Translations under genes and position numbers: made by a program
Source: a virus
Lineage: Duplodnaviria > Caudoviricetes
Virus record (IMG/VR): IMGVR_UViG_3300022221_000008
Location: 1 to 60,102 of that record
Reading direction: 5' to 3' (one strand)
DNA: 60,102 nucleotides
The notes under the pieces: generated by a model
What the model saw: the letters and a program-made list of their open reading frames with translations, nothing else
What the model was told of the DNA's origin: nothing
Databases searched by the model: none
Shown here: piece after piece, positions 1 to 60,102 of the stretch
How the letters are laid out: each line of letters starts with the position of its first letter
How positions within the stretch are numbered: the first letter of the stretch is position 1

Positions 1-127
1 CCGCCTATGACGAGCGGCTGGGCGCGGCCCTGAGGCCGGCCTATGAAGCACGGGCGAACGAGGGTGTCAGGACTGGCAACGAGCTGCGCATGGATGTGCG
101 GGAGCAGATCGCCAAGGCTTTCTTCCT
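1..127. repeat. Terminal direct repeat (copy 1); circular-assembly overlap
   Basis: Bases 1-127 are identical to 59976-60102. The repeat lies inside the portal CDS, and 127 is a common assembler k-mer. Confidence 0.95.
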
Positions 128-692
128 CGATTCCCTTGCGCTTCCCCCGGCTTCGGCCAAGGAAATGACCGCCTTCGAGGTCAGCCAGCGGATTTCCGAG
201 TGGATCAGGCGCGCCATGCCGATCTTCGAGCCCATGGAGTTCGAGTACAACGGCGAAATCTGCGAGCAGACCTTCGAGCTTCTGTTGCGCAACGGCGCCT
301 TCGGCAGCATCGACGACATGCCGCAGGAACTGCGCGGGGCGGACGTTCACTTCAAGTTCGAATCGCCGCTCCACGAGGGCGCCGACATGCGCAAGGGGCA
401 GAAGTTCCTTGAGGCCAAGGCGGCCCTGGTGCAGGCGGCGGAACTCGACCCCGGCGTGGTGCCCCTGCTCAACGCCACCGACACCTTGCGGGATGTCTAC
501 AAGTCCATTGGCGTGCCGGCCCACTGGACCCGGAGCAGACAGGAAATGCAGCGTCTCGTGGCGGCCCAGAATGCCCAGCGGGAAGAGCAGCAGGTGCTCG
601 AGGCCGGCGTGGGCGCCGCCGACATCGCGGCCAAGCTGGGCGCCGCCTCGCGCGACTTCGCCCAGGGCCGCGCGACGAATCCGGCGGCCTGA
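1..692 (+). CDS. Portal protein, C-terminal part
   Basis: EMTAFEVSQR motif resembles the podovirus portal MTATEV motif; in frame with the ATG at 58943. Confidence 0.85.
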   Translation, partial: AYDERLGAALRPAYEARANEGVRTGNELRMDVREQIAKAFFLDSLALPPASAKEMTAFEVSQRISEWIRRAMPIFEPMEFEYNGEICEQTFELLLRNGAFGSIDDMPQELRGADVHFKFESPLHEGADMRKGQKFLEAKAALVQAAELDPGVVPLLNATDTLRDVYKSIGVPAHWTRSRQEMQRLVAAQNAQREEQQVLEAGVGAADIAAKLGAASRDFAQGRATNPAA

Positions 693-1018
693 TGAAAGCT
701 CCGGAGGGCGCCCCTTGGGCACCGGTCGAGTATGAGGACGCGGATATTGGAGCCTTCAAGTCCCTGGTCCTGGGCGAGGCGACGGAAGAACAGCAGCGCC
801 GCGCGCTTAAATTCATCGTCGAGGAAATTTGCAAGACCTATGATCTGTCTTACCGGCCCGACAGCGAGCGTGACTCGGCCTTCGCCGAGGGCAAGCGCTT
901 CGTCGGGCTCCAGATCGTCAAGCTGACGAAACTCAATCTCTCCGCAATGAGGAAAACCGATGGCCGAAGAAGCAACCCCAAACGACCCGCCGGTCGATCC
1001 ACCGAGCAGCCCGCCTGA
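692..1018 (+). CDS. Bbp19-like small protein
   Basis: Follows the portal; SYRPDSERDSAFAEGKRFVGLQI motif is typical of this family. Confidence 0.65.
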   Translation: MKAPEGAPWAPVEYEDADIGAFKSLVLGEATEEQQRRALKFIVEEICKTYDLSYRPDSERDSAFAEGKRFVGLQIVKLTKLNLSAMRKTDGRRSNPKRPAGRSTEQPA

Positions 1019-1913
1019 AACGCCGCCCGTAGAGCTCAAGCCCAACGGCTCGGTTGCGCTTGAGCCTGACGGCGAAGCGCTCCCGGTCGAGCCGGAATGG
1101 CGCGAGGACTGGCGCGAGCGCTTTGCCGGAAAGAACACCGACGACCTGAAGAAGCTGAATCGCTACAAGTCCCCCGACGGCATCTGGAGAGCCTATCGGG
1201 CGCTTGAGCAGCGCATGTCGTCCGGCGAATACACGCGCAACAAGCCCCAGGACGCCGACGAGGAGAAGCTGGCCGAATGGCGCAAGGAAGTCGGCGTGCC
1301 GGAGACGCCCGAAGGCTACCGGGATGCCCTGCCGAAGGATTTCGAGATCGCCGAGAACGACAAGCCCTTCATCGACAACCTCTTCAAGGAAATGCACGCC
1401 ATCGACGCCACCCCGGCGGTGGTCGCCAAGGGGGTGGAAACCTACTACCGCATCCAGGCGTCTGCAGAGGAAATCTTCGGCGAGCGGGACGCCCAGCAGA
1501 AGCGCGACACCGAAGATGCCCTGCGGGGCGAGTGGGGGCCGGAATACCGGACCAATTTCACTCACATGAACAACACCCTGTTCGACAGCGGCGTGTTCGT
1601 CGATGCGCCGGAGGGAATGCGCGACAAGCTCTTCTCGGCGCGTCTGCCGGACGGCACGTCCCTGGCCAACGACCCGGACCTGTTGCGCTGGATGGTCGAT
1701 ATGTCGCGGGTCATCAACCCCGATGTCGGCCATTCGGTCACGCCGGTTCCCGGCAAGACCCAGGGCGAGTCGGTCGCGAGCCGCATTGCCGAGCTGGAGA
1801 GCATGTCGGCCGACACCCGAGGGCCTTATTGGAAGGGCAACGACGCCGATGCGCTGCAGGCCGAATTGCGGCAGCTTTATAGCATCGAAGAAAAGATGCA
1901 GGCGCGCAAATGA
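960..1913 (+). CDS. Capsid scaffolding/assembly protein
   Basis: Pro/acidic N-terminus, GVPETPEGY and LRGEWGPEY motifs, helical; lies between portal and capsid. Confidence 0.7.
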   Translation: MAEEATPNDPPVDPPSSPPETPPVELKPNGSVALEPDGEALPVEPEWREDWRERFAGKNTDDLKKLNRYKSPDGIWRAYRALEQRMSSGEYTRNKPQDADEEKLAEWRKEVGVPETPEGYRDALPKDFEIAENDKPFIDNLFKEMHAIDATPAVVAKGVETYYRIQASAEEIFGERDAQQKRDTEDALRGEWGPEYRTNFTHMNNTLFDSGVFVDAPEGMRDKLFSARLPDGTSLANDPDLLRWMVDMSRVINPDVGHSVTPVPGKTQGESVASRIAELESMSADTRGPYWKGNDADALQAELRQLYSIEEKMQARK

Positions 1914-2791
1914 GGCCCATCTACGAAGCCGAAGTGGCGCAGATCGACATTCTCTCGTCTTGTCACCTGGCCTGCGCGAACTGTACCCGCTTCATCGGTC
2001 ATCATGCCGAGCACTATGCCATGTCGGTCGAGTGCTTCGAGGTCGCCGTCAGGAGCCTCGACGGATTTCCGGGCCGGATCGGCATCATGGGCGGAGAGCC
2101 TTGCCTGCATCCGCGCTTCACGGAGATTCTCGCCGCCTACCGGGGGCTTGTTTCACGTGAAAAACGGGAGTTCTGGACCGCCGGCTTCAAGTGGTACGAA
2201 TACGAGACGGAGATCAACCGGACCTTCGAGCCCCATCTGATCCATTTCAACGACCACACGCAACGGGACGGCAAGCACCAGCCCCTTGGCGTGGCGATCG
2301 ACGAGATCGTGGACGACAAGGCCCTCATGTGGGAGCTGATCCGCGCCTGCCCCTTCCAGGAGCACTGGTCGCCGGTCATCAACGACAAGGGGGCCTTTTT
2401 CTGCGAGATCGCCGCTTCCCAGGACCGGGTGACGAACGGGCCGGGCGGCTGGAAGGTCGAGCCCGGCTGGTGGGACAAAAAGCCTGAAGACTTCGAAGAT
2501 CAGGTCCAGCGCTATTGCCCCAACTGCTCGGGCTGCCTGCCGATGCCGGCCTTCAGCGACGGACGCGGCGGACGGGACGGGCCGACCAAGGATGTCGTGA
2601 CCCCCGGATTCCACGAGAAACTCCTGGTGGCGGGCTCGCCCAAGGCAAGGCGGGGGCAGGTGACGATCTGGGACCGCAAGATCACCCGCGCGGATATCGA
2701 AGAGCTGGCCGACTGGTCGCCGCGCAGTTTCAGGGGCTTCGTGGCGCACAGCCCGGAGGACGTGACAACGGCGCTTGACAGAACGGCCTAA
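1910..2791 (+). CDS. Radical SAM protein
   Basis: CHLACANC (CxxxCxxC) and GGEPCLHP motifs; additional C-terminal Cys (CPNCSGC). Confidence 0.85.
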   Translation: MRPIYEAEVAQIDILSSCHLACANCTRFIGHHAEHYAMSVECFEVAVRSLDGFPGRIGIMGGEPCLHPRFTEILAAYRGLVSREKREFWTAGFKWYEYETEINRTFEPHLIHFNDHTQRDGKHQPLGVAIDEIVDDKALMWELIRACPFQEHWSPVINDKGAFFCEIAASQDRVTNGPGGWKVEPGWWDKKPEDFEDQVQRYCPNCSGCLPMPAFSDGRGGRDGPTKDVVTPGFHEKLLVAGSPKARRGQVTIWDRKITRADIEELADWSPRSFRGFVAHSPEDVTTALDRTA

Positions 2792-2820
2792 AAACAATAG
2801 TTAAATCACAGCGTTGTATC

Positions 2821-2963
2821 CGGACACCCCCTTTGTGGCCCCGAAGAAGCGCGACAGTCCGCCAAGGCAAAGCCCCGGCGGTGATCGGCCCGGCCCCGCA
2901 GCCGCAATATAAGCAACAAGCAATCTTGCGGACACCCCAGACCTGATAGCCATACGGACACCC
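2821..2963 (+). promoter_or_regulatory. Capsid-gene leader with three CGGACACCC boxes
   Basis: CGGACACCC at 2821, 2929 and 2955 in the ~210-bp non-coding gap before the capsid RBS (GAGGAGAG). Confidence 0.45.
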
Positions 2964-3003
2964 GGCGCCACGGCAGTTCAACCTTTGCGAGGAGAGTTCC
3001 TCC

Positions 3004-3858
3004 ATGGCTGCAACTGCATTCCAACGGCAGTACCGTCAGGAATACATTCACGGTTTCGAGGACCGTCAGTCGATTCTTCGGGCGACGACCGTCCAGGAGG
3101 CCGTGATCAAGGGCAACGAGGCCGTCTTCCTCGTGTCCGATTCCGGTTCCGCCACCGCACAGACCCGTGGGGTCAACGGCATGATCCCGGCCCGTGCGGA
3201 CAACAACAGCCAGCTCACCGCCACGCTTCAGGAATGGCACGACCTGGTCCGCAAGACGAACTTCAACATCTTCGCCTCTCAGGGCGATCAGCGGCGCATC
3301 ATGCAGGAAACCACCATGGCGGTGGTCAATCGCAAGATCGACGACATCATCATCGCCCAGCTCGACACCGCGACCAACGACACCGGCGCCGCCGCCACGG
3401 CATCGCTGGACATGGTTGTCTGGGCTCGGACGGTCTTGGGCAACAACTTCGTCGATCTAACCGACGAGGATAACATCTTCGGCCTCATCAGCCCGGCCTT
3501 CGAGGGCTACCTGATGCAGATTCCGGAGTATTCCTCGGCCGATTACGTCGAGGTCAAGCCCTTCACCGGCCCCGCCCGCCGCTTCCGTCGCTGGATGGGC
3601 GTCAACTGGATGTGCCACCCCCGTCTGACCGGCTCCGTCGGTGCCGGCGGCAGCGGCGCCTCCGAGCAGTGCTTCATGTATCACCGGAACTCCATCGGCT
3701 GCGCCCTCGACAAGGACGGCATCGATAGTCCGGTCGGTTACGACGAGGAGCAGGGCTATTCCTACGCCCGTGTCTCGATCAACCTAGGCGCCAAGCAGCT
3801 TCAGAATGCCGGTATGGTCATGATGAAGCACAATGGCTCCGGTTACGCGGCGCAATAA
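3004..3858 (+). CDS. Major capsid protein
   Basis: 284 aa; synteny after the scaffold; strong RBS; AVVNRKIDDIII and WMGVNWMCHPRL segments resemble podovirus capsids. Confidence 0.8.
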   Translation: MAATAFQRQYRQEYIHGFEDRQSILRATTVQEAVIKGNEAVFLVSDSGSATAQTRGVNGMIPARADNNSQLTATLQEWHDLVRKTNFNIFASQGDQRRIMQETTMAVVNRKIDDIIIAQLDTATNDTGAAATASLDMVVWARTVLGNNFVDLTDEDNIFGLISPAFEGYLMQIPEYSSADYVEVKPFTGPARRFRRWMGVNWMCHPRLTGSVGAGGSGASEQCFMYHRNSIGCALDKDGIDSPVGYDEEQGYSYARVSINLGAKQLQNAGMVMMKHNGSGYAAQ

Positions 3859-3870
3859 GGAGTATTGAGC

Positions 3871-4191
3871 ATGGCATATGCAGGCTCCACCGCTGGTTCG
3901 TCCGCCTCGAACCCCCCGGCTCTGATCACCTCCTGGTTGGCCGGCTCGACCGCCGGAGGCTCCACTGGGCTGCACGCCCACAAGGAGTTCTCCTATGTTT
4001 CCACCCACACCCAGGCGGAAGTCGCCGCGACCGGGTTCATCACCGACGCCAAGAGCCTCGGCATGAACCTGGGCGATGTGGTGCAGGTGCGTGGCTCGAC
4101 CACTTACCTGCTTTCCTACCACACGGTAAAGACGGTATCTTCCACTGGCGCTACCCTCTCGGCCGGGCTCCTGGTTAGCTCGGCATCCTGA
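3871..4191 (+). CDS. Putative capsid decoration protein, Ser/Thr-rich
   Basis: AAGGAG RBS directly after the capsid gene; GFITDAKSLGMNLGDVV motif; six ST dipeptides in 106 aa. Confidence 0.55.
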   Translation: MAYAGSTAGSSASNPPALITSWLAGSTAGGSTGLHAHKEFSYVSTHTQAEVAATGFITDAKSLGMNLGDVVQVRGSTTYLLSYHTVKTVSSTGATLSAGLLVSSAS

Positions 4192-4214
4192 TCGCGCCCC
4201 AGCGCGGTTAACTT

Positions 4215-4242
4215 GGGCGGCCGCGTGGTCGCCCTTTTCTTT
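4215..4242 (+). terminator. Intrinsic terminator after the capsid/decoration genes
   Basis: GGGCGGCC-GCGT-GGTCGCCC hairpin followed by TTTTCTTT. Confidence 0.65.
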
Positions 4243-4252
4243 GGAGCACAGC

Positions 4253-4708
4253 ATGACGGAAAACGGCCACGACAAGAAGTTCAAGTCGGCCCTTCATATG
4301 GGCCGCTGCTCTCCGAGCGGGCACAAGTGGAACCGCTACGATGTCACGATCCCAGCCGAAACCAATCCGGAAGACCTGCTCGACCCGCACTACTGGCGAC
4401 ACTACGGCGCGCTCCTGAAGCCGAGCGACATTCTCGAATGCTTCTGCGACGACGGTTCATGGGAAGCGTCCTACCGGGTCATGTTCGTCTCTCGGGCCGA
4501 GGTGAAGTTGTCGCTTCGCGGTGAGGTCGTCCGCCACGACAAGACGCCGGATGAGGAGTCCGACACCCACGAGATCAAGTGGGGCGGGCCGGCGGTCAAG
4601 TTCCGCATCCAGCGCAAGGACACCGGCGAGGTGATCCGCGACGGCCTCTATCCCAAGTCCGAGGCGTACAACTTCATGCGCCAGCACCTCCAGTCCATAC
4701 AGGGCTAA
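4253..4708 (+). CDS. Hypothetical protein (head-tail region)
   Basis: GGAG RBS, coding-like codon usage, fills the gap before tail tube A. Confidence 0.6.
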   Translation: MTENGHDKKFKSALHMGRCSPSGHKWNRYDVTIPAETNPEDLLDPHYWRHYGALLKPSDILECFCDDGSWEASYRVMFVSRAEVKLSLRGEVVRHDKTPDEESDTHEIKWGGPAVKFRIQRKDTGEVIRDGLYPKSEAYNFMRQHLQSIQG

Positions 4709-4709
4709 C

Positions 4710-5360
4710 ATGGCGACCTCGCAACTCCAGCTCTACAACATCGGGCTCCTGGCGGTCGGCGAGCGAGCGCTTTCCAACCTCAGTGAGGCCCGCGAGCCGC
4801 GCCGTAAGCTCGACGAGGTCTGGAGCCGGGGCAACGGCGCAACGCGCTTCTTCTTGGAGCAGGGTTTCTGGAACTTCGCCATGCGGGCGGCAAAGCTGGA
4901 TTCCTCGACCTCCGTCACCCCCAGCTTCGGTTTCAGCTTCGCCTTTCAGAAGCCGGACGATTTCGTGAAGCTCAACATGATCTCGGCCGACGAACGCTTC
5001 AACGGCCCTCTGACGGACTATGAGCTGGAAGGCGACTATATCTATTGCGACGTGGACCCGCTCTATCTCCGCTATGTCTCGGACGATGCCGACTGGGGTT
5101 TGGATTATTCCAAGTGGCCAGAAACCTTCACCCTTTGGGCCGGGACGTGGCTGGGCCTGCAGATCGCACCGACGCTCTTGAACGATCTTGACCTAAAGGA
5201 ACTCAAGAAAGACGCCAAAGACCTGTTGGCCGATGCCCGTTCGAAGGACGCCATGCAGGAGCCGACGCGCTTCCAACCGCTGTCGTCCTGGGTGCAGGCC
5301 CGTCATGGCCGGTCCTCTCGGGGTGATCGCGGTTTGAGGAACAAGCTGATCGGAAGTTAG
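4710..5360 (+). CDS. Tail tubular protein A / adaptor (T7 gp11-like)
   Basis: LYNIGLLAVGE...WNFAMR...FAFQKPDDF pattern; size and synteny. Confidence 0.75.
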   Translation: MATSQLQLYNIGLLAVGERALSNLSEAREPRRKLDEVWSRGNGATRFFLEQGFWNFAMRAAKLDSSTSVTPSFGFSFAFQKPDDFVKLNMISADERFNGPLTDYELEGDYIYCDVDPLYLRYVSDDADWGLDYSKWPETFTLWAGTWLGLQIAPTLLNDLDLKELKKDAKDLLADARSKDAMQEPTRFQPLSSWVQARHGRSSRGDRGLRNKLIGS

Positions 5361-5361
5361 C

Positions 5362-8064
5362 ATGGCGCGCGGTGACTTTGCCCTGCAGACCTTCAACCGG
5401 GGCCGCATTTCTAAGCTGGCCCTGGCCCGCACCGATCTCGACCGGACCCGCGTGTCGGCGGAAACCCAGACCAATTGGATACCCCGCACCCTTGGTTCCA
5501 TGATGGTTCGGCCCGGCCTGGGCTATATCGGCGAGATTCCCTCCGAATGCCGCCTGGCCAGCTTCGTTTTCGCCACCACCGACACGGCCCTGATTGAAAT
5601 CACCGGCGGTCAGACGCGTGTCTGGGTTGACGATGCCCTGGTCCAGCGTCCAGGCTCGACCGCTGTCGTGACGGACTTCACATCGACCAGTCTGGCCGGC
5701 TGGACCGACGCCGATGAAGCGGGGGCAACGTCCGAATGGCTGTCGGGCAATTACCTGGGCCTCACCGGGACGCGCTTCGCCCGCGCGATCCGCCGGCAGC
5801 AGGTCGTTTGCAGCGTGATCCAGACCCATGGCCTGACGGTCAAGGTCGATCGCGGCGCACCGGTCCTGAAGGTCGGCTCCTCCCTGGCCGGCGACGACTA
5901 CTTTTCGGAAACCACCCTTCGGCCCGGAAGTTACTCGCTGGCCATCCCGGCAACGGGCGACTTTCACATCGAGCTTTCGGCCAATACGGAATACACCTCT
6001 CGGGTCGAATCGATATCGATCGACTCCTCCGGCCCCCTGACGGTCGCCAACCCCTGGGCCTCGACCGATCTTGACAGGCTCCGTTGGGCGCAGGAGCAGG
6101 ACGTTACCTTCGTCTCCGCTTATGGCTACAGGCAGCAGCGGATCGAACGCTACGGGACGGAATCCTGGGCGGTGGTCGATCATGCGCCCGAGGACGGCCC
6201 CTTCCGGACCATCAATATCACCAACAAGCGCCTGAGCCCCTCTGGGTTGACGGGGAACATTTCGCTGCTCTGCGACCAGCCTCTTTTCAAGCCGGGCCAT
6301 GCGGGCGCGCTCTATCAGGTCACGTCGATCGGCCAGCAGGTCAAGGCGACCATCACGGGGGCGGACCAGTTTTCCGACTCGATCCGGGTTTCCGGCGTAC
6401 AGGACTCGCGGAAGTTCCAGGTGCTCGTCAGCGCCATTTCGACCGACATCACGGTGCGGGTCCAGCGCTCGATCGGCGAAGAGGGCAGTTGGGGCAACGT
6501 TTCCGGCCTGTCCTATACCGCGACCATCGATTCGACCCATGACGACGGCCTGGACAATCAGATCGTCTATTACCGAATCGGCTCCGGCTCGACCGACCTG
6601 GTTTCGACTTCGACCGCCGTGACGGCAAGCGTCGAGCTGGGCTATGCCTCGGGGGGCATTACCGGGATCGCCCGGATCACCAGCGTGCTTTCCGCCACGG
6701 AAAGCAGCGCCATTGTCCTGACCCCCTTTGGCTCGACCGCTCCCTCGGAACTCTGGTCCGAAGGCGCTTGGTCAACGCTGCGCGGTTACCCCTCCGCTGT
6801 GACGCTGCATGAAGGGCGGTTGTGTTGGGCCGGCAAGGCGCGCTTCCAGGGCTCGGTTTCGGATGCCTTCGATTCCCACGACGTCGACATCGAAGGGGAC
6901 AGCGGGCCGCTCAATTTGGCCGTCGGCGAAGGGCCATCGGACGTGATCCAGTGGATGGCCTCCCTTACACGCCTTGTCCTGGGCGCACAGGGGGATGAAA
7001 AGCAGGCCAAGACCTCATCCCTCGAAGAGCCCTTGACTCCGACGAACTTCGCCCTGCGGCCGATCTCCGGCCAGGGCTCGGCGTCTGTCCAGGCGGTCAA
7101 GATCGATCAGCGGCTCTATCACGTGCAGTTGGGCGGCGTCCGGCTGATGGAAATCAGGCCACGGGATGGCGGGCTGGATTACGACTCTTTCGACCGGACC
7201 ATTCTCATCCCGGAAATCGGCCAGCCTAGCATCGTGCGGCTGGCGGCCCAGCGCCAGCCCGATACGCGTCTGCATTGCGTGCGCTCGGACGGCACGGTCG
7301 GGATGCTGATCGCCGATCCGGCCGAGGATGTTCTCTGCTGGATCGACATCAATTCGACCGGCGCCGAGGGCGCGGTGGAAGAAGTCGCGGTGCTGCCGGG
7401 GTCGGTCGAGCGGACGGCGGGCCAATGGGAAGACAGCGTCTATTACGTGGTGCGGCGCGAAATAAACGGTTCGACCAAGCGCTTCCTGGAGAAATGGGCG
7501 CAAGAGGACGCCGCCAAGGGCGGTTCGACCAACTCCATGGCGGACGCCTTCCAGATATTCAACTCCACCGCAACCACGACCATCACCGGCGCCGACCACC
7601 TGGTGGGCGAGTCCGTGTCGGTCTGGGGCGCGGGCAAGGATTTGGGTTCCTACACGGTATCGAGCACGGGCGAGATCACCGGTCTTTCCGAAGCCTCGAC
7701 GACCTTCGTCTATGGCCTTAAGTATCCGGCGCTCTTCAAGTCGGCCAAGCTGGCTTACCTGAGCCAGACCGGTACGGCCCTGACCAAGAGAAAGAAGATC
7801 GATCACGTCGGCATCGTGGCGGCCGACCTCCATGCCCAGGGGCTTCAGTTCGGTCCCTCGACGGATGCGCTCGATCCCCTGCCGATCATGGAACGTGCCG
7901 AGGCGATCTCGTCCGATACCATCTGGAGCGACTACGACGCCGATCCGATTGAATTCCCAGGAAGTTGGGATACCGACAGCCGGCTTGTGCTATATGGAGA
8001 GTCGCCCCGTCCCGCAACCGTCCTGGGCGCCATCGTCGTGATGGATACGAGGAGCAAGACCTGA
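5362..8064 (+). CDS. Tail tubular protein B / nozzle (T7 gp12 / P22 gp10-like)
   Basis: 900 aa, beta-rich; N-terminal QTFNRGRIS...RPGL and GYPSAVTLHEGRL motifs. Confidence 0.8.
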   Translation: MARGDFALQTFNRGRISKLALARTDLDRTRVSAETQTNWIPRTLGSMMVRPGLGYIGEIPSECRLASFVFATTDTALIEITGGQTRVWVDDALVQRPGSTAVVTDFTSTSLAGWTDADEAGATSEWLSGNYLGLTGTRFARAIRRQQVVCSVIQTHGLTVKVDRGAPVLKVGSSLAGDDYFSETTLRPGSYSLAIPATGDFHIELSANTEYTSRVESISIDSSGPLTVANPWASTDLDRLRWAQEQDVTFVSAYGYRQQRIERYGTESWAVVDHAPEDGPFRTINITNKRLSPSGLTGNISLLCDQPLFKPGHAGALYQVTSIGQQVKATITGADQFSDSIRVSGVQDSRKFQVLVSAISTDITVRVQRSIGEEGSWGNVSGLSYTATIDSTHDDGLDNQIVYYRIGSGSTDLVSTSTAVTASVELGYASGGITGIARITSVLSATESSAIVLTPFGSTAPSELWSEGAWSTLRGYPSAVTLHEGRLCWAGKARFQGSVSDAFDSHDVDIEGDSGPLNLAVGEGPSDVIQWMASLTRLVLGAQGDEKQAKTSSLEEPLTPTNFALRPISGQGSASVQAVKIDQRLYHVQLGGVRLMEIRPRDGGLDYDSFDRTILIPEIGQPSIVRLAAQRQPDTRLHCVRSDGTVGMLIADPAEDVLCWIDINSTGAEGAVEEVAVLPGSVERTAGQWEDSVYYVVRREINGSTKRFLEKWAQEDAAKGGSTNSMADAFQIFNSTATTTITGADHLVGESVSVWGAGKDLGSYTVSSTGEITGLSEASTTFVYGLKYPALFKSAKLAYLSQTGTALTKRKKIDHVGIVAADLHAQGLQFGPSTDALDPLPIMERAEAISSDTIWSDYDADPIEFPGSWDTDSRLVLYGESPRPATVLGAIVVMDTRSKT

Positions 8065-8684
8065 TGTTTATTCTCGCCGCCATCGCCGCCGCCATCGCCA
8101 TCGCCGGCTCGCAGGGCGAAGCCAAGACGCAAGAGGAGATCGGCAAGCTCAGCAAGGAAGGCGGCAAGCGGGACCGTCGGATCGCCAATAACCGGGCGAA
8201 GGTTCTGGAGCAGAAGGCCAATCTCGCCGCAGCGGCCTCGCAGCGGGCCGCCATCGACCAGCGCCGCCTCGGGCGCTATATCAGGGGCCAGGCCGTCGCG
8301 GCGGCGGCAGCCTCCGGTGTCGATCCGTCGAGCGTCTCGGTCGGCAGCATCGTCGGCGATATCGACTTCGAGGCCGAGCTGCGGGCGCTCAACTTCCGCC
8401 ACCAGGGCGTGGTCGAGGAGCGCGGACTGCGTTACGAGGCCGTCCTGGCCCGGAATGCGGGCGCCTACGCCAAATATCAGGGCCGGCTTGGTCAAGCCTT
8501 CGCCGAGCAGCGCGCCGCCCAGACAAGGCTGGCGGGTTTCGGGGCCGGCGTGTCGAGCTTCGCCGGCGGGGCCGGACAGAGCGGTGGTGGGTATAGCACG
8601 CAGCAACCCCAGCCCAGCTATCAAACGGAGAACAGTGTGGCGAACAACCAGACCACCCTTTACTCGAAATATGGATACGGCTGA
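8064..8684 (+). CDS. Internal virion (ejection) protein, gp14-like
   Basis: ATG overlaps the upstream stop; Ala/Gly/Gln-rich with AAAASGVD motif; synteny. Confidence 0.6.
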   Translation: MFILAAIAAAIAIAGSQGEAKTQEEIGKLSKEGGKRDRRIANNRAKVLEQKANLAAAASQRAAIDQRRLGRYIRGQAVAAAAASGVDPSSVSVGSIVGDIDFEAELRALNFRHQGVVEERGLRYEAVLARNAGAYAKYQGRLGQAFAEQRAAQTRLAGFGAGVSSFAGGAGQSGGGYSTQQPQPSYQTENSVANNQTTLYSKYGYG

Positions 8685-10543
8685 TGGCAAGACTGCCTGA
8701 TCGCACACGAGCCTTCGGCGGTCGCCCCGCCAATCAGGACAGGCTGCCGGTTCCTTCTGGGCCGGGCAACGCCGCCGGCACTCTGCGGGCCGCCGTTGGC
8801 ACTCTTCCGAGAGGCGGTATGAATGCCGTCGCGCAGGCGATCCTGGATGTGGGGGCCGCGCACGAGCGTATCCAGAACCGGGATGCGGCGGTTGACCGAG
8901 CGAAGAAGATAACGCGCTTCAAGCAAACCGCGACCGATGAATTACGCCGCCTGCAGACCGAGGAAGACCTGTCGGACGACGAAGTCATTGGCTCCTACAA
9001 GGAATCCCTCGACAGCGCCCGCGCGGATTTGCTCAACGGTCACGGTTATTCGGCCGACAGCCAGGCGTCTCTGGCGGCTCAGTTCGAAGGGCTTCACGGG
9101 TCCGCCATGGCCGAGGCCACGGCCCTCAGCCTGACGGCCAAGCGGGCGGCGGTGGACGATCATCTGGGTGCGGCCGTCAATGAGATCGTTTCCTCCACCT
9201 ACGGGAACCCGAGCGCGGAGAATATCCTGACCCAATTCGAGGCGGGCACGCGCATGATCGACAACATGGCTCCCGCCTTGACGCCCGATGAGGAGCGAGC
9301 CTGGCGCCGCGCCGTCGAGAGCAACGTGGTCGAGGCCGCCGTCACGTCCTTTATCGACCGGGGAGATATTCAGCAGGCCGAGAAGGTCCTGCAGCAGACC
9401 GGTGTGAGCGAAATCCTCACGCCCGAAAAGCGGCAGCAGATTTTCAGCCGGATCGGCACCGCCAGGGCCGCGATTGCGAAGCGGCAGCCGACCAAGGGGC
9501 CGTTCGTGGTCGATGGCAAGCTGATTGCCGCCGACGGTCAGGTTCTATACGAGCCCGCCGCGACCGAGACGGACCCGGTCACGCTGCCGAGAAACGCCAT
9601 CCTGGTCAATCCCAAGACAGGCGCGACCATTGCCGAGAATGTTTCGGCCGATCCGGCCGCGACCGCGAAGGCGCTTTCCGAAGGCGCCATCCTGGTCGAT
9701 TCCCAAACGGGAGAAACCATTGCATCCAACCCGGCCGATCCCGACAAGCCCTTCGGGACCGGCGTCCGGGGCGGGGCGCTCAATGTCTTCTCCACCATGG
9801 CGACCCGCTTCGCCAGGGGGGAAACCTCGCCCGAGGAAGACCGGGTCTTCCTCTCCGCCGTGACGGACTACACCCAGGAAGAACTCAACCCCGAAACCGG
9901 CCTGATGCGCCAGCCCAAGGTGCCCGCCTTCGTCTCGCAAGCCTTAAGAGAACGGGGTATGGAAGATATCTTGGAGCCAGCCGAGCCGGATATCACTCGG
10001 CGTGCCTATCAGGCGGTCGGTGAACAGACCGTATGGGAAATCGCGGATAGCGGCAACCTGACTGGCCCGGTTCCGGTAATCGGACGCTTTATCGGCCGGG
10101 TGCCCGGATTGGGCGGCCCAGCGCCGGGTATGACCAGCGCGAAGTCCTATGTGGACGTGCTGAAGCGCGACCTGATCCGCACCCTGCAGAACAACCCCAA
10201 ATTCGCCGATGCGGAACGCAGGGCCATCGAGGCCGATGTGGATATCGGCGCCGATTTCTTCGACGACAAGGAAGCCTACAAGCAGCGCGTGATTGGTGTC
10301 GCGGACGCCCTGGAACGGCGGCTGGAATCCATGACCTCCATCGCCAATTCCAAGACGGCCGGGCGCGAGGAGCGCAAGTGGGCACGCAACGGCATCAACG
10401 CCATCGAGAACTTCCTGGAGGCGCTTCTGCCGCCGCGCGTCCAGACCCCCGAGGAGGCGCAGGAATTCATCAAGAACAATCCACCGGGCACCCCGCTCCT
10501 GGTCAAGGACGGCGACAAGTGGCTTGATATGGAAGTGCCGTGA
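8684..10543 (+). CDS. Internal virion (ejection) protein
   Basis: 619 aa, mostly helical; short internal repeats (AILVNPKTGATIA / AILVDSQTGETIA); synteny. Confidence 0.6.
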   Translation: MARLPDRTRAFGGRPANQDRLPVPSGPGNAAGTLRAAVGTLPRGGMNAVAQAILDVGAAHERIQNRDAAVDRAKKITRFKQTATDELRRLQTEEDLSDDEVIGSYKESLDSARADLLNGHGYSADSQASLAAQFEGLHGSAMAEATALSLTAKRAAVDDHLGAAVNEIVSSTYGNPSAENILTQFEAGTRMIDNMAPALTPDEERAWRRAVESNVVEAAVTSFIDRGDIQQAEKVLQQTGVSEILTPEKRQQIFSRIGTARAAIAKRQPTKGPFVVDGKLIAADGQVLYEPAATETDPVTLPRNAILVNPKTGATIAENVSADPAATAKALSEGAILVDSQTGETIASNPADPDKPFGTGVRGGALNVFSTMATRFARGETSPEEDRVFLSAVTDYTQEELNPETGLMRQPKVPAFVSQALRERGMEDILEPAEPDITRRAYQAVGEQTVWEIADSGNLTGPVPVIGRFIGRVPGLGGPAPGMTSAKSYVDVLKRDLIRTLQNNPKFADAERRAIEADVDIGADFFDDKEAYKQRVIGVADALERRLESMTSIANSKTAGREERKWARNGINAIENFLEALLPPRVQTPEEAQEFIKNNPPGTPLLVKDGDKWLDMEVP

Positions 10544-13299
10544 GCGAAGAGCCGAGCCTTGTAGACCTCTTCAAGCCGCGCGGCGAATCGACCTCGGCGC
10601 CGCCGCCCGCGAGCGTGAAGGACATGTTCGTGCCCCGTCGCGACGTGCAACCCGAAAGCAGCGTCTCGGCCAAGGTGCGGACGGTCGGCCAGGGTGCGAC
10701 GGCGGGGCTGGCTCAGGCTGGCCCTCCGGCGGCGGGCGCCTATATGGGCGCGAAGAGCGGCGCGGCCATCGGTGCCCTCGGCGGCCCCTATGCGCCCATC
10801 ACGGTCCCGCTCGGTGCGGGCATTGGCGCGATAGGGGGATGGTGGGCCGGGTCAGAGGCCGCGCCGGCCATCCAGGGGCTCCTGGCCAAGGTCGAGTTGC
10901 CCTGGTCGGACGAAACCCTGACCTTCGACAGCATCGAATCCGTGCCCAAGGAACTGCGGCCCTATGCGGTGGGCGGGGAAACCCTCGGTGCCACGGCTGT
11001 CTTTGCCGGCGCGCCCTACATGGCCGTCAGGGACGGGCTTCGCTTCGCGCCCAACCTCACGGGCCGGATTCTGAATACCATGATCGAAGGTGCCACCCAG
11101 GCGCCCGGACACTTTGCCGTGGCGGAACTCGCCATGGGCACTTCGGCCGGTATCGGGTCCGGCATCGCGGAATCCCAGTTCCCCGGCGATCCCATGGCGC
11201 GCATGGGCGGCGAGGTGATCGGCGGCTTCGCCAACCCGACCCGCTGGGTCATGACCGGCTATCGCATCACCGCCAACCAGGTCAAGAAGGTCGCCTCGGT
11301 CCTGTCGGAGTCTGCCCAGCGAAGCCGCGCGCAGGACTTCCTGATCGATGTCGTGCTGACCCACGGCGAAGACCCTGCCGCGCTGGTCCAAGCCTTGCGG
11401 GAAAGCGACATTCCAGGCTTGAACCTGACCGCAGGACAGAAGACCGGTTCTCCGGCGCTCCTGGCCCTGGAATCGAAGCTGATCGGTCAGAGCGAACAGT
11501 TCGGCGAGGCGTCGAGAAAGGCCGCCCAGGATGGCCTGGATGCCCTCAAGGGGATGATCCAGATTCTGGAGACGGCCGGCGATCCCAACTCGCTCCGCGC
11601 CGCCGCCCAGGCCCGTGCGGACTACTACACGATCCTGCTGAATGGCCGCGTGAGAGCAGCCGAGGAAAGTGCCCTCCAAGCGGCGGCCGATATCGACACG
11701 AGCGCGCCCGGCGCCCTGGCCGAGTATGGACGGCAGACCCGCGAAACCCTCATGAACGCCATGTCGGACGTGCGCGACCACGAGAAGGAGCTGTGGGGCA
11801 AAATCAATAAAAAGACCAAAGCCCAAAGCGATGCCGTCCAGGCAGCCTACAAGGCTATCCGGGCCGAACGGCTGCCGGAGGAAAGCTTGCCGGCGATTGT
11901 CGAAGGGTTTTATCAGCGGACCCGGCCCCAGGACGTTCTCGACGAGGCTGGGGAGGTGATCGGCCAGGAGGCGGTGGAGATCGACACCGGCGAACTGATC
12001 CGCTTTCGCTCCCGCGCGCTCGACCTGGCCAGGGAGGCGGCGGCCAAGAGCGAATGGAGCGATGCGCGCGTTTACGGTCAGTTGGCCGAGGCCGCCCTGG
12101 ACGATCTCGCGAAAGCCAACGTGACGGAGCCGGCCTATCAGGCGGCCCGCGACTACTCCCGGCAGTTGAACGACGTTTTCAGCCGCACCTTCGCCGGCAA
12201 GGCTTTGGAAAAGGGCCAAACCGGCGCGCCCAGAATCCCTCCGGAACTGGTCATGGAGCGGGCCTTCGGCGGCTCGGGGACCATGACGGAGCTTCAGTTG
12301 CGCCAGTTGGAACAAGCCGTGGCCTTCGCCGGCAAGGAACACCTGAGCCGGATGCTGGAGCTGCAGGAGAACACCCTGAGAGCGGCTGGGGCGCAAGCGA
12401 TCGACCCCACGACGGGCCGGGTCAACCCCGCCCGCTTGGCCAAGTTCCGCCAGGACAATGCCCAATTGCTGGAGCGCTTTCCTTCGGTGGCCGAGAACCT
12501 GAAGGATGCCCAGCAGGCCGAGCTGTTCTTGCGCGATACCATGGCGGGGCGCACCCAGGCGGAACGCGCCATCCGGGACCGGGCGGCCTTCACCAGCCTC
12601 CTGAAGGGCGAAGACCCCTCCCTGGCCTTGGGGCGGGTCTTGAACGGCGCCAGCCCGCGCCGGGAATTCAAGCAACTGGTCAATCTCGCCAAGAACGACC
12701 CCGCCGCCATGGCCGGGCTGCGGTCGTCCGTCTTCATGCACGCCTTCAACAAGGCCAACCGGATGGGCGGCTTTTCCTTCAAGACCTACCGGGAGGTCTT
12801 TTCCAGGCCGCTTTCGGGGAAGGAGTCCCTCCGGACCATGATGGTGCGCGAGGGCGTGGCAAGCGAAAGAGCCATGACCTTGCTGGACCGGTTCCTTGGG
12901 CGGGCCGCCGACATCGAGGACGCAGTGCGCCGCCGGGCGCCGATCGAGGACATCCCCGACAAGGGCGCGGCGGTCTATGACTTCCTGCTCCGGGTCGCGG
13001 GCGCGCGCTTTGCCGCCGTCGCGCCGACCGGCGGGGCGCACACGCTGATCGTCGGCGGTGCGGGCTCTCGGATGGCCCGGGCCGTGATGGACAAGATACC
13101 CCGTGGCAAGACCCACGAGTTTCTGATCGAAGCCTCGAAGAACCCGGAAATCCTTGCCGCAATGCTGGACTCGGGTAAATCGATCAAGGCGCAGCGGCGG
13201 CTCGCGCTCCAGATGAATGCCTTCCTGTGGCAATCTGGTATCCTGCGGGGCGGCCCTGCGGTGCAGGAGGAGGCGGAAGCCTTCTTCCTCGGCCCCTAG
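10540..13299 (+). CDS. Large internal virion (DNA ejection) protein
   Basis: 919 aa; Gly/Ala hydrophobic N-terminal segments followed by a long helical region; synteny. Confidence 0.6.
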   Translation: MSEEPSLVDLFKPRGESTSAPPPASVKDMFVPRRDVQPESSVSAKVRTVGQGATAGLAQAGPPAAGAYMGAKSGAAIGALGGPYAPITVPLGAGIGAIGGWWAGSEAAPAIQGLLAKVELPWSDETLTFDSIESVPKELRPYAVGGETLGATAVFAGAPYMAVRDGLRFAPNLTGRILNTMIEGATQAPGHFAVAELAMGTSAGIGSGIAESQFPGDPMARMGGEVIGGFANPTRWVMTGYRITANQVKKVASVLSESAQRSRAQDFLIDVVLTHGEDPAALVQALRESDIPGLNLTAGQKTGSPALLALESKLIGQSEQFGEASRKAAQDGLDALKGMIQILETAGDPNSLRAAAQARADYYTILLNGRVRAAEESALQAAADIDTSAPGALAEYGRQTRETLMNAMSDVRDHEKELWGKINKKTKAQSDAVQAAYKAIRAERLPEESLPAIVEGFYQRTRPQDVLDEAGEVIGQEAVEIDTGELIRFRSRALDLAREAAAKSEWSDARVYGQLAEAALDDLAKANVTEPAYQAARDYSRQLNDVFSRTFAGKALEKGQTGAPRIPPELVMERAFGGSGTMTELQLRQLEQAVAFAGKEHLSRMLELQENTLRAAGAQAIDPTTGRVNPARLAKFRQDNAQLLERFPSVAENLKDAQQAELFLRDTMAGRTQAERAIRDRAAFTSLLKGEDPSLALGRVLNGASPRREFKQLVNLAKNDPAAMAGLRSSVFMHAFNKANRMGGFSFKTYREVFSRPLSGKESLRTMMVREGVASERAMTLLDRFLGRAADIEDAVRRRAPIEDIPDKGAAVYDFLLRVAGARFAAVAPTGGAHTLIVGGAGSRMARAVMDKIPRGKTHEFLIEASKNPEILAAMLDSGKSIKAQRRLALQMNAFLWQSGILRGGPAVQEEAEAFFLGP

Positions 13300-13395
13300 A
13301 GCGACAGGATGAGAGCCTCTATGATGGCCGCGACGACGATGACGATAAGTACGAGGGTCAGTATCATTCTGGCCTTATAGGGAGACACCGAACCC

Positions 13396-14811
13396 ATGGC
13401 AACCACCGACCGTCTCCAGGGCTTCGATATCGGCGTGGCCGTCAAGCCGGCCTGCACCGTGGCCTCGACGGGAAACTTGACGCTTTCCGCAGCGCAGACC
13501 GTCGATGGTGTCGCGGTCGGCAACGGCGAGAGGGTCCTGGTCAAGGACCAGACGGACGCGAGCGAGAACGGCATCTATATCGCGGACTCCTCGACCTGGC
13601 TTCGCTCCAAGGACTTCGACGGAAGCCGGGACGCCATACCGGGAACCCTCCTGTGGGTGGACCGGGGCACCGCCAACGCGGGTTCGCTCTGGGTCGCGGA
13701 ATCCTCCTCGACCGCGACCTCTATCTCGATCGGCTCCAGTATCGCCTTCACGCAGATCAACCCAGCCCTTGCGGGTGTCTCGACCTTCTCCAACGACACG
13801 CTCTTCCCGCTCACCACGGCAGGCGCCTGGCGGGCCGGCCTCGGTATCAACGAGCCCGGCGAATCGGTCGTGACGGCGACCAGCACCGGTACGGCACGTT
13901 CTGCCCTGTCTGCCCAGGAAGACGTGATCACGACACAGGGCGATATGGTGAAGGGCTCGACGGCCGGCGCCGCAGCTAGGTTGGCGTTGGGGAGCAAGAA
14001 TTACCTGCTTGGCAGTGACGGCAGCGACGTGGTTTACGTTGGCGGCGTCAGCTTCCGTAGCTCTAGCTTCACGATTGGCACGACCGATAACAACAAACTT
14101 CTTTCCGTCAGCGCCAGCTCAACCGACATCACCATTTCATTTCCCGCCGTGGCGGATAGCGGAGATGGCCTGCGAGTCGGAATCCAAAGATCGGATGCCT
14201 CGACCAACACCATGACACTGATAGGGTCTGGTGCCGAAACCATCAATGGTTCGACCGCCTTGGCGCTTACGGTCCAATATCAGTCCGTGACCATCTGCGG
14301 CAGCACCTTGGCCTGGTACAAACAATCGGAGGTCAAGTTCTTTTCCGGAGCATTGCAGAGCCAAGTTTCTTCCACTTCCGGCACGGCGATCGAGTTCACC
14401 GGTATCAAATCAGATGCCCGCCGCATAACAATTATGCTCGATGGCGTTTCCGGCTCCGGCACGGACAATCTGCAAATTCAGCTTGGCACCGCGTCGTCGT
14501 ATGAAACGTCTGGCTATACTGGCGGCGTGGCAGAGATTACCACCGGTTCGAATGTTGCCAACTTTAGCGCGGCTTTCAGCGTGACGCGCACGCGCACGGC
14601 CGCCAGTGTAGCGACGGGTATCATCACTATCGTTATGATGGACCCCACAACTAACCGGTGGGCAGCTTCCGGCACCACTTCGGAAGTCACGGCCCGTACT
14701 CATACGATTGGCGGCGCCAAATCCCTGGCGGGCGTGCTAACCAGGCTGAGGATCAATTGGACCGGCTCGGATACATTCGACGCTGGTGCAATTAATGTGG
14801 TCATTGAATGA
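13396..14811 (+). CDS. Tail fibre / receptor-binding protein
   Basis: N-terminal QTVDGV...RVLVKDQTDASENGIY domain common in phage fibres; Ser/Thr/Gly-rich; lower-GC C-terminal half. Confidence 0.75.
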   Translation: MATTDRLQGFDIGVAVKPACTVASTGNLTLSAAQTVDGVAVGNGERVLVKDQTDASENGIYIADSSTWLRSKDFDGSRDAIPGTLLWVDRGTANAGSLWVAESSSTATSISIGSSIAFTQINPALAGVSTFSNDTLFPLTTAGAWRAGLGINEPGESVVTATSTGTARSALSAQEDVITTQGDMVKGSTAGAAARLALGSKNYLLGSDGSDVVYVGGVSFRSSSFTIGTTDNNKLLSVSASSTDITISFPAVADSGDGLRVGIQRSDASTNTMTLIGSGAETINGSTALALTVQYQSVTICGSTLAWYKQSEVKFFSGALQSQVSSTSGTAIEFTGIKSDARRITIMLDGVSGSGTDNLQIQLGTASSYETSGYTGGVAEITTGSNVANFSAAFSVTRTRTAASVATGIITIVMMDPTTNRWAASGTTSEVTARTHTIGGAKSLAGVLTRLRINWTGSDTFDAGAINVVIE

Positions 14812-14865
14812 ACCGAATATTGCCGATCAAGCAAGAACGGGAAGACTGCCGATTAAGGAGACGCC

Positions 14866-15090
14866 ATGCCTGCCCTGGACGAGAAAACCAGCCTGCCCCA
14901 TCACGTGGCCATGTGCGACCTGCGTTATCAGGCCATCCAGGATATCGGCAAAAGAGCCGATGAGGCGATCAAAACCATAGACCGTCGCTTGGCCAAGATC
15001 GAATGGTCGGCCCTTTGCGTGGCGGGCTCCGTGATCGTCCAACTGGCGGGCATTATCGTTCTGCTGGTGATGAAGATCATGGAAACGTGA
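14866..15090 (+). CDS. Small coiled-coil protein with C-terminal TM helix (XhlA/holin-like)
   Basis: AAGGAG RBS; hydrophobic C-terminus. Confidence 0.5.
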   Translation: MPALDEKTSLPHHVAMCDLRYQAIQDIGKRADEAIKTIDRRLAKIEWSALCVAGSVIVQLAGIIVLLVMKIMET

Positions 15091-15122
15091 AACCCCCGCC
15101 GCTCACGGGAAGCGACGGGGGC
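15091..15122. terminator. Hairpin between convergent genes
   Basis: CCCCCGCCGCT...AGCGACGGGGG inverted repeat. Confidence 0.4.
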
Positions 15123-15163
15123 GAGAGAGCACAGGAAGGAGGTTAGGCACTCTAGCGCAGGCG

Positions 15164-15424
15164 CTAGCGTTTCTCAAGCTTCGTCTCGACGATGGCGATC
15201 TTCACCGTGTGAATGTTCAATATCTCTTCGAGCCGGTGCTGGTTTTCTTCCACCGCCTTTAGCTTTTCAAGGATTTGCCTGTTGCCGGGTGACATGCCGT
15301 TCGGGGACCGGCTCGTGATCCATCTCCAGAGGCCCGCAAGGGCAGCTAGGACGACCGCAATGGCAGCCCCTATGGCTTCGATGGAGTTCTTATCTTGGGG
15401 TGCTTCCACTTCAACGCCAGCCAA
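15164..15424 (-). CDS. Small membrane-anchored coiled-coil protein
   Basis: One TM segment followed by heptad repeats; start codon uncertain. Confidence 0.45.
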   Translation of the reverse strand: MAGVEVEAPQDKNSIEAIGAAIAVVLAALAGLWRWITSRSPNGMSPGNRQILEKLKAVEENQHRLEEILNIHTVKIAIVETKLEKR

Positions 15425-15918
15425 GCAAAGGCAACCGTGATAAGCACCAAAGGAAGGCTGGTAAAGTCAGGGCCGAAAATGCGCCCGCAGATATATTCAG
15501 ACGCCCCACCACGATCTCCCACGATCACGTTGCACAGCAGATTTTCAAACAGCAGTGCATAGCCATCAGACAGGAGCAGAATAGCCCAAAGTATGATGGC
15601 GATCAAATCATTTTTCAACGGCGGGTTGATAAGACAAAAGACAAACAATCCACAGTATATTAACGCTCTTGTGTCTATGCCAATCAGGTAGATGGAGTAT
15701 TGGATTTTGTCCGAGTCTTTCAAACCCTGTAAGTAGGGTTCATATATGACCCACCAAGGATCGCCGGAGAACAAGATCCATGCATTGTAGAGGCCTATCC
15801 CCACCCCGAAACAGATCGGGGCGAGGACAGCATGGATGCTTGCTCCTGTCCTCCACAGGTAGAGGGCCATCAGGAAGCCAATAGCGGCACATCCCATCTG
15901 GACCCAGAAATCAATCAT
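15370..15918 (-). CDS. Multi-pass membrane protein, low GC
   Basis: About five hydrophobic segments; the ATG at 15918 overlaps the end of the upstream gene. Confidence 0.55.
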   Translation of the reverse strand: MIDFWVQMGCAAIGFLMALYLWRTGASIHAVLAPICFGVGIGLYNAWILFSGDPWWVIYEPYLQGLKDSDKIQYSIYLIGIDTRALIYCGLFVFCLINPPLKNDLIAIILWAILLLSDGYALLFENLLCNVIVGDRGGASEYICGRIFGPDFTSLPLVLITVAFAWLALKWKHPKIRTPSKP

Positions 15919-16186
15919 CGCGCTTGTTTTGCCGGAAAATCCGCGCAAGCAATGCGGTATCCACAAGCCATTCTGCGACACGACGAACGATCAGGGCGCA
16001 GGGTCCGCCACCGCCGGGGTCATCATCGATCAGAACGCTGAATTGTGGATGAACGAAGCGCTTGCCCCGCTTGTAGGCTTTGAGAGCCTGTTCCCAGACC
16101 TCGAGCATGTTCTTGTCGGCCTCTTCCGGGGTTTCCCCAACACCGACGATTCCAGTGGAGAGCATCTTAAAGAAGGTTTCAGGCAT
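15911..16186 (-). CDS. Hypothetical protein with HicB-like N-terminus
   Basis: GVGETPEEADKNM resembles the HicB GxTxEEAxxN motif; AGAAAGGA RBS. Confidence 0.4.
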   Translation of the reverse strand: MPETFFKMLSTGIVGVGETPEEADKNMLEVWEQALKAYKRGKRFVHPQFSVLIDDDPGGGGPCALIVRRVAEWLVDTALLARIFRQNKRDD

Positions 16187-16296
16187 AGCGGTTCCTTTCT
16201 GGGGGATAATTAACGAAAAGTAGCAGTTTTCTTAACGAAATGCCACATTTTATGCTATTCTACGCACAGTAGCGGCTATGGACAATTTCCCTATGG

Positions 16297-16617
16297 ATGG
16301 TTGCCATGGCGATCAACGACGACGGTTGGAAGCAGATACAGGATAACTTTGCCGCCAAGGGCGTTCACCTTTGCCCGCTTGAATGCAAGGTGTTGGATGC
16401 CCTGCTGGGGCGTGAGCGGGTCGTTCCTCAGGATCACATCGTTGATCATATCTATTGGGATTCGGAAGACGGCGGCCCGCTTCTAGGTCCCAGGCTGGTC
16501 CATGTGGTGGTGTGCCGGTTAAGGAAACTTTTACCAAAGTCCGGTATTCCTTGGCGGATCGTGACGCATTACACCATGGGCTACCAACTGAGGTATGGCG
16601 TCGATGAAGAGGTCTGA
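16297..16617 (+). CDS. Winged-helix DNA-binding protein (OmpR/PhoB C-terminal-like)
   Basis: LCPLECKVLDALL...VHVVVCRLRKLL...IVTHYTMGYQL pattern. Confidence 0.7.
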   Translation: MVAMAINDDGWKQIQDNFAAKGVHLCPLECKVLDALLGRERVVPQDHIVDHIYWDSEDGGPLLGPRLVHVVVCRLRKLLPKSGIPWRIVTHYTMGYQLRYGVDEEV

Positions 16618-16770
16618 CTTTGCAGATTACATCGCTCGCGCTCAGAACGATCCTGTGCGTATCTTTATCTGCGCCGGTCCGCCCAAATGCGAAGGCGAGC
16701 CCGAGCCCTGCCCATGGTGCCGAGAGATCATGTCGGACGATATGAGCGAAATTGAGGAAGCGACCGAACA

Positions 16771-17076
16771 TTGATCATCCTGAAGCATGGCGTCTCGACC
16801 TTCGGCATCCGCCCCGAACTTCTCCTGGCCCTCGTTGTGGTGGACGCCGTTTACCGGAAGTTCAACCACGATTGCGTCGTCACGTCCCTGTCGGACGGCC
16901 AGCATTCCAGTAACTCGCTCCACTACAAAGGGCTGGCGTTCGACACCCGGACCCGGCAGCTCACGGCGAGCCAAAAGACCGAGCTGCGCGATATGAGTGC
17001 CAGTGCGCTGGGAAAAGACTATGATGTGGTGCTGGAGAGCGACCACCTGCACGTCGAGTTCGACCCGAAGAGGTAA
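16771..17076 (+). CDS. Small endolysin, peptidase M15 / Hedgehog-DD-peptidase fold
   Basis: VVTS..DGQHSSNSLHYKGLAFD and DHLHVEFD zinc motifs; heads the lysis cassette; TTG start with GAGG RBS. Confidence 0.65.
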   Translation: MIILKHGVSTFGIRPELLLALVVVDAVYRKFNHDCVVTSLSDGQHSSNSLHYKGLAFDTRTRQLTASQKTELRDMSASALGKDYDVVLESDHLHVEFDPKR

Positions 17077-17079
17077 GGC

Positions 17080-17256
17080 ATGAAAGGCTACCGCACCATC
17101 ATCTTCAACGCCGTGATGCTGATTGGCTCCCTCAGCGGCGCGACCTTCAGTCCCGACATGGTGAACGAGTGGATTGAGGCTTTCGCCCTGGTTTGGACTG
17201 CTGGCAACATCATCCTGCGCGCCGTGACCAGCAGCCCGATCTTCAAGAAGGAGTAA
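17080..17256 (+). CDS. Putative holin (58 aa)
   Basis: MKGYRTIIFNAVMLIG...NIILRAVTSSPIFKKE has two hydrophobic helices; below the ORF-track cutoff, translated by hand. Confidence 0.6.
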   Translation: MKGYRTIIFNAVMLIGSLSGATFSPDMVNEWIEAFALVWTAGNIILRAVTSSPIFKKE

Positions 17257-17259
17257 CCC

Positions 17260-17553
17260 ATGCTGAAATGGAAGCCCATCGTCCTGGCCGGCCTTCTTGC
17301 TTTGGGCGGCTGCCCAAGCGCCGGCATCGAGGACAAGATCGTCGTGGCCTGCCAGGGCTACGCCGGCGCCCTCGTGACGGCGGCCGACGCCCGCGCGGCC
17401 GGCGACCTGTCGGAGAAACAGGTTGCCACTGTGGAGGCCGTGAGAGCCGCCCTGAACCCCATCTGCCTCGAGGGGCAGTGGGCCGACGCCGCTACCGCCC
17501 TGGCCGCCGTCGAGCGCGGCCTGGCCAACCTGCGCACCCTGGGAGGCAAGTGA
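17260..17553 (+). CDS. Lipoprotein (spanin-like lysis accessory)
   Basis: Signal peptide with LGGC lipobox; AAGGAG RBS. Confidence 0.6.
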   Translation: MLKWKPIVLAGLLALGGCPSAGIEDKIVVACQGYAGALVTAADARAAGDLSEKQVATVEAVRAALNPICLEGQWADAATALAAVERGLANLRTLGGK

Positions 17554-17717
17554 TGGACCCCGTGACTATCGCAACCGCCGTGATCCAGCTCGCCCGCGTG
17601 GCGGAAGTGCTGGCCAAGGCCGTCCAGCAGGACGGCGGCCTGACCGACGAGCAGAAGGCCCAGGTCAAGGCCGCGGTGCAGAGCGCCAACGACGCCTGGG
17701 ACCAGGCGAGCAAGTGA
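17553..17717 (+). CDS. Small lysis-cassette protein (54 aa)
   Basis: TGATG overlap with the lipoprotein gene; amphipathic helix. Confidence 0.5.
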   Translation: MDPVTIATAVIQLARVAEVLAKAVQQDGGLTDEQKAQVKAAVQSANDAWDQASK

Positions 17718-17874
17718 GCCTGCGCAACAAAGACCCGGAAGCGGGCTCTCTCGTGAAAGCGCCTTGCCTGATCGGCCTTGGAGCCTTCTTCCGCCTGGTC
17801 GACCCACGCCAAAAGCAGGGGCTCGTGATGCTCTGCGGACAGGGGCAGGAAATGCCGGACTTCCTGTCGGCGCC

Positions 17875-18468
17875 CTAGAACCTCCACCCCGCCTCAAGCG
17901 CGATCCCATGCCCGGTCAGCCAGTTGGGCACCCCGTCGCCGGTGGATGTCTTGGTCGTGCCCCAAGCCTGGTAACCCGCCCGCAGGAGCATGGATTTCCA
18001 CTCAACCTGTAGGCCGCCCTTGATCTGCCCCACGCCGACCAGCTTTGTAGCGCGCGTGGTGTCGAAGGCCGCCGGCCCCACCCCAACACCGCCATAGATC
18101 GAGAACGGCCCCCACAGGGCCCCTACGCCCGTCACGGCCCCTCTCAGGCCGGTTATGCGGATCGTCTCGCCGTCGGCGGTGGATTGCTGGTCGTCGTCCT
18201 TGCCGCGTCCCTCGTTCCAACCATGCTGTTTTTGCCAATGGTGGAAGGCTTGCGCGCCAACCCACACCTCCAGCCCATTCACTACGGGGACGATGTAGCC
18301 GCCCTCGATTGCGAGCTCGTATCCGGGCTGTGAGTCACACTCGATATGATTGTGATTCGATACCTGATCGCAGGACAGTTGAGCGCCTTGCAAGAGAACG
18401 TAGGGTTCCGCCCATGCCGGTGCGGCGAGCAGGAGAAGCGGGGCAATGAGCTTGGGTAGGTCAGACAT
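17875..18468 (-). CDS. Outer-membrane beta-barrel protein (Ail/Lom/OmpA-barrel-like)
   Basis: Signal peptide ending AWA, alternating beta strands (IYGGVGVG, IKGGLQVEW, LRAGYQ), and a C-terminal LEAGWRF beta-signal. Confidence 0.7.
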   Translation of the reverse strand: MSDLPKLIAPLLLLAAPAWAEPYVLLQGAQLSCDQVSNHNHIECDSQPGYELAIEGGYIVPVVNGLEVWVGAQAFHHWQKQHGWNEGRGKDDDQQSTADGETIRITGLRGAVTGVGALWGPFSIYGGVGVGPAAFDTTRATKLVGVGQIKGGLQVEWKSMLLRAGYQAWGTTKTSTGDGVPNWLTGHGIALEAGWRF

Positions 18469-19057
18469 CCTCAGCCTCCAATGCCGCTTTGCCGTGGGGT
18501 GATGCTTCTTTCCGAAGAAAGTCCCGCACGCTGTCTTTTGAGTAGCCCTGAGCCAAAAAATAGTCGGCTTTCAGAAGCGCCGCCCTGGCCTCCGCAAGCT
18601 TGCTCTCAAGCCTTGCCATTCGCTTCGCCGCTTCCTCGGCCACCGTCTCGGCCACGTGTTCCCCGACACAAACCCCATCGGCTTCCGTGGCGCCGGGAAA
18701 GTTCTTCTGGTCATCCTTGAACCACGGATAGCCTAGCGCCTTGCCAAGGGTTTGGCATATTTCCTCGTTCTGCCTAGAGCAGGCGCGCTCAAGCTTGGCC
18801 CTAGCGTCTCTTGCCTGGTCAAGCCATACGTTCATGAAGTCAAGGATGGTTTTCCCATCTGGCCTGATGTCGTCTAGCCGCTCGTGCCTGAGAATCTCGT
18901 TCTCGCGCTCAAGCTCTGCGATGCGGGCCTTAAGACCGTCGATAATCCCTATGGCGTCTTCAAGCTTGCCGCTAAGAAACTCTGCGTCAGCCGGCCCCTC
19001 GGCAAAGTCGCTGTAGTCGCGCTGGGGCATCCGATAGGCTTTCTGGTCTTCGGTCAT
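18461..19057 (-). CDS. Hypothetical coiled-coil protein
   Basis: GGAGG RBS; overlaps neighbours in the leftward operon. Confidence 0.6.
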   Translation of the reverse strand: MTEDQKAYRMPQRDYSDFAEGPADAEFLSGKLEDAIGIIDGLKARIAELERENEILRHERLDDIRPDGKTILDFMNVWLDQARDARAKLERACSRQNEEICQTLGKALGYPWFKDDQKNFPGATEADGVCVGEHVAETVAEEAAKRMARLESKLAEARAALLKADYFLAQGYSKDSVRDFLRKEASPHGKAALEAEDV

Positions 19058-19335
19058 GTTTCCTCCGGGGGTGGGGGAAGGGGCATGTAGTGTGTCGGCT
19101 GATCGGCGGCAGATGTGTGTCCATTAACTGACCAAACGCCACCGCCCCATTCAGCCCATGAGCAAATGGCCACATCTTGTCTGGCCACATAGCCGCGCCT
19201 TCCAGGTAGGAAGCCAAGGAACGCTGTTCCGTCTCTAGGCGCGCTCTCAATAGTCCGCCACCCGTGCCCGTCTGGCTTTGTCAGGTCGGGGCCGTGTCCC
19301 CAGATGCCGCCGGTCATGTGAAGAAGACTCCCCAT
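19054..19335 (-). CDS. DUF551-like phage protein
   Basis: WRTIESAPRDGT...PTHYMPLPPPP motifs. Confidence 0.65.
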   Translation of the reverse strand: MGSLLHMTGGIWGHGPDLTKPDGHGWRTIESAPRDGTAFLGFLPGRRGYVARQDVAICSWAEWGGGVWSVNGHTSAADQPTHYMPLPPPPEET

Positions 19336-19402
19336 ACGAAGGCTGCCATAGCGATAGCCACCAGCCCCAAGATGCAGGCGTAGTCAATCCATGTCGGTTT
19401 GC

Positions 19403-20137
19403 TCACGTCGCTTCTCCTATGTTGGCCAGAGTGGGGCGGAAGGTCATAGCCACCACCTCGGGGTTCTCATCCCAGGCGCCGGGGCCGTGAGGGGAAGTCC
19501 AGACCAGGCGAAAGCAAAATTCCGGCGTCGGCCCCCATTGCGGCTGGTCGCGCTCATTCTTTGACGCCCCCCAGCCCTGCCGGGTGCCTGGCGCGAGCCA
19601 AACCCCCTCCATCGGGTCTTTCTCGATATCGATGAAATGTTCCTGGGCGAAGTCGCGATACCACTCCAGATCCTCAGCTGTAGGCTCGGTCTTGTAGATG
19701 CCCTCCGCTATCGCATCTTCTTCGCTGATCGCCTGCACCGGCTCTCTCTTGACGGCGGTCACGTGCAGGGTGATGCGGGAAGCCCAGCGGGGCATGTGGA
19801 TGGAGGGCGTCCAGCACCACTCATGAGCGTTGTCCAAATCCGCCTTGTAGACAGCGCTTCTTGGCGGGCCGTCGACTTCTGCCCACGTCTCTCTGACCCA
19901 CAGCCGATCTCCAGGCTTCACGCGCTGCCAGGTGGTGGGCATGGGGCCTGGGCCTTTGCACAATTGATGATCGGCGTGAAGGGTCATGTCGGCTCGCGAG
20001 TAGCCGCAAGCGGGGCAACGCCCATCGCCCTTCCAGGCCAGCCTTCGCGTCTGCGTCTTCCCCGTGCCGGGCCGGTCGATCTCCCGCAAGAGGGCCTTGA
20101 CCATGGGGCCGCTGAAGATGATGCCGTAGTCAGTCAT
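19403..20137 (-). CDS. ASCH/PUA-like phage protein
   Basis: IIFSGPMVKALL..GKTQTRR, GDRLWVRETW, WTPSIHMPRWASRITL and WDENPEV motifs. Confidence 0.7.
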   Translation of the reverse strand: MTDYGIIFSGPMVKALLREIDRPGTGKTQTRRLAWKGDGRCPACGYSRADMTLHADHQLCKGPGPMPTTWQRVKPGDRLWVRETWAEVDGPPRSAVYKADLDNAHEWCWTPSIHMPRWASRITLHVTAVKREPVQAISEEDAIAEGIYKTEPTAEDLEWYRDFAQEHFIDIEKDPMEGVWLAPGTRQGWGASKNERDQPQWGPTPEFCFRLVWTSPHGPGAWDENPEVVAMTFRPTLANIGEAT

Positions 20138-20624
20138 TCCGAATCTCCAATATCAGCGCCGTGCCCTTCTCCAGAGCCACCGGCAGGGGGTTGGTGTCGT
20201 AGATGGCCTGTAGCTCGTGGCAGAGCTTGAGGGGGTCGATCTGCCGGGCGGCCCACCAAAGGCGCTCGTTCGTGCCGTGCTGCGCCTCGGGGCCGTTCAG
20301 GTGGCATTCAGGGCAGAGCGGCAGCGTAAAGCGATCTGACTTGATGGCGGGGGCTTTGCTGTAGCGCCAACCTTTTCCGAGGCAATGGGGGCACGTTTCG
20401 TATTCTGTTCCCCAAGGAGACGGTTTCTCATAAAGCCCGTCCTCACAAAGCACGCTGTTGCACGGCTCACCTCCGCGATAATGCGCCACATGACAGGGCT
20501 TTGCTCCGCACACCACGCACCCCGCTCCCTGCTCGCCGCCGAGTGCAGCGATGTAGCCCATGTACTTCGGGTCACGCACGCGCCCGGTCTTCGGCGTTGG
20601 GGGGCTGGGAGCTATGCGGGACAT
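20130..20624 (-). CDS. DUF968/HNH-like Zn-binding putative nuclease
   Basis: CVVCG...H, SDRFTLPLCPECH...H..NERLWW motifs. Confidence 0.6.
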   Translation of the reverse strand: MSRIAPSPPTPKTGRVRDPKYMGYIAALGGEQGAGCVVCGAKPCHVAHYRGGEPCNSVLCEDGLYEKPSPWGTEYETCPHCLGKGWRYSKAPAIKSDRFTLPLCPECHLNGPEAQHGTNERLWWAARQIDPLKLCHELQAIYDTNPLPVALEKGTALILEIRND

Positions 20625-20625
20625 T

Positions 20626-20835
20626 TCACCCTTCCTTTGGCAGGCGCGCCATAGGGAACTGGTCCCATCCTGATTCTGACGCCCCGATCTGGTCAATTGT
20701 TAGCCGCGCACGGTCAAGCAGCTTGAGCACGGCTTCGTCATTGCCGAGTGGTGCGAGCGCGCTGGCCATGGAACCAATGGCAAGATGCAGGTCAAGCAAT
20801 GTGCTCCGAATGTTTTCCAAATCCCTATCGTCCAT
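20626..20835 (-). CDS. Hypothetical protein
   Basis: GGAGG RBS; tiles the operon. Confidence 0.5.
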   Translation of the reverse strand: MDDRDLENIRSTLLDLHLAIGSMASALAPLGNDEAVLKLLDRARLTIDQIGASESGWDQFPMARLPKEG

Positions 20836-20836
20836 C

Positions 20837-21379
20837 TCACCCTCCTATCCGTTCGGCCATCCGGCCAGTGCTCTGCTCGAACGTCATCATAAGTTCGTCA
20901 AACGCGGCAGCGGCCTCAGGGTTGCTGTCAAGGCCGGCACGAGAGGCAACGCCACACCTTTCGCGGAGCCATTGCGTTGCGTGACTCTCGCTTGGCTCGG
21001 CAGGCATCCAGCCTCTTGGGCATCCATCTTTTTTCCAGGCCCATTTCTGAAACTCCGGGTCCTTACACCGCAGGGCTGCCTTCTGACTGCGTGTCATATC
21101 GGACCAGTGCCGCTTGGTCTTTTCCTGCCCCACAGGAGCCGCTACAGCGTCATCGTCGTCCAGGGGCACGGCAATGAGCCCGAAGCGCTGGCCCTTCTCA
21201 CGGCCCGTCTTGAGGCCCTTGAAGGGGTGCCTTTCGGAGCCGTCCGGTCCATCGTCCAGGAAGAACTCGACATACTGCCCCTTCCGGGCCGTCTCGCCGT
21301 GGTTCGATAGCTGCGCTTCTCCGCAGTAGGTCATCTTGCCGTCGCGGATGGCGGCCGTGATGTGTTCTGGAATTGACAC
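20837..21379 (-). CDS. Hypothetical protein
   Basis: GGAGG RBS; C-terminal AALRCKDPEFQKW...WLRERCGVASRAGLD motif common in phages. Confidence 0.6.
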   Translation of the reverse strand: MSIPEHITAAIRDGKMTYCGEAQLSNHGETARKGQYVEFFLDDGPDGSERHPFKGLKTGREKGQRFGLIAVPLDDDDAVAAPVGQEKTKRHWSDMTRSQKAALRCKDPEFQKWAWKKDGCPRGWMPAEPSESHATQWLRERCGVASRAGLDSNPEAAAAFDELMMTFEQSTGRMAERIGG

Positions 21380-21390
21380 AAACGCCTCCC

Positions 21391-21990
21391 TTAGAACGGC
21401 ACCTCATCATCCAACTCGTCATCCGGCGGCGATGCGGGCGGCGGGGCCTCGGGAGCCGTTTCGAACTCAGAAATGCGGGACCGCTCGACCCACTGCTCCA
21501 GTTCGAATATCGGCTCGAAGCTGTCGCCGTTGATGCCCTTGATGATCGATACGCCGGTGCAGCGGAAGACCGGCACCTTTTTGGGGTTGGCGGCCTTGCC
21601 CTTCTCGAAGAGGTCGTAGGCGCGCTTGACGGAGCCCTTAGCCGCGTTGGCGTTGGAGGTCCACTGCCGCAATCCGAGAGGCTGCCCACCAAGATGGGGA
21701 ACGGGGTCGGAGCCGTAGACCATGACTTCGAAGCCGTCCTTGTACTGCGCCTTGCCGATGGGTTCGGGACGGGGTTGACGTTCGCCATTGTAGTCCCACA
21801 CGAACTGCGGCGGGGAAGCGGGCGGGAAGCAAATCCAGCCGGTCTTGATGTTTTCGAAGTCGATGGCGAAGCGTGGGTTCTGGACCTCGACCTCATCGCC
21901 GTTTTCGTTCTTGACGAACCATCGGCCAGCCTTGGCATTGTACTTGAGGAACGGTGTATAATCACCGCCAGTCGTTAAATTAAGAGTCAC
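21391..21990 (-). CDS. Putative single-stranded DNA-binding protein
   Basis: Beta-rich core, Pro-rich linker and acidic DDELDDEVPF C-terminus. Confidence 0.55.
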   Translation of the reverse strand: MTLNLTTGGDYTPFLKYNAKAGRWFVKNENGDEVEVQNPRFAIDFENIKTGWICFPPASPPQFVWDYNGERQPRPEPIGKAQYKDGFEVMVYGSDPVPHLGGQPLGLRQWTSNANAAKGSVKRAYDLFEKGKAANPKKVPVFRCTGVSIIKGINGDSFEPIFELEQWVERSRISEFETAPEAPPPASPPDDELDDEVPF

Positions 21991-22201
21991 TTTCGTTCTC
22001 CTTCTTCGGTGTAAAGCTGGGGCACATGCCCCCGTTGATTCCGCTGCACAGCATGAATGGATCGAATCCTGTCCATTTGCCCTCAGCGTCGATCTCGTCG
22101 TGCCACGGAAGTCTCGGGTATTTGGAGCATATCCAGCGCCACCATGGGCGATTCTCCGATACAGCGTGGCGGTTGTCGCAGTCTTCGCAGAGGGTGGTCA
22201 T
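21980..22201 (-). CDS. Small Cys-rich hypothetical protein
   Basis: CEDC...C...C...C pattern; overlaps neighbours. Confidence 0.5.
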   Translation of the reverse strand: MTTLCEDCDNRHAVSENRPWWRWICSKYPRLPWHDEIDAEGKWTGFDPFMLCSGINGGMCPSFTPKKENESDS

Positions 22202-22548
22202 CTGACGAAACGAGACACCAGATAACCGGCGGGCTCCAGGATGATCGGGACAGAGTGGTTCGCCAAGAGCGCCCCGATAAGGATCAGAACGCCGCCCACA
22301 AAACACAGCACTCCGCCGCACTCAGAGGTCATGTTGTAAACCGTGCCAAGTGGCAGCAACCGCCGTCCATGCTTGATTGAATAGAACGCACAAATCATCA
22401 TGGCTGCGCTAAGGGCTAATGACACCCATGCCTCCACCATTGTATAGCGAATAAGCTTTTCGGTCAGTATCGGCGCATATTCTGTTGCCGCACCTTGGCC
22501 TTGTTCGATAAGCTCAATGAGCTTTTCCGTGAGTTGGTCTTCCATCAC
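22198..22548 (-). CDS. Hypothetical membrane protein
   Basis: Two TM segments. Confidence 0.5.
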   Translation of the reverse strand: MMEDQLTEKLIELIEQGQGAATEYAPILTEKLIRYTMVEAWVSLALSAAMMICAFYSIKHGRRLLPLGTVYNMTSECGGVLCFVGGVLILIGALLANHSVPIILEPAGYLVSRFVR

Positions 22549-22576
22549 TTCTGATCCTTCTCCTGGCAGAGGGTGG

Positions 22577-22843
22577 TCATTCCTTTATCTCGAACAGGTG
22601 CCCAACGAGGGTGCCGTCGAACATCTGGAACGTGCCAATGTACTCAACCAATTCCTCGATCTTGTGTCCTGTTCCGGCCAGTCGGAAGGTGCGGCTTTCG
22701 GTTGGCGCCAAAGGATCGACAAGGCACCAGATCATCGGTCCGCCATGTTGGGCCTGAACGCTGAGAATCTGTGCTCTTATGGGCATGGTCAGGGAGAACG
22801 TATCCGTGCTCGGCACTTGAAATTTCCAAACTGCTTTCATCAC
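22577..22843 (-). CDS. Conserved phage hypothetical protein
   Basis: AQILSVQAQHG..MIW...GTGH...YIGTFQ...LVGHLFE pattern. Confidence 0.6.
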   Translation of the reverse strand: MMKAVWKFQVPSTDTFSLTMPIRAQILSVQAQHGGPMIWCLVDPLAPTESRTFRLAGTGHKIEELVEYIGTFQMFDGTLVGHLFEIKE

Positions 22844-23043
22844 TCCGCATCCTTCCTCTGTATCTCCTGCGCCAACTCAAGGATGGTCTTCAATCTCTCC
22901 TTGTGGACGGCCGGAACTTTAATACTTGATTGCACGTAAGTGTGCGCATGAAGCAATTCCCGATAGGCCATGTCGATATGATGGGCCAATGCCTGCTGGT
23001 CGTCCCTGTAGTCCCTCAGGCGGGCGTGGTCTTCGGGGTTCAT
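22840..23043 (-). CDS. Hypothetical protein
   Basis: ATGA-type overlaps in the operon. Confidence 0.45.
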   Translation of the reverse strand: MNPEDHARLRDYRDDQQALAHHIDMAYRELLHAHTYVQSSIKVPAVHKERLKTILELAQEIQRKDAE

Positions 23044-23228
23044 GGCTTGGTCCTGGTTAGATTTCTTGCCAGCCGTGCGGCCAACCCTGCCGCAATAAAG
23101 AATGGCCAAAGAATCAAGGTCACCATTGCTGCTCCAATATCGTTCGTTTTGGCATGCACAGCCGATGCCATTCCAGCCCCGATACTGACGTACAGCGCAA
23201 CAAGAAGTACCCAGGCCCACCAAGTCAT
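23040..23228 (-). CDS. Small membrane protein
   Basis: MTWWAWVLLVALY... with two hydrophobic segments. Confidence 0.45.
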   Translation of the reverse strand: MTWWAWVLLVALYVSIGAGMASAVHAKTNDIGAAMVTLILWPFFIAAGLAARLARNLTRTKP

Positions 23229-23425
23229 GACGCAATCCACTCCCCAACAGAGAACCCGAGCCAAACCATCATAGCAGCGCTCAGCAGGCACAGCAGAAGG
23301 CCAACCCAGCGCCATAGCCGGGGGCGCTTCGTCTCCGGCGTGGTCATGTGGATGTTCAGCAGGCCGGCCTTCACGAGCGGGGACGGCTGATCGAAGCGGC
23401 GGGGGTTTCCCCAAAGGCGGGTCAT
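23225..23425 (-). CDS. Small membrane protein
   Basis: C-terminal TM helix; tiles the operon. Confidence 0.4.
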   Translation of the reverse strand: MTRLWGNPRRFDQPSPLVKAGLLNIHMTTPETKRPRLWRWVGLLLCLLSAAMMVWLGFSVGEWIAS

Positions 23426-23426
23426 G

Positions 23427-23693
23427 TCAATCCAATCCTGTCTCGGGTTTAGCCTGTCGAATACGATGCGCCATCAACTCGAAGGCGTCCGCAAGCTGTT
23501 CGCGCCGTTCTGGCGATTTTGGGAGCCAGAATGTCACCGCGCTACGGTCGTCGTCTTTAGGCGGGTGGTGCAATCGGTCGCTGCTATGCAGCATTAGGCG
23601 AACAGCGGTATAGACAATCCCTGTGTTGGAGCGCTTTTCCTCGACCTGGACTTCGTTTGTCATTTCTTGGCTGTAAACGTTAATTCGCATCAC
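23427..23693 (-). CDS. Conserved phage hypothetical protein
   Basis: MRINVYSQE...LHHPPKDDDRSAVTFW; AAGGAG RBS. Confidence 0.6.
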   Translation of the reverse strand: MMRINVYSQEMTNEVQVEEKRSNTGIVYTAVRLMLHSSDRLHHPPKDDDRSAVTFWLPKSPERREQLADAFELMAHRIRQAKPETGLD

Positions 23694-23979
23694 TCGTCTC
23701 CTTCTGTGGGGTGGCGAAAACTCTCGCTGCTTTCGCGAAGTCCTTGGTTAGCAATTCATAGCGGCCATCGTTGGTCGCATTGGCTATGACCAGACCGCTC
23801 CCGCGAACTGATTTGGCGTATCGGACAAACGGCATCAGCGCCCCCTCCAATTCCGCCACGCGGGTTTTGAGCGCGGCGTTCTCTGCTAACAGGCGCTCGT
23901 TTGCCTCCTCGCCATGGACCGGGCAATTGTCATCCACCGGCTCTGGCAAGGGAAGGCAAGTGCATATATATTCGCTCAT
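23680..23979 (-). CDS. Hypothetical protein
   Basis: CTC...CPVHG motif plus coiled coil. Confidence 0.5.
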   Translation of the reverse strand: MSEYICTCLPLPEPVDDNCPVHGEEANERLLAENAALKTRVAELEGALMPFVRYAKSVRGSGLVIANATNDGRYELLTKDFAKAARVFATPQKETSDAN

Positions 23980-24320
23980 CCCGCATCTCCTTTGCTGGCC
24001 TTGTTGAGGGCGTCTACGGCTTCTTTCTCCCACTGCGCCACTGCCTTGCCTTGTTTCTGACCGATCTCATTCGTCATTTGAAAACTGCAAACACCTAGAC
24101 GCCTGGCTGCTCTGTGCAGCGCCCCACGCAACCGCTCAATCTCCGCGTCCTTCTCATCACAGAGCGCCCGCAAGCGGCGTATCTCGGCGGTTGTGCAAGC
24201 AAGCGCTGTGCGATACCACAGTGGGTCGAGAGCACATTTTGGCATTGACCCATGCGGCCACTTCTCGTCTACCTCCAGGGCCTTCTCAATCGCATCTAGG
24301 TCTAGGGGGCTGTCGGTCAT
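23976..24320 (-). CDS. Hypothetical protein (Ead/Ea22-like)
   Basis: LDLDAIE...AEIRRLR pattern. Confidence 0.5.
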   Translation of the reverse strand: MTDSPLDLDAIEKALEVDEKWPHGSMPKCALDPLWYRTALACTTAEIRRLRALCDEKDAEIERLRGALHRAARRLGVCSFQMTNEIGQKQGKAVAQWEKEAVDALNKASKGDAG

Positions 24321-24517
24321 GGCAAATTCCTTGCGGCATGCTCGCCCTCTTCAGTCAAAGACCATGCATCCCAGCCGTTCCAATAGATGACTAGGCCAAG
24401 ATCCCTCAGGGCCTTGAGCGCAGGCTTCTCCTTGCGAATGCTCATGCTGTAACAGCCCTTCCAGTCGGCCAGCTTTTTCAGCATGGCGGTTTGGTCATCG
24501 GTCAAATTGTCGGTCAT
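24317..24517 (-). CDS. Small winged-helix-like hypothetical protein
   Basis: LKALRDLGLV...WSLTEEG motif. Confidence 0.45.
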   Translation of the reverse strand: MTDNLTDDQTAMLKKLADWKGCYSMSIRKEKPALKALRDLGLVIYWNGWDAWSLTEEGEHAARNLP

Positions 24518-24735
24518 GATTGGCCCCCTTCGAGCGGATGCGGGCATGGGTCCAAAAGACAGAGCGGGTGCGAATAGGCCGGGTGCGCCATCGCTTCGCG
24601 CTCAGACCTGAACGAAAGCGCCTTTTCCGGGTCCGCTGTCGTGAATGGCCCTATCTCCGACATGCCAGCCAGCCACAGCGGCTTGCCGTCCACTTCCTTG
24701 AAATACTTCAGGGCGAATGTCTTGCTGTCAGTCAT
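24514..24735 (-). CDS. Hypothetical protein
   Basis: Tiles the operon. Confidence 0.45.
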   Translation of the reverse strand: MTDSKTFALKYFKEVDGKPLWLAGMSEIGPFTTADPEKALSFRSEREAMAHPAYSHPLCLLDPCPHPLEGGQS

Positions 24736-24739
24736 GGGG

Positions 24740-24955
24740 CTACTCCGCCTTATCCAGTTCATCCATGGCCCACTCGACGGCCTCCGCACGCTCTCTGAAC
24801 CTGTCGCCATCTCGCCATGATGTGGACGATCCGTTCTCGCACTGGAGTTCACGCTGGCGGTAGCTCTCGGCAATGTCCTTCAGCAGGCGCATCTTGTTCT
24901 GGCGCTGGACCTGCTCCAGGGTGCGGGGCGCGCGGGTGAGGTAGGGGCTGATCAT
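24740..24955 (-). CDS. Hypothetical protein
   Basis: Tiles the operon. Confidence 0.45.
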   Translation of the reverse strand: MISPYLTRAPRTLEQVQRQNKMRLLKDIAESYRQRELQCENGSSTSWRDGDRFRERAEAVEWAMDELDKAE

Positions 24956-24961
24956 GGTGTC

Positions 24962-25618
24962 TCATTCCTCCTTCTTGGCGGGCAATGGCCAGTCCTCGGG
25001 CTCGTCGTCGGACAGCCACAGAACAAGGCGGTCGTATTGCCACTCTTTTTCGGCACTTCCGGCCCAGGCGGCGGCCCAGGCGGCGGCCCCGGCGGCGGCC
25101 CAGGCGGCGGCCCAGGCGGCGGCCCTGGCGGCGGCCCTGGCGGCGGCCCAGGCGGCGGCCCCGGCGGCGGCCCTGGCGGCGGCCCAGGCGGCGGCCCCGG
25201 CGGCGGCCCTGGCGGCGGCCCCGGCGGCGTCCCCGGCGGCGGCCCCGGCGGCGGCGGCGGCGGCCCTGGCGGCGGCCCTGGCGGCGGCCCTGATCTCGCC
25301 GCGCGCAAAAGCCCTGGCGGCTTCGATGGCCGTTCGCGGCCATGGCGATGTTCCGGTCTTCTCGTAAATATGCAGAACGCGAGCGGCACAATCCGCCATC
25401 CATAACCGCAAGCGGCGCTCGACATCCTTGTTTTCAAGAGCGACGGTGGAAGCGACCCACACCAGATCGCCGAACGACACGCCCGCGGACTTAGCATCGG
25501 CAGCACTGTACGGCCCCTTCCAGCGGTAGGCGCGGAGCTTTTTGGTCACGTCCTTGAAAACACCTTCGCAAGGCTTGAGCCGCCGCAGTTCTGCGATGGT
25601 GAGTGTCGGTGCGGTCAT
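24962..25618 (-). CDS. Imm5-like protein with Ala-rich AAA(W/R/G) repeats; paralog of 34377..34832
   Basis: LRLWMADCAARVLHIYE...PRTAIEAARAFARGEI followed by a tetrapeptide repeat tract. Confidence 0.7.
   Translation of the reverse strand: MTAPTLTIAELRRLKPCEGVFKDVTKKLRAYRWKGPYSAADAKSAGVSFGDLVWVASTVALENKDVERRLRLWMADCAARVLHIYEKTGTSPWPRTAIEAARAFARGEIRAAARAAARAAAAAAGAAAGDAAGAAARAAAGAAAWAAARAAAGAAAWAAARAAARAAAWAAAWAAAGAAAWAAAWAGSAEKEWQYDRLVLWLSDDEPEDWPLPAKKEE
25061..25292. repeat. 12-bp tandem repeat (GGCGGCGGCCCN), about 19 units
   Basis: Directly visible; encodes the AAA-W/R/G tract on the minus strand. Confidence 0.9.
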
Positions 25619-25621
25619 CTC

Positions 25622-25825
25622 TCATTCCTCCTGATCTTCGGCCACCTCGGCCTCGTGAAGATCAAGAACGATGTTCCATAGGGCGTCCCCATAGCCGATG
25701 ATGCCGTTCCAGCTGAGGTACTCATCGAAAATCCGCGCAGCATCCATTCTCTCGATCTGTTTGTCTGGGAAGCCACGCTTGCGGACATCTTCCAAAACGT
25801 CTTCTCGGATGTTCTCAATCTTCAT
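25622..25825 (-). CDS. Hypothetical protein
   Basis: AAGGAGG RBS. Confidence 0.6.
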   Translation of the reverse strand: MKIENIREDVLEDVRKRGFPDKQIERMDAARIFDEYLSWNGIIGYGDALWNIVLDLHEAEVAEDQEE

Positions 25826-25849
25826 CTCTCGTTCCTCCTTGGGGCGGCC

Positions 25850-26155
25850 CTATTCGACCTGATAGCCGGCACCATTAAGGGCGGCCTCGTGGTTCAAACC
25901 GCCGCGATAAGAGCCATCCAGTTCGCCAAAGCTCAGGCAGTTGCCGTTTTCATCGGCAGGGAAGATGTAGGTTTCGGCGCCGGAAAACATCGCGACTGTC
26001 GCCGAGACAATGACGAACTCGGTGCTGTTCTCGGGCGACTGTTCATTGCCTTCGTCGTCCCACGATGAACCCCAGCCGATAGGCTTTGACAGCTTGTAGA
26101 GCTTTGCCGTTCCGGTCCAGCCGTCCAGGTCTTTAACAAAAGTTGCCTTGTCCAT
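25850..26155 (-). CDS. Hypothetical protein flanked by 17-bp direct repeats
   Basis: AAGGAG RBS; CTCCTTGGGGCGGCCCT at 25835-25851 and 26164-26180. Confidence 0.65.
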   Translation of the reverse strand: MDKATFVKDLDGWTGTAKLYKLSKPIGWGSSWDDEGNEQSPENSTEFVIVSATVAMFSGAETYIFPADENGNCLSFGELDGSYRGGLNHEAALNGAGYQVE

Positions 26156-26236
26156 CGTCTCGTCTCCTTGGGGCGGCCCTCTAGCGGGAGGCTTTCAGAA
26201 GACCGCCCCAGGCCCCTTGTTGCTGTGTGTAGGGAC

Positions 26237-26308
26237 AACATAATCCCACTGGAATAGGAATGCAAGGGAAAAAATACGCTTGCAATGGGAAAACCGGGGT
26301 GCTATCTA
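26237..26308. promoter_or_regulatory. Divergent sigma70-like promoter pair
   Basis: Minus strand TTGCAT-N17-TATGTT (26265-26237); plus strand TTGCAA-N17-TATCTA (26280-26308); located at the switch in gene orientation. Confidence 0.5.
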
Positions 26309-26317
26309 TGGGGAGAC

Positions 26318-26548
26318 ATGGATATCTTACAGCAGCTAAGACAGGCCCGTGAGGCAGCCGGTATCAGCCGAGCCAAGCTGGCCGTGAGGGCGGGGCTCAA
26401 CAAGAACAGCCTTGCCCGCATGGATGACCCGGGTTGGAACCCAACGGCTGGGACCATCAATAGCCTGCGGAAAGTCTTCAGCGACATGGAGGCGAAAATG
26501 CAACAGGCCGGGGAAAGCCCGGCCCCCTCCGGGGAGAGTGCCATATGA
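26318..26548 (+). CDS. XRE/Cro-like HTH regulator
   Basis: LRQAREAAGISRAKLAVRAGLNKNSL...NPTAGTI. Confidence 0.75.
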   Translation: MDILQQLRQAREAAGISRAKLAVRAGLNKNSLARMDDPGWNPTAGTINSLRKVFSDMEAKMQQAGESPAPSGESAI

Positions 26549-26674
26549 CCACCCTTTGGAAACGAGCCCGCCTCGCACGGCAGAGAAAGCTGAACCACCG
26601 CTACGGCTTGCCTGACCGTGAATTGCCGAGCTTCACCAAGAAGTGGACCAAGGCTCGGCGGAAGGGCACACGAT

Positions 26675-26965
26675 ATGCCTAACCCTACGGCAGAAGAGCG
26701 TGCGCGGGACTTCTTTGGTGACCAGCCGGAAGCCCTAGCCCTGATCATTGCCCTTACCAAGCAAATCCGCCAAGCCGAGCAGGCCGCCCGGAATGAAGGG
26801 CTCTTGCAGGGCTTGGACGACGCGCTGACTAGAGCAAACGAACACTTGATCTATGTCACAAGCCAGGGCCTTAGCGCCCGTGTTGCGTCTATCAAGGCGG
26901 TTGTGAATAGCATCAAGGCCGAACGTCAATTGGCCGTTGCCAGCACCCTAAAGGCCAAGCCATGA
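26675..26965 (+). CDS. Hypothetical protein
   Basis: Helical ORF in the rightward operon. Confidence 0.45.
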   Translation: MPNPTAEERARDFFGDQPEALALIIALTKQIRQAEQAARNEGLLQGLDDALTRANEHLIYVTSQGLSARVASIKAVVNSIKAERQLAVASTLKAKP

Positions 26966-27226
26966 CCACCACCCGCACCTATCGCTACGGCGGCAAGTCG
27001 CTCAAGGTCACTTGGACCCGCTACGAGCGTTACACGGTGGTCCGTTACGAGTGGCTGTCATGAGCAGCGTAGAGACTTGGACCGATCCAGTTCTGTGCGC
27101 TGTGGCGGCGTGGAAGGACACGCCTAGAACAGCAAGGCCGGGTACTATCGTTGTTCAGTCACGTGGTAACTGTCAAAAACCCCGGAGCCGGTGTATCGAA
27201 GTCCGGCCCGCAGCGCACGCCCCGCA

Positions 27227-27583
27227 ATGAACATCACCCTGCCCTTCCCCCCGAGCGTGAATAGCCTTTATGCCGATGGCGCTAGAGGCAAATTCACGAG
27301 GAAGCGGCCAAAGTCCAAGGTCTATGTGAAGTGGCGGACGCTGGCGATGGGCGAGTTGCTTTTGCAAAAGGTTAAGCTGGTCCCTGGCCCTGTCAGGATC
27401 AGACTTCTCTACAGCCCGCCGGACAAGCGAAAGCGCGGGATCGACAATTACCCAAAGGCTGTGCTCGACCTGCTGGTCGATGCCGGTGTCATCCTAGACG
27501 ACGAGCAGTCGCTTAGAGGTTTCAGCGCCGATTGGGACGAAACTCGCAAGCCCGGCTGCTACATCACGGTGAGGCAGGTATGA
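27227..27583 (+). CDS. rusA: RusA-family Holliday junction resolvase
   Basis: LPFPPSVNSLY and PPDKRKRGIDNYPKAVLDLLVDAGVILDD motifs. Confidence 0.8.
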   Translation: MNITLPFPPSVNSLYADGARGKFTRKRPKSKVYVKWRTLAMGELLLQKVKLVPGPVRIRLLYSPPDKRKRGIDNYPKAVLDLLVDAGVILDDEQSLRGFSADWDETRKPGCYITVRQV

Positions 27584-27882
27584 TCAGCGAAATCGACATT
27601 TGGGGCGACCGCCTCATGGCTGATGGCCGCCAAGTTGGCGTGCTTTCTGGTGAACCCATCGACCTTAACCGTTTCCGAGACTTGATCGCGGAAATCCGTC
27701 ACGACCCGCGCTCCGAAAGCCGTCCCGACCTTGAGGGAGAGATCGACGATCTTGGGGCGACCGTTGGAAGTCTTGAGTGTGAAAATGGCGGTCTTAGGGA
27801 CGAGATCGAAGACTTGGAGGCCGAGCGCGACGAGTTGCGGGAAAAGATAGCGGCCCTAGAGGCCGAGTTGGGGGCAAAATGA
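27580..27882 (+). CDS. Hypothetical coiled-coil protein
   Basis: Acidic heptad repeats; ATGA overlaps. Confidence 0.55.
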   Translation: MISEIDIWGDRLMADGRQVGVLSGEPIDLNRFRDLIAEIRHDPRSESRPDLEGEIDDLGATVGSLECENGGLRDEIEDLEAERDELREKIAALEAELGAK

Positions 27883-28925
27883 AAGCCTCTTTGGATTCCG
27901 CTAAACTCTTGGCGGCACTTAAGCGAGCCTCTCTCGCGGCAGAGCGCGATGGCATATGCGGGCATGTCCTGCTGATTGCCGAGGGCGACCTCTCCGTTCA
28001 AACCACCGACATGGTGATCTCTTACAAAGAACATCTGGACGCCAAGATTGAGTCCGGACGAACCGTCGTCAATGCCGCGCTCCTTTCCAAGGCTCTTAGG
28101 GGTGGGCCTGTAAGTCTGGCGCTTGATGACCATACCCTTGCGATTCAATCCGGTGACGCCGTGGCGCACCTGCAAACTCTTGGGCCGGATGCGTTCCCGG
28201 AAAGCCTGGGCTTCAGCAAGGACTACCCGTGCCAGTTCGTTATGGATATCGAGGTCTTTGCCCAAGCCCTTAATTGGTGTCTGCCAAGCCTTGAGCCCGA
28301 GGATTCGGTGCGGCATCACCTAACTGGGGTCGAGTTACGCTATGGGATCGACCTGTTGTTCACCGGATCGGATGGAAAGATTCTGACACGACGTAGCCTG
28401 CCCGCCCCCCTGGGCGCCAACAATCTGCCGGAAAACGAGGCCGGCGCCCAATCAATCATTATCCCGAAAAAGTTTTGCCGTCTTGTGGACCAGCTCGAAG
28501 GCGACGGACTTTTCAAAATCAGCGATTCGGTCATATCGGTCGAGGCTGGCAAGCGCCTCATCATATCCAGGCTTCTCGATGGCTCCTATCCCGATGTGAG
28601 CAAGATGTTGCCAGATCGCTCAGCGAATAAGATCGTTTTCGGACCGGAGTTGACAAGCGCAATCGAGTACATCAAGGGACTCGGCTCCGGCAGGGTTTCC
28701 ATCAATGCAGCCGGCAAGACGGCGACGGTTGAAGGTGCGGCAAGCCAGGTAACGGTGCCTTGCGAGGGGCATGGGAAGATAGGTTTTGATATCGCTCATC
28801 TGTCGCGTGCCTGCAAAGCCTCAGACCGTCTCATTTTCTTTGTCGGGGAGCACTCCTGCTATCTTGGCGAAGCTGACACCGTGTTGTGTTCCATGCTGCC
28901 AGAAAGAGTTGCTGCCGCAGCATGA
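27879..28925 (+). CDS. dnaN: DNA polymerase III beta-clamp-like protein (divergent)
   Basis: 348 aa; SVQTTDM, RHHLTGV, GSDGKIL, IIIPKK and ISRLLDGSYPDV match DnaN motifs. Confidence 0.75.
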   Translation: MKASLDSAKLLAALKRASLAAERDGICGHVLLIAEGDLSVQTTDMVISYKEHLDAKIESGRTVVNAALLSKALRGGPVSLALDDHTLAIQSGDAVAHLQTLGPDAFPESLGFSKDYPCQFVMDIEVFAQALNWCLPSLEPEDSVRHHLTGVELRYGIDLLFTGSDGKILTRRSLPAPLGANNLPENEAGAQSIIIPKKFCRLVDQLEGDGLFKISDSVISVEAGKRLIISRLLDGSYPDVSKMLPDRSANKIVFGPELTSAIEYIKGLGSGRVSINAAGKTATVEGAASQVTVPCEGHGKIGFDIAHLSRACKASDRLIFFVGEHSCYLGEADTVLCSMLPERVAAAA

Positions 28926-28971
28926 CCCCCACCGCCATAGCCCGAGCCTACCACTGCCCGACGAGGCAAGC

Positions 28972-29205
28972 ATGACGCCGCATCAATCAAACACCCTGGC
29001 CTTTATAAGATCGTACTGGGCGGAGTGCGAGATAGGGCCAACATATGATGAGATCAAAGATTATCTCGGCCTCAAGAGTAAGTCAGGCGCCTTTCGTTTG
29101 GTAGATGCTCTGGTTGCTCGCGGGCTTGTGGAAAAGAACGCATTCGGCATTCGCTCCGTCCGCCCTGTCGGCTACTGCCCAACCTGTGGAAAACCCTGTG
29201 AGTAG
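28972..29205 (+). CDS. LexA DNA-binding-domain-like protein with C-terminal CxxC
   Basis: MTPHQSNTLAFI...GPTYDEIKDYLGLKSKSGAFRLVDALVARG. Confidence 0.75.
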   Translation: MTPHQSNTLAFIRSYWAECEIGPTYDEIKDYLGLKSKSGAFRLVDALVARGLVEKNAFGIRSVRPVGYCPTCGKPCE

Positions 29206-29410
29206 CGGGGACGATATAGAGGAAACCGTTGTTTACTGGGCACAAAACGGCGTAACGGCGCAAGAGGTTTTGGTATCCATGGGCGCGCTGGATGTGCCTT
29301 GCTGGCGAGCGGTCATGGTGCGGATGATGCTGTGGAACAGCCGGCATTTGGAAAGCGAACTGGCCGGCATGACATGGAACGAGACGGAACGGGAATTGAC
29401 GGGACGATGA
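29198..29410 (+). CDS. Hypothetical protein
   Basis: GTG start overlaps the previous gene. Confidence 0.35.
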   Translation: MSSGDDIEETVVYWAQNGVTAQEVLVSMGALDVPCWRAVMVRMMLWNSRHLESELAGMTWNETERELTGR

Positions 29411-29515
29411 TGCTGCGGCGACGCTCTCGGGACAACATGCATCCCCGGCAGGTCTGGGGATGATGCGGAAATACCCAATACCGCATGGCTCGGGAGCGTC
29501 ACCGGAGTAGCATTG
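29408..29515 (+). ncRNA. Candidate structured RNA (element 0) with a CAACATGC...GCATG core
   Basis: Long stem 29408-29431 / 29489-29515 with G-U pairs; inner hairpin ATCCCCGG/CTGGGGAT; non-coding gap. Confidence 0.45.
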
Positions 29516-29620
29516 GAGGTGCGAGCTGCGGGATTCGCCACCCGGACACCGTGACCGAATAGGGCGTCATTGCGATGTAGGGAGCGGGCAGTGAGCACAG
29601 GAGTAGCATTGGAGGGTGAG

Positions 29621-29812
29621 ATGGACATAGAAACGGCCCTGTGCACGATTGCGGACCACTATTATTCCAACGGTGCCAGAGACGGATGGAACAGGGCGCT
29701 TGCTGAGAAAGAGCCAGTGCCTGGCTCCAGACGTCCTCCTTTGCGAGCCTTCAAAGAGGCAATGGCATTTCTGAATGAGATGGCTAGACAACCCGATGAG
29801 CAAGGAGGGTGA
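29621..29812 (+). CDS. Hypothetical protein
   Basis: GGAGG RBS. Confidence 0.45.
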   Translation: MDIETALCTIADHYYSNGARDGWNRALAEKEPVPGSRRPPLRAFKEAMAFLNEMARQPDEQGG

Positions 29813-29813
29813 G

Positions 29814-30092
29814 ATGAAACCGGGCGTAATTTGCGTCATCACAAGGAAATCGGATGGCGTGGTTCTCGGCGTCGGGGCTGATTTCGATGCTGACCGCCCC
29901 GGCGGCTTCAGCCTGGAGCAAGCCCAAAACCGCCGCGCCAGAGAGCGCGCCAAGTCCGATTTTGTCAGAAAGCAATGCTCGGGCCTGATTTCCGATGGCC
30001 TTGACAGCTATCAGGTGGGGCAGATTGTGGATGCCCTAATCGGCCGAGACAAGATCGTTATTCAAACAGAGGCGGTCGGTGGTGAGGGCTAG
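29814..30092 (+). CDS. Hypothetical protein
   Basis: AAGGAGG RBS. Confidence 0.55.
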   Translation: MKPGVICVITRKSDGVVLGVGADFDADRPGGFSLEQAQNRRARERAKSDFVRKQCSGLISDGLDSYQVGQIVDALIGRDKIVIQTEAVGGEG

Positions 30093-30258
30093 ACAGCCCG
30101 ATGAGTCTGTGCCACAAAAGAGATGAGCCCAGCACCCTTAACGGGCCGGGCTCATACGCGGGTTGGTTTGGACGCCGGAACCCGCGCAGGCCATGAACAT
30201 AGGCCACAATCTCCTAAATATCAACCAGGTGTCCAAGCGTTTGGTCCGCTCCGTGTGC

Positions 30259-30425
30259 GGGCTGTTCTGTGGAGACGTGCAACATGCGTAAGGAACCCTT
30301 GGGCGCCGTTGTGGCTCGAAAAGTTCTCTTGCAAGGCGCATGGGCCAACCCGAAAGGACGATGTTGGGTAGCGCCCAGCCTTGGCCCCAGTGCCAGAAGG
30401 CCAGCACGTTTCCACAGAGCAGCCC
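30259..30425 (+). ncRNA. Candidate structured RNA E1 (167 nt)
   Basis: 22-bp closing stem 30259-30280 / 30404-30425 with 2 G-U pairs; inner CATGCG/CGCATG helix; shares sequence blocks with E2. Confidence 0.65.
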
Positions 30426-30435
30426 TAGCACTCAA

Positions 30436-30585
30436 GCGGGGGATTGGTGAAGGTGTGCAACATGCGTAGTGGACTCACAACCCTTGGTGCTGCGGCCCCA
30501 AGGCCACTGAACGATCCGCTCGCTTGCAAGGCGCATGTAGGCTGGCTGGTCGCTGGCTGGACCCACACCTTCACCAATCCTTTGC
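30436..30585 (+). ncRNA. Candidate structured RNA E2 (150 nt), paralog of E1
   Basis: 22-bp closing stem 30436-30457 / 30564-30585 with 3 G-U pairs; GTGCAACATGCGTA, AACCCTTGG and CTTGCAAGGCGCATG are shared with E1. Confidence 0.65.
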
Positions 30586-30610
30586 AAAAGCGATCACTGT
30601 GGCCCGCAGG

Positions 30611-30803
30611 ATGGGCGTTCTGTGATGCGTAGCGGCGTGGAAAGCAGACACGCTTTCGAGCAAGGTAAGGGTGTGTTGTCAGGAGAGGCTGAGAGGAAGA
30701 CGCTTGTGACCCTGACGAACGGCGGGATAACCAAGGAACAACTGCCGTGCATTGTGGCCCTAAGCCGGAGTAGCGTCCGGCCTACGCATCACAGAGCGTC
30801 TAT
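30611..30803 (+). ncRNA. Candidate tRNA-like structured RNA E3 (193 nt)
   Basis: 22-bp closing stem 30611-30632 / 30782-30803 with 3 G-U pairs; D-arm-like hairpin after a 2-nt linker; T-arm-like GCCGG/CCGGC abutting the 3' strand. Confidence 0.6.
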
Positions 30804-31288
30804 TGGAGGCCCCAGGGTTGACCTGTGAATGAGAATGGCCTACAAAAGAAAAGCCCCCGGATCGGTCGGGGGCGTCTACGCTGGATGATGGTTTGGCGGC
30901 CGAACCCAGCGCAGGAACGTCAATATAGACGAAACTCCCTGAAAATCAACCCGGCCGCCACAGATAGCGTCTCTGTTGCGAGCCCATGCGCGGGACTTAA
31001 AGGCGGCCGGACCAAGACGGCCAGGCTCTTGACGCAAAACCCCCGAGAAAGGACCACGAATCCCGTGGCTTGTGCGGCGGTCGCCTACATGGCTGCCGCA
31101 TGGGGCTCCAGTTGGAACCGGCAGACGGGAACCGTGCCGAGGCCCAGGAAGCTCGCTGCCCGCCTGCGCCGCTTGAGGCACGATGTAGGTTGTATGCTTG
31201 TCCGGCTCCATACGTTGCATGCAAATCCCCTTTGGCTGCGGCCAGGGGGGTTTTGTTTCTATCCTCACCACCGTTGCATGGACTTGAG

Positions 31289-31498
31289 ATGCTACTGAAA
31301 GACGCAAACGAACTAATCACCCTGGCGAGAGACGCGATCACCGAAACCCTGAACGCTGTCAGGGAAGATGGGGTATGCAGGCTCTGCCAGGCAAAACAGG
31401 GTGTACAGCATTCGGCGACTTGCCCTGTCTGGAGTTTGACGCAATGGCGTGGTGAATTTTGGCGGCGGAATGAGCCTGAATTGAAGCTTGAACCGTAG
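31289..31498 (+). CDS. Small Zn-finger-like hypothetical protein
   Basis: CRLC...H...C motif. Confidence 0.45.
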   Translation: MLLKDANELITLARDAITETLNAVREDGVCRLCQAKQGVQHSATCPVWSLTQWRGEFWRRNEPELKLEP

Positions 31499-31631
31499 GT
31501 TATGCCCAGAGCAATGGAGGAAAGAGATGAAAGCGCGCCGCCACCACAACAACAAAGGTTGTCGCCAGATCAAACGCGGCAAGACGCGCGATCAGGTCAA
31601 GCGGATGGCTGAGAAGCTTGGGATTCCTTAC

Positions 31632-31707
31632 GCGCCTGTAGTTCAACTGGCAGAACCGGACCCTCATAAGGTTCACGATCCAGGTTCGAATCCTGGCGGG
31701 CGCACCA
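31632..31707 (+). tRNA. tRNA with CAT anticodon (Ile2/lysidine type or elongator Met)
   Basis: Full cloverleaf: acceptor GCGCCTG/CGGGCGC, D arm GTTC/GAAC, anticodon arm GGACC-CTCATAA-GGTTC, T arm CCAGG-TTCGAAT-CCTGG, encoded ACCA end. Confidence 0.92.
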
Positions 31708-32009
31708 GTTCTCTGGAGGAAAACAGTTGGTTGTGTGCCTCCTGCGGGACTGAATCCTCTCTTAAGTTTCGTTCTTGTGGCTGCCCAACGGATGTTTTGT
31801 ATAGGAACCAGGAAACTGCCCTGAAAATAGAGCGTGGATCAGAGGAGGGAAAAGATGTCTAACAGCAGCTTTGATAAGTGTAGCTTTTTGGCCCAATTCT
31901 GTTGCTTTTTTGGGCTCCACTGTTGGGGGCCTTGGGGCAAGATTTATTTGGATATGTTCCAGAAGAAGCGTTGCGTTCGTTGTGGAAGATACAAAGAGAG
32001 GGCTCTTTG

Positions 32010-32360
32010 ATGACCTTCTCCGCCTTCTGGAGCGAGCAGATTCGCAAGGAAGCCAAGAAGGCTGCCGAGCGAGCATGGAACAAGGCACTGAAGGAAGCCA
32101 CGGCAGAGGAAATCCTGGCTGGCTGGCGCAGATCGAGGGACCACTACTCGACACGAGAGCGTCAGTTCATTCCCTTGCCGTCAACATGGCTCAATCAGGG
32201 CCGCTGGATGGACGAATATGGCGACGAGCCCAGCGCCAAAGAGTGGTACGACCGCAGGCATACGCCAAGATGCAGCCAATGCAAGGTGGAAGGCGTTAAC
32301 CTGATTGGCGAGCAGGGCAAGTGCCATGACTGCTACTACGGGCTGAGGGTAGTGAAATGA
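32010..32360 (+). CDS. Stand-alone phage replication-initiator C-terminal-like domain
   Basis: FSAFW...RKEAKKAAERAWNKA...QFIPLPSTWLNQGRWMDE motif. Confidence 0.6.
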   Translation: MTFSAFWSEQIRKEAKKAAERAWNKALKEATAEEILAGWRRSRDHYSTRERQFIPLPSTWLNQGRWMDEYGDEPSAKEWYDRRHTPRCSQCKVEGVNLIGEQGKCHDCYYGLRVVK

Positions 32361-32605
32361 GCGAGACGTTTACGATCAATGAGCTTGATCGATATGTTTT
32401 GGAATGTCTGACCAATCTGTCCGCCATTGAGCGGCGGGAAGGTTCTGACGGGTGGTTTCAGATCGACGCCTTACCTCCGCTGTGGGCTGTTACCATTGAG
32501 CGCTTGGTGCTTCTCGGTCTTGTCGAGCACAGAGCTACGCACCCCAGCCGGTATCGGCCGAGTGAGCAGGGCGAGAACTTACTGATTCAGCTTGAAGCTG
32601 ATTAA
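32357..32605 (+). CDS. Hypothetical winged-helix-like protein
   Basis: TIERLVLLGLVE...YRPSEQG. Confidence 0.45.
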   Translation: MSETFTINELDRYVLECLTNLSAIERREGSDGWFQIDALPPLWAVTIERLVLLGLVEHRATHPSRYRPSEQGENLLIQLEAD

Positions 32606-32728
32606 CCCCTTCCATGGAGGTGGAGAGATGATCGCGTTTATTGATGCCCTTCGGCGCCGAGATGCAAAGCAAGCAGTACTTTGCGCGTCAATGATTGGTG
32701 CTGTGGTTTTTGTGATTTGGTGGTTGGC

Positions 32729-32971
32729 ATGACCCATCCCATCACAGACGAAGATATCCGGAACACGACGCCGGACTGGGAGGGCTTAGTGCTTTCTGCC
32801 GGCCGTTTGGCTGGCAAGGTTGGCATAAGCCACGACAGACGATTGCGGTTTTCCTTCGCCCTTGCCGGCAGTTCCGTTCATGCTCCGCAGCGAATGTTTC
32901 TCAGGCTGGTCCGGGAGGGCAAGATTGACCCGAACGGGGTGCCATTAGAGCGAGCAAAGGAACCATCATGA
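32729..32971 (+). CDS. Hypothetical protein
   Basis: ATGA overlaps; start inferred. Confidence 0.4.
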   Translation: MTHPITDEDIRNTTPDWEGLVLSAGRLAGKVGISHDRRLRFSFALAGSSVHAPQRMFLRLVREGKIDPNGVPLERAKEPS

Positions 32972-33384
32972 CTGACAACAAGCCAAGATATAGCCTCAAT
33001 CCTGATGGTTCGATCTGGTTTGAAAACTATGGAGACATTCATATAGCCATGACTGACGACAAGGCCGTAGAGGCGGTGGCGAAAGTGCTTCATGATCGGT
33101 TTGGGATGCTTCCATGGGCCAGTGGCACCGACTCGACGCGAGAGTATCACCGCGACAAGGCCAAGGCAGCCATAGCCGCCTACAAGGCCCACCTGGAGGC
33201 GGAGGGGATGGTGGTGGTGCCGAGAGAGCCGACGCGAGGCATGTTGGAGGACGGCGCCACGGCGATTGAAGATTGTGACGAGGGCTCCCGGGGGTCTTAC
33301 GGTTGGGAGCCGCATTGGAATTTCCCCAGGGCCGCGTTTGAAGGCTGGCAAGCCATGATCGACCACCTAAGACAGCAGGAATAG
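32968..33384 (+). CDS. Hypothetical phage protein
   Basis: VEAVAKVL...AKAAIAAY...VVVPREPTRGML motif. Confidence 0.6.
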   Translation: MTDNKPRYSLNPDGSIWFENYGDIHIAMTDDKAVEAVAKVLHDRFGMLPWASGTDSTREYHRDKAKAAIAAYKAHLEAEGMVVVPREPTRGMLEDGATAIEDCDEGSRGSYGWEPHWNFPRAAFEGWQAMIDHLRQQE

Positions 33385-33407
33385 GCCCTACCTGGGCCGG
33401 GTGGGGG

Positions 33408-33659
33408 TTAGGCGATTGGCTCAATGATTGCGTCTGCTGGAATGTGATCTCCGTCGCGCCCAAAGCAGTAATCAACGCCTGCTTGCCAGCGGCCCATAAG
33501 TAGATCGCAATCGAGCAGGAAGCTTGCGGACCGGACCACTTCGCCTGTGTTTAGCATTTTGATGGCGGGCTGGCCGACTCCGCATCTGACGTGAGCGTAA
33601 ACAGTGTCGCCCTTGCGGATTTGGTGGGTTGGCTTTCGCATCGTAGACTTGCGTTTCAT
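33408..33659 (-). CDS. Hypothetical protein (cassette 3)
   Basis: RBS and stop codon both supplied by the repeat units. Confidence 0.55.
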   Translation of the reverse strand: MKRKSTMRKPTHQIRKGDTVYAHVRCGVGQPAIKMLNTGEVVRSASFLLDCDLLMGRWQAGVDYCFGRDGDHIPADAIIEPIA

Positions 33660-33743
33660 CTGTCCTCTCCTTCAGTAATCCACAGCCGCAACGGCCCTGG
33701 GATTGATCACTCAATAGTCAGGCCCTACCTGGGCCGGGTGGGG

Positions 33744-34292
33744 TTAGGATGTGTACTTGGCGCGCTCGACTGGTTCCCATGTCTTCCAGCCATCGCCAGT
33801 ATAGTGCCCGCAAAGCTCGTGCTCGATGACCTTGGCGACCAAGGATGTGATGTTCTGATACGGATTGTGTTTCTTGACCAGTTCTCGCAACTTTTCGTCT
33901 TCGTCCAAGTCTTCTGGCGTCACGCCGCAAAGGCGGTAGATTAGGCTGGCGGGGGTGTCGCTGCCGGGCAGGTCACGGTCTTCGGTGTAGTCGCCAACAA
34001 CGGCGATTCGGTCGCCGGCCCATCGTCCGATGACAGCCAAGGCGGTTTCCTGGTAAGGCGCTTCCAATGGTTCGTCTGCCGCACGGCTGGTGCGACCCGC
34101 CCCATGGGCATTCCGGTAAAGATCGAAGTCGCCGCCGCCGCGCCCATTGCTGCAACAACAGAGGATGAAAAGGGCGTGGGGCGTGCCGGGATTGTTGGCG
34201 ATTTGCTCCCATTGCTTGAGCCCGCTTCCCAATTCGTGGGGATGGATAAACTCGCGTTTGTCGAGATTCACAACTTTGTGGTACTGTCCCAT
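33744..34292 (-). CDS. Conserved hypothetical protein (cassette 2)
   Basis: MGQYHKVVNLDKREFI...GLKQWE...GRWAGDRIAVVGDY. Confidence 0.7.
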   Translation of the reverse strand: MGQYHKVVNLDKREFIHPHELGSGLKQWEQIANNPGTPHALFILCCCSNGRGGGDFDLYRNAHGAGRTSRAADEPLEAPYQETALAVIGRWAGDRIAVVGDYTEDRDLPGSDTPASLIYRLCGVTPEDLDEDEKLRELVKKHNPYQNITSLVAKVIEHELCGHYTGDGWKTWEPVERAKYTS

Positions 34293-34376
34293 AACCTTCC
34301 TCCTTCAGTAATCCACAGCCGCAACGGCCCTGGGATTGATCACTCAATAGTCAGGCCCTACCTGGGCCGGGTGGGG

Positions 34377-34832
34377 TTAGGGCAGGGGCCAGTCTTTTAG
34401 TTCTGGAGTGGACAGGCGCGTGACTAGACGGTTGCGCTGCCAAGTCTGGCTTGCGGCTTTGGCTGTGGTTCCGGCTGCTTCCCAATCAGCGGCTCGCGCG
34501 GCGTCAAAGGCTGCGTTTTCTGCTTCCAGTGAGTGTCTGGTTGCCGCCCAAGCTGCTGCCCAGGCTTTTACCCAAGCGGCATAGCGGGTTGCGTCATCGA
34601 TTTCGCCGCGTGCGAAGGCGCGGGCTGCGGCGATTGCATTACGTGGGGCCGTGGAATTTTGCGCTGCTTCATAGATATGTAGCGTGTGTGCGGCACAATC
34701 GGCTCGCCAGAGCCGCAACTTCTGGTCAATGTCTTTTTCAAGGCGCGCTACCTCTGATGCTATCCACACTAGGTCGGAAAGGGGGGTATTGGCGTTGATT
34801 AGCGAAAGGATCATGCTTGTGTTGTTTGCCAT
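34377..34832 (-). CDS. Imm5-like protein (cassette 1); paralog of 24962..25618
   Basis: DLVWIAS...LRLWRADCAAHTLHIYE...PRNAIAAARAFARGEI...DWPLP. Confidence 0.7.
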   Translation of the reverse strand: MANNTSMILSLINANTPLSDLVWIASEVARLEKDIDQKLRLWRADCAAHTLHIYEAAQNSTAPRNAIAAARAFARGEIDDATRYAAWVKAWAAAWAATRHSLEAENAAFDAARAADWEAAGTTAKAASQTWQRNRLVTRLSTPELKDWPLP

Positions 34833-34892
34833 CGTTCAATCTCCTGTGTTGAGTAATCCACAGCAGGGCCGCCGCAACGGCCCTGGAATTGA

Positions 34893-35084
34893 TCACTCGT
34901 GAACGATTATGCAGCACCCTGCGCCATCAGGATCGGCCCAGCCCTTCGTAAGGGCCAGATCGGCCGCTCTCTGAGCTTCGTCCTCGGTGCCGCCGCGGCC
35001 TAAAACGTCAAGCGCGGCATGCTCGGCGCGGGCTATGTCGATACTGTTCGGGCTGCCGTGGGTCACTTCGATCTCGATTTGCAT
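34893..35084 (-). CDS. Hypothetical protein
   Basis: AGGAG RBS. Confidence 0.5.
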   Translation of the reverse strand: MQIEIEVTHGSPNSIDIARAEHAALDVLGRGGTEDEAQRAADLALTKGWADPDGAGCCIIVHE

Positions 35085-35145
35085 GGCGTTGCTCCTAATC
35101 CAAGGTTGGACACATCAAGCTAGAGCCAGTGCCTGAAAAAGCCCG

Positions 35146-35388
35146 CTAGACGCGGGCTAGGCTTGGCAAGCGCGAATCGATGCAGCGCTTTGCGAATTTA
35201 CTCAGGCGCCAGGTTGCGGGTTTGATTTGGTCGGTCGGCACCGTGAGCAACCAGTTAGGATAGAATTCTTCGTGTAGGCAGATTACCGGGGTTCGTCCGT
35301 CGCTGTGTTCTTTGCCAGCTATCGCGGCTGGCAGGGTTCCGCCCATGCCAGACGGAATGTCAACAATTTCGATGCCACGATATTCCAT
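35146..35388 (-). CDS. Hypothetical protein
   Basis: AGGAG RBS. Confidence 0.5.
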   Translation of the reverse strand: MEYRGIEIVDIPSGMGGTLPAAIAGKEHSDGRTPVICLHEEFYPNWLLTVPTDQIKPATWRLSKFAKRCIDSRLPSLARV

Positions 35389-35440
35389 GGTTTTTCTCCT
35401 GATTTGGCGGGCTCATTTAGGCACTAGCAGGTGCAGCATG

Positions 35441-35460
35441 AAAAAGCCCCTGTCGGGGCT
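35441..35460 (-). terminator. Intrinsic terminator
   Basis: Minus strand AGCCCC-GACA-GGGGCT followed by TTTT. Confidence 0.6.
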
Positions 35461-35467
35461 GAGTATG

Positions 35468-35707
35468 TTAGGATTCGAAAGAGTTTATGTCGGCGTCAAT
35501 CTTGGTGAGGCCGCTGCCGTGTGCCGACAATCGGATGTGCTGGCCACACTGGTAGATGTTATCAACGACGAAGGGTCCGCGCCGTGGCCTGGCTTCCCAG
35601 CGGTTGTCGTATGCGTTGAAAACCCTTGCTGCTGCCTTCTGGTAGACCAAGTCGCCAGTTTTGAACGGGCTGTAGTCTTCCGGCAGCCAATTTCGGTCAA
35701 CAGTCAT
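35468..35707 (-). CDS. Hypothetical protein
   Basis: GGAG RBS; first gene of the leftward unit. Confidence 0.5.
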   Translation of the reverse strand: MTVDRNWLPEDYSPFKTGDLVYQKAAARVFNAYDNRWEARPRRGPFVVDNIYQCGQHIRLSAHGSGLTKIDADINSFES

Positions 35708-35813
35708 TGGTTTTTACTCCGGTCTAGTGGGCTCATTCATGCTGCACTTGGACTGTTTTGGATCGGTGGCTCTGGGGGGCGCCGTGTCCGGTGATGCTGT
35801 CCTGATACAACTG

Positions 35814-35888
35814 CCTATACGCTAGGCGTACAGAGAGATCAAGTGGAAAAATGCGCAGGTTTGACTTTTTTTCGTCAAGGGGTATATT
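35814..35888. promoter_or_regulatory. Divergent promoters with an operator-like palindrome
   Basis: Minus TTGATC-N17-TATAGG (35842-35814) overlapping TACGC-TAG-GCGTA; plus TTGACT-N16-TATATT (35861-35888), 6 nt before the HTH ATG. Confidence 0.55.
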
Positions 35889-35894
35889 GGGGTT

Positions 35895-36083
35895 ATGGAA
35901 GGCCAGGAATTGAGGCGGCGGCGCCGGGCGCTGGACGTGACGCAAAGCGAGCTAGCGGCTCGTTTCAGCGTGCGCCAGGCGACCATTTCCGATTGGGAGC
36001 GTGGTAAATCGCCGATTTCGCATCCGGGCATGTTGGATAATGCGCTTTGTCATTTGGAAGCCCTGAAGGAGGATCAGGTATGA
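35895..36083 (+). CDS. XRE-family HTH regulator
   Basis: LRRRRRALDVTQSELAARFSVRQATISDWERG. Confidence 0.85.
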   Translation: MEGQELRRRRRALDVTQSELAARFSVRQATISDWERGKSPISHPGMLDNALCHLEALKEDQV

Positions 36084-36216
36084 TGCAATGGAGCGTGGTC
36101 ATAGCCCTTCAGGTTACCGGAGCATTGCTACTGCTGTGGGCCCTCCAATGATGCAAACCCCTAGCCCATACGCCAGCCCTGCCTAGCAATCCAGCGAAGC
36201 CATGGTATAAGAGGCC

Positions 36217-36789
36217 ATGACCGTTGATAAACTCGACATCAAGCGCGAGCGCTTCGCACAGGAATACCTCACCGACTCAAACGCCACACAGAGCGCCATA
36301 AGAGCCGGCTACAGTGCCGTATCGGCACACGTCCAGGGAACAAGACTGCTTAAGCACCCTAGGGTCGCTGCACGCATCACACAGCTCCGCAAGGAACTCG
36401 CTGAAAGCCAGCAAGTATCTAGGGAAAACGTCATTGCCGACCTCTATATCATCGCCAAGGCAGACGTCCTCGACTACACCATCAACGGTGTCCTGGACCT
36501 CACAAACCTGCCCGACGGAGCCTCTAAGGCCATCGAGCGGATCGAACAGGTGACCGACGCTCAGGGCCGGACAGTGACGCGTTTCGTCCTCTACAGCAAG
36601 CTCAAGGCTGCCGAGCAACTGGCTAAGCTATTGGGATGGAACGCTTCTGACACGGTTGAGCACCTGCACATGAAGGTCGAGATGGACGACACCGAGCGTG
36701 CCAGGCGCATGTTGGGCATACTGTACCGCCCGACCAGTAGCGAGAATGTCGTTGCAGATCAACGGGTTAAGCCCAACGGCGAGGGCTAG
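36217..36789 (+). CDS. terS: Terminase small subunit
   Basis: RERFAQEYLTDSNATQSAIRAGYS...GTRLLKHPRV and SKLKAAEQLAKLLG (Terminase_2-type) motifs. Confidence 0.85.
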   Translation: MTVDKLDIKRERFAQEYLTDSNATQSAIRAGYSAVSAHVQGTRLLKHPRVAARITQLRKELAESQQVSRENVIADLYIIAKADVLDYTINGVLDLTNLPDGASKAIERIEQVTDAQGRTVTRFVLYSKLKAAEQLAKLLGWNASDTVEHLHMKVEMDDTERARRMLGILYRPTSSENVVADQRVKPNGEG

Positions 36790-36953
36790 TTCCCATAAAC
36801 CATGTTATGCGCGTTTGGCCCTGATGGGCTAAGTCATTGAAATCATTGAAGGGGGCCGGCCCTCGAATAGCGAAGGGGGGGGGCCTGACGGGCGGTGGCG
36901 GTGGCGGTGGCTCGCCCCTCCCCCCTAAAATTTCCCGAAATTCCCCGCCCATA

Positions 36954-37049
36954 TGTAAGACAACCTGTGTTACAAATCTCCTCGTTTGTCTCACAAACCC
37001 CTTGTAAGACGCCTCCGATTGTGTTACATGTCTTACACAATGTCTTACA
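36954..37049. promoter_or_regulatory. Seven GTCTTACA-like boxes (probable operator array)
   Basis: TGTAAGAC at 36954 and 37003; GTGTTACA at 36967 and 37021; GTCTCACA at 36988; GTCTTACA at 37030 and 37042. Confidence 0.6.
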
Positions 37050-37059
37050 GGAGTTTTAT

Positions 37060-37374
37060 ATGAAGACCATCACCTTCCGCCCTGACCGGGACAACAGTTT
37101 GGTTCTTCCGGTTTTGATGGAGGTTTGGGGCTGCAATCGGTCGCAGGCGATTAACCGGGCCATCAGGGAGGCTGGGAAGTTCAACGAGCCTTCCGCCGGC
37201 CCTGACCGTCCGTTTAATCCGGATCCCCCTCCTTCTTCTCCATATCCTGCGGCGGCGGAAGCGCTTCCCGGGCGCAGCGGTGTTCTGACGCAGAAATCCA
37301 AGCCCCTGACCCGTGCCGAGCGCGAGGCGAGGGTGGAGGAGTTTCAGCGCAAGATGGCGAGGAAGGGGAAATGA
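37060..37374 (+). CDS. Ribbon-helix-helix-like DNA-binding protein
   Basis: MKTITFRPD (beta strand)...NRSQAINRAIREA; AGGAG RBS. Confidence 0.5.
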   Translation: MKTITFRPDRDNSLVLPVLMEVWGCNRSQAINRAIREAGKFNEPSAGPDRPFNPDPPPSSPYPAAAEALPGRSGVLTQKSKPLTRAEREARVEEFQRKMARKGK

Positions 37375-37547
37375 CCGATTCCCCGGAGATTGTCGGCACG
37401 GTGCTGGTGAAGATCACGCCTGAGATGATCGAGGCTGGCTTGGTGGAGCTTCTCAAGCACGGCGACGTTGGAGACGCCTTGAGCGAAGAAGAGGGCTTGG
37501 CCCTGATCGAGGCGGTTCTCCGCGCTGCCCTGGGGGTGGAGCCATGA
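37371..37547 (+). CDS. Hypothetical protein (58 aa)
   Basis: ITPEMIEAG motif; ATGA overlaps on both sides; translated by hand. Confidence 0.5.
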   Translation: MTDSPEIVGTVLVKITPEMIEAGLVELLKHGDVGDALSEEEGLALIEAVLRAALGVEP

Positions 37548-37846
37548 GCGGTTGGCGTGAACGTGCGAAGGACTTGAAGCCCGGCGACTATGTGTTTGCC
37601 AGCAAGTATGAGGACGGCGACCCCCTCGATGGCTATGCAATAGGGTTCTATGACGGGACTTTGGCCAAGGTTCCCGTTCGGTACATGGTTGTGGACGCTG
37701 ATGGCAATCAGTTCCGGGGTAACGGCTTTCGCAGGGTGCAGAAGGTTTCGACCCGTCGCGGCAACTGGCTGGTCGATCACTGGTCGGAAATGGAGGCTTC
37801 CTGCCGCTCCGTTTGGTGGTGGGCACGCCGGAGGATGGAGCCATGA
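37544..37846 (+). CDS. Hypothetical protein
   Basis: Tiles the operon. Confidence 0.55.
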   Translation: MSGWRERAKDLKPGDYVFASKYEDGDPLDGYAIGFYDGTLAKVPVRYMVVDADGNQFRGNGFRRVQKVSTRRGNWLVDHWSEMEASCRSVWWWARRRMEP

Positions 37847-38169
37847 AGACCGAGGAAGAAGCCCGCAAGTGCTGGTGCCCGTTTGCTAGAAGCGATTCGG
37901 CGCCGGGTGGCTCATACAACCGAGACTACCAGGGCGGCGGCGGCAAGCTTTGCATGTGCATCGCCTCGGGCTGCATGGCGTGGCGGTGGGGCAATGAACA
38001 AACGACCGTTGAGGTGGATCGCACTCAAGACGCCTCTTGGAAAGAGGCACTTCAAAGGCAGGGCTGGTCGTGCGAACGAACCTATCGCAGCGACGATGGC
38101 CGAGTAGAGTATGAAATGCGGCTGGTGCAAGCCCCCAGCGGATTCTGCGGATTGGCAGGCGAGCCATGA
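37843..38169 (+). CDS. Cys-rich hypothetical protein
   Basis: KCWCPFAR...CIASGCMAWRW...GFCGLAG motif. Confidence 0.6.
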   Translation: MKTEEEARKCWCPFARSDSAPGGSYNRDYQGGGGKLCMCIASGCMAWRWGNEQTTVEVDRTQDASWKEALQRQGWSCERTYRSDDGRVEYEMRLVQAPSGFCGLAGEP

Positions 38170-38498
38170 CCCTCCTATCCGACCTACAGTCCGCGACGGC
38201 CGGCAGCCGTGAGTTGGATGCTAGAGCAGCGCTCGCTGTCGGGTGGGTACATCAGCCAAATGTTGCCCATAATTTCAAGTGGCGTGATCCTGAAGGCTTC
38301 GACCGTCCCAACATCCCCCACTACACCACTTCCCTGGACTCGAAGCTGCCGGGCGAAAACATTGTGCAGGTCCATTACGATGGCGACAATTGGATTGCTT
38401 ACCACCGTGGCGAAGACTTTGGGTCGTTCATAGGCATCGGCAGGACGGAAGCCCTGGCCCGCCGAGCGGCATGTCTCAAGGCAAGGGAGAAAGACTGA
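38166..38498 (+). CDS. Phage ABA-sandwich-like hypothetical protein
   Basis: GSRELDA...PHYTTSLD...ALARRAACLKA. Confidence 0.55.
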   Translation: MTLLSDLQSATAGSRELDARAALAVGWVHQPNVAHNFKWRDPEGFDRPNIPHYTTSLDSKLPGENIVQVHYDGDNWIAYHRGEDFGSFIGIGRTEALARRAACLKAREKD

Positions 38499-38776
38499 TG
38501 GACGACCGCAAGCTGCTGGAGCGTTTCGTCGATGGCTGGCGCGAGCTGCCGGAAGACCCGATGTGGTTCCATGAGGATGCCGTCGCCGTGGCCCTGAGAA
38601 AGGCCCGCAAGCAGGCCCTGGAGGAAGCAATGGCCGGTGAGCCCGAGTTGCCGGAATTTCTGGAATGGCTGGCTGACAGGCTGGTTCAAGTGTACGGCGA
38701 GTCCCCAAACACGGATTTTGTTCTGGGTTGTCGCCGTCGTGCCGGCATCCTGCGCGCCCTGAAGGAGAAAGACTGA
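38498..38776 (+). CDS. Hypothetical protein
   Basis: FLEWLADRLVQVYGESPNTDFV motif. Confidence 0.55.
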   Translation: MDDRKLLERFVDGWRELPEDPMWFHEDAVAVALRKARKQALEEAMAGEPELPEFLEWLADRLVQVYGESPNTDFVLGCRRRAGILRALKEKD

Positions 38777-38870
38777 TGGCCAGCGAAGACGCGATGCAAA
38801 GGGCCCTGTCCTGAGGCACGGACGCGACTGATCCTGTGGACTTTTAGGGCGGTTTCTTGTATGGATCGCC

Positions 38871-39047
38871 ATGCCCTGGGGTCCGAAGGATGCTCGGCGC
38901 CATGACAAGGACGCCGTAACGGCGAAAAAGCAGCGCCAGTGGGCGCATGTCGCCAACGCGGTCCTGAAGCAGACGGGCGACGAGGGCCGGGCCGTCCGGG
39001 CGGCCAACAACGCGGTGCGCAACCCCAAGCAGAAGGACCGCAAGTGA
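38871..39047 (+). CDS. Small basic ChaB-like protein (58 aa)
   Basis: MPW...KKQRQWAHVANAVLKQTGDEGRAVRAAN; translated by hand. Confidence 0.55.
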   Translation: MPWGPKDARRHDKDAVTAKKQRQWAHVANAVLKQTGDEGRAVRAANNAVRNPKQKDRK

Positions 39048-39241
39048 GATTCCAAGCGCTGGAAACCTTCGACAGCCCCGAGACGCGCTCGACCTACGTC
39101 AAGGGGTTCTCCTACACCATCAGACCGGGGAATGAAATCCTCGCAAGGCTTGCAAAAGACTGGCTGGGACGTGGTATGATCGAGATGCACCCAGGCAGCG
39201 AACCGCCATCGAATGTCGCGGGCCAGGGCATCGTCACCTAG
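39044..39241 (+). CDS. Hypothetical protein
   Basis: GTG start overlaps the previous stop. Confidence 0.5.
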   Translation: MRFQALETFDSPETRSTYVKGFSYTIRPGNEILARLAKDWLGRGMIEMHPGSEPPSNVAGQGIVT

Positions 39242-39251
39242 GAGCCCCCCC

Positions 39252-39632
39252 ATGGCAGTTACCCACCCCTCCTCGATGCGCAACCTCATTGCCGATACCG
39301 TCACGGCCCAGGTCGATGTCGGCTCGACCTTCGGACAGCTTCTTCTCCAGGCTTCCGGCTCGACCACCTTGGCGACCCACACCATGGCCTCGACCGCCTT
39401 CGGCGCCGCCTCGACCGGTGTCTGCACGGCCGCCGCGATCGTCGATGCGACCGTTCTGGTCGCCGGAACCGCCACGATCGGCCTGATTCAGTCCGCCACC
39501 CAGGCCAACGAAGTGCTGTCCTGCTCGATCACCTCCACCGGCGGCGGCGGCGATATCGAGCTGTCCTCGAACGTCCTTTCGACCGGTCAGACGGTTTCGA
39601 TCACTGCGCTGTCCTATACGGCGCCGAACTGA
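39252..39632 (+). CDS. Putative virion accessory protein, ST-rich
   Basis: AGGAG RBS; beta-rich; GGGGDIELSS...GQTVSIT motif seen in phage structural proteins; 6 ST in 126 aa. Confidence 0.6.
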   Translation: MAVTHPSSMRNLIADTVTAQVDVGSTFGQLLLQASGSTTLATHTMASTAFGAASTGVCTAAAIVDATVLVAGTATIGLIQSATQANEVLSCSITSTGGGGDIELSSNVLSTGQTVSITALSYTAPN

Positions 39633-39635
39633 TGA

Positions 39636-40520
39636 ATGGTCGCGCACGTCAACACCTCCACGGGTGATGTTACTTCGGCAAGCACGAACGTCGCCTTCGA
39701 TCTGCCGTCGCACTCCTCCGGCCATCTGATCTGTGCCGATCTGGCCTTCTCGACCCCGACCTCCTCGGGCTTCACCGTCACGCCGACCAGCGACTTCACG
39801 GAGCTCTTCGATGTCTTCATTTCCGCCGCCTCCAACGCAGCGGCGGGCTCCTGGTACGGCCTCGCGCCCGCAGGGGGCTTCAGTACGGCGATCACCTTCA
39901 CGGCTAGCGAGAGCGTAGGCGTTTCCTGGGTCACGTCGAATTATTCCGACCCCGATCCCACGACTCCCATTGCCTCGATCGGCGCCCTCAACAGTGGCAA
40001 CAGCAGCGCCCCTCAGGCGCTCGCGACGGCGATTCCGAACGACAATTCAATCGTCCGCGCCGTCTGGGCCAACGACGACGACGACTTTCTCACGGTAACC
40101 GCCACCGGCATGACCCTGCGGGGCGAGGCCGGTGCCGCCACGCCCTCGAACGGCCGCCATATCGCGGTGGCCGACGAGGCGCTCTCCTCGGGTTCCTCGG
40201 CCGCCAAGACCTCCAATATGGCGGCCGAGGAATGGGTTGCCTGGCAATACGTGATCAACCCGATCCTGACCTCTTACGAAACTTCATCGGCGGCCAAGAC
40301 CAAGGATGACGCGGGTTCCGATCTGGCCTCTTGCGATGTCTTCCTGATCAACGAGACCAACCCGCCGACCTTCGGGGATTACGTTCTCTCCAGCACCGCG
40401 ACGGGCGTCTATCAGTTTACCGGACTGGCGACCGCCGAACTGGTGCGGGCCATCGCGTTCAAGGACGGGTCAACTGACGTGATGGACGTTACGGACCCCC
40501 TGACCCCAACGGAGACTTAA
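39636..40520 (+). CDS. Putative virion surface protein, Ser/Thr/Ala-rich
   Basis: All-beta composition; C-terminal prealbumin/Cna-like segment. Confidence 0.55.
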   Translation: MVAHVNTSTGDVTSASTNVAFDLPSHSSGHLICADLAFSTPTSSGFTVTPTSDFTELFDVFISAASNAAAGSWYGLAPAGGFSTAITFTASESVGVSWVTSNYSDPDPTTPIASIGALNSGNSSAPQALATAIPNDNSIVRAVWANDDDDFLTVTATGMTLRGEAGAATPSNGRHIAVADEALSSGSSAAKTSNMAAEEWVAWQYVINPILTSYETSSAAKTKDDAGSDLASCDVFLINETNPPTFGDYVLSSTATGVYQFTGLATAELVRAIAFKDGSTDVMDVTDPLTPTET

Positions 40521-40521
40521 C

Positions 40522-40863
40522 ATGGCAACCTCGACTTTCTGGATGCTGGAGACGATCAAACAGGTCCGCGCCGATATTGCGCCGGGCATCTCGGGCTGGC
40601 AGCCAGGGACGGAAGGCCAGGGCGTGCGCGACCTGATCGCGACCGCTGAAGTGACGGTCGGCGTGCCCGAGTCCGACCGCACCAATATCCGCGTTTGGCT
40701 GATCGACCGTCTTCTGGTCGTGGTTGCGCCGCCGTTCCGCGAACTCGGGCTTGAAGCTTGGGAAGATCAGCTCCCGCGCGGGCAGTTCAACGCGGCCATG
40801 ATCGCCGTCGAAGCCAGCCTGCAAGACCAATACGACGACGAGCAGGCGGAAGAGCCGGATTGA
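40522..40863 (+). CDS. Hypothetical protein (possible fibre chaperone)
   Basis: GGAG RBS; acidic C-terminus; lies between two adhesin-like genes. Confidence 0.5.
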   Translation: MATSTFWMLETIKQVRADIAPGISGWQPGTEGQGVRDLIATAEVTVGVPESDRTNIRVWLIDRLLVVVAPPFRELGLEAWEDQLPRGQFNAAMIAVEASLQDQYDDEQAEEPD

Positions 40864-40866
40864 TAG

Positions 40867-43800
40867 ATGGCTTTTCGCTATCCATCGGCGGGACACTACA
40901 CCTTTGCCGCGTCGGCGAGCGGCGATGTAGCGGAGCTGCTCTATACCGATCCGGTTGCGACCGATGCGACCCTGCCGCAGACCGCCAACACCGGCCGGCG
41001 GTGGAACTGGGAAGACGCCGACACGCCTTCGACGGATGTCGGCCCGACTTCGGGCGAGGGCGGCTCGCCCGAGGGCTATCTCTATACCGAAGCTTCCAGC
41101 CCGGCCGCCGCTGGCGATGTCTTTTGGATCGAGAAGGAAGACCCGGCTTCGGCCGGCAATCCCATCGCCTACGACGCCTCGACGAACGACATCACGGTCG
41201 AGTTTTCGACCAATCAGCGTGGCGACGAGAATATCGCCGAAATTCAAGTCTACACCAATGAGGCCGGCGCCGGTTGGGTCGCGCGGGGGACGGACTTCGG
41301 CGGCGGCGACGTGGCCACGGCCGGCACGCAAATCTGGCGCCAGCGCAGCGTCGATCTTACGGGCCTGATCAGCAATGCGTCGACCCGTATCGCCATCCGG
41401 GTCACTCTCGTTACGACGACGAGCCTTTTTCACCAGGATGTCGGCCTCGATCGCATCGCCTGGATCGGCATCGATTCGGTTTCTTACGAAGTCGACGTCA
41501 AGACTTTCGATGAGGGCGGCACGGCCCTTTCGGGCGTCACGGTCGATCTCTGGAAAGATACCGGCAGCAATACGCTGGAGTTCAAGAAGCGAACCTACTC
41601 CGACGGCAGCGGCCTGGCGACCCTCGCCGACCTGACCGACAATGCCGCGACCCATTTCGTCGTCGCTTCCAAGGCCCTGGAGCTGAAGGCCAGCTACGTC
41701 GAGAGCGGCAGCGCAACGATCACCTCGGCCTCGGGAACGACGATTTCGGTCAGCCTCGGCCAGACCGTCACGAAAGCGCGAACGCTCTGCTGGTACAGCC
41801 TCCGGGGCGGCAACACCTCGGCCATCACGCGGCCCCGCCGGCATAAGTTTAGAACGCAAATCAGCAGCGACGGCACGAAGATCGAGTTTATTCGGCTCGA
41901 AGCCGCCTCGGCCGAGGACGTGATCCTCGATTGGACCGTGGTCGAGCTGGCCACGGGGGTCCTGAAAAGCCTTCAGGAGGTCACGCTTCAGTCGTCGACT
42001 TCGAGCGCGACGGTCAATTCGACCATTACGGCAGTCGATCCCGAACGCACCGTGCTCCTGGTGTCGGAGTCCTACGACGCGACGACGGAAGCCGACCAGG
42101 ACGTGGCGGCCACCTATGCGTTGACGACACCGACCAACATCCAGGCCGTCGCGGCGGCGGTGTCGGGCACGACTGGACAGAATACGGCCCATATCTTCGT
42201 AGCCGAGTTCAACGGCGGCGTAAGAGTGCAACGAGGCATCGAGGATTTGGGCGCCGACGCGGCCGGGTACAACAGCACCTATGCGATCCGCAGCATCGGC
42301 GACAACCCTGCCATCGTGGGCGGCCTGGGGTTGCGCGGCGGCAGCTTCTCGGTTGGCCGCAATACTTCCATGGTGTCCCTGGAGAACAGCACCAGTATTC
42401 GCATTCAGCGCACGGACATCGGGACGCGGATCGCGGGGGCGCAAGCTTGGCAGGTCATTGAAATACTCGACCGGGAAAGGACCGTTCAACAGGGGACGAT
42501 TTCTTTTGCAAGCGGAGACGCTTCGCAGAACCCGACTTTTACGGCCCTGGGCACTTCGGCCACGATGTTCGACATGTTCTCGGGGCGCCCCAACTCGTTC
42601 AACAGCGACACGACGGATGTCACAAGAGAGGATCAGTACCACTTTTCCGCCGCGCTCGGGGCCGACGAAGACGACGTTCTGGCCCAGCGGGTCAACGCGC
42701 TCCGCGCCTTCAGCCTGTTTTACAACGTGTTCGATTGGCGCGCCGGGACTACGGTCGAGCCGGCCAGGGCCGATGTATCCGAAAGAACCATTACCCCGCA
42801 GGAAGCCTATTCGGGAACGGTCGATCTCTACCTGAGAAGCCAGGTCGACAAGTCCGAGACGGCCGGCGATGGCGATCTCAGGCTGAGAAGCCAGGCGTCG
42901 AAAGTCTCGACCGGCATTTCGGGCAACGGCGATCTCGCCGCTTCGGCCGCTTCTCTCGCAGGCCAGGGCACTTCCCAATCGGCCGGCCAGGGCGCCCTGA
43001 CGGCCCAATCGAGCCTGGCCGGGTCCGGCACCTCGCGCTCGGTTGGTCTAGGCGCCTTGGCGGCCAACGACAATACCCTCGCGGGCCAGGGCGCCGCCGT
43101 CTCGCCGGGCAGCGGCAATCTCCAGGCAACGGCCAGCAGCCTCCAGGCAAGCGGCGGCCTGGCCGCGTCGGGCAATGGCACCCTGCCTTCCGGAGACTCC
43201 GGCTTGGCCGGCTCGGCCGATCTCCGGAGTCTCGGCGACGGCGGCCTCGCGGCCCAGGATTCAGCCCTGGCCGGTTCCGGCCTGTTGGCCAGCAGCCTGA
43301 ACGGCGGCGGCGTTCTTCCGGCCGCCGCCGCGAGCCTGATCGGAGAAGGCACCGTTGCCGCCGCCGGCAACGGCGACCTCGCCGCCTCGGCCGCCGTCCT
43401 GGTCGGTCAAGGGCTTTCGCGAAGTCTCGGCCAGGGCGCTCTTGCCACCGCCGCGAGCCTGAATGGCGAAGGCGTGATCGTCTCGGCCGACATCGCCGGT
43501 GCGGGGAGCTTGGCTTCCGGCGCGGCCCAAATGGCCGCCGGGGGCATTTCTCAAAGTCTTGGCCAGGGAAGCCCCTCCGCTGAAGATTCGGCGCTAGCCG
43601 GCGGCGGAACGTCGGTCTCGTCGGGCAACGGGAATCTTCAGGACAATTCCAGCGTTTCCGGCCAGGGCAGCGTCATCTGGCTGGCCAACGGCGCCCTTGC
43701 GGCCAACGCGGCAAATGTGGCAGGTTCCGGGGTGTCGGGAAGCGCGGGTAACGGCAGCCTGGATGTCTCATTGGCCAGTCTGGCCGGCTCGGCCGACACC

Positions 43801-43881
43801 GGGGAAACGCTCGTGACGGGGCAGCGGAACTATGCCTATCGCAGACGCCAGAGCCTCAAGTCCAACACCCGCGCCGCATAG
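40867..43881 (+). CDS. Large modular adhesin/fibre-like virion protein (MAM-like domain, Cna-like domain, four ~90-aa beta repeats, Gly/Ser/Ala repeat stalk)
   Basis: Domain-like motifs and internal repeats visible in the 1004-aa translation. Confidence 0.6.
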   Translation: MAFRYPSAGHYTFAASASGDVAELLYTDPVATDATLPQTANTGRRWNWEDADTPSTDVGPTSGEGGSPEGYLYTEASSPAAAGDVFWIEKEDPASAGNPIAYDASTNDITVEFSTNQRGDENIAEIQVYTNEAGAGWVARGTDFGGGDVATAGTQIWRQRSVDLTGLISNASTRIAIRVTLVTTTSLFHQDVGLDRIAWIGIDSVSYEVDVKTFDEGGTALSGVTVDLWKDTGSNTLEFKKRTYSDGSGLATLADLTDNAATHFVVASKALELKASYVESGSATITSASGTTISVSLGQTVTKARTLCWYSLRGGNTSAITRPRRHKFRTQISSDGTKIEFIRLEAASAEDVILDWTVVELATGVLKSLQEVTLQSSTSSATVNSTITAVDPERTVLLVSESYDATTEADQDVAATYALTTPTNIQAVAAAVSGTTGQNTAHIFVAEFNGGVRVQRGIEDLGADAAGYNSTYAIRSIGDNPAIVGGLGLRGGSFSVGRNTSMVSLENSTSIRIQRTDIGTRIAGAQAWQVIEILDRERTVQQGTISFASGDASQNPTFTALGTSATMFDMFSGRPNSFNSDTTDVTREDQYHFSAALGADEDDVLAQRVNALRAFSLFYNVFDWRAGTTVEPARADVSERTITPQEAYSGTVDLYLRSQVDKSETAGDGDLRLRSQASKVSTGISGNGDLAASAASLAGQGTSQSAGQGALTAQSSLAGSGTSRSVGLGALAANDNTLAGQGAAVSPGSGNLQATASSLQASGGLAASGNGTLPSGDSGLAGSADLRSLGDGGLAAQDSALAGSGLLASSLNGGGVLPAAAASLIGEGTVAAAGNGDLAASAAVLVGQGLSRSLGQGALATAASLNGEGVIVSADIAGAGSLASGAAQMAAGGISQSLGQGSPSAEDSALAGGGTSVSSGNGNLQDNSSVSGQGSVIWLANGALAANAANVAGSGVSGSAGNGSLDVSLASLAGSADTGETLVTGQRNYAYRRRQSLKSNTRAA

Positions 43882-43890
43882 GAGAAGCCC

Positions 43891-44253
43891 ATGACCAGCC
43901 GTGCCTTCGAACCCTTCAAGATGATCGCGGGCACCACCGCGCCATCGCTCCAGGTCGGCGCCACGAACGTCTTCGTCTCGACCGCCTCGGCCTTGGAATC
44001 GACCGCCTTGAAGCGAGTCTGGCAGGGTCCGTCGGGCCGCGCGGTCAGGGTCGCGGAGAAGGACGGGCGCGATTTCTGGCTCAACTTCGGCTCTTCGGCC
44101 ATCACGGCCGGCGGCTCGACCGATTCCCTGCTGTTTTTGGGCGGCACCGTCGAAACCCAGCGCCTGGAGCCCGGCTGGACCCATGTGGCCATGCGGTCGG
44201 TTTCGACCTCGACCGGCGCCGTGGTCAACATCACCCTCGGCTATGGAGGCTGA
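43891..44253 (+). CDS. Putative virion accessory protein, ST-rich
   Basis: AGGAG RBS; beta-rich; VVNITLGYG C-terminus; 5 ST in 120 aa. Confidence 0.55.
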   Translation: MTSRAFEPFKMIAGTTAPSLQVGATNVFVSTASALESTALKRVWQGPSGRAVRVAEKDGRDFWLNFGSSAITAGGSTDSLLFLGGTVETQRLEPGWTHVAMRSVSTSTGAVVNITLGYGG

Positions 44254-44254
44254 C

Positions 44255-44794
44255 ATGCCGGCCCGCCACATTTCGACCACCGACATTCCCAGCGACGTGC
44301 TGATTTCCCTGGCGCGCGATCCCGACCAGTTCGAGAAGGGCATCCGGCGCTGGCAGGAAGCCGAAACCACCGCCAAGCGGGAGCAAAGGCGCCTCGCCGA
44401 GGTCGAGAAGAAGGCCTTGACGGCAACCGCCGCCCTGGAGGCCCTCAAGGCCGCCCACGAGGAAAGGGTCGCCGAGCGCGAACGGGTCTTCGCGATCCGT
44501 CAGGAAGCCCTCGATCAGCGGGAAACCAAGATCAACCAGCATGCGGCCCGCGACACCGAGGCTCGCCAAGTCCTCAAGGCCGACCGTGAGGAACTGGAGA
44601 ACGCCACCAAACAGTTGCAAGAAGGCGAAAGGCGCCTGAGCGACCGCGAGGTGGAGCTAGATAACCGGGCCGAAAAATTGAAGGCGGACGAGATCGCCTT
44701 GGCGGCGGTCGAAACCTTGATGAAGGAGCGCGAAGCCCGTCACAAGGCCCAATGGGTCGAACTCCAGGAGCGACTCAAGGGCTTTGCTTGGTGA
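44255..44794 (+). CDS. Coiled-coil protein
   Basis: E/R/K/A-rich heptads; GGAGG RBS. Confidence 0.65.
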   Translation: MPARHISTTDIPSDVLISLARDPDQFEKGIRRWQEAETTAKREQRRLAEVEKKALTATAALEALKAAHEERVAERERVFAIRQEALDQRETKINQHAARDTEARQVLKADREELENATKQLQEGERRLSDREVELDNRAEKLKADEIALAAVETLMKEREARHKAQWVELQERLKGFAW

Positions 44795-45477
44795 CACCGG
44801 TCCTGATTCAGGCGGGCGGCCGGGGGCTTCGGCTGCACCCGCTGACCGACCATAATCCCAAGCCGCTCCTGAAAGTTGGTGGTAAGCCGATCCTGGAAAC
44901 CATCATCGACGGCTTCGCGGCCCAGGGCTTCCGCCGCATCTGGCTTTCGGTCCACTACCGGGCCGACCTGATCAAGGGCCATTTCGGCGACGGCTCCGAG
45001 AAAGGCGTGAAGATCAAGTACCTGGAGGAAAAGTCCCCCCAGGGCACCGGCGGCGCGCTCAGATTGTTGCCGCGCTGGGACAAGCCCTTCATCGTTTCCA
45101 ACGCGGATGTCTTGACAAAAATCAACTATGGGCACCTAATGGAGGCACACGCGCGGGCCAATGTGCTGGCCACCGTGTGCGCCGGCCTCTACCAGCAACA
45201 GATCAAATATGGCGTCATTGATAGCGAGGATGGCCGTCTTTTGCGGGTGCGCGAGAAGCCAATCGAGAACTTCCAGGTCAACGCCGGCATCTATGTGCTC
45301 GAACCCGATGCCCGCGACTTCGCGCCCGAAGGCCCCTTCGACATGACCGACCTGATCGAACGCCTGCCCCAAGCGGGCGCCAGGGCGGGCGCGGCGGTCT
45401 ACCCCCTGACCGACTACTGGTGCGACATCGGCGGCTTCGAGGACTACGCCAGGGCCAATGCGGAGTGGAGCCATTGA
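44791..45477 (+). CDS. Sugar-phosphate nucleotidyltransferase (PtmE/LegX-like, no CBS domains)
   Basis: IQAGGRGLRLHPLTDHNPKPLLKVGGKPILE, GTGGAL, VNAGIYVL and YWCDIG motifs. Confidence 0.85.
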   Translation: MTPVLIQAGGRGLRLHPLTDHNPKPLLKVGGKPILETIIDGFAAQGFRRIWLSVHYRADLIKGHFGDGSEKGVKIKYLEEKSPQGTGGALRLLPRWDKPFIVSNADVLTKINYGHLMEAHARANVLATVCAGLYQQQIKYGVIDSEDGRLLRVREKPIENFQVNAGIYVLEPDARDFAPEGPFDMTDLIERLPQAGARAGAAVYPLTDYWCDIGGFEDYARANAEWSH

Positions 45478-46046
45478 GCGTTCTGGGCCTGATCCCCGCG
45501 AGGGGCGGTTCCAAGCGCATCCCGCGCAAGAACATCCGCCTTCTGGGCGAACACCCCTTGGTGCTCTGGACCATCTATCAGGCCAAGGAATCGGTCATGC
45601 TCGACGGCCTGGCGGTTTCGACCGAGGACCGGGAGATCGCCGATCTCTGCTGCGTTCATTGCGACGTGATCCGCCGCCCGCCAGAAATGGCCCACGATAC
45701 CGCCTCGTCCTATCCCCTGATGCTTCATGCGCTCGACCTCTGCGGCGGGGCCTACGAGTATCTCTGCCTCCTGCAGCCGACCAGCCCCTTCCGGGACGCC
45801 GACGATATCGACCAGTGCATCGCGGCCCTGAAGGTTTCGGGCGCCCCCGCCATGGCCTCCTTCACGCAAGGCGGTAAGGTGCCCAACGGCGCCATCTATG
45901 CCGCCCACACGTCCTGGCTAAGGGAGGGCGGGAACTTCGACGGCCCGGCGGTGGAGCCCTTCTGGATGCCGCCCGAAAGAAGTTTGGATATCGACACCGA
46001 GGACGACTGGAGCGAGGCCGAAACGGCCCTGATGGCAATGGCATGA
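45474..46046 (+). CDS. neuA: CMP-nonulosonic acid synthetase (acylneuraminate cytidylyltransferase, NeuA/LegF)
   Basis: IPARGGSKRIPRKN, LLQPTSPFR, PNGAIY and SLDIDTEDD motifs. Confidence 0.92.
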   Translation: MSVLGLIPARGGSKRIPRKNIRLLGEHPLVLWTIYQAKESVMLDGLAVSTEDREIADLCCVHCDVIRRPPEMAHDTASSYPLMLHALDLCGGAYEYLCLLQPTSPFRDADDIDQCIAALKVSGAPAMASFTQGGKVPNGAIYAAHTSWLREGGNFDGPAVEPFWMPPERSLDIDTEDDWSEAETALMAMA

Positions 46047-46990
46047 ACCCTTTCCAGGACCGCTACGACGCCTGCAACGGCGGCACCAATGCATCGAAAT
46101 ATGCCGAATTGCCCGATTTTCCGTGCATTATCGACGTGGAATTGACCTCTTCGTGCAATTTCAGGTGCTTGATGTGTCCCACCGGCAACAGATCGCTAAA
46201 GCGTCCTGCGGTTCTCATGACGGACAAGACCTTGCTGGCGATTATCGACCAGTGTGTGGAGCACGATACGGCGCTGCGCTTTATCGGCTGGGGCGAGCCG
46301 ACGCTGCATCCCGTCCTGGTCCCGGCCTTGCGGCAGGCCAGGGGCCTTCTGACGCACATCAACACCAACGGCTCCAAGATCACGCCGGAATTCGCCTTTG
46401 ACCTCGTGGAGGCCGGACTTTCCTCGATCAAGTTCTCTTTCCAGGGCGTCGATGCGGAATCCTACGAGGAGATGCGGCAGATCAGGTTTTTCGAGGGCAT
46501 GCTGAAGGCCATCAAGGTCATGCGAAGCGCACGCGGCGACAGAGCCCTGCCCTACATCGCGGCCTCGACCTCCATCACCTACGAGACGCCCAAGATGGTC
46601 GAGGACTTCCGCGCCCGGCTCGGGCCGTTGGTCGATCGCCTGTCGATCGGTCACACGACCTTCGACTTCATGGACATGAGCGCCGTGCGGCTCAGGCCGG
46701 GACAAAGGGCCATGCTGGAGCGCCTCAAGGGCTTGTCGAGCGATGCCAAGCAGCACCCCAGTCCTTGCCCGGAGGTCTTCCAGAAGCTCTCCATCCAGGC
46801 CGACGGGTCGGTGGTGCTCTGCTGCAACGATTTCGATGGCACGGTCAATCTGGGAAACGTGAACGCCATCCCGCTTTCCGATCTGTGGCGCCATCCCAAG
46901 ATCGAGGCCTACCGGAAACGGCTGGTGAGGGATGATTACGACGCGCCGCTGTGCCGGGACTGCTACGACTATATGGACCTGACCGGATGA
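46043..46990 (+). CDS. Radical SAM / SPASM-domain protein
   Basis: [21 protein letters not shown]...[10 protein letters not shown]...GNV and CRDC motifs. Confidence 0.9.
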
Positions 46991-47634
46991 CCGCCCTGGC
47001 GGCTCAGTACCGGCTCAAGGTGCCGCTCGGGAAGCAAAATCTCGCCATCGACGTGGTGGTCAGCGAACTGACCACCGAGGCCGACCGGGCCGCCATCGCG
47101 GAAATAGCCCAGGGCTTCGAGACGGCGATCGATGTCGGCTGCTTTACCGGCGGGTCTTCCAGCGCCATCCTGTCGGGCGGGGCCTCACTGGTCTGCGTCG
47201 ATACCTTCCGGGGCACGGCGGGAGACTATACCGGCCGGGTGCCGGGCTGGATAGTCCTGCGTATTCTGGAGGCCCGGCTGGAACCTCACCGGGGGCGGTT
47301 TTCGGTCTTCATGGGCAGTAGCGACCAGGCCGCGAAGCTTCTCCGGCCAGCCGACTTCATCTTCATCGACGCCGCTCATGACTACAGGTCCGTGATGGCC
47401 GATATCGCCGGCTGGCTGCCCCTGGTGAAGCCGGGCGGTATTCTGGCGGGGCACGATTTCGACAAGGCCCTGCTCGACCGTCCGCGCGAAGACCTCACGC
47501 CATATCTGGACTACGAGTATTATCAGGGCTTGCATTACGGCGTCGTGGCTGCGGTGCGGGACAGCCTCGCATCCTTCCACTGCGCCGAAGACCCGGACAG
47601 CACGGTCTGGTGGACCGAAAAGGAGATGATATGA
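46987..47634 (+). CDS. Class I SAM-dependent methyltransferase (Methyltransf_24-like)
   Basis: [31 protein letters not shown] and [10 protein letters not shown] motifs. Confidence 0.85.
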
Positions 47635-48848
47635 CCCCTCTTTGGAGTGCCGAAGTCGAGGCCCGTATCCGCCGGGAAGCCGTCAACCTCGACCCGCAGC
47701 GACCGCCCGAGACGGTCCAGATGTGCAAGCGCTGCGTCATGACCAACCAGCGCCCGAGGATCGTGTTCGACGAAGAGGGCGTCTGCTCGGCCTGCCGCTA
47801 TGCTGAACGGAAGAAGACCGAAATCGACTGGGCCGAGCGCGAACGGGAGTTGCGTGAGTTGCTCAACATGAATGTTGCCGGAGCGTACGATGTGATCGTT
47901 CCTTCGTCCGGTGGCAAGGACTCTTCCTTTGTGGCCAGCACTTTGAGGGATACTTACGGCCAGCACGTTCTCTGTGCCCGCTGGGCGCCCTTCATGACGA
48001 CTGAGATCGGTGAGCGCAATTGGCAGGCCCTTATTCATGCCGGATTTGACACGGTCACGGGCCAGCCCAACGGGCTTCTGCATAGAAAGCTCGCCCGGCT
48101 GGCTCTTGAGTTTGTGGGGGACCCTTTTGTACCTTTCATTTTTGGCCAACTCTGTTACCCGCTTCATGTTGCGGTGCAAAATGATGTCCGTTTAGTGTTT
48201 TTCGGAGAAAATGGCGAAACGCTCTATGGTGGTGACACCGCTGCGGAGAACAAGCCCTGCTGGGGTTCGGCCGATTGGGAGCGGGTTTATATGAAGGGGG
48301 CGGGTGTTGATAGAATTGTCCAAATCGGCTTGGACCTTGGCGCCATTGAGCCTGATGAAGTGAAGCGGGTTAGCCCATTTTATCGACTCCCTGAAATTGA
48401 TAATCCGCCGGAATTTCATTGGACAAGTTATTATTTGCCTTGGTTCCCACAGGAAAATTTCTACATTGCTGCGGAAAAAACAGGTTTTGAGCCGAATGAA
48501 GAACGATCTCAGGGCACGTACTCAAGATATGCATCGATTGACGACAAAATGGATAACGTTCACTATTTTTTCGGGTATTTGAAATTTGGCATTGGACGTT
48601 GCACATCAGATGCCGCTCATGAGATCAGAGACGGAGAGCTTACGAGGGAAGAGGGACTCTCTTTGGTGGCGAAATACGATGGTGAATATCCATCGCGCCA
48701 TTTGTCAGAGTGCCTTGATTATCTTGATATGGACAAAGAGCAATTTGGTCGTGTTGTTGAGCGTTTCGATATGGCTAGGAACGGCAAGGCGGGTTTGGGC
48801 AATGTGGCGCTCGGACCAGTTAGGCAAGGATTGGCAAGGCAGGCTTAA
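47631..48848 (+). CDS. N-acetyl-sugar amidotransferase (WbuX/PseA/PtmG family)
   Basis: [26 protein letters not shown]-loop SGGKDSS, and [20 protein letters not shown] motifs. Confidence 0.88.
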
Positions 48849-49646
48849 GTGCTCGCCTTCAGATTAATAGCTAGGCTCGATATAAGAAACGAGTTCCTGA
48901 TCAAGACTCGGCAATGCGAGGGTGTCAGAAAGGTCGGCGACCCGGCAGAATATGCGGAGAGGTACGATGCGGCAGGAATCGATGAAATTATCTTCTTGGA
49001 TGTTGTTGCCTCTCTATATGGTCGCAATAGTCTTGCTGGCATTGTTGGCCATGTTGGAGAATCTGTGTTTGTCCCTCTCTCGTCTGGTGGCGGCATTGGT
49101 TCGATTGATGGTTCGCGCGCTCTGTTCCTCGCCGGAGCGGACAAAATTATACTCAATAGTGCGGCAGTGCATGACAACGGACTTCTCAGCAGACTTGCCA
49201 GAAAGTTCGGCTCCCAGGCGGTCGTTCTCCAACTCGACGCCAAGCGGCGGAACGGCTCATGGGAAGCCTATTGCGAGGGCGCAAGACAACCGACCGGACG
49301 GGACGCGATAGAATGGGCCAGGGAGGCGGTGGACCGGGGCGCGGGGGAAATCCTTGTCACGTCGATTGACCGGGAAGGCACGTCGAAGGGCTTCGATCTT
49401 GACCTCGTGCGGGCGGTATCGTCTGCGGTCACGGTCCCTGTGGTGGCGGCGGGCGGTTTCGGCCAGGCATCCGATGCGCTGGCCGCCCAACAAGCGGGTG
49501 CCTCCGGGGTAGCCATCGCGGGCGCCCTACACTATAATCGGGTCAAGCTCGACGAAATAAGAGCGGTCTTGGCCAAAGCTGGGGTGAATGTTCGATGCGG
49601 TGTTTCGTCACCGGTGCTTGCGGATTTATCGGCTCCCATCTCGTAG
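48849..49646 (+). CDS. hisF: HisF-like cyclase subunit associated with sugar amidation (WbuZ-like)
   Basis: RLIARLDI, VGDP, GGGI, GADKI and GAGEILVTSIDREGT motifs; adjacent to the amidotransferase. Confidence 0.85.
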   Translation: MLAFRLIARLDIRNEFLIKTRQCEGVRKVGDPAEYAERYDAAGIDEIIFLDVVASLYGRNSLAGIVGHVGESVFVPLSSGGGIGSIDGSRALFLAGADKIILNSAAVHDNGLLSRLARKFGSQAVVLQLDAKRRNGSWEAYCEGARQPTGRDAIEWAREAVDRGAGEILVTSIDREGTSKGFDLDLVRAVSSAVTVPVVAAGGFGQASDALAAQQAGASGVAIAGALHYNRVKLDEIRAVLAKAGVNVRCGVSSPVLADLSAPIS

Positions 49647-50497
49647 AGACGCTTGTGGCCGAGGGTCACGACGTAACCGGTCTGGCGCTCTACAATCCAA
49701 GTCAATCCTGGGGCTGGCTGGAGGGCATCGAGGCCCGCAAGGCCCACGGCGACGTGCGCGATGCCGAGCAGATGCGCCGCCTGATCAAGGGTCACGAGGC
49801 GGTCTTTCACCTCGCGGCCCAGATCGAAGTTCCCTACAGCTTCGTCGCCCCCCGTTCCTTCATCGACACCAACGTCACCGGCACGCTGAATGTCCTGGAA
49901 GCCTGCCGGGCCACTGGTGCGAAGCTGATCCACACCTCTTCCTCGGAGGTCTACGGCACCGCCGCCTACACGCCCCAGGACGAGGCTCATCCGCTTCAGG
50001 CGCAGTCGCCCTATGCGGCTTCGAAGATCGCCGCCGATGCCCTGGTGACCTCCTATCATCGCAGCTACGATCTGCCGGCGGTGATCCTGCGGCCCTTCAA
50101 CACCTACGGACCCCGCCAGTCCGAGCGGGCCGTCATTGCCAGCATCATCCTGCAGGACTTGCGCGACGGCGCCGTGACCCTGGGCGACCTGCGCCCCCAT
50201 CGGGACTTCCTCTATGTCGAGGACACCGTGCGGGCCTTCATGGCGGTCATGAAGCTGTCGGGCGGCGTCTACAATGCCGGCACGGGCATATCGATCAGCA
50301 TCAAGGACTTGGCGGCCAAGATCATCACCTATGCGGCCGCGCAGGGAGAGTACCGCCCTGAGAATGCCGAGGTCCATCTGTTGCGGGCTTCCTCGGCCAA
50401 GCTCTTCGCCGAAACTGGTTGGCGGCCCCGAGTTTCCCTGGATGAGGGTCTGAAACGCACAAAGGAGTGGTGGCATGATTCCGTTAGCCGTTCCTAA
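49595..50497 (+). CDS. legB: NDP-GlcNAc 4,6-dehydratase (LegB-like)
   Basis: VTGACGFIGSHL, VFHLAAQIEVPYSFVAPRSFIDTNVTGT, LQAQSPYAASK and RPFNTYGPRQSERAVI closely match LegB. Confidence 0.85.
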   Translation: MRCFVTGACGFIGSHLVETLVAEGHDVTGLALYNPSQSWGWLEGIEARKAHGDVRDAEQMRRLIKGHEAVFHLAAQIEVPYSFVAPRSFIDTNVTGTLNVLEACRATGAKLIHTSSSEVYGTAAYTPQDEAHPLQAQSPYAASKIAADALVTSYHRSYDLPAVILRPFNTYGPRQSERAVIASIILQDLRDGAVTLGDLRPHRDFLYVEDTVRAFMAVMKLSGGVYNAGTGISISIKDLAAKIITYAAAQGEYRPENAEVHLLRASSAKLFAETGWRPRVSLDEGLKRTKEWWHDSVSRS

Positions 50498-51323
50498 TCT
50501 GACCGGCAAGGAGGGCGAGTACGTGGCCGAGGCCATCGCGTCCGGCTGGGTCGGTCCCGAGGGGCCGTTCGTGGAGCGTTTCGAGGGAATGGTTCGTGAA
50601 GTATCGGGTCGGCGCTGGGCCATTGCGACAATTACGGGCAGCGCGGCCTTGCACGCCTCCGCAACGGCGCTGGGTTTCGCCGGTGACTGTGTGGTGGTGA
50701 TGAGGAAGTCTTTTCCTGCCGCCAGGAATGTATTTCGTTCCCTTGGGTGCGACGTTGTTTTTTCTGAAGGCGGGGAAAACCATGATATTGCGGCCTATTC
50801 TCCGGGCACCATGAAATGGCCTGTGCTTGTGGACGCCGCCCCAGCCATAGGAAACAAACCCATCGGAACTGTTGAATGCTACAGCTTTGCCGCCAATAAG
50901 ACCGTGACCTGTGGACATGGCGGGGCGGTTGTCGGCGACGATCCGAGCTTGGAGGGCCGGGTCACAATGCTGATCAACAATCGCACCGGCAAATACAACT
51001 ACCGCATGGCCAATATCAACGCCGCCATCGGCTGTGCCCAGATGGAACGGCTGGAGGAATTCCGGGAGATCAAACGCAATATCTGGCAGCGCTATGCCGA
51101 TGCTGGGCTGCCCATGATCGACCGTGGCCCGAGCCGCTGGATGTCCACTATTGAGCAGCCGAAAGTTTTTTTCATAGGCGGTTTTAGGCACCGTCTAGAG
51201 GGCGTAGGCGGTTTTAGGCACCGTCTAGAGGCCGATTGGGGAATCAGCCTCCCCTGTTCCACATCTCTCACCAGGGATGATCAGGACAAGGTGATCAAGG
51301 CTTGCGAAGAATCCTTGCGATAG
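50475..51323 (+). CDS. legC: PLP-dependent sugar aminotransferase (LegC/DegT family), shortened
   Basis: IPLAVPNL...SGWV, GSAALH, DAA, SFAANKTVTCGHGG and YNYRMANINAAIGCAQME motifs. Confidence 0.8.
   Translation: MIPLAVPNLTGKEGEYVAEAIASGWVGPEGPFVERFEGMVREVSGRRWAIATITGSAALHASATALGFAGDCVVVMRKSFPAARNVFRSLGCDVVFSEGGENHDIAAYSPGTMKWPVLVDAAPAIGNKPIGTVECYSFAANKTVTCGHGGAVVGDDPSLEGRVTMLINNRTGKYNYRMANINAAIGCAQMERLEEFREIKRNIWQRYADAGLPMIDRGPSRWMSTIEQPKVFFIGGFRHRLEGVGGFRHRLEADWGISLPCSTSLTRDDQDKVIKACEESLR
51175..51231. repeat. Tandem duplication with 30-bp period inside the aminotransferase
   Basis: TAGGCGGTTTTAGGCACCGTCTAGAGG at 51175 and 51205 (GGFRHRLE twice). Confidence 0.9.
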
Positions 51324-52225
51324 AGAGCGGGCGCCACGACGCCACGCCGCTGAAGCCGGTCGTGAGTGAACTGCGCCGCCAGGGCTGTCATGTCCTGTGC
51401 TACGACGTGAAAGCCGGCGCAATCGAGAATGCTTTCAAGAAGCCCTGGGATATCGTTCTGCTGCTGGGCGACCGCTGGGAATCCCTGGCCGTCGCGACTG
51501 TCGCGGTCGTGGCGAACGTCCCCATCGCGCACATCCATGGTGGAGAGGCGACGTTCGGTTCCCATGACAACCAGATCAGGGATGCGATCTCCAAGCTGGC
51601 CAGCATCCATTTCGTCGCCAACGACGCCTTCAAGTGCCGGCTCGTGCTGGGCCTGGGCGAGGATGGCTGGCGCGTCCACGTCACGGGGGCACCGGGCCTG
51701 GACAACCTGACCAACCTCCCGCCCCGGAGCCCGGAGGCGTATTTCGTCTGCACCTATCACCCTGCCACCCTGCAGGAGAACTCCGACCTGCCGGCCCTTC
51801 TCTCTGCTCTCGACCGCTTCCCCGACTACCAACAAATCTGGACGGGCGTAAACGATGACCCAGGAAGCAAGGAGATCGCCGCTTTACTGGCCGGCCGGGA
51901 TGTTCGGCTACTGTCTGACCGTGAGTACCATCTGCTGTGCCGCCATGCTGCTGCGGTGGTGGGCAATTCCTCCAGCGGCATCATCGAGGCTCCGACGCTC
52001 GGCGTGCCGACGGTGAATGTCGGAACGCGGCAAGAGGGCCGGCTCCAGGGGCCGTCGGTCTTTGATTGCGATGCGAAGTCGATCCACTATGCCCTTGTGC
52101 GGGCGATCAAATACGGCGGGCCTTATGAGAACCCCTATGGCGAACCGGGCGCTTCGGCCAAGATCGCCCGCGTTCTTTCGACAATCGACCTCGAGGGCAT
52201 ACAGGTGAAGCGATGGTCTGTGTAG
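51302..52225 (+). CDS. neuC: Hydrolysing NDP-sugar 2-epimerase (NeuC/LegG)
   Basis: LLGDRWE, IAHIHGGE, GAPGLD, TYHPAT, GNSSSGIIEAP and VNVGTRQEGR motifs. Confidence 0.9.
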   Translation: MRRILAIESGRHDATPLKPVVSELRRQGCHVLCYDVKAGAIENAFKKPWDIVLLLGDRWESLAVATVAVVANVPIAHIHGGEATFGSHDNQIRDAISKLASIHFVANDAFKCRLVLGLGEDGWRVHVTGAPGLDNLTNLPPRSPEAYFVCTYHPATLQENSDLPALLSALDRFPDYQQIWTGVNDDPGSKEIAALLAGRDVRLLSDREYHLLCRHAAAVVGNSSSGIIEAPTLGVPTVNVGTRQEGRLQGPSVFDCDAKSIHYALVRAIKYGGPYENPYGEPGASAKIARVLSTIDLEGIQVKRWSV

Positions 52226-53013
52226 TGGCGGAAATCGGAATTAATCATCAAGGCTCCCTGAATCTAGCTCATACCCTAATTAATCATGCCGCCCAGGCGG
52301 GCGCGGACGCGGTGAAGTTTCAGCTCTACCGTCCCTTTCTCCTGTCGCCGCCTGGTCCCTGGCGGGACATGCTCAAGACGCTGGCCCTTCCGACGGGGCT
52401 CTATCCGGACCTCAAAGCCTATGCGGAAGCCCTCGATCTGGAATTCCTCTGCACGCCCTTCGATGTCATGTCCTTGGAATTCCTGGTCGATATGGGCGTG
52501 AAGCGGCTCAAGATTTCCTCCGGCGGGTTAAGGGATATGGCCCTTCTGGAGGCGGCTCGATCGAGCGGTTTGGACTTGATCCTCTCGACCGGCATGGCGA
52601 CCGTTTCCGACATCCGGGAGGCCATGCGCGCGCTCAACTGGCCCAAGGTCTTCATGCTGCAATGCACCAGTTGTTACCCGACGCGGCCCTCGGACGTTCA
52701 CCTGCGGGTCATGGACACCTACCGGCGGGAGTTCGACGCACTGCCGGGCCTGTCGGACCACACCACCGGTATCGCGGTGCCCATCGCGGCCACAGCTTTG
52801 GGCGCCAAAATGATCGAGAAGCACCTGACCCTGGACCGTGATGCGGAGGGGCCGGATCATCAAGCCTCCATCGAGCCGGCGCAGTTCAAGGCCATGGTCG
52901 AGGGCATCCGGGAAGCAGAACAGGCTTTGGGCTCGGATGAGAAGGCCCCGCTCGACTGCGAGGCGCCGGTGATGAAGATCAGAAATGAGAGGGAAAAATG
53001 GCGATCATTATAG
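52213..53013 (+). CDS. neuB: Nonulosonic acid synthase (NeuB/LegI), lacking the C-terminal SAF domain
   Basis: VAEIGINHQG, GADAVKFQ, LKISSG, ILSTGM, QCTSCYP, GLSDHT and IEKHLTLDR...GPDHQAS motifs. Confidence 0.92.
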   Translation: MVCVVAEIGINHQGSLNLAHTLINHAAQAGADAVKFQLYRPFLLSPPGPWRDMLKTLALPTGLYPDLKAYAEALDLEFLCTPFDVMSLEFLVDMGVKRLKISSGGLRDMALLEAARSSGLDLILSTGMATVSDIREAMRALNWPKVFMLQCTSCYPTRPSDVHLRVMDTYRREFDALPGLSDHTTGIAVPIAATALGAKMIEKHLTLDRDAEGPDHQASIEPAQFKAMVEGIREAEQALGSDEKAPLDCEAPVMKIRNEREKWRSL

Positions 53014-53480
53014 GAAATGGCGGGCACGCAAGGGCGCTTGCCCATCGATATTTCCCTGGTGAGAATGTGCGGATGCTTGGCCCCAATGAAGAAATACCAA
53101 TCGAGGGGGACTTAATAATTGGCATGGGGGACGTAAAAACAAGACGGGTAATCTTTAGACTTCTTGAGAGCAGAATCGCATATAATCAGCAGATTATGGC
53201 CGGCGTTCTTATCGGCCCGCATGTTCATTTAGGAAAGAACATTCTTATCAATACTGGCGCCCAGATTGACCATGATTGTGTTATTGGCGACCACTGTTCC
53301 ATCGCTCCCGGCGCCATTCTTTGCGGCGGCGTGACCCTTGGCGAGGGCTGCTTTATCGGGGCCGGCGCCATCATCGTGGAGAACGTGACCCTTGAGCCCA
53401 ATACCTTCATACCTGCCGGATCGCTGGTTGTTAAACAGGACGATATCCGCATGCCGCAGCGCGTGGTACAGAACGGTTGA
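52998..53480 (+). CDS. neuD: Hexapeptide-repeat sugar acetyltransferase (NeuD/PglD/LegH family)
   Basis: IIGNGGHA and INTGAQIDHDCVIG motifs; left-handed beta-helix repeats. Confidence 0.85.
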   Translation: MAIIIGNGGHARALAHRYFPGENVRMLGPNEEIPIEGDLIIGMGDVKTRRVIFRLLESRIAYNQQIMAGVLIGPHVHLGKNILINTGAQIDHDCVIGDHCSIAPGAILCGGVTLGEGCFIGAGAIIVENVTLEPNTFIPAGSLVVKQDDIRMPQRVVQNG

Positions 53481-54246
53481 GCCGCTTCTTCTCTGGCGGG
53501 CTCGTCTGAATTGCGGGCCGGCCATTCAAGACCGCAGCCCCCTGATTACGGTCTATATCCCGACATATAATCGGGAGGAACTTCTGATGACGAGGGCGCT
53601 GCCCAGCGTTCTCAAGCAGACCTATGGAAACATAGAAATCATTGTTGCTGCCCATGGCAGCAGCGAAGAGAACATAAGAGCCTTGGCTCGTGCAAGCGTC
53701 GAAGTGTATTTTGCCGAGCGTGACTTCGTTCCTCTTTGTGTGCCTCGTTATAGCGCCTATCCACCGACGGCGGAGAACCACTGGCTCGCCGGCCCTGTCG
53801 CGCCGGCCAATGCCGCGCTCAGGCTCGCCAAGGGAGACTGGATTGCAAGGATCGACGACGATGATACCTGGACCCCGGACCGCCTGGAGAAGCTTCTGTG
53901 CTTCGCTCAGGCGAACGATTTCGAGTTCGTATCGGCTGCGCACGAGACGCACGAGGGCAAGGTTGCTCCCTACGACCTGATGGGAACGAAGATCGGCGGC
54001 ACGCAGACCTGGCTTTACCGCTCCTATTTGAGGTTCTTCCGCTACAATCCCGACTGCTGGCGCAAGACTTGGCACCGGGTCAACGACACCGATCTACAAC
54101 ATAGGATGTGGCGTGCCGGCGTCCGCATGGGATATCTAGACGAAGTGGTGGCAAAAGTGTTACCAAGGCCCGGCGAAAACGCCGTGGGCTTAAGAGCCTA
54201 TCGGGAAGACCGGGCGAACAAGGAACGCCAAATGGCCTTCGATTAG
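53392..54246 (+). CDS. Family 2 glycosyltransferase (start uncertain)
   Basis: ITVYIPTYNREELL..RALPSVLKQTYGNIEIIV and GDWIARIDDDD motifs. Confidence 0.85.
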   Translation: MSPIPSYLPDRWLLNRTISACRSAWYRTVEPLLLWRARLNCGPAIQDRSPLITVYIPTYNREELLMTRALPSVLKQTYGNIEIIVAAHGSSEENIRALARASVEVYFAERDFVPLCVPRYSAYPPTAENHWLAGPVAPANAALRLAKGDWIARIDDDDTWTPDRLEKLLCFAQANDFEFVSAAHETHEGKVAPYDLMGTKIGGTQTWLYRSYLRFFRYNPDCWRKTWHRVNDTDLQHRMWRAGVRMGYLDEVVAKVLPRPGENAVGLRAYREDRANKERQMAFD

Positions 54247-54289
54247 CCGCTGGGGTAAGGCTGCAACAGCAACAAGCGGAGCTTCAGCA

Positions 54290-54754
54290 ATGTTTTCCAT
54301 CAGGACTTCCATCCATGGCCGCCGGCTTGCCCTTTCGTCCAGCGGCGGCATCGTTTCCGATCCCTCGGGCTCGACCCAGGGCGCCGACCGCTCGGCCCAG
54401 ATGTGGGGCCGGGGTTTGTTCGAAACCGTTTCCGGTGCCGTCGGGGCGATCTCGAACTCCGGTGTCAGCATCGTCTCCAGCGACTCCACGTCCGGTTCCT
54501 CCATGCCGGTTGCGGCCCCCGTCCAGGGCGTCGAAAAGGAGATCGTGTTCCAGACCTCGGCGACGGCCCTGGTTCTCCATACCACCGCCACCACGATCAA
54601 GTTCAACTCGACCCTGGCCGAATCCGCCGCCGGGGGTTCGACCACCCTCACCGTGACCGGCGCCGCCGCCGGTATCGGTGGAACGCTGGTCCTGCGCGGC
54701 TTGTCTGCGACGGCCTGGCAGATCAAGAGCGCAACCGTGAGTGTATCTTCCTGA
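54290..54754 (+). CDS. Ser/Thr/Gly-rich putative virion protein
   Basis: Beta-rich composition; IRTSIHGRRLAL N-terminus; the true start may be slightly upstream. Confidence 0.5.
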   Translation: MFSIRTSIHGRRLALSSSGGIVSDPSGSTQGADRSAQMWGRGLFETVSGAVGAISNSGVSIVSSDSTSGSSMPVAAPVQGVEKEIVFQTSATALVLHTTATTIKFNSTLAESAAGGSTTLTVTGAAAGIGGTLVLRGLSATAWQIKSATVSVSS

Positions 54755-54763
54755 GGAGCTTGA

Positions 54764-55699
54764 ATGACTAACAGCGCTGGGGCCGCGAAACAGCGGAAGA
54801 TCGCCATTCTCGGTACGACGCCCTCCAGGATGCAGGCGCCTTTAAAGGACGAGTCCTGGGAAATCTGGACCATCGGCCCGGGTGGCAAGGACGCCAACAG
54901 ATGGAGCCGGTTGTTCGAAACCCACACGGTCTGGCCGTTGGATTTCGGCGAACTGAAGGATGACAAGTCCTATCTGGACGACCTCTCGAAGGTCGATGGC
55001 GAGCAGTCGGTCTACAGCATCGTGGACATGAAAACCCACTTGCCGCGCTGGGCGCACGATCATGGCAAGAACGACGATTGGCTCAAGGCCAACGTGCGGG
55101 GCGAATGGAAGACCAACGTGGTGATCGACCGCGAGGCGCTTTTCACCAAGTACCGGCGCATGTGGTTCTCCACCTCGATCTGTTATGCGCTCGCCTTGGC
55201 CATCGAGGAGGGCGCGACCGATATCGGCTGCTGGGGCATCGACCTGGAATCGGGCGAGGAATACATTTCGCAGCACGCCGGCTGTGCCCATTTTCTGGAC
55301 TTGGCCCGGCTTCTGGGCATCAACCTGCACTTCCCCAACGGTTGCGGCCTGACCCGCGATCTCAATCCCTATCCGGATCGCTACGAGACGCACCTTTCCC
55401 TTACCTTAGAGAAGAAGGCCGCCTGGCTGCAGCACATGATTGGTGAGCACGAGCCGCAATACGAAGCGGTGCGGGCCGAAATGTTCCGGATCGAGGGCGC
55501 CAGCATCATCCTGAAAAAGATTCTGGCTCGCAACACGCCCGTTACCCAGGAGGAGATCGCCCTCGCCGACCAGGAATTGATGAATGCCAACCGAAAGCAG
55601 GGTCAACTAGCCTCCAACATCAACCACCTGAAGGGCGAGTTGTCCGCCACCCAGTATTACCGCCGCATGTATGTCTGGGGGATGATCGACCCGGCATGA
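54764..55699 (+). CDS. Candidate CstII/Maf-like (sialyltransferase-fold) glycosyltransferase with C-terminal coiled coil
   Basis: KIAILGTTPS and STSICYALALAIEEGATDIGCWGIDL resemble the two conserved GT42/Maf motifs (recalled, not searched). Confidence 0.5.
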   Translation: MTNSAGAAKQRKIAILGTTPSRMQAPLKDESWEIWTIGPGGKDANRWSRLFETHTVWPLDFGELKDDKSYLDDLSKVDGEQSVYSIVDMKTHLPRWAHDHGKNDDWLKANVRGEWKTNVVIDREALFTKYRRMWFSTSICYALALAIEEGATDIGCWGIDLESGEEYISQHAGCAHFLDLARLLGINLHFPNGCGLTRDLNPYPDRYETHLSLTLEKKAAWLQHMIGEHEPQYEAVRAEMFRIEGASIILKKILARNTPVTQEEIALADQELMNANRKQGQLASNINHLKGELSATQYYRRMYVWGMIDPA

Positions 55700-57291
55700 G
55701 CGCCCTTGACGAACTGGTCCAAAAAATCGAGCGGATGAGCCCGGATCAGCTCAAGGAGCTGGATCGGCAAATCCTCGAAGACCCAGAGTTCGGTAACCGC
55801 TGGGCGCCCAATGCGGGGCCGCAATACGACGCCTACATTTCAGAGGCTGACATACTATTGTATGGCGGCCAAGCCGGAGGCGGGAAAAGCGGCCTGATCA
55901 TTGGACTGGCTTTGACGCGGCATAGGCGCTCGCTTCTGATGCGCCGCCAGTACACCGATCTCGGCGCCTTGCAGGACGATTGCCTAGAGAAATACGGGAC
56001 GCGCGTCGGCTATTCCGGCCAGCCGCCGGCCCGCCTGAAGACCAAGGACGAGCGTTTGATCGAGTTCGGTGCCGCCAAGATGCCGGGCGACGAGGAGCAT
56101 TGGAAGGGCCAGCCCCATGACTTTCTCGGCCTGGACGAGGCGTCCCAGTTTCTTGAGTCCCAGGTTCGCTTCCTGCTTGGCTGGCTGCGCTCGACCAGTC
56201 GGGGCCAGCGTTGCCGGGCCGTCCTGGCGACCAACCCGCCCGACAAGCCCGCCGAGGGCCAATGGCTGGTGAAGATGTTCGGCCCCTGGCTCGACCCCAG
56301 CCATCCCCTGCACCCGACGCCCAATGGGATGCTGCGCTGGGTCGTTTCGGACGAAGAGGGTCACGACAAGTGGGTTGACGGGCCGGAAGACGTGCGGATC
56401 GGCGGCAAGTTGGTGAGGCCGTCTTCCCGAACCTTCATCCCGGCGGCCCTCAAGGATAATCCTTTCCTGGCCAAGACCGAATATGCCCGGCAACTGGACG
56501 GCCTGCCCGAGCCCCTGCGGAGCGCCATCCGCGACGGCAACTGGATGATCGCCCACGAGGACGACCCCATGCAGGTCATTCCGACCAATTGGGTCATCGC
56601 CGCGCAGGAACGCTGGACCCGCGACCCGCCGGATGCGCCCATGTGCGCCATCGGAGTCGATGTGGCCATGGGCGGGAAGGCACAGACCGTCCTGGCGCCG
56701 CGTTACGATTGCTGGTTCGCCGAACTGACCGCGATCCCCGGCGTCCAGACCCCCACCGGGCGGGATATCGCGGCGGAAGTCATCAAGGTGCGGCGCAATT
56801 CGGCCAAGGTTTGCATCGACATGGGCGGCGGGTACGGCAGCGGAGCCTACGAATGCCTGCAGGAGAACATCGGGGCCGAGAACGTGATCGGGTTCAAGGG
56901 CGCCGACGCGGTTGCGAGCCGGACCAAGGACCGCTTGCTGCCCTTCGCGAACAAGCGCGCCGAGGTTTACTGGCGCTTCCGCGAGGCGCTCGACCCCGAC
57001 CAGGAGGGTGGCAGTCCCATTATGCTGCCGCCGGATTCCGAACTGGCCGCCGATCTGGTGTCGGTGCGCCGGCTCGATATCGACACGACGCGCGGTAAAA
57101 TCCAGTTGGAGCTGAAAGAAAAGCAGGCCCAGCGCCTGGGGCGCTCGCCGGACAAGGGCGATGCGGTCGTGATGGCCCACGACACCGGCCCCACCTATCT
57201 GACCCATGGGGAGATTTGGCGCGACACGAACCGAATGCGGCGCAAGCCGGTCGTGATCCGGGGCCATGCGAACAGAAAGCGTCGGCGATGA
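55696..57291 (+). CDS. terL: Terminase large subunit
   Basis: Walker A YGGQAGGGKS, Walker B LGLDEA, LATNP, nuclease IGVDVA and RSPDKGDA motifs. Confidence 0.92.
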   Translation: MSALDELVQKIERMSPDQLKELDRQILEDPEFGNRWAPNAGPQYDAYISEADILLYGGQAGGGKSGLIIGLALTRHRRSLLMRRQYTDLGALQDDCLEKYGTRVGYSGQPPARLKTKDERLIEFGAAKMPGDEEHWKGQPHDFLGLDEASQFLESQVRFLLGWLRSTSRGQRCRAVLATNPPDKPAEGQWLVKMFGPWLDPSHPLHPTPNGMLRWVVSDEEGHDKWVDGPEDVRIGGKLVRPSSRTFIPAALKDNPFLAKTEYARQLDGLPEPLRSAIRDGNWMIAHEDDPMQVIPTNWVIAAQERWTRDPPDAPMCAIGVDVAMGGKAQTVLAPRYDCWFAELTAIPGVQTPTGRDIAAEVIKVRRNSAKVCIDMGGGYGSGAYECLQENIGAENVIGFKGADAVASRTKDRLLPFANKRAEVYWRFREALDPDQEGGSPIMLPPDSELAADLVSVRRLDIDTTRGKIQLELKEKQAQRLGRSPDKGDAVVMAHDTGPTYLTHGEIWRDTNRMRRKPVVIRGHANRKRRR

Positions 57292-58193
57292 GGATTCTCG
57301 TCACCGGCGGAGCGGGCTTCATCGGCTCGCATCTTTGCGGGCGGCTATTGACCGAACACGAGGTTGTCTGTCTCGACGATCTCTCGACCGGCTCTTTGGA
57401 GAACATTCGGCGCCTCCTGTCCAACGAGCGCTTCCGTTTGATCCGTTCCGATGTTCGCACGGTGCCGCTTGAGCCCTTCGATCAAATCTACCACCTGGCC
57501 TGCCCGGCCTCTCCCGTCCATTACCGGAAAGACCCGCTCCAGACGCTGCGGACCTGCTTCGAAGGGACCGACAGGTTGCTCGGCCTGGATGCGCGCTTTC
57601 TCATGGCCTCCACTTCGGAAGTCTACGGCGATCCCCTGCATCACCCCCAGACGGAGGACTATTGGGGCAACGTCAACCCGATCGGGCCACGGGCCTGTTA
57701 CGACGAAGGTAAGCGAGTCGCGGAGGCGCTCTGCTTCGACTACGGACGCTTGGGCGCCGATATCCGAGTAGCGAGAATCTTCAACACCTACGGCCCCCGG
57801 ATGCAGATCGACGATGGCCGGGCGGTGTCGAACTTCATCGTCCAGGCCCTGCGGAACGAGCCGCTGACGGTTTACGGCGACGGCTCACAGACGCGCTCCT
57901 TCTGCTATGTGGACGATATGGTCGAGGGTCTGATCCGCATGATGGAGCGGAATATTCCAGGCCCGATCAACCTGGGCAATCCGGAAGAGATCAGCATCAA
58001 GACACTGGCGGAAACGATTTTGACCATGACCGGCAGCAAATCGTCTATTATCCACAAGACCTTGCCGGGCGACGACCCGAAGCGCCGCCGGCCGGCAATC
58101 GATCTGGCCGCGCGGGCTCTCGGCTGGGCGCCGCACACGACCCTTAGAGAGGGATTGGAGCGCACTATCGCTTACTTCAGGGCTGTCCTATGA
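57288..58193 (+). CDS. uxs: UDP-glucuronate decarboxylase (UDP-xylose synthase)
   Basis: VTGGAGFIGSHL, HLACPASPVHY, STSEVYGDP and YWGNVNPIGPRACYDEGKRVAE motifs. Confidence 0.9.
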   Translation: MRILVTGGAGFIGSHLCGRLLTEHEVVCLDDLSTGSLENIRRLLSNERFRLIRSDVRTVPLEPFDQIYHLACPASPVHYRKDPLQTLRTCFEGTDRLLGLDARFLMASTSEVYGDPLHHPQTEDYWGNVNPIGPRACYDEGKRVAEALCFDYGRLGADIRVARIFNTYGPRMQIDDGRAVSNFIVQALRNEPLTVYGDGSQTRSFCYVDDMVEGLIRMMERNIPGPINLGNPEEISIKTLAETILTMTGSKSSIIHKTLPGDDPKRRRPAIDLAARALGWAPHTTLREGLERTIAYFRAVL

Positions 58194-58645
58194 GCCATGT
58201 TCGCAAAGCCGTCCCTGGCGACCTCGGCCAATTGGTCGCCATGGCACGGGATTTCACCGGTGAGTCGGCCCTGCCGCTGACCTTCAACCGGGAGAAGTCG
58301 GCGCATTATCTCTTGTGGTTAATCGGCCAACCGGCCTATGACGTTCTTGTCGAGCAGGATGGCGATGTCATCAGCGGCGCGGCCATCGTAGGCTACGAAG
58401 CCCATTGGTACGATGAAACCTGCGCCTATGTGGAAAAGATGTTCGTTCACAAGGAATTCCGGGGGCTCGGTACCGCCAGGGCGCTGGTGAGGGAAATCGT
58501 CCTTGCCTGCCAGGCGCGCGGCGCCGTCATCGTTTTCGCCGCCTCGACCGCCGGGATGGGCGAACGGACGGAAAAGCTGTATGTTAGGCTTTTCGAGCGC
58601 GCGGGCTTCACGTTCCTCGGGCGCGTCATGCAAAGGATACTGTGA
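58190..58645 (+). CDS. GNAT-family acetyltransferase
   Basis: MFVHKEFRGLGTARAL (acetyl-CoA motif A) and FERAGF. Confidence 0.85.
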   Translation: MSHVRKAVPGDLGQLVAMARDFTGESALPLTFNREKSAHYLLWLIGQPAYDVLVEQDGDVISGAAIVGYEAHWYDETCAYVEKMFVHKEFRGLGTARALVREIVLACQARGAVIVFAASTAGMGERTEKLYVRLFERAGFTFLGRVMQRIL

Positions 58646-58941
58646 TGGGAAAGCAAGCAACCAGCGCAAATCATTATATCGCAATGGCGGCGGTGCCGGG
58701 CTCCTATGTGATCGACCAGCGCGCCTCGCCGCTGGCCCAGGCCCTGAAGGTGCTCAAGGGACCGAAGACCCCCGACGAACCCAACAAGCCCCCGCCCCCG
58801 CCCGAAGAGGATGAAGCCCTGCCCATGCCGGACCCGGAAGACGAATTGGAGGTCCAGCGCAAACGGCGTGCGGCGGCGGCGCGGCGGCGGTCGGGCCGCT
58901 CCTCGACGCTCCTGAGCGAGAACAGCAGCCTGGGGGGCTGA
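58645..58941 (+). CDS. Small pre-portal protein
   Basis: Pro-rich middle and RRSGRSSTLLS C-terminus typical of the gene preceding podovirus portals. Confidence 0.6.
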   Translation: MGKQATSANHYIAMAAVPGSYVIDQRASPLAQALKVLKGPKTPDEPNKPPPPPEEDEALPMPDPEDELEVQRKRRAAAARRRSGRSSTLLSENSSLGG

Positions 58942-58942
58942 C

Positions 58943-60102
58943 ATGGAGATTTCCGAGCGCCACAAGAGGCTGATCGAGGACGCCAGCGCGGCTTTCGGCA
59001 CGCGCGGCTCCCTCATGTCCCTGTGGCAGGAAATCGCCTATCACTTCTATCCCGAAATGGCGGACTTCACGACCAACCGCTATCTGGGCGATGAGTTCGC
59101 CGACCACTTGACCACCTCCTATCCTCTGATGGCGCGGCGCACCCTGGGCGACTCCCTTTCCGCCATGCTGCGCCCGATCCAATTGGACACGACCTCGCCG
59201 GGCGTCTGGTTCAATCTCCGCGCCCTGGACGAGCGGAAAGAGAACACCCAAACGCGCCGCTGGCTGGAGCACAAGACCCAGGTGCAGCGCCGGGCCATGT
59301 ACGACAAGAGCGCCAATTTCGTGCGCGCCACCAAGGAGGGCGACCACACCTTCGTCACCTTCGGCCAGGCGCCGCTTTATCTCGACCTCAACAAGACCCG
59401 CGACACCCTGCTGTATCAATGCTTCCACCTGCGCGACGTGGCCTGGCGCGAGGACGCCGAGGGCAAGATTTCCCAGATTTACCGCAAATGGAAGCCCAGT
59501 CCCTTGCAGCTCTACGGCTCCTTCGGCGACAAGATCAGCCCGAAGGCGAAGGAACGGCTAAGCCAGGCACCCCACACCAACAGCACGGCGGCTTTCGATC
59601 GTCAGGGCGGCGGCGTCAACTGCCTGCACGTGATGATCAAGGCCGAGGACTACGAGCTGCGCGACCGGGAGGGCAAGAAGTGGCGCACGCCCTGGGTATC
59701 GGTCTGGATCGATACCGACAACAACTGGGTCATGGAGGAAATCGGCTCCTGGCAGCGCAAGTACATCATCCCCCGCTGGGTCACCATCCCCGGTTCCCAG
59801 TATGCCTCCTCGCCCGCCGTCACGGCGGCCCTGCCGGATGCCCGCCTGATCCAGGCCATGACACTGACGCTCCTGGAAAGCTCGGAGAAGTTCGCCGACC
59901 CGCCCATGATCGCCACCGAGGAGGTGATCCGCTCCGACATGCAGCTTTTTGCCGGCGGCACGACCTGGGTCGATTCCGCCTATGACGAGCGGCTGGGCGC
60001 GGCCCTGAGGCCGGCCTATGAAGCACGGGCGAACGAGGGTGTCAGGACTGGCAACGAGCTGCGCATGGATGTGCGGGAGCAGATCGCCAAGGCTTTCTTC
60101 CT
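58943..60102 (+). CDS. Portal (head-tail connector) protein, N-terminal part; continues across the origin to 692 (~574 aa in total)
   Basis: ATG at 58943 (MEISERHKRL...SLWQEIAYHFYPEMADF). Position 60065 (= position 90) is in frame with it, joining ORF 90..692. The IIPRWVTIPGSQYASSP...ALPDARLIQAM segment is typical of T7/BPP-1 portals. Absent from the ORF track because it runs off the end. Confidence 0.85.
   Translation, partial: MEISERHKRLIEDASAAFGTRGSLMSLWQEIAYHFYPEMADFTTNRYLGDEFADHLTTSYPLMARRTLGDSLSAMLRPIQLDTTSPGVWFNLRALDERKENTQTRRWLEHKTQVQRRAMYDKSANFVRATKEGDHTFVTFGQAPLYLDLNKTRDTLLYQCFHLRDVAWREDAEGKISQIYRKWKPSPLQLYGSFGDKISPKAKERLSQAPHTNSTAAFDRQGGGVNCLHVMIKAEDYELRDREGKKWRTPWVSVWIDTDNNWVMEEIGSWQRKYIIPRWVTIPGSQYASSPAVTAALPDARLIQAMTLTLLESSEKFADPPMIATEEVIRSDMQLFAGGTTWVDSAYDERLGAALRPAYEARANEGVRTGNELRMDVREQIAKAFF
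59976..60102. repeat. Terminal direct repeat (copy 2); circular-assembly overlap
   Basis: Identical to 1-127. Confidence 0.95.

What the first reader, a model, noticed from the sequence alone, without database searches (positions are those of the whole stretch)
30259..30803. Array of three back-to-back candidate ncRNAs, each closed by a 22-bp stem
In a stretch without credible CDS, three consecutive units of 167, 150 and 193 nt (gaps of 10 and 25 nt) are each enclosed by a contiguous 22-bp helix. All 8 non-Watson-Crick positions are G-U on the + strand, which points to selection on RNA rather than DNA structure. The stems differ in sequence, though E1 and E3 share GTTCTGTG/CACAGAGC. Two helical turns is the canonical RNase III substrate length, so this may be a polycistronic precursor processed into separate small RNAs. 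The nearby tRNA suggests an RNA-gene island. I do not recognise a known family.
Basis: partly seen in the sequence, partly recalled or inferred. Interest (0 to 1): 0.78.

Follow-up and report, generated by a model that had tools for sequence, protein, structure and literature searches.

The report
Three tandem stem-closed phage RNAs
A phage from sediment carries, between its DNA-replication genes, three related non-coding units that each fold shut with a 22-base-pair helix; they look like a new family of structured RNAs, but nothing similar was found elsewhere and their job is unknown.

Summary
E1 (30259-30425), E2 (30436-30585) and E3 (30611-30803) are each closed by a gap-free 22-bp helix: 58 of 66 pairs are Watson-Crick, 8 are G.U on the + strand, none is mismatched. 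These are the only such long-range stems in the 60-kb phage genome. None of 76 stems found in 1.92 Mb of other viral DNA reached 22 bp.

The units are paralogues. They share two motifs that are rare in the genome. Between E1 and E2, 12 of 21 aligned stem pairs differ and all 12 still pair. The + strand folds better in all three units.

I found no Rfam family, no protein family, no protein homologue and no DNA relative in any collection searched. So covariation rests on paralogues only, and expression is untested.

Two paralogous minus-strand small-RNA genes flank the array, each with a sigma-70-like promoter, a hairpin and a terminator.

Best reading (about 0.5): a + strand array of Y-shaped non-coding RNAs inside the early rightward operon, released by host RNase III. 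Rivals are cis-acting processing sites, single-stranded DNA structure, small overlapping ORFs and palindromic selfish repeats.

This is an orphan candidate RNA family of moderate to high interest.

The parts
30259..30425 (+). Unit E1, 167 nt. Closing helix P1 is 30259-30280 / 30404-30425 (20 WC + 2 G.U).
   Evidence: (z -7.1)
30436..30585 (+). Unit E2, 150 nt. Closing helix P1 is 30436-30457 / 30564-30585 (19 WC + 3 G.U).
   Evidence: (z -5.5). Best non-self hit of the E1-only covariance model in the window: 18.9 bits, E 0.0086.
30611..30803 (+). Unit E3, 193 nt. Closing helix is 30611-30632 / 30782-30803 (19 WC + 3 G.U). Its outer half matches E1's outer P1. Its inner half is the ATGCGTAG / CTACGCAT pairing.
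   Evidence: (z -5.2). Only 6.4 bits (E 5) with the E1-only model.
30277..30290 (+). Motif 1 (GTGCAACATGCGTA), just inside the 5' arm of E1. An identical copy lies at 30455-30468 in E2. The core ATGCGTA also lies at 30625-30631 in E3.
   Evidence: D3. ATGCGTA occurs 3 times in 60,102 bases, all three in these units.
30325..30342 (+). Motif 2 (TCnCTTGCAAGGCGCATG) in E1, with a second copy at 30520-30537 in E2. It contains the 8-nt palindrome CTTGCAAG and the CGCATG that can pair with CATGCG of motif 1 (helix P2).
   Evidence: (D5). P2 probability is 0.66 in E2 and 0.03 in E1. Forcing P2 in E1 costs 3.0 kcal/mol.
30106..30224 (-). Candidate small-RNA gene A. Sigma-70-like promoter TTGATA-17-TATGTT at 30224-30196. 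Predicted transcript of about 84 nt (about 30189 to 30106): a 5' hairpin, a terminator-like hairpin and a U-rich tail.
   Evidence: D1, D2; z -3.2. The transcription start and 3' end are inferred.
30843..30949 (-). Candidate small-RNA gene B, a paralogue of A. Promoter TTGATT-16-TATATT at 30949-30922. Predicted transcript of about 73 nt (about 30915 to 30843). Intrinsic terminator stem at 30873-30853 followed by TTTTCTTTTG.
   Evidence: z -4.2; 78% mean column identity with unit A
30979..31108 (+). Possible fourth, degenerate unit E4. It is closed by about 11 bp with a bulge, with CATGCG / CGCATG at the inner end. Weak.
   Evidence: I3; z only -2.2. The CATGCG / CGCATG pairing has probability 0.0 in the 1.16-kb context.
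31227..31260 (+). Intrinsic terminator on the + strand. Likely 3' end of the non-coding + transcript.
31632..31707 (+). tRNA-Met (anticodon CAT)
   Evidence: 59.3 bits

Best explanation
E1, E2 and E3 are three paralogous genes for structured non-coding RNAs on the + strand of a tailed phage with direct terminal repeats. They lie in the rightward early/replication operon, between a 105-aa ORF and a DnaD-like replication initiator.

Each RNA is a Y-shaped fold:
- The 5' and 3' ends form a 22-bp helix (P1).
- Inside is a junction with the conserved strand CAUGCG(UA).
- That strand can pair with CGCAUG (P2) and present the conserved palindrome CUUGCAAG in an asymmetric internal loop.
- Variable hairpins make up the rest.

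Inferred mechanism:
- No + strand promoter or terminator is predicted between the upstream ORF and E1, so the array is read through from the operon.
- Host RNase III cuts each two-turn helix. This releases three RNAs of about 125-170 nt, each with a short terminal stem.
- The conserved inner motifs are the working surface, either a protein site or an 8-10-bp self-complementary kissing contact.
- The two flanking antisense small RNAs would form long duplexes with the same + transcript on either side of the array. That would give two further RNase III cuts, as with lambda oop and cII mRNA (recalled).

Shown: the helices, their uniqueness, the strand asymmetry, the paralogy, and changes that preserve pairing.
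Inferred: transcription, cleavage, stability, and any action in trans.
For: Helices:
- The closing helices are perfect apart from G.U pairs.
- They are the only stems of their kind in the genome.
- 0 of 76 long-range stems in 1.92 Mb of other viral DNA reached 22 bp.

Strand:
- 8 of 8 non-Watson-Crick pairs are G.U on the + strand.
- Minimum free energy, + against minus: E1 -90.2 vs -81.1, E2 -76.8 vs -65.2, E3 -88.8 vs -64.3 kcal/mol.
- The whole array gives -298.1 (z -5.4) on + and -258.1 (z -3.4) on minus.

Selection on pairing:
- Of 21 aligned P1 pairs between E1 and E2, 9 are unchanged, 9 changed on both sides and still pair, 3 are G-C to G.U changes, and 0 are broken.
- The 5' arm of E1 pairs with the 3' arm of E2 at only 13 of 21 positions, and the reverse combination at 15 of 21.
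- E3 against E1: one T-A pair is missing from both arms, and two G-C pairs have become G.U (read).

Selection on sequence:
- Stretches of 14 and 15 nt are identical between E1 and E2 although the rest has diverged.
- ATGCGTA occurs 3 of 3 times in these units.
- Motif 2 lies in different reading frames relative to the ATG of motif 1 (offsets 2 and 1), so it is conserved as nucleotides, not as protein.

Non-coding.

Context:
- Flanking genes, the tRNA and the terminator at 31227-31260 are all on the + strand.
- Small-RNA gene B has a strong terminator that stops minus-strand transcription just before E3. The promoter of gene A fires away from E1. The array is therefore shielded from antisense transcription.

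Established knowledge (recalled): uninterrupted dsRNA of about 20-22 bp is a bacterial RNase III substrate, as in the pre-16S and pre-23S rRNA stems and the T7 early-transcript sites.
Against: - There is no evidence of expression. No RNA run was listed as a holder.
- There is no homologue outside this genome, so there is no independent covariation.
- No + strand promoter was found near the array.
- The inner fold is not clearly shared. P2 has probability 0.03 in E1, and the E1-only model scores E3 at 6.4 bits.
- G.T wobbles also stabilise single-stranded DNA, so the asymmetry does not prove RNA.
- The phage encodes no RNase III, RtcB, TROVE, reverse transcriptase or Nop protein that could point to a partner.
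- Three ORFs run from the ATG of one motif 1 to the TAG of the next. ORF3 has a neutral rather than negative codon score.
Confidence: 0.5

Rival explanations
1. The units are cis-acting RNA elements, not RNA genes. The three helices would be RNase III entry sites, or structural insulators, within the early operon transcript. They would separate the decay or translation of upstream and downstream genes, or soak up RNase III. The excised pieces would have no function of their own.
For: - Same structural evidence as the best explanation.
- The array lies inside an operon with no promoter of its own predicted.
- Phage T7 and lambda use RNase III sites in this way (recalled).
Against: - A cleavage site needs only the helix. 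Here 14-18-nt inner motifs are kept identical between paralogues while the helices drift.
- Each helix encloses 106-149 nt of further predicted structure.
- Three sites in a row with no gene between them have no obvious use.
Confidence: 0.2
2. The structure forms in single-stranded DNA of the + strand and serves replication, for example a priming or primosome-assembly signal, or an R-loop region beside the replication initiator gene.
For: - The array lies 1.1 kb upstream of a DnaD-like replication initiator and downstream of a clamp gene.
- G.T wobbles are tolerated in DNA hairpins, so the strand asymmetry fits.
- A distant relative of the initiator gene (L230) has long inverted repeats just upstream of it.
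Against: - The L230 element is a classic origin: 4 direct and 4 inverted 12-nt iterons around an AT-rich core, symmetric on both strands.
- The E array has no iterons (0 tandem repeats in 30-31.3 kb) and no AT-rich stretch (GC 0.54-0.63 throughout).
- The cumulative GC-skew minimum lies at about 26-27 kb, not here.
- Known single-strand initiation signals are single elements, not three paralogues with conserved loops (recalled).
Confidence: 0.12
3. The region encodes three (or four) small overlapping proteins. ORF1 is 30284-30469, ORF2 is 30462-30632 and ORF3 is 30625-30828. Each starts at the ATG of motif 1 and ends at the TAG or TAA of the next motif 1 (an ATGCGTAG overlap). The stems would regulate their translation.
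For: - The start/stop register holds for all three junctions, and each frame stays open for 56-67 codons.
- GGAG- and GAAGG-like Shine-Dalgarno sequences lie 8-9 nt upstream of ORF1 and ORF2.
- ORF3 was called as a gene in the source assembly. Its in-frame codon score is 0.007, against -0.72 and -0.77 off-frame.
Against: - ORF1 and ORF2 score -0.40 and -0.28, like their own off-frames. Real genes of this phage mostly score 0.07 to 0.45, though several other called ORFs also score below zero.
- There is no codon-position GC signal.
- The peptides match each other at about 8 of about 60 positions.
- Motif 2 is read in different frames in ORF1 and ORF2.
- 0 family hits.
- In 5.8 billion proteins, ORF3 finds only itself and ORF1 finds nothing.
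- ORFs of 50-97 aa occur in all six frames of this GC-rich stretch.
- The start codons and Shine-Dalgarno sequences lie in or against the 22-bp helices.
Confidence: 0.06
4. The units are palindromic selfish repeats (MITE- or ERIC-like elements with terminal inverted repeats) that landed in a non-coding gap.
For: The size (150-193 bp) and the roughly 22-bp terminal inverted repeats resemble such elements (recalled). The units sit back to back in an intergenic region.
Against: - Terminal repeats of one such family should be alike because one transposase reads them. Here each unit's arms fit only each other (21 of 21 own pairs, against 13 and 15 of 21 cross-pairs).
- There are no copies elsewhere in the genome.
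- No copies were found in phage, plasmid, IMG/VR or metagenome searches.
- I saw no target-site duplications.
- The mismatches are strand-asymmetric.
Confidence: 0.05

Closest known systems
RNase III processing stems of polycistronic precursors (pre-16S and pre-23S rRNA stems; phage T7 early-transcript sites). Recalled, not tested.
   Same: Sequences flanking each unit pair into a helix of about two turns. Units lie head to tail with short spacers in one transcript.
   Different: The cargo is a 106-149-nt domain of unknown kind, not rRNA or mRNA. T7 sites are local hairpins with internal loops. Cleavage was not tested here.
Stable RNAs of unknown function in the phage T4 tRNA gene cluster (species 1 and 2, rnaC/rnaD). 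Recalled; a passage search of PMC2330249 for these terms found nothing.
   Same: Phage-encoded RNAs of about 120-140 nt next to tRNA genes, cut from a common precursor, with function still unknown.
   Different: The tRNA in this phage lies 830 nt away, beyond a terminator. The T4 RNAs are not known to form a paralogous array with 22-bp closing stems.
Bacterial and phage Y RNAs (YrlA type), which bind Rsr/Ro60
   Same: The 5' and 3' ends form a long stem, with a modular domain at the other end. They often occur as tandem paralogues and are sometimes phage-borne (recalled).
   Different: No TROVE (Rsr) gene in the phage. No Rfam Y-RNA hit at E up to 10. No tRNA-like module seen.
phi29 packaging RNA (pRNA)
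   Same: RNA of 120-174 nt with a 5'/3' helix, a three-way junction and loops that pair between molecules (recalled). The palindromic CUUGCAAG loop here could do the same.
   Different: No Rfam hit. This phage is 60 kb with terminal repeats and both large and small terminase subunits. There are three different copies, placed in the early region.
GOLLD and ROOL RNAs (10.1101/2024.12.08.627333; search listing and start of abstract only)
   Same: Phage-associated ornate RNAs, often near tRNA genes, of unknown function, that self-assemble (the tRNA link is recalled).
   Different: They are about 580-800 nt, against 150-193 nt here. No Rfam match.
Lambda oop RNA and plasmid counter-transcribed RNAs (for the two flanking small-RNA genes only)
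   Same: Antisense RNAs of about 75-85 nt with their own promoter, one or two hairpins and an intrinsic terminator, placed just upstream of replication genes. The ctRNA_p42d model gives a weak hit over terminator B (20.9 bits against a gathering score of 50).
   Different: The hit is below the Rfam threshold. There are two paralogous copies bracketing a non-coding array. Targets are untested.

Membership tests
Any Rfam 15 family | Score at or above the family's gathering threshold | tested here: not met
   In the whole window only the tRNA passes. On the array alone at E up to 10 there are 3 hits of 11-13 bits, all far below their thresholds.
RNase III substrate | Uninterrupted dsRNA helix of about 20 bp or more | tested here: met
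   22 contiguous pairs in each of 3 units, 0 mismatches. Pairing probability is about 1 except for the outermost pairs of E2 (0.24) and E3 (0.72) in the 1.16-kb context.
RNase III substrate | Staggered cleavage in the helix, in vivo or in vitro | not testable with these tools
   No RNA data. No RNA run was listed as a holder.
Y RNA (Rsr/Ro-associated) | A nearby rsr (TROVE-domain) gene and a match to a Y-RNA model | tested here: not met
   0 TROVE matches in the phage. No Rfam hit. A host-encoded Rsr cannot be excluded.
Retron msr-msd non-coding RNA | An adjacent reverse transcriptase gene | tested here: not met
   0 RVT_1 matches at E up to 0.1 in the 60-kb record.
TIGR-Tas guide arrays (PMC12045711; abstract only) | A Nop-domain Tas protein and an array giving 36-nt guide RNAs | tested here: not met
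   0 Nop matches. The units are 150-193 nt, and the region contains no short tandem repeat.
Iteron-type phage or plasmid origin | Repeated iterons and an AT-rich unwinding region | tested here: not met
   No tandem repeats in 30-31.3 kb. GC is 0.54-0.63. Compare the origin-like element of L230.
MITE or palindromic repeat element | The same terminal inverted repeats in all copies, and dispersed copies | tested here: not met
   Cross-pairing is 13 and 15 of 21, against 21 of 21 within a unit. No other copy in the genome.
Type III toxin-antitoxin RNA array | Near-identical short repeats followed by a terminator and a toxin gene | tested here: not met
   The units are diverged and long. The ORFs after the terminator (31289-31498, 31527-31862) have no Pfam hit. 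I did not run the PADLOC library.
Protein-coding genes | Codon signal, or conserved protein homologues | tested here: not met
   ORF3 is ambiguous on codon score alone.

The most novel reading that the evidence does not exclude
The island is a self-contained RNA module of a new kind. Y-shaped RNAs would be cut from the early transcript by RNase III, at their own two-turn stems and at duplexes made with the two flanking antisense small RNAs. They would then join through the self-complementary CUUGCAAG loop into dimers or higher assemblies. These would act in trans during infection, for example as a decoy for a host RNA-binding or RNA-sensing defence protein, or as a scaffold for replication proteins. 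The apparent duplication of the module (small-RNA gene A with E1-E3, small-RNA gene B with E4) would mean that the antisense RNA and the structured RNA work as a pair.
Probability: 0.1. Interest if true: 0.8.

Novelty: new variant of a known kind. Interest (0 to 1): 0.55.

Why it matters
Phages carry many structured RNAs whose roles are unknown. Few show within a single genome such clear signs of selection on both a fold and a motif.

Here three paralogues give an internal covariation test. It supports a strand-specific fold that matches no described family. The two-turn closing helices predict a simple, testable maturation route through RNase III. The bracketing antisense small-RNA genes suggest a regulated RNA module in the replication/early region.

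If the RNAs are expressed, they would define a new phage RNA family with a ready handle for finding its partner: the conserved 8-nt palindromic loop and the CAUGCG/CGCAUG helix. If they are not expressed, the element is still an unusual strand-specific DNA structure beside a replication initiator.

Tried and rejected
Homologue hunting found nothing related:
- blastn of 30100-31300 against 50,697 phage records and 72,556 plasmids gave no match.
- Exact scans of IMG/VR with motif 2 gave 52 loci and with motif 1 gave 80 loci. 0 of these 132 showed blastn similarity to 30100-31900. None had a closing stem around the motif (L091 checked by eye and is coding).
- The combined two-motif pattern gave 0 hits in IMG/VR and 5 stretches in metagenome contigs. 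Those 5 have no blastn similarity and no long stem. I took them as chance.

Relatives by protein:
- Clamp and TerL gave none in IMG/VR.
- ORF 29775-30092 gave none in genome contigs.
- The DnaD-like protein gave only distant relatives: 54% identity or less in IMG/VR, and 15 loci from mixed phyla in genomes.
- 0 of 95 of those loci match the E1-only covariance model at E up to 1, and none shows blastn similarity.

Covariance model:
- MAFFT could not align the 3' arms, so no proper multi-sequence model could be built.
- I aligned E1 with itself to get a single-sequence model. It is weak: E2 scores 18.9 bits and E3 6.4 bits.

Sequencing runs:
- 3 DNA runs hold the stretch and no RNA holder was listed.
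- The two runs that are not the likely source have identical short contigs that do not cover 30155-30791, so they give no variants.

Partner proteins in the phage: no TROVE, reverse transcriptase, RNase III, RtcB or Nop.

Ideas dropped:
- DnaA boxes in the E1 arms. By eye only one is a near match and E2 and E3 have none.
- A hammerhead core in E3. A CUGACGA string is present but there is no Rfam hit.
- A target role for the 17-nt identity at 18383-18399. It is the same sense as E1, not complementary, and lies inside a coding region.

Tools and files not available:
- Supplementary tables of PMC10690425, a catalogue of 10,006 candidate viral structured RNAs drawn from IMG/VR, were not seen and might list this locus.

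Literature: I made three full-text searches and two passage look-ups. They turned up no description of tandem stem-closed phage RNAs of this form. That is weak evidence of absence.

Full report
**What the window is.** The window is one IMG/VR virus record of 60,102 bases with direct terminal repeats. It encodes tail proteins, a large terminase and a small terminase. Its TerL is at most 42.7% identical to that of any cultured phage; the nearest are Acidovorax, Limnohabitans, Caulobacter and Bordetella phages. It was found in three sediment metagenome runs, one of which is probably its source.

Genes run leftward from about 15 to 27 kb and rightward from 27 kb. The rightward block holds a RusA resolvase (27191-27583), a sliding-clamp-like processivity factor (27879-28925), a LexA/MarR-type DNA-binding protein (28786-29205), an ORF of 105 aa (29775-30092), and then about 1.75 kb without a coding signal. 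After that come tRNA-Met (31632-31707) and a DnaD-like replication initiator (31902-32360).

**The observation.** All stated coordinates are right. The three closing helices are 22 contiguous pairs each: 20+2, 19+3 and 19+3 Watson-Crick plus G.U, with 0 of 66 positions mismatched. All 8 wobble pairs read G.U on the + strand. The array's base counts make G:T and A:C mismatches about equally likely, so 8 of 8 has p of about 0.004.

My scan for contiguous stems of 16 bp or more enclosing 60-220 nt found exactly these three on the + strand of the whole genome. On the minus strand it found only the 17-bp perfect core of E2. In 1.92 Mb of 217 unrelated viral and metagenomic loci, 76 stems of 15 bp or more were found. 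The longest was 21 bp.

Each unit folds better than its shuffles: z is -7.1, -5.5 and -5.2 on the + strand, against -4.9, -3.1 and -3.4 on the minus strand. In a 1.16-kb context the helices have pairing probability of about 1, apart from the four outermost pairs of E2 (0.24) and the outermost pair of E3 (0.72).

**The units are paralogues, and the pairing is under selection.** E1 and E2 share an identical 14-mer just inside the 5' arm (motif 1) and an identical 15-mer within an 18-nt block further in (motif 2). The core ATGCGTA occurs three times in 60 kb, once in each unit.

I aligned the arms of E1 and E2 from the inner end. The 5' arms match at 12 of 21 positions. Of the 21 pairs, 9 are unchanged, 9 differ on both sides and still pair, 3 are G-C to G.U changes, and none is broken. 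Swapping partners between units gives only 13 and 15 of 21 pairs.

E3 shares the outer half of its helix with E1 (GGGC[T]GTTCTGTG). The T-A pair of E1 is absent from both arms of E3, and two G-C pairs have become G.U. The inner half of E3's helix is the ATGCGTAG / CTACGCAT pairing, which corresponds to the CATGCG / CGCATG pairing (P2) available in E1 and E2.

P2 is predicted in E2 with probability 0.66. In E1 it has probability 0.03, and forcing it costs 3.0 kcal/mol. With P2 formed, both units become a three-way junction. The palindrome-bearing part of motif 2 (UUGCAAG) then sits in an asymmetric internal loop. This common inner fold is a proposal, not a result.

**Not protein.**
- The region from 30240 to 31450 has no codon-position GC periodicity.
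- 0 of 10 and 0 of 9 ORFs across it hit PHROGs or Pfam.
- Three ORFs searched against 5.8 billion proteins found nothing except the window's own ORF3.

I did notice that three ORFs run from the ATG in one motif 1 to the TAG in the next. Several results speak against their being genes. ORF1 and ORF2 have codon scores like their own off-frames. The three peptides are unrelated to one another, and motif 2 is read in different frames in ORF1 and ORF2. ORF3 is neutral on codon score. I keep this reading as a minor rival.

**Not a known RNA.** Rfam 15 gives only the tRNA at gathering thresholds. At E up to 10 it gives nothing of note, either on 1.9 kb or on the array alone. The phage encodes none of the proteins that would point to Y RNAs, retrons, TIGR arrays, its own RNase III or RtcB.

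**Not an iteron-type origin.** A distant relative of the initiator gene (L230, from a Clostridiales genome bin) shows what such an origin looks like: four direct and four inverted iterons around an AT-rich core. The E array has neither feature. The cumulative GC-skew minimum lies at the divergent promoter region near 26-27 kb.

**New context: two flanking small-RNA genes.** The array is bracketed by two copies of a roughly 120-bp unit (30101-30224 and 30829-30949, D1 and D2; 78% column identity).

Each copy reads on the minus strand as a small-RNA gene. It has a sigma-70-like promoter, a 5' hairpin whose stem differs between copies but still pairs and whose loop is conserved (CCAAACCA), and a terminator hairpin with a U-tract. 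The two promoters are the only two promoter matches in 3 kb. Two matches is close to the number expected from shuffles (1.2 +/- 1.0), but they fall at homologous positions in the two copies.

Gene B terminates about 40 nt before E3. Gene A starts about 70 nt beyond E1 and points away from it. Minus-strand transcription therefore appears to be kept out of the array.

On the + strand no terminator is predicted between the upstream ORF and E1. The next + strand terminator is at 31227-31260.

After gene B lies a weaker unit, E4 (about 30979-31108), closed by about 11 bp ending in CATGCG / CGCATG. This suggests that a module of one small-RNA gene plus one E unit was duplicated, and that E was then triplicated in the first copy. 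That is inference.

**Mechanism.** I commit, at about 0.5, to the following. The array is transcribed on the + strand as part of the early operon. Host RNase III cuts the three two-turn helices. The released Y-shaped RNAs act through the conserved inner motifs. The antisense small RNAs would add RNase III-sensitive duplexes on both sides of the array.

What is shown is the fold, its strand, its uniqueness and its conservation between paralogues. Transcription, cleavage and function are inferred from general knowledge of RNase III and of antisense RNAs such as lambda oop (recalled).

**Limits.** No relative of the array was found anywhere I could search. All covariation evidence therefore comes from three paralogues in one genome, and gene conversion or shared descent could inflate it. 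No RNA data exist for this phage. MAFFT could not produce a structural alignment, so only a weak single-sequence covariance model could be built and searched.

**Verdict.** This is an orphan candidate family of phage structured RNAs with an unusual, testable architecture. Interest 0.55.

Noticed in passing
30101-30224 and 30829-30949, minus strand: Two paralogous candidate small-RNA genes bracket the array. Each has a sigma-70-like promoter, a 5' hairpin with the conserved loop CCAAACCA, and an intrinsic terminator. They resemble lambda oop or plasmid counter-transcribed RNAs in form and in position before replication genes.
   Followed up: partly
30979-31108 (+), up to the terminator at 31227-31260: A possible fourth, degenerate E-like unit, closed by about 11 bp ending in CATGCG / CGCATG and followed by a + strand terminator. 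Its fold z-score is only -2.2.
   Followed up: partly
30284-30469, 30462-30632, 30625-30828 (+): Three ORFs of 56-67 codons, each starting at the ATG of one motif 1 and ending at the TAG of the next (an ATGCGTAG overlap). The upstream ORF 30163-30291 ends the same way. The peptides are unrelated and ORF1 and ORF2 look non-coding. The register is still a curious coincidence.
   Followed up: yes
18383-18399 (minus strand), against 30323-30339: A 17-nt stretch of E1 that includes motif 2's palindrome recurs exactly, in the same sense, inside the minus-strand ORF 17875-18468. That ORF begins with a signal-peptide-like sequence. The blastn-short E-value is 4.7e-4. The meaning is unknown.
   Followed up: partly
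31527-31862 (+), against tRNA-Met at 31632-31707: An ORF of 111 codons with a strong GGAGGAAAGAG ribosome-binding site runs straight through the tRNA-Met gene. A 69-codon ORF (31289-31498) precedes it. Neither has a Pfam hit.
   Followed up: partly
25060-25292: A 12-nt unit (CGGCCCTGGCGG) repeated 19.7 times (also scored with a 36-nt period) inside the minus-strand ORF 24962-25618. This is probably a low-complexity repeat protein.
   Followed up: no
51175-51231: A perfect tandem duplication of a 30-nt unit in a short gap between genes.
   Followed up: no
L230:4413-4696: In a Clostridiales genome bin, just upstream of a distant relative of the DnaD-like gene, lies a textbook origin-like element: four direct and four inverted copies of a 12-nt iteron around an AT-rich core.
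   Followed up: partly
whole window: The record has direct terminal repeats, yet CheckV rates it 62% complete. No close relative of its clamp or TerL exists in IMG/VR by the exact-peptide scans. It encodes a radical-SAM-like protein at 46043-46990.
   Followed up: no

What the first reader, a model, noticed from the sequence alone, without database searches (positions are those of the whole stretch)
44791..55699. Phage-encoded pathway from nucleotide sugar to CMP-nonulosonate plus transferases: candidate system for coating the virion in a sialic-acid-like sugar
Seen: a tightly packed, mostly overlapping gene run encoding a nucleotidyltransferase, NeuA/LegF, radical SAM-SPASM, methyltransferase, WbuX/PtmG-type amidotransferase, HisF-like protein, LegB, LegC, NeuC/LegG, NeuB/LegI, NeuD/LegH, GT2 and a candidate sialyltransferase. 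It sits in the late region among structural-type genes, and its last gene overlaps terL. Established: LegB-C-H-G-I-F is the full CMP-legionaminic acid route, PtmG/PseA-type enzymes make acetamidino derivatives, and bacteria O-link these sugars to Ser/Thr of flagellin. Inference: the cluster has no flippase, Wzy or membrane protein (against O-antigen conversion), and the genome has no recognisable DNA-modification or polymerase genes (against DNA hypermodification). The most economical reading is cytoplasmic glycosylation of the phage's own virion proteins with a modified legionaminic acid. About 18% of a 60-kb genome is spent on it.
Basis: partly seen in the sequence, partly recalled or inferred. 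Interest (0 to 1): 0.9.

Follow-up and report, generated by a model that had tools for sequence, protein, structure and literature searches.

The report
Phage sialic-like sugar and spike cassette
An uncultured 60-kb sediment phage carries, next to its DNA-packaging and head genes, the enzymes for an activated sialic-acid-like (legionaminic-type) sugar, a sialyltransferase-shaped enzyme and a small spike-like protein, so it probably sugar-coats its own particle, though no experiment has tested this.

Summary
Window 44752-55699 is one co-oriented gene run. It encodes a PtmE-like nucleotidyltransferase, a CMP-sugar synthetase, rSAM-SPASM, a methyltransferase, WbuX/WbuZ, LegB, LegC, NeuC/LegG, NeuB/LegI, NeuD/LegH, GT2 and a 311-aa orphan (u311) whose stop overlaps the terL start.

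New here:
- All 17 related IMG/VR loci carry u154 directly upstream of u311, and 16 of 17 also show GT2. The Leg enzymes come and go; one complete relative has no NeuB.
- u311 models as a CstII/GT42- and MptE-like Rossmann domain plus a helical hairpin. It belongs to an unnamed, apparently mostly viral family of at least 2,836 cluster representatives.
- The u154 model matches only phage spike, fibre and baseplate domains.
- The u154-u311 pair recurs right after the major head gene in unrelated P22-like phages.

Best reading (0.55): cytoplasmic glycosylation of a virion protein, most likely u154, with a legionaminic-type, probably acetamidino, sugar. Acceptor, sugar identity and enzyme activities are all inferred. 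Earlier notes of this scan describe similar cassettes on other phage DNA. My eight literature searches found no paper describing one.

The parts
44752..45477 (+). Sugar-1-phosphate nucleotidyltransferase (PtmE-like). It may start at an internal codon near 44791.
   Evidence: PF00483, 116 bits. Best NCBIfam hits are Arch_glmU and mannose-1-P guanylyltransferase, both below cut-off. Present in L006, L010, L011 and L013.
45420..46046 (+). CMP-nonulosonate synthetase-like cytidylyltransferase, 208 aa. Only the N-terminal ~125 residues match the models.
   Evidence: PF02348, 70.8 bits. TIGR03584 PseF, 103 bits against a cut-off of 206. Homologues in 8 of 13 relatives with at least 7 kb upstream.
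46043..46990 (+). Radical SAM enzyme with a SPASM/twitch domain; tailoring role unknown.
   Evidence: PF04055 + PF13186. Best PDB sequence hit is the C-terminal domain of BtrN, E 5e-8.
46951..47634 (+). SAM-dependent methyltransferase (Methyltransf_24).
   Evidence: PF13578, 57 bits. Homologues next to u311 in L007, L010, L015 and L020.
47610..48848 (+). WbuX-type N-acetyl-sugar amidotransferase (makes acetamidino groups). Lies in a low-GC patch.
   Evidence: TIGR03573, 293.9 bits, over its cut-off of 203.2. GC 0.495 in 48001-49000. Found in 12 of 13 relatives with at least 7 kb upstream.
48849..49646 (+). WbuZ/HisF-like cyclase subunit of the amidotransferase.
   Evidence: TIGR03572, 243 bits against a cut-off of 299.7; PF00977, 189.5 bits. 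No HisH/WbuY-type glutaminase was seen in the window.
49595..50497 (+). LegB-type NDP-GlcNAc 4,6-dehydratase.
   Evidence: TIGR04180 LegB, 335 bits (cut-off 475), against PseB at 44 bits.
50475..51323 (+). LegC-type PLP aminotransferase, compact at 282 aa. Carries an in-frame perfect 30-bp tandem duplication at 51175-51231.
   Evidence: TIGR04181, 134.8 bits, against PseC at 94.7. The SFxxNK lysine motif is kept in the alignment to perosamine synthetase 3bn1. Tandem repeat.
51302..52225 (+). Hydrolysing NDP-sugar 2-epimerase (NeuC/LegG), lacking about 45 N-terminal-domain residues.
   Evidence: TIGR03568, 221.9 bits against a cut-off of 235.9. Best PDB hit is GDP/UDP-diNAcBac 2-epimerase 5xvs/5zlr, E 1.2e-41.
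52213..53013 (+). Nonulosonate synthase (NeuB/LegI) without a SAF domain.
   Evidence: PF03102, 239.7 bits. TIGR03569, 276.5 bits, against PseI at 199.9. Best PDB hit is the 290-aa chain 6ncs. Ranks 1-59 of the 120 listed homologues carry PF03102 but no SAF family PF08666.
52998..53480 (+). NeuD/PglD/LegH-type hexapeptide N-acetyltransferase, compact at 160 aa.
   Evidence: TIGR03570, 109 bits against a cut-off of 160.8; PF00132.
53392..54246 (+). Soluble family-2 (GT-A) glycosyltransferase.
   Evidence: PF00535, 74 bits. Only generic GT2 hits in the PDB. Present in 16 of 17 related loci.
54290..54754 (+). u154: a 154-aa protein with 30% Ser+Thr, a conserved N-terminal motif (TSIHGRRLGLSSSG) and a gp9/gp10-like spike/fibre beta-domain. 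Candidate glycan acceptor.
54764..55699 (+). u311: an N-terminal GT42/MptE-like Rossmann domain (about residues 9-199) plus a C-terminal antiparallel helical hairpin (207-303). Candidate nonulosonate transferase.
55696..57291 (+). Large terminase; its start overlaps the u311 stop (ATGA).
   Evidence: phrog_979, E 1.9e-30. Sequence read.
57216..58193 (+).
   Evidence: PF01370, 148 bits. Best NCBIfam hits are dTDP-glucose dehydratase, ArnA C-terminal domain and UDP-xylose synthase, all below cut-off. Its homologue lies inside the cluster in L006.
58190..58645 (+). GNAT acetyltransferase between terL and the portal gene.
   Evidence: PF00583; phrog_1249, E 2e-16. The same PHROG sits after terL in L015, L016, L017 and L019 and in the P22-like structural module of L003.
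3865..4191 (+). Second S/T-rich small protein (108 aa, 31% Ser+Thr), directly after the major capsid gene. An alternative or additional acceptor candidate.
   Evidence: Composition. phrog_18004. Conserved after the MCP gene in relatives, in two copies in L016-L019. Not detectably related to u154 by BLASTP.

Best explanation
This is a phage-borne protein-glycosylation cassette that acts in the host cytoplasm late in infection.

Core of the cassette:
- a small spike- or fibre-like virion protein rich in Ser/Thr (u154);
- a sialyltransferase-shaped enzyme (u311) encoded right behind it and translationally coupled to terL;
- a soluble GT2;
- a WbuX amidotransferase.

In this phage the core is joined by a complete de novo route: NDP-GlcNAc -> (LegB, LegC, LegH/NeuD) NDP-diNAcBac -> (LegG/NeuC) 2,4-diacetamido-2,4,6-trideoxymannose -> (LegI/NeuB + PEP) legionaminic-type acid -> (cytidylyltransferase) CMP-sugar. 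WbuX/WbuZ probably convert one N-acetyl group to an acetamidino group. The methyltransferase and the radical-SAM enzyme add tailoring of unknown kind.

u311 would transfer the CMP-activated sugar. GT2 would transfer an NDP-hexose made through the nucleotidyltransferase and the second SDR. The acceptor would be Ser/Thr of u154 or another virion protein, such as the S/T-rich protein after the capsid gene. The particle would then leave the cell carrying a sialic-acid-like coat.

Shown by sequence and comparison: the gene families, their order, the conservation of the core, the predicted folds, and the recurrence of the u154-u311 pair in head modules.

Inferred: every enzymatic step, the Leg stereochemistry, the amidino and methyl decoration, the donor of u311, the acceptor, and that u154 is in the virion.
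For: 1. Gene content. Leg-type models beat Pse-type ones: LegB 335 against PseB 44 bits, LegC 135 against PseC 95, NeuB 277 against PseI 200. The NeuC-type epimerase is closest to the solved LegG of Acinetobacter.

2. Position. The run is co-oriented with and overlaps terL. It is followed by SDR, GNAT, portal, capsid and tail genes.

3. Lineage-wide conservation.
- 17 IMG/VR loci, with MCP 69-86% identical where the MCP gene lies within the locus, have u311 just upstream of terL, wherever the locus reaches terL.
- u154 lies directly upstream of u311 in 17 of 17.
- GT2 is present in 16 of 17.
- WbuX is present in 12 of the 13 loci with at least 7 kb upstream.
- The compact LegC, NeuC, NeuB and NeuD forms are kept at 30-56% identity, which argues for function rather than decay.

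4. u311 fold.
- Foldseek's best PDB hits are CstII, Cst-I and the Pasteurella sialyltransferase (E 3e-4 to 5e-3).
- A broadened profile gives 7 of 11 sub-threshold PDB hits to GT42 sialyltransferases, aligned on the same motif.

6. The pair in other phages. A jackhmmer search links u154-like ORFs that lie directly upstream of u311-like genes in 4 of 10 distant contigs. In L002 and L003 the pair sits immediately after the major head protein gene.

7. What is absent. The cluster has no membrane or export genes. The record has no hmC/hmU- or deazaguanine-type DNA modification genes and no tyrosine integrase.
Against: - No experiment or expression data exist.
- u311 has no sequence-level membership in GT42 or PF01973.
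- The u154-u311 pair also occurs in a complete P22-like genome with neither NeuB nor a CMP-transferase, and a complete relative lacks NeuB. Either the host supplies the donor, or u311 does not need a nonulosonate.
- A u311-like gene stands alone before terS in Microcystis phage Mvi-Yong1342-1.
- S/T richness is common in phage fibres: this phage's own fibre is 26%. It does not by itself mark an acceptor.
- 6 of 10 distant u311-like contigs have no HMM-detectable u154.
- Of the 8 enzymes scored against a pathway-specific NCBIfam model, 7 score below the curated cut-off.
- LegC and NeuC lack segments present in characterised enzymes.
- No glutaminase partner for WbuZ was found.
Confidence: 0.55

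Rival explanations
1. Host-surface remodelling. The enzymes make or re-tailor a nonulosonate, for example converting acetamido to acetamidino. u311 and GT2 then place it on a host structure such as flagellin, pilin, an S-layer protein or a lipid-linked glycan. This would mask receptors, stop progeny from sticking to debris, or exclude other phages. u154 would be an ordinary fibre protein that merely lies nearby.
For: - WbuX is the most constant enzyme (12 of 13 loci).
- Minimal cassettes hold only activation and tailoring genes plus the transferases (L010, L011). That fits editing of a host-made sugar.
- Flagellin glycosylation with these sugars is cytoplasmic and needs no membrane machinery (established knowledge; eLife paper PMC7591256, seen in listing and start of abstract only).
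- Prophage-encoded enzymes that alter a host capsule nonulosonate are in print (PMC12053666, listing and start of abstract only).
Against: - The cassette is fused to the packaging and head operon, overlaps terL, and has no integrase in the genome. That fits late lytic expression poorly suited to changing a surface.
- Only 1 hit to u311 was found in 185,579 species genomes, on a 2-kb MAG contig. The lineage is therefore not seen as a common prophage.
- The u154-u311 pair sits right after the major head gene in other phages.
- No host-targeting domain is evident.
Confidence: 0.2
2. u311 is not a glycosyltransferase. It could be an MptE/TPK-like pyrophosphokinase, another small-molecule enzyme, or an assembly factor for the u154 spike, with the helical hairpin acting as a chaperone. 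Only GT2 would transfer sugar, and the CMP-sugar would have another, unidentified user.
For: - The pair exists in a complete phage genome without any NeuB or CMP-transferase.
- A u311-like gene occurs without visible sugar genes in the Microcystis phage.
- 0 of 115 family representatives carry any glycosyltransferase Pfam domain.
Against: - Foldseek ranks sialyltransferases first, taking 9 of its 10 best rows.
- The only sequence-level echoes in the PDB are GT42 enzymes, on the nucleotide-binding motif.
- In this lineage a CMP-sugar synthetase and a nonulosonate synthase travel with u311, and no other candidate CMP-sugar user is encoded.
- Invariant polar residues E52, H54, E166, Y167 and Q170 suggest catalysis rather than scaffolding.
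Confidence: 0.15
3. DNA hypermodification. The sugar is attached to phage DNA to evade restriction.
For: - Virus-encoded glycosyltransferases that decorate DNA are known (Pyle et al. 2024, seen only as a reference-list entry).
- The cassette lies beside the packaging genes.
- The methyltransferase has a weak PHROG label 'DNA methyltransferase' (36.8 bits).
Against: - The whole record has no thymidylate-synthase-family hydroxymethylase and no TGT/DpdA at E<=1.
- No DNA polymerase or nucleotide-metabolism genes were found.
- Nothing here supplies a base to which a sugar could be attached.
- The conserved partner is a spike-like protein.
Confidence: 0.04

Closest known systems
CMP-legionaminic acid pathway of Campylobacter and Legionella (PtmE, LegB, LegC, LegH, LegG, LegI, LegF). 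Pathway order recalled from Schoenhofen et al. 2009, which I did not read here.
   Same: One gene for each step is present, and Leg-type models outscore Pse-type ones.
   Different: - It is encoded by a 60-kb phage.
- The enzymes are compact: SAF-less NeuB, shortened LegC, NeuC and NeuD.
- 7 of 8 pathway-specific NCBIfam scores are below the curated cut-offs.
- No Maf or other known flagellin transferase is present.
- rSAM, methyltransferase and WbuX/WbuZ tailoring genes are added.
GT42 sialyltransferases CstII and Cst-I of Campylobacter jejuni, and the Pasteurella multocida LOS sialyltransferase (PDB 1ro7, 2p2v, 9c08)
   Same: Best structural matches of the u311 N-domain. They share a GxxPS ... 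(T/S)S ... GxD motif layout, seen in the profile alignment.
   Different: - No significant sequence similarity (E 0.55-1.8).
- No PF06002 hit.
- A C-terminal helical hairpin replaces the membrane-association region.
- Catalytic residues were not mapped.
- The family appears mostly viral on the few members with a taxon record.
- The presumed acceptor is a protein, not a lipooligosaccharide.
Maf/MptE-like (PF01973) flagellin nonulosonate O-glycosyltransferases
   Different: PF01973 finds nothing in the window at E<=10. u311 is far smaller than Maf proteins. It lacks their flanking domains; that domain layout is recalled, not checked here.
Virion O-glycosylation in mycobacteriophages (Freeman et al. 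2023, Cell Host Microbe). Seen only as a citation; the paper is not held; details are recalled.
   Same: Phage-encoded glycosyltransferases next to structural genes modify virion proteins in the cytoplasm.
   Different: As I recall it, those phages use host nucleotide sugars and ordinary hexoses and modify C-terminal tails of capsid and tail-tube subunits. This phage brings a whole nonulosonate pathway and what looks like a dedicated acceptor module.
Giant-virus autonomous glycosylation (chlorovirus capsid glycans, mimivirus fibril sugars). Recalled; not searched here.
   Same: The virus encodes both the sugar-nucleotide synthesis and the transferases for its own particle.
   Different: Those are eukaryotic giant viruses with other sugars. 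Here it is a 60-kb podovirus-type phage with a legionaminic-type acid.

Membership tests
CMP-legionaminic acid biosynthesis pathway | LegB: NAD-dependent NDP-GlcNAc 4,6-dehydratase (TIGR04180) | tested here: inconclusive
   Best model by far: 335 bits, E 3e-100, full-length match 2-296 of 297. This is below the curated cut-off of 475. PseB scores 44 bits.
CMP-legionaminic acid biosynthesis pathway | LegC: PLP aminotransferase (TIGR04181) with the catalytic lysine | tested here: inconclusive
   134.8 bits against a cut-off of 420, in two stretches. The protein is 282 aa against 359 model positions. The SFxxNK lysine motif aligns to 3bn1.
CMP-legionaminic acid biosynthesis pathway | LegG: hydrolysing NDP-diNAcBac 2-epimerase | tested here: inconclusive
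   TIGR03568, 221.9 bits against a cut-off of 235.9. The closest solved chain is GDP/UDP-diNAcBac 2-epimerase 5xvs (E 1.2e-41). About 45 residues of the N-domain are missing.
CMP-legionaminic acid biosynthesis pathway | LegI: PEP-condensing nonulosonate synthase (NeuB family) | tested here: met
   PF03102, 239.7 bits, over its cut-off of 22.1, covering 1-241 of 241. TIGR03569 scores 276.5, below its cut-off of 399.65. There is no SAF domain. Leg against Neu specificity was not resolved.
CMP-legionaminic acid biosynthesis pathway | LegF: CMP-nonulosonate synthetase | tested here: met
   PF02348, 70.8 bits, over its cut-off of 22.6. Only profile positions 2-124 of 217 are matched. PseF TIGR03584 scores 103 against a cut-off of 206.
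CMP-legionaminic acid biosynthesis pathway | Product is Leg5Ac7Ac or a derivative (D-glycero-D-galacto configuration) | not testable with these tools
   Needs NMR or MS of the sugar.
WbuX/WbuY/WbuZ acetamidino system | WbuX N-acetyl-sugar amidotransferase | tested here: met
   TIGR03573, 293.9 bits, over its cut-off of 203.2.
WbuX/WbuY/WbuZ acetamidino system | HisH-like glutaminase partner (WbuY) | tested here: not met
   No glutamine amidotransferase family appears among the Pfam or NCBIfam hits of the window ORFs scanned. Only the HisF-like WbuZ is present, at 243 bits against a cut-off of 299.7.
GT42 sialyltransferases (CstII type) | Sequence membership (Pfam/CAZy GT42 signature) | tested here: not met
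   No Pfam hit for u311, for 30 family members, or for 115 distant representatives. PDB profile hits reach only E 0.55-1.8.
GT42 sialyltransferases (CstII type) | GT42 Rossmann-type fold | tested here: met
GT42 sialyltransferases (CstII type) | Catalytic base and phosphate-binding Tyr/Arg in place; CMP-sugar donor | not tested
Family-invariant residues are G17, P26, H54, G158, E166 and Y203.
Maf / MptE-like (PF01973) | PF01973 domain | tested here: not met
   The genome search with PF01973 finds nothing in the window at E<=10. The nearest Atlas cluster with that family scores 0.83, carried by 13% of members, which is a lead only.
Phage virion spike/fibre modules (T4 gp9/gp10-like domain) | Fold of the u154 C-domain | tested here: met
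Phage virion spike/fibre modules (T4 gp9/gp10-like domain) | Presence of the protein in the particle | not testable with these tools
   Needs virion proteomics or cryo-EM.

The most novel reading that the evidence does not exclude
u154 and u311 form a portable 'virion sialylation cassette'. It pairs a dedicated spike-like acceptor with a virus-specific, undescribed family of GT42-like nonulosonate transferases (at least 2,836 clusters at 50% identity). The cassette has spread among unrelated podovirus lineages.

Around it, phages have captured progressively more of the donor pathway:
- none, in the complete P22-like genome;
- activation and amidino tailoring, in complete relative G005;
- the full de novo legionaminic-type route, in this phage.

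Environmental phage particles would then commonly display zwitterionic sialic-acid-like sugars that shape adsorption, stability or recognition.
Probability: 0.35. Interest if true: 0.85.

Novelty: new variant of a known kind. Interest (0 to 1): 0.72.

Why it matters
Virion glycosylation by phage-encoded enzymes is documented for only a few phages, and there it uses host-made ordinary sugars (recalled from Freeman et al. 2023, not read here). A small phage that builds its own activated legionaminic-type sugar and brings its own acceptor and transferase would extend self-sufficient particle glycosylation from giant viruses to ordinary tailed phages.

It would also do three practical things:
- give a function to a large unnamed viral protein family;
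- offer compact enzymes (SAF-less NeuB, short LegC, LegG and LegH) for making rare nonulosonates;
- make a concrete pair (u311 + u154) testable in a laboratory strain of E. coli without culturing the phage.

Surface sialic-like sugars on phages could also bear on particle stability, sticking to debris or mucus, and immune recognition.

Tried and rejected
- Frameshift or assembly error as the cause of the short enzymes. Rejected: three-frame translation across the LegC/NeuC junction shows no hidden coding, the total length leaves no room for missing segments, and the short forms recur in relatives.
- u154 and the S/T-rich protein after the MCP gene as paralogues. BLASTP gave E 6.5, so no support.
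- Megablast of 44000-60102 against GenBank phages: no match.
- terL as a single-protein query against viral contigs: 19 pattern matches, none confirmed.
- u311 profile against species genomes: 1 locus, on a 2-kb MAG contig.
- Host clue from the MCP. There were 10 loci, mostly short MAG contigs. One lies in a 574-kb Bauldia sp. contig (MCP 65%), but its structural region has no sugar genes, and 13 of 14 ORFs there had no Pfam hit.
- Promoter and terminator scan of 36000-55990: counts at chance level, 3 against 4.7 and 19 against 15.9.
- PDB sequence search and Atlas look-up for the 1004-aa ORF 40867-43881: nothing.
I used the three distant u311-like proteins instead, with local HMM and jackhmmer searches.
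- Complex prediction for u311 + u154 was not available, so there is no verdict on binding.
- No RNA holder was listed for the stretch, so there is nothing on expression.
- Literature: eight searches found no paper on a phage-encoded nonulosonate pathway used for virion glycosylation. Freeman et al. 2023 is not held.
- A complete genome with a 127-bp repeat is scored 62% complete by CheckV. This probably reflects the lack of close references.

Full report
WHAT THE WINDOW IS

The 60,102-base window is a whole IMG/VR virus record with a 127-bp direct terminal repeat. The portal gene therefore runs from 58943 across the end to 692.

PHROG and Pfam scans of 69 further ORFs give a T7-like structural module:
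- portal;
- major capsid protein, 3004-3858;
- tail proteins, 4710-8064;
- internal virion proteins;
- fibre, 13396-14811.

The early region has HTH regulators, RusA, a beta-clamp-like protein and a replication initiator. There is no DNA polymerase.

The small terminase lies at 36217-36789, about 19 kb upstream of the large terminase at 55696-57291. The finding occupies the last 11 kb of that gap.

Yes. The u311 stop overlaps the terL start as ATGA.

Three points need correcting.

First, between GT2 and the 311-aa orphan lies a 154-aa ORF (54290-54754; u154) with 30% Ser+Thr.

Second, two more sugar-type genes follow terL: an SDR dehydratase/decarboxylase-like gene (57216-58193) and a GNAT gene (58190-58645).

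Third, the enzymes are divergent and compact. Of the 8 enzymes scored against a pathway-specific NCBIfam model, only WbuX exceeds its curated cut-off.
- NeuB (266 aa) has no SAF domain.
- LegC (282 aa) lacks about 40 residues before the lysine motif but keeps SFxxNK.
- NeuC (307 aa) lacks about 45 residues after its first helix but keeps the GDR.E and HxHGGE segments in the alignment to LegG 5xvs.
- NeuD is 160 aa.

These short forms are not frameshift artefacts. Three-frame translation of the LegC/NeuC junction shows no hidden coding. The same short forms recur in relatives at 30-56% identity.

The best 59 of the 120 listed NeuB homologues carry PF03102 but no SAF family. Several sit on 55-63-kb contigs. 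SAF-bearing forms, including ones from named bacteria, begin at rank 60.

The closest solved NeuB-family chain is also short, at 290 aa (6ncs).

IS IT A CHIMERA?

No sign of one. A Logan contig of 50,720 bp in run X1 spans 42000-60102 with no difference, though X1 may be the source sample. Two other sediment runs, from other studies, hold identical 200-520-bp pieces both inside and outside the cluster at similar low depth.

The comparative data below are a stronger argument, because the cassette is a lineage trait.

WHICH SUGAR?

Leg-type models beat Pse-type ones:
- LegB 335 against PseB 44 bits;
- LegC 135 against PseC 95 bits;
- NeuB 277 against PseI 200 bits.

A NeuC-type hydrolysing 2-epimerase is present, closest to the solved GDP/UDP-diNAcBac epimerase. 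Together with LegB, LegC and NeuD this is the diNAcBac route to a legionaminic-type acid. It is not the Neu5Ac route or the Pse route. The pathway logic is established knowledge that I recalled rather than read here.

The cytidylyltransferase matches PseF best, but only over its N-terminal half.

WbuX, over its cut-off, together with WbuZ points to an acetamidino group. No glutaminase partner was found.

The radical SAM enzyme's C-terminal domain is most like that of BtrN (E 5e-8). From recall, BtrN is a radical SAM sugar dehydrogenase. That is a hint of sugar rather than peptide chemistry.

Stereochemistry and tailoring remain unknown.

THE LINEAGE

u311 has at least 219 homologues, none with a Pfam domain. 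Many lie on 55-63-kb contigs.

A profile search found 17 IMG/VR loci. By tblastn, where the MCP gene lies within the locus it is 69-86% identical, and u311 stands just upstream of terL wherever the locus reaches it.

Gene content upstream is modular and shuffled:
- GT2 in 16 of 17 loci; the 17th has only 719 bases upstream.
- Among the 13 loci with at least 7 kb upstream: WbuX in 12, rSAM in 9, a CMP-transferase in 8, NeuB in 8.

Some cassettes are minimal. L010 runs terS, WbuX, nucleotidyltransferase, CMP-transferase, GT2, u154, methyltransferase, u311, terL.

The complete 56,673-bp relative G005 has a CMP-transferase but no NeuB anywhere.

More distant relatives (MCP about 54%, L033) have terL with none of these genes in the 5 kb upstream.

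GenBank phages hold nothing close. One record has a 27%-identical u311-like gene, and the MCP reaches at most 26% identity.

THE ORPHAN u311

The AlphaFold model has pLDDT 88 and pTM 0.70. It has a Rossmann-like domain (about residues 9-199) and a long antiparallel helical hairpin (207-303).

Foldseek's best PDB hits are the GT42 sialyltransferases CstII (E 3.2e-4), Cst-I and the Pasteurella enzyme. They are followed by ST6GALNAC2, an MptE-like HPPK and thiamine pyrophosphokinase.

VIA-align gives these scores for the N-domain:

At sequence level there is no membership in any named family:
- no Pfam hit for u311, for 30 relatives or for 115 distant representatives;
- PF01973 finds nothing at E<=10.

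A broadened 65-sequence profile does give 7 of its 11 sub-threshold PDB hits to GT42 sialyltransferases (E 0.55-1.8). All align on the segment ...TS..y..A.A...G...I.L.G.D......Y.

The family is large. It has 2,836 representatives at E<=1e-3 among 1.84 billion. The nearest ESM-Atlas clusters are viral on the few members with a taxon record.

I read u311 as a sialyltransferase-like enzyme of an undescribed family. A pyrophosphokinase-like or non-catalytic role is not excluded.

THE PARTNER u154

An ORF of 134-187 aa with 22-35% Ser+Thr lies directly upstream of u311 in every relative, in two or three tandem copies in L013, L015 and L020. An HMM built from 20 of them hits that position in 17 of 17 loci.

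The family has three parts:
- a conserved N-terminal motif, TSIHGRRLGLSSSG;
- a variable linker;
- a beta-rich domain ending in LRG.S.T.W.V.

It has at least 128 homologues, none named.

The model has pLDDT 72. For residues about 40-152 it matches only phage virion modules:

The next chain scores 5.2. BFVD gives 228 hits at E<=1e-3.

THE PAIR ELSEWHERE

Distant u311-like genes (about 30% identity) occur in other phage types.
- In L003, part of a complete 37.7-kb P22-like genome, the order is scaffold, major head protein, a 147-aa protein with 35% Ser+Thr, u311-like, head-tail adaptor.
- In L002 the order is portal, scaffold, major head protein, u154-like, u311-like.

A jackhmmer search seeded with the L002 protein recovers all u154 proteins of the core lineage (E 1e-16 to 1e-36), and also the upstream neighbours of u311-like genes in 4 of 10 distant contigs.

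Among the other six contigs:
- L044 has a u154-like ORF by eye;
- four have other S/T-rich small ORFs adjacent;
- one has none.

The P22-like genome has neither NeuB nor a CMP-transferase.

INTERPRETATION

The constant unit is u154 + u311, usually with GT2 and WbuX. The donor pathway is added to varying degrees.

Four features together fit cytoplasmic glycosylation of a virion protein best, with u154 as the prime acceptor candidate:
- the unit's place in packaging and head operons;
- the virion-type fold of u154;
- the soluble nature of all the enzymes;
- the absence of DNA-modification entry enzymes and of an integrase.

Evidence on the other side:
- the pair exists without any donor genes;
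- the fold evidence for u311 is moderate;
- S/T richness is usual in fibres;
- nothing is known about expression.

I put 0.55 on virion glycosylation, 0.20 on host-surface remodelling, 0.15 on u311 not being a transferase, and 0.04 on DNA modification.

PRIOR WORK

Eight full-text searches found no description of a phage nonulosonate pathway used for virion glycosylation.

For three papers I read only passages: the preprint 10.1101/2022.03.25.485807, and the reference lists of PMC12619734 and PMC12801897.

Freeman et al. 2023 and Pyle et al. 2024 were seen only as citations. Supplements were not consulted.

Earlier notes of this scan report similar cassettes in eight other findings on other phage DNA. 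One has a sialyltransferase-like orphan and an S/T-rich head protein. None is sequence-similar to u311 or to this MCP. Those notes are unchecked AI notes and I do not count them as evidence.

VERDICT

The kind of system, virus-encoded glycosylation of its own particle, is known. The variant appears to be undescribed: a nonulosonate pathway, an unnamed GT42-like viral transferase family, and a dedicated spike-like partner. It is directly testable by co-expressing two small genes.

Noticed in passing
window 51175-51231: A perfect 30-bp tandem duplication (1.9 copies) lies inside the LegC-like gene. It gives an in-frame repeat GGFRHRLE(G/A) near the C-terminus and looks recent.
   Followed up: partly
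window 47610-49646, 50475-51323, 52998-54246: Codon-position GC is uneven within the cluster. GC3 is 0.56-0.68 for WbuX, WbuZ, LegC, NeuD and GT2, against 0.76-0.83 for their neighbours. Overall GC falls to 0.495 at 48-49 kb. This suggests mosaic, stepwise acquisition.
   Followed up: partly
window 3865-4191: A 108-aa protein with 31% Ser+Thr (phrog_18004) lies directly after the major capsid gene. It is conserved in relatives and present in two copies in L016-L019. It is a second candidate decoration protein or acceptor.
   Followed up: partly
window 58190-58645; L003:13128-13574: A GNAT acetyltransferase of phrog_1249 sits between terL and the portal gene here. The same PHROG sits inside the structural module of an unrelated P22-like phage that also has the u154-u311 pair. 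Its role is unknown.
   Followed up: no
window 36217-36789 and 55696-57291: The small and large terminase genes are about 19 kb apart. They are separated by unknown ORFs and the sugar cluster. In relative L010 only a 5-kb minimal cassette separates them.
   Followed up: partly
window 39636-44794: A run of orphan ORFs lies upstream of the cluster. It includes a 1004-aa protein with 21% Ser+Thr (40867-43881) that has no Pfam, NCBIfam, PHROG, PDB or Atlas match, and a coiled-coil 203-aa protein (44183-44794). The 1004-aa protein found no tblastn match in any of the related loci examined.
   Followed up: partly
L013:2637-3146: A NusG-family (possibly RfaH-like) gene stands just upstream of the sugar cassette in one relative. 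It could be an operon-specific antiterminator.
   Followed up: no
L046 (PP496355.1) 6905-7708: Microcystis phage Mvi-Yong1342-1 has a u311-like gene annotated 'type 11 methyltransferase', directly before terS and terL. The label may be carried over from fused relatives: an Atlas cluster joins a u311-like domain to methyltransferase domains.
   Followed up: partly
L035:3512-10001: A prophage-like relative lies in a 574-kb Bauldia sp. MAG contig (MCP 65% identical). About 6.5 kb of ORFs without Pfam hits sit between its scaffold and capsid genes.
   Followed up: partly
window 15370-15981 (- strand) and 14000-17000: A low-GC patch (0.54-0.56) after the fibre gene holds a predicted five-segment membrane protein and small membrane proteins. 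This is possibly the lysis region or a moron region.
   Followed up: no
L008:9069-9938 and L020:800-1810: Two relatives carry a second, diverged u311 paralogue, which suggests more than one linkage or donor.
   Followed up: no

Follow-up and report, generated by a model that had tools for sequence, protein, structure and literature searches.

The open reading frame at 54764..55699 of the 60,102-nt stretch of tailed-phage DNA analyzed here (the window) codes for a protein, hereafter mini-Maf, that is probably a minimal, phage-specific relative of the Maf flagellin glycosyltransferases and that would transfer a phage-made CMP-nonulosonate to serine and threonine residues of a phage protein. The protein is probably a highly divergent member of the Maf/MptE-like superfamily, from a branch restricted to phages, rather than one with an unrelated fold. 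This reading draws on an observed fold relationship, on the positions of conserved motifs, on genetic linkage to a sugar pathway and to a small protein, and on the fusion of several relatives to CMP-sugar synthetases. Nonulosonic acids decorate bacterial flagella, capsules, and lipopolysaccharide. Because mini-Maf is encoded beside the phage's own pathway for a sialic-like sugar, the phage probably coats a protein of its own particle with this sugar. A first-pass annotation made from the sequence alone had proposed that the protein is a nonulosonate transferase of the CstII/Maf type; this proposal is supported in silico, the activity itself being putative.

The mini-Maf Gene and its Genetic Context

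The gene, its product, and the gene that follows are organized as listed here.

54764..55699, plus strand: mini-Maf ORF, ATG start, 311 aa
54791..55381, plus strand: predicted Maf/CstII-fold domain of mini-Maf, residues ~10-206
Residues 207-305 of mini-Maf, plus strand: C-terminal two-helix hairpin, with helices 207-255 and 262-305 in the structure model
55696..57291, plus strand: terminase large subunit gene (terL; phrog_979, E 1.9e-30), whose start overlaps the mini-Maf stop

A GAGGAG ribosome-binding site lies 7 nt ahead of the mini-Maf ATG, and the stop of mini-Maf and the ATG of terL share the letters ATGA. The ORF is a genuine, conserved gene. The motif KIAILGTTPS had been described as the very start of the protein; it is present, but occupies residues 12-21, behind an 11-residue leader. 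A second motif region highlighted at the same time, STSICYALALAIEEGATDIGCWGIDL, was located at residues 136-161, and the C-terminal coiled coil that had been anticipated is modeled as the two-helix hairpin.

The mini-Maf protein has no match in Pfam, PHROGs, or NCBIfam. The family model PF01973 (MptE-like; formerly Maf_flag10/DUF115), for which the membership bar is a gathering score of 34.6 bits, did not match the protein at E ≤ 0.01 and gave nothing at E ≤ 1 in a six-frame search of the whole record; among 30 distant relatives scanned, a single one (P0208, E 0.31) had a sub-threshold match. The CST-I family model PF06002 (GT42) had no match to mini-Maf at E ≤ 0.01 in the Pfam-A scan.

The mini-Maf gene closes a legionaminic-type CMP-sugar cluster (44752..53480), which is followed by a gene for a GT2 glycosyltransferase.

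44752..45477, plus strand: sugar-1-phosphate nucleotidyltransferase (PF00483, E 2e-33)
45420..46046, plus strand: CMP-nonulosonate synthetase (PF02348, E 1.9e-19; TIGR03584 PseF, E 1.5e-29, below cut-off)
46043..46990, plus strand: radical SAM/SPASM enzyme (PF04055, PF13186)
46951..47634, plus strand: Methyltransf_24 methyltransferase (PF13578)
47610..48848, plus strand: WbuX-type amidotransferase (TIGR03573, 293.9 bits, above the cut-off of 203.2)
48849..49646, plus strand: WbuZ/HisF-like partner (TIGR03572, E 2.5e-72, below cut-off; PF00977)
49595..50497, plus strand: LegB-type NAD-dependent 4,6-dehydratase (PF16363, PF01370; TIGR04180 LegB, E 3e-100, below cut-off)
50475..51323, plus strand: LegC-type aminotransferase (PF01041, E 7e-35; TIGR04181, E 3.3e-39, below cut-off)
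51302..52225, plus strand: NeuC/LegG-type hydrolysing 2-epimerase (PF02350, E 4.2e-48; TIGR03568, E 1.1e-65, below cut-off)
52213..53013, plus strand: NeuB-family nonulosonate synthase, LegI-like (PF03102, E 4.1e-71; TIGR03569, E 2.7e-82, below cut-off)
52998..53480, plus strand: NeuD/LegH-type hexapeptide N-acetyltransferase (Hexapep; TIGR03570 NeuD, E 2.2e-31, below cut-off)
53392..54246, plus strand: GT2 glycosyltransferase at the end of the sugar cluster (PF00535, E 1.4e-20)

The WbuX-type amidotransferase and its WbuZ/HisF-like partner are a putative acetamidino-forming pair, and the radical SAM/SPASM enzyme and the methyltransferase are probably involved in sugar tailoring. A GT2 gene is also found upstream of mini-Maf relatives in 9 of 12 related loci.

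Fold of the N-terminal Domain

The full-length protein was modeled with a pLDDT of 89.3. Since VIA searches with this model were swamped by the hairpin (the rows returned covered residues 199-311 only), the N-terminal domain (residues 10-206) was folded separately with AlphaFold (pLDDT 87.3, pTM 0.85) and compared with 48,161 PDB representatives. The flagellin glycosyltransferase Maf, 5mu5 (Z 10.4, rmsd 3.1, 151 residues), ranks 1 of 48,161, with positions 1-188 of the domain model aligned to residues 272-499 of chain 5mu5_A. It is followed by the MptE HPPK 8sd5 (Z 9.4), by Cst-I 2p56 (Z 8.6 over 157 residues), and by SteA 9hmy (Z 8.2); no other chain attains Z ≥ 8, and each of these four is a member of the Maf/MptE/GT42 fold group. 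GT29 sialyltransferases (Z 6.1-7.1) and thiamine pyrophosphokinases (Z 5.6-6.9) stand further down. Foldseek searches with both the full and the N-domain models ranked CstII first (E 1.0-1.1e-3, probability 1.00). These neighbors agree with the CstII/Maf fold foreseen in the first-pass annotation, and mini-Maf is predicted to have the modified GT-A fold common to 5mu5 and GT42. The fold by itself is no proof of glycosyl transfer, as the MptE pyrophosphokinase and SteA score near Maf.

Possible Sequence Relationship to Maf and Candidate Active-site Residues

Profile comparison with hhalign of the broad mini-Maf family against 12 alphaproteobacterial PF01973 Maf domains gave an E of 4.4e-5 and a probability of 69% over 127 columns, while the close-family profile alone reached a probability of just 8.8%. 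In the alignment, GTTPS stands opposite GSGPS and WGIDLE opposite FGVDLG, and D160 of the GIDLE motif is matched to the aspartate of the Maf GVDLG motif, which is D415 in 5mu5. D160 is nearly invariant over 23 distant members of the family. In a study of Maf enzymes, MmMaf D415 and CbMaf D357 are reported to be critical for activity, together with a second acid located behind strand 3, MmMaf E324 or CbMaf D272 (bioRxiv 10.1101/2020.06.03.131540). E324 is the glutamate of the Maf E-N motif, which hhalign sets opposite P58 and not opposite the conserved E52; in the structure model, E52 lies at the end of strand 49-51 and is a candidate counterpart of E324. The same source places CbMaf S334 23 residues ahead of D357 (bioRxiv 10.1101/2020.06.03.131540). 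S137 and S138 of mini-Maf lie 22-23 residues ahead of D160 and, in the hhalign alignment, no more than two columns from the P-T-V motif of Maf; S138 shows no variation in the close family.

The Maf-domain profile also matches CstII chains at residues 128-165 (E 1e-3), which is the region of CstII that had been singled out from the sequence alone, and matches MptE with an E of 2e-8; PF01973 spans both MptE and Maf. When profiles of the mini-Maf family were run against PDB sequences, they returned coiled-coil noise and one weak GT42 match (9c08, E 1.8), which sits at the GIDLE-type motif. The suggestion that mini-Maf may found a new GT family is only partly sustained: the branch is divergent and unseen by PF01973, but it probably falls within the Maf/MptE-like superfamily.

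Family Size and Distribution

Relatives of mini-Maf at E ≤ 1e-3 number 219 (90% clusters), the family as a whole is made of 1295 representatives of 50% clusters, and one subfamily alone occurs on at least 287 viral contigs. The best-conserved columns of the family, its 23 distant members included, are the KIAILGTTPS-type and GIDLE-type motifs. A collection of 185,579 species genomes yielded a single family match, on a 2-kb contig in a MAG; this match and one named homolog both lead to alphaproteobacterial MAGs. As far as the searched sequences indicate, the family is phage-restricted, and with only one match in the 185,579 species genomes nothing suggests lysogenic conversion. A CTP_transf_3 domain is fused to the mini-Maf domain in nine 90%-identity clusters (475-513 aa), and in one viral cluster of the Atlas the mini-Maf domain is fused to methyltransferase domains.

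The location directly upstream of terL, with the overlap seen in the window and in most relatives, and the long helical hairpin would both suit a non-enzymatic accessory of packaging or assembly, small-terminase-like or scaffolding, that has retained an old nucleotide-binding fold. We assign this explanation a very low probability. The active-site-like motifs are what 23 distant members conserve most, the hairpin is absent from shorter members, e.g., P0195 with its 192 aa, and in loci L019 and L072 the mini-Maf gene lies 3′ of the capsid gene and not beside terL. Moreover, a separate terS is annotated in a Microcystis phage record, and L036 encodes, in addition to mini-Maf, an Sf6-type small terminase (PF20901, E 2.1e-44). 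A role of mini-Maf as TerS was rejected, given that the protein matches no TerS family in Pfam or PHROGs and that relatives keep a separate TerS. The window ORF 44183..44791 has no detectable similarity to the small terminase of L036 (BLASTP E 1.4).

A Conserved Ser/Thr-rich Partner and Other Candidate Acceptors

Two small proteins rich in serine and threonine are encoded in the window, one next to mini-Maf and the other behind the major head protein gene.

54290..54754, plus strand: conserved Ser/Thr-rich protein and module partner, 154 aa, 30% Ser+Thr, directly upstream of mini-Maf
3004..3855, plus strand: major head protein (PF19821; phrog_3437), followed by the post-capsid protein
3871..4191, plus strand: small post-capsid protein with a Ser+Thr content of 30%; acceptor candidate of second rank, and the one named in the first-pass annotation

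The protein encoded at 54290..54754 is conserved across lineages and is likely the acceptor of mini-Maf. In 75 of the 94 usable loci, its HMM detects an ORF whose end lies no more than 900 nt upstream of the match to mini-Maf; only two matches fall elsewhere. The pair also occurs behind the capsid gene in phages whose portal is of another type (L019). The Atlas neighbors of the partner are viral proteins and provide leads only, namely cement, fiber, and beta-sandwich proteins. For the post-capsid protein, phrog_18004 matches both the window's copy and a 93-aa protein of L072 whose gene is flanked by those for the capsid and mini-Maf; a pairwise BLASTP between these two proteins was not significant. 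Of the two candidates, the partner at 54290..54754 has the stronger gene-linkage support.

The same chemistry could instead be directed at a host structure, such as flagellin, pilin, S-layer, or a surface glycan, and serve to remodel the cell surface, e.g., to block superinfection. Flagellin glycosylation with nonulosonates is common in Alphaproteobacteria, the group of both the genome-collection match and the named homolog, and all characterized Maf enzymes are reported to act on flagellin. A host acceptor is nevertheless unlikely in our view: the mini-Maf gene lies in a packaging/head module, with its translation coupled to that of terL, the small phage-encoded Ser/Thr-rich protein accompanies it with the frequency given above, and mini-Maf is devoid of the large flanking flagellin-binding domains of Maf (311 aa against 683-1219 aa for the open frames of the 12 aligned bacterial Maf genes).

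Co-occurrence with Nonulosonate Genes

The expectation that homologs would travel with neuA and neuB was supported in both directions, against a very low base rate and alongside the nine clusters of CMP-sugar synthetase fusions. Genes of the nonulosonate pathway or other sugar-nucleotide genes occur within 8 kb upstream in all 12 related loci scanned, and NeuB is found in 8 of 13 close-relative records. L007, a complete close relative, has a cytidylyltransferase and no NeuB. In a distant subfamily, for which 50 of 80 loci were examined with preference for longer records, NeuB is present in 29 of the 50 records and a cytidylyltransferase in 26; each is found in 10 of the 13 records that are at least 90% complete. 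Conversely, 40 of 80 viral NeuB loci were selected (contigs ≥30 kb, none labeled as a giant-virus MAG) and 39 were searched, L161 being left out: 22 of the 39 NeuB-bearing records contain a family member, as do 8 of 8 that are at least 90% complete, and 13 of the 22 positive records are new, i.e., absent from the earlier family retrievals. By comparison, NeuB is found in 3 of 50,697 GenBank phage records. Because many of the records come from phages with common synteny, these counts do not represent independent events.

The three exceptions among the 13 near-complete family-bearing records, L019, L036, and L072, are devoid of both NeuB and cytidylyltransferase. L019 and L036 nonetheless retain mini-Maf and its Ser/Thr-rich partner in the absence of any sugar pathway, which argues against another explanation, namely that mini-Maf is no glycosyltransferase at all but a small-molecule enzyme of the sugar pathway, resembling MptE or the thiamine pyrophosphokinases, or else a nucleotide-binding enzyme of sugar tailoring, with the sugar as substrate in its free or CMP-bound form. 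MptE and the thiamine pyrophosphokinases are indeed structural neighbors, MptE is covered by PF01973 and matched by the Maf profile, the fusions to CMP-sugar synthetases would fit a pathway enzyme equally, and so would the viral cluster with methyltransferase domains. On the other hand, Maf remains the top match and the aligned motif holds its catalytic aspartate, all the steps leading to the CMP-sugar are already encoded in the cluster, and a transferase for this CMP-sugar would otherwise be missing. We consider that a pathway enzyme of this kind has a small probability, and favor a transferase acting on a protein.

Comparison with Known Systems

Maf proteins (5mu5 of M. magneticum; Campylobacter, Aeromonas, C. 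botulinum, G. kaustophilus; PF01973) resemble mini-Maf in their central domain, its best structural match, in the aspartate of their G-x-D-L motif (D415, corresponding to D160), and in their genetic linkage to CMP-pseudaminic and CMP-legionaminic acid pathways. Mini-Maf differs from them by having neither an N-terminal domain nor TPR and only a C-terminal hairpin, by escaping PF01973, and by being confined to phages; flagellin is an unlikely acceptor, and a small Ser/Thr-rich phage protein is the partner instead.

The GT42 enzymes CstII and Cst-I of C. jejuni (1ro7, 2p56) and 9c08 of P. multocida have in common with mini-Maf the modified GT-A fold and a helix-strand motif ending in G-I-D, and mini-Maf, like them, would use a CMP-sugar donor, although no family-model sequence match connects the two. 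GT42 enzymes sialylate glycans (galactose or sialic acid of lipooligosaccharide), not protein, and CstII has a catalytic His188 and phosphate-binding tyrosines. MptE (8sd5), the archaeal 6-hydroxymethyl-7,8-dihydropterin pyrophosphokinase, and the thiamine pyrophosphokinases have the same fold; in contrast to these enzymes, the mini-Maf family has no folate or thiamine gene context and is tied to nonulosonate genes and to the Ser/Thr-rich protein.

Mycobacteriophage capsid systems use ordinary NDP-sugar glycosyltransferases, and we know of neither a nonulosonate pathway nor a Maf-fold enzyme in them. The transferases encoded by mycobacteriophages are thought to glycosylate their own capsid, according to one report (PMC11256854), and in this respect, the particle's transferase being phage-encoded, they would parallel the mini-Maf phage. 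In Shewanella, flagellin sialylation is described as relying on a tripartite GlfM-Maf-2 system and a bipartite Maf-1 system, GlfM being predicted to be a specificity factor with a four-helix bundle (bioRxiv 10.1101/2023.12.03.569772). GlfM-Maf-2 and mini-Maf both combine a Maf-type enzyme with a small protein encoded in cis. The partner of mini-Maf, being Ser/Thr-rich with beta-sandwich-like leads, resembles an acceptor more than it does an adaptor of the GlfM type.

Proposed Mechanism and Implications

From the fold, the motifs, and the linkage described above, we infer catalysis, the donor sugar, the acceptor, and the acceptor's place on the particle as follows. The phage cluster (44752..53480) would make a CMP-activated nonulosonate of the legionaminic-acid type, probably with an acetamidino group and further tailoring. 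Mini-Maf would bind this CMP-sugar at the GTTPS loop, the start of the SSS helix, and the end of the GIDLE strand, with D160 as the putative key acid, and would move the sugar, late in infection, to Ser/Thr hydroxyls of a phage protein. The most likely acceptor would be the 54290..54754 protein, the alternatives being the post-capsid protein (3871..4191) or the capsid, and the expected outcome is a virion surface bearing a sialic-acid-like sugar.

A broader proposal, which we put forward tentatively and with somewhat less than even confidence, is that a dedicated virion surface protein rich in Ser/Thr, together with a minimal transferase of the Maf type, forms a mobile two-gene cassette by which many unrelated tailed phages cover their particles with sugars of the legionaminic/pseudaminic type, taken from a phage pathway or, in phages lacking one, from the CMP-sugar pool of the host. 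In a literature search made largely outside subscription journals, neither phage-encoded Maf-like transferases nor nonulosonate-glycosylated virions were found; the search likewise returned no experiments on any member of the mini-Maf family. If these proposals are correct, bacterial viruses glycosylate their own particles with sialic-acid-like sugars, and the two-gene cassette is a system of virion post-translational modification that is new for phages. Such a sugar coat might change how the particles adsorb, their exposure to grazing or immune recognition, and their stability. As the family is large and unannotated in Pfam, PHROGs, and NCBIfam, naming it would provide an annotation for a “hypothetical protein” that is common among environmental phages. 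Mini-Maf is also an attractive minimal system in which to study or engineer protein O-sialylation-like chemistry, being half the size of bacterial Maf and coming with a candidate cognate acceptor.

A phage-restricted family ahead of terL

The proposal of the first-pass annotation, that the 311-aa product of ORF 54764..55699 (here mini-Maf) is a nonulosonate transferase, is supported in silico as far as computation allows, its activity, donor and acceptor being putative. The literature consulted, with incomplete coverage, contained no description of phage-encoded Maf-like enzymes or of nonulosonate-bearing virions.

The ORF is present in the window as first described (plus strand, ATG start). 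It has a ribosome-binding site, GAGGAG, 7 nt 5' of the ATG, and its stop codon overlaps the start of the next ORF (ATGA), which is terL. The motif KIAILGTTPS spans residues 12-21 and STSICYALALAIEEGATDIGCWGIDL residues 136-161; both had been singled out beforehand, and they form the conserved core of the family when 35 close and 23 distant members are aligned. In the 23 distant members, G17, G158, E166, A181 and Y203 are invariant, and P26, D29, W32, W35, H54, D160, Y167 and Q170 nearly so. The protein has no match in Pfam-A, PHROGs or NCBIfam; the gene is nevertheless conserved, since 219 relatives (90% clusters) and 1295 family representatives of 50% clusters were found at E<=1e-3. The 120 of these 219 relatives that were listed all lack both a Pfam domain and an informative name. 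A distant subfamily with a WGVDM motif, about 30% identical, occurs on 287 viral contigs. Among 185,579 species, one genome each, the sole match lay on a 2-kb contig of a Kiloniellaceae MAG; the family is phage-restricted.

Only one relative belongs to a cultured phage, Microcystis phage Mvi-Yong1342-1 (locus L018, PP496355.1, 34781..35584, 27% identity); its annotation there is "type 11 methyltransferase", and it precedes separately annotated terS and terL genes. Because one viral cluster in the Atlas joins the mini-Maf fold to methyltransferase domains, this name was probably carried over from such fusions. A role as small terminase, which the position next to terL might evoke, was rejected, as Mvi-Yong1342-1 has its separate terS and L036 a separate Sf6-type small terminase (L-, G- and P-numbers denote viral loci with family members, records and protein clusters). 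No small terminase was recognised in the window, whose ORF 44183..44791 has no detectable similarity to the Sf6-type TerS of L036. Two mini-Maf copies occur in each of L004 (record G003; in tandem, 32659-33459 and 33579-34466) and L016 (record G013; about 9 kb apart). In some relatives, ORFs at the terL position are much longer, at 769-892 aa versus 531 aa in the window (L006:7922-10597, L009:8027-10333, L014:8993-11437, L016:8790-11342), and a LAGLIDADG match in the L006 ORF suggests an intein or a homing endonuclease inside terL. The window record is classed with direct terminal repeats, yet its completeness is put at 62% by the CheckV estimate.

Predicted fold and relation to Maf

The full-length AlphaFold model (pLDDT 89.3) consists of an alpha/beta domain (residues ~10-205) and a C-terminal two-helix hairpin (helices 207-255 and 262-305). 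Foldseek against the PDB placed CstII first (1ro7, E 1.0e-3, probability 1.00), followed by the P. multocida sialyltransferase 9c08, Cst-I, MptE HPPK, SteA and ST6GALNAC2. Two VIA searches with this model returned hairpin look-alikes throughout and were uninformative on the alpha/beta domain; residues 10-206 were therefore folded alone (pLDDT 87.3, pTM 0.85) and compared with 48,161 PDB representatives, only four chains of which had Z>=8.

Chains with Z>=8 against the N-domain model
5mu5, M. magneticum Maf glycosyltransferase: Z 10.4, rmsd 3.1, 151 residues aligned
8sd5, MptE HPPK: Z 9.4
2p56, Cst-I: Z 8.6, 157 residues aligned
9hmy, SteA: Z 8.2

Below Z 8 came ST3Gal-I (Z 7.1), thiamine pyrophosphokinases, ST6GALNAC2 (Z 6.3) and ST8SiaIII (Z 6.1), and CstII again ranked first in Foldseek with the N-domain model. 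With Maf 5mu5, Cst-I and CstII among the best neighbours of the predicted model, the fold anticipated in the first-pass annotation, the Maf/DUF115/GT42 variant of GT-A, is borne out. Fold alone is no proof of glycosyl transfer, since MptE and SteA share it. The modelled Maf/CstII fold is graded above the full mechanism, which is itself rated somewhat more likely than not.

A tentative sequence link to Maf was obtained with 12 alphaproteobacterial PF01973 domains, taken from genes whose open frames span 683-1219 aa. In hhalign, the broad phage family matched these domains over 127 columns (E 4.4e-5, probability 69%): GTTPS is paired with GSGPS, and WGIDLE, at the end of the helix-strand motif, with FGVDLG; the close family alone reached only 8.8% probability. 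The Maf profile itself matches 5mu5 (E 6.2e-69), with D415 as the Asp in GVDLG and E324 as the Glu of the E-N motif, as well as MptE (2e-8) and CstII residues 128-165 (1e-3). According to a preprint, E324 and D415 of MmMaf and D272, D357 and S334 of CbMaf are needed for activity (bioRxiv 10.1101/2020.06.03.131540). Because GIDLE aligns with GVDLG, whose D is the critical D415, D160 of mini-Maf falls, in this alignment, at the catalytic Asp position of Maf. S137/S138 lie 22-23 residues before D160, comparable to CbMaf S334 before D357; hhalign places MmMaf E324 opposite P58, while E52, the conserved acid ending strand 3, is a candidate counterpart. By the PF01973 model as it stands, mini-Maf is not a member, either in the protein scan or in the search of the record. 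Mini-Maf would work most like Maf but without Maf's flanking domains, and is best described as a putative branch of the Maf/MptE-like superfamily that is minimal and specific to phages.

The sugar cluster of the window

Mini-Maf is the last gene of a sugar cluster. Among the cluster names only WbuX lies above its curated NCBIfam cut-off, other NCBIfam names being best matches below cut-off; the Pfam matches are above theirs.

Genes of the sugar cluster and terminase region (window positions)
44752, sugar-1-P nucleotidyltransferase
45420, CMP-nonulosonate synthetase
46043, radical SAM/SPASM enzyme
46951, methyltransferase
47610, WbuX amidotransferase (above curated NCBIfam cut-off)
48849, WbuZ/HisF-like protein
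49595, LegB-type dehydratase
50475, LegC-type aminotransferase
51302, NeuC-type epimerase
52213, NeuB
52998, NeuD-type acetyltransferase
53392, GT2
54290..54754, partner gene directly upstream of mini-Maf (154 aa, 30% Ser+Thr)
54764..55699, plus strand, mini-Maf (ATG start, 311 aa)
55696..57291, terL (PHROGs for terminase large subunit, phrog_979, E 1.9e-30)
57216..58193, NAD-dependent epimerase/dehydratase
58190..58645, GNAT acetyltransferase

Judged by its annotated genes, the cluster has the content of a predicted legionaminic-acid-type pathway with acetamidino tailoring, a reading based on what is established for the Campylobacter and Legionella pathways. GT2 enzymes normally use NDP-sugar donors, and family scans of the window found no candidate transferase for a CMP-sugar besides mini-Maf. 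The radical SAM/SPASM enzyme and the Methyltransf_24 methyltransferase (46043..47634) are part of the nonulosonate cluster. L002, L003, L007, L010, L011 and L016 have both genes or the radical SAM gene, and L004 has a B12-binding radical SAM enzyme in place of the radical SAM/SPASM enzyme; the sugar may accordingly be tailored in an unusual way. The last two genes tabulated (57216..58645) are also of sugar type, and lie apart from the main cluster between terL and the portal gene. In relatives, the sugar clusters are interrupted by HNH endonuclease genes (L010:1861-2295, L016:5114-5611).

Linkage to nonulosonate genes

The close lineage comprises 17 viral loci. NeuB was found in 8 of the 13 records searched. 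All 12 loci scanned for neighbours, among them the five without NeuB, carry genes of the nonulosonate pathway or other sugar-nucleotide genes in the 8 kb upstream. For four of these five, completeness is 31-44%; L007, the only complete one, carries genes for a nucleotidyltransferase, a cytidylyltransferase and a radical SAM enzyme. For the distant subfamily, 50 records yielded NeuB in 29 and a cytidylyltransferase in 26; each was present in 10 of the 13 records at least 90% complete, and in 9 of these 10 NeuB records mini-Maf lies about 2-6 kb from NeuB. Conversely, 22 of 39 NeuB-bearing viral records of at least 30 kb (giant-virus MAGs left out) have a family member (13 of the 22 newly retrieved), as do all 8 that are at least 90% complete. 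NeuB is rare in phages (3 of 50,697 GenBank phage records, tblastn). Homologs and nonulosonate genes, whose co-occurrence the first-pass reading proposed as a check, are linked both ways in near-complete records (10/13 and 8/8). None of these co-occurrence counts represents independent events, because the synteny sugar cluster, mini-Maf, terL, T7-type portal is common to most of the phages. The near-complete L019, L036 and L072 have a mini-Maf gene and neither NeuB nor cytidylyltransferase. In nine 90%-identity clusters (P0263, P0269-P0276; 475-513 aa; contigs up to 49,935 bases long), a CTP_transf_3 (PF02348) cytidylyltransferase is fused to the mini-Maf domain, a Rosetta-stone fusion that ties the domain to a CMP-sugar.

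Candidate acceptors

The 30% Ser+Thr of the partner protein compares with 8-13% in the enzymes and structural proteins checked. The protein is conserved in the close and distant lineages, and is present in L036, which has no sugar genes; in L019, which has a P22-type portal, partner and mini-Maf follow the capsid gene as a pair. At 75 of 94 usable loci (close 15/16, distant 60/78), the 900 nt before the mini-Maf match contain the end of an ORF that matches the partner HMM; only two matches lie elsewhere, one of them in L004, where the second mini-Maf copy lies in between. The partner's closest neighbours in the Atlas are unnamed viral clusters, and the named leads (phage cement, depolymerase beta-sandwich and fibre domains) are weak. 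The acceptor first suggested, the 3871..4191 protein, likewise has 30% Ser+Thr and is encoded after the major head gene; phrog_18004 matches both it and a 93-aa protein encoded between the capsid and mini-Maf genes of L072. By composition and gene placement both small proteins are candidate acceptors, the upstream one (54290..54754) with the stronger linkage, and either may be carried on the virion. In L041, a 92-kb relative, the partner and mini-Maf genes are immediately preceded by a DPBB lytic transglycosylase-like gene, and another tailoring set (PIG-L deacetylase, methyltransferase, WbqC) accompanies NeuB (L041:5773-8904).
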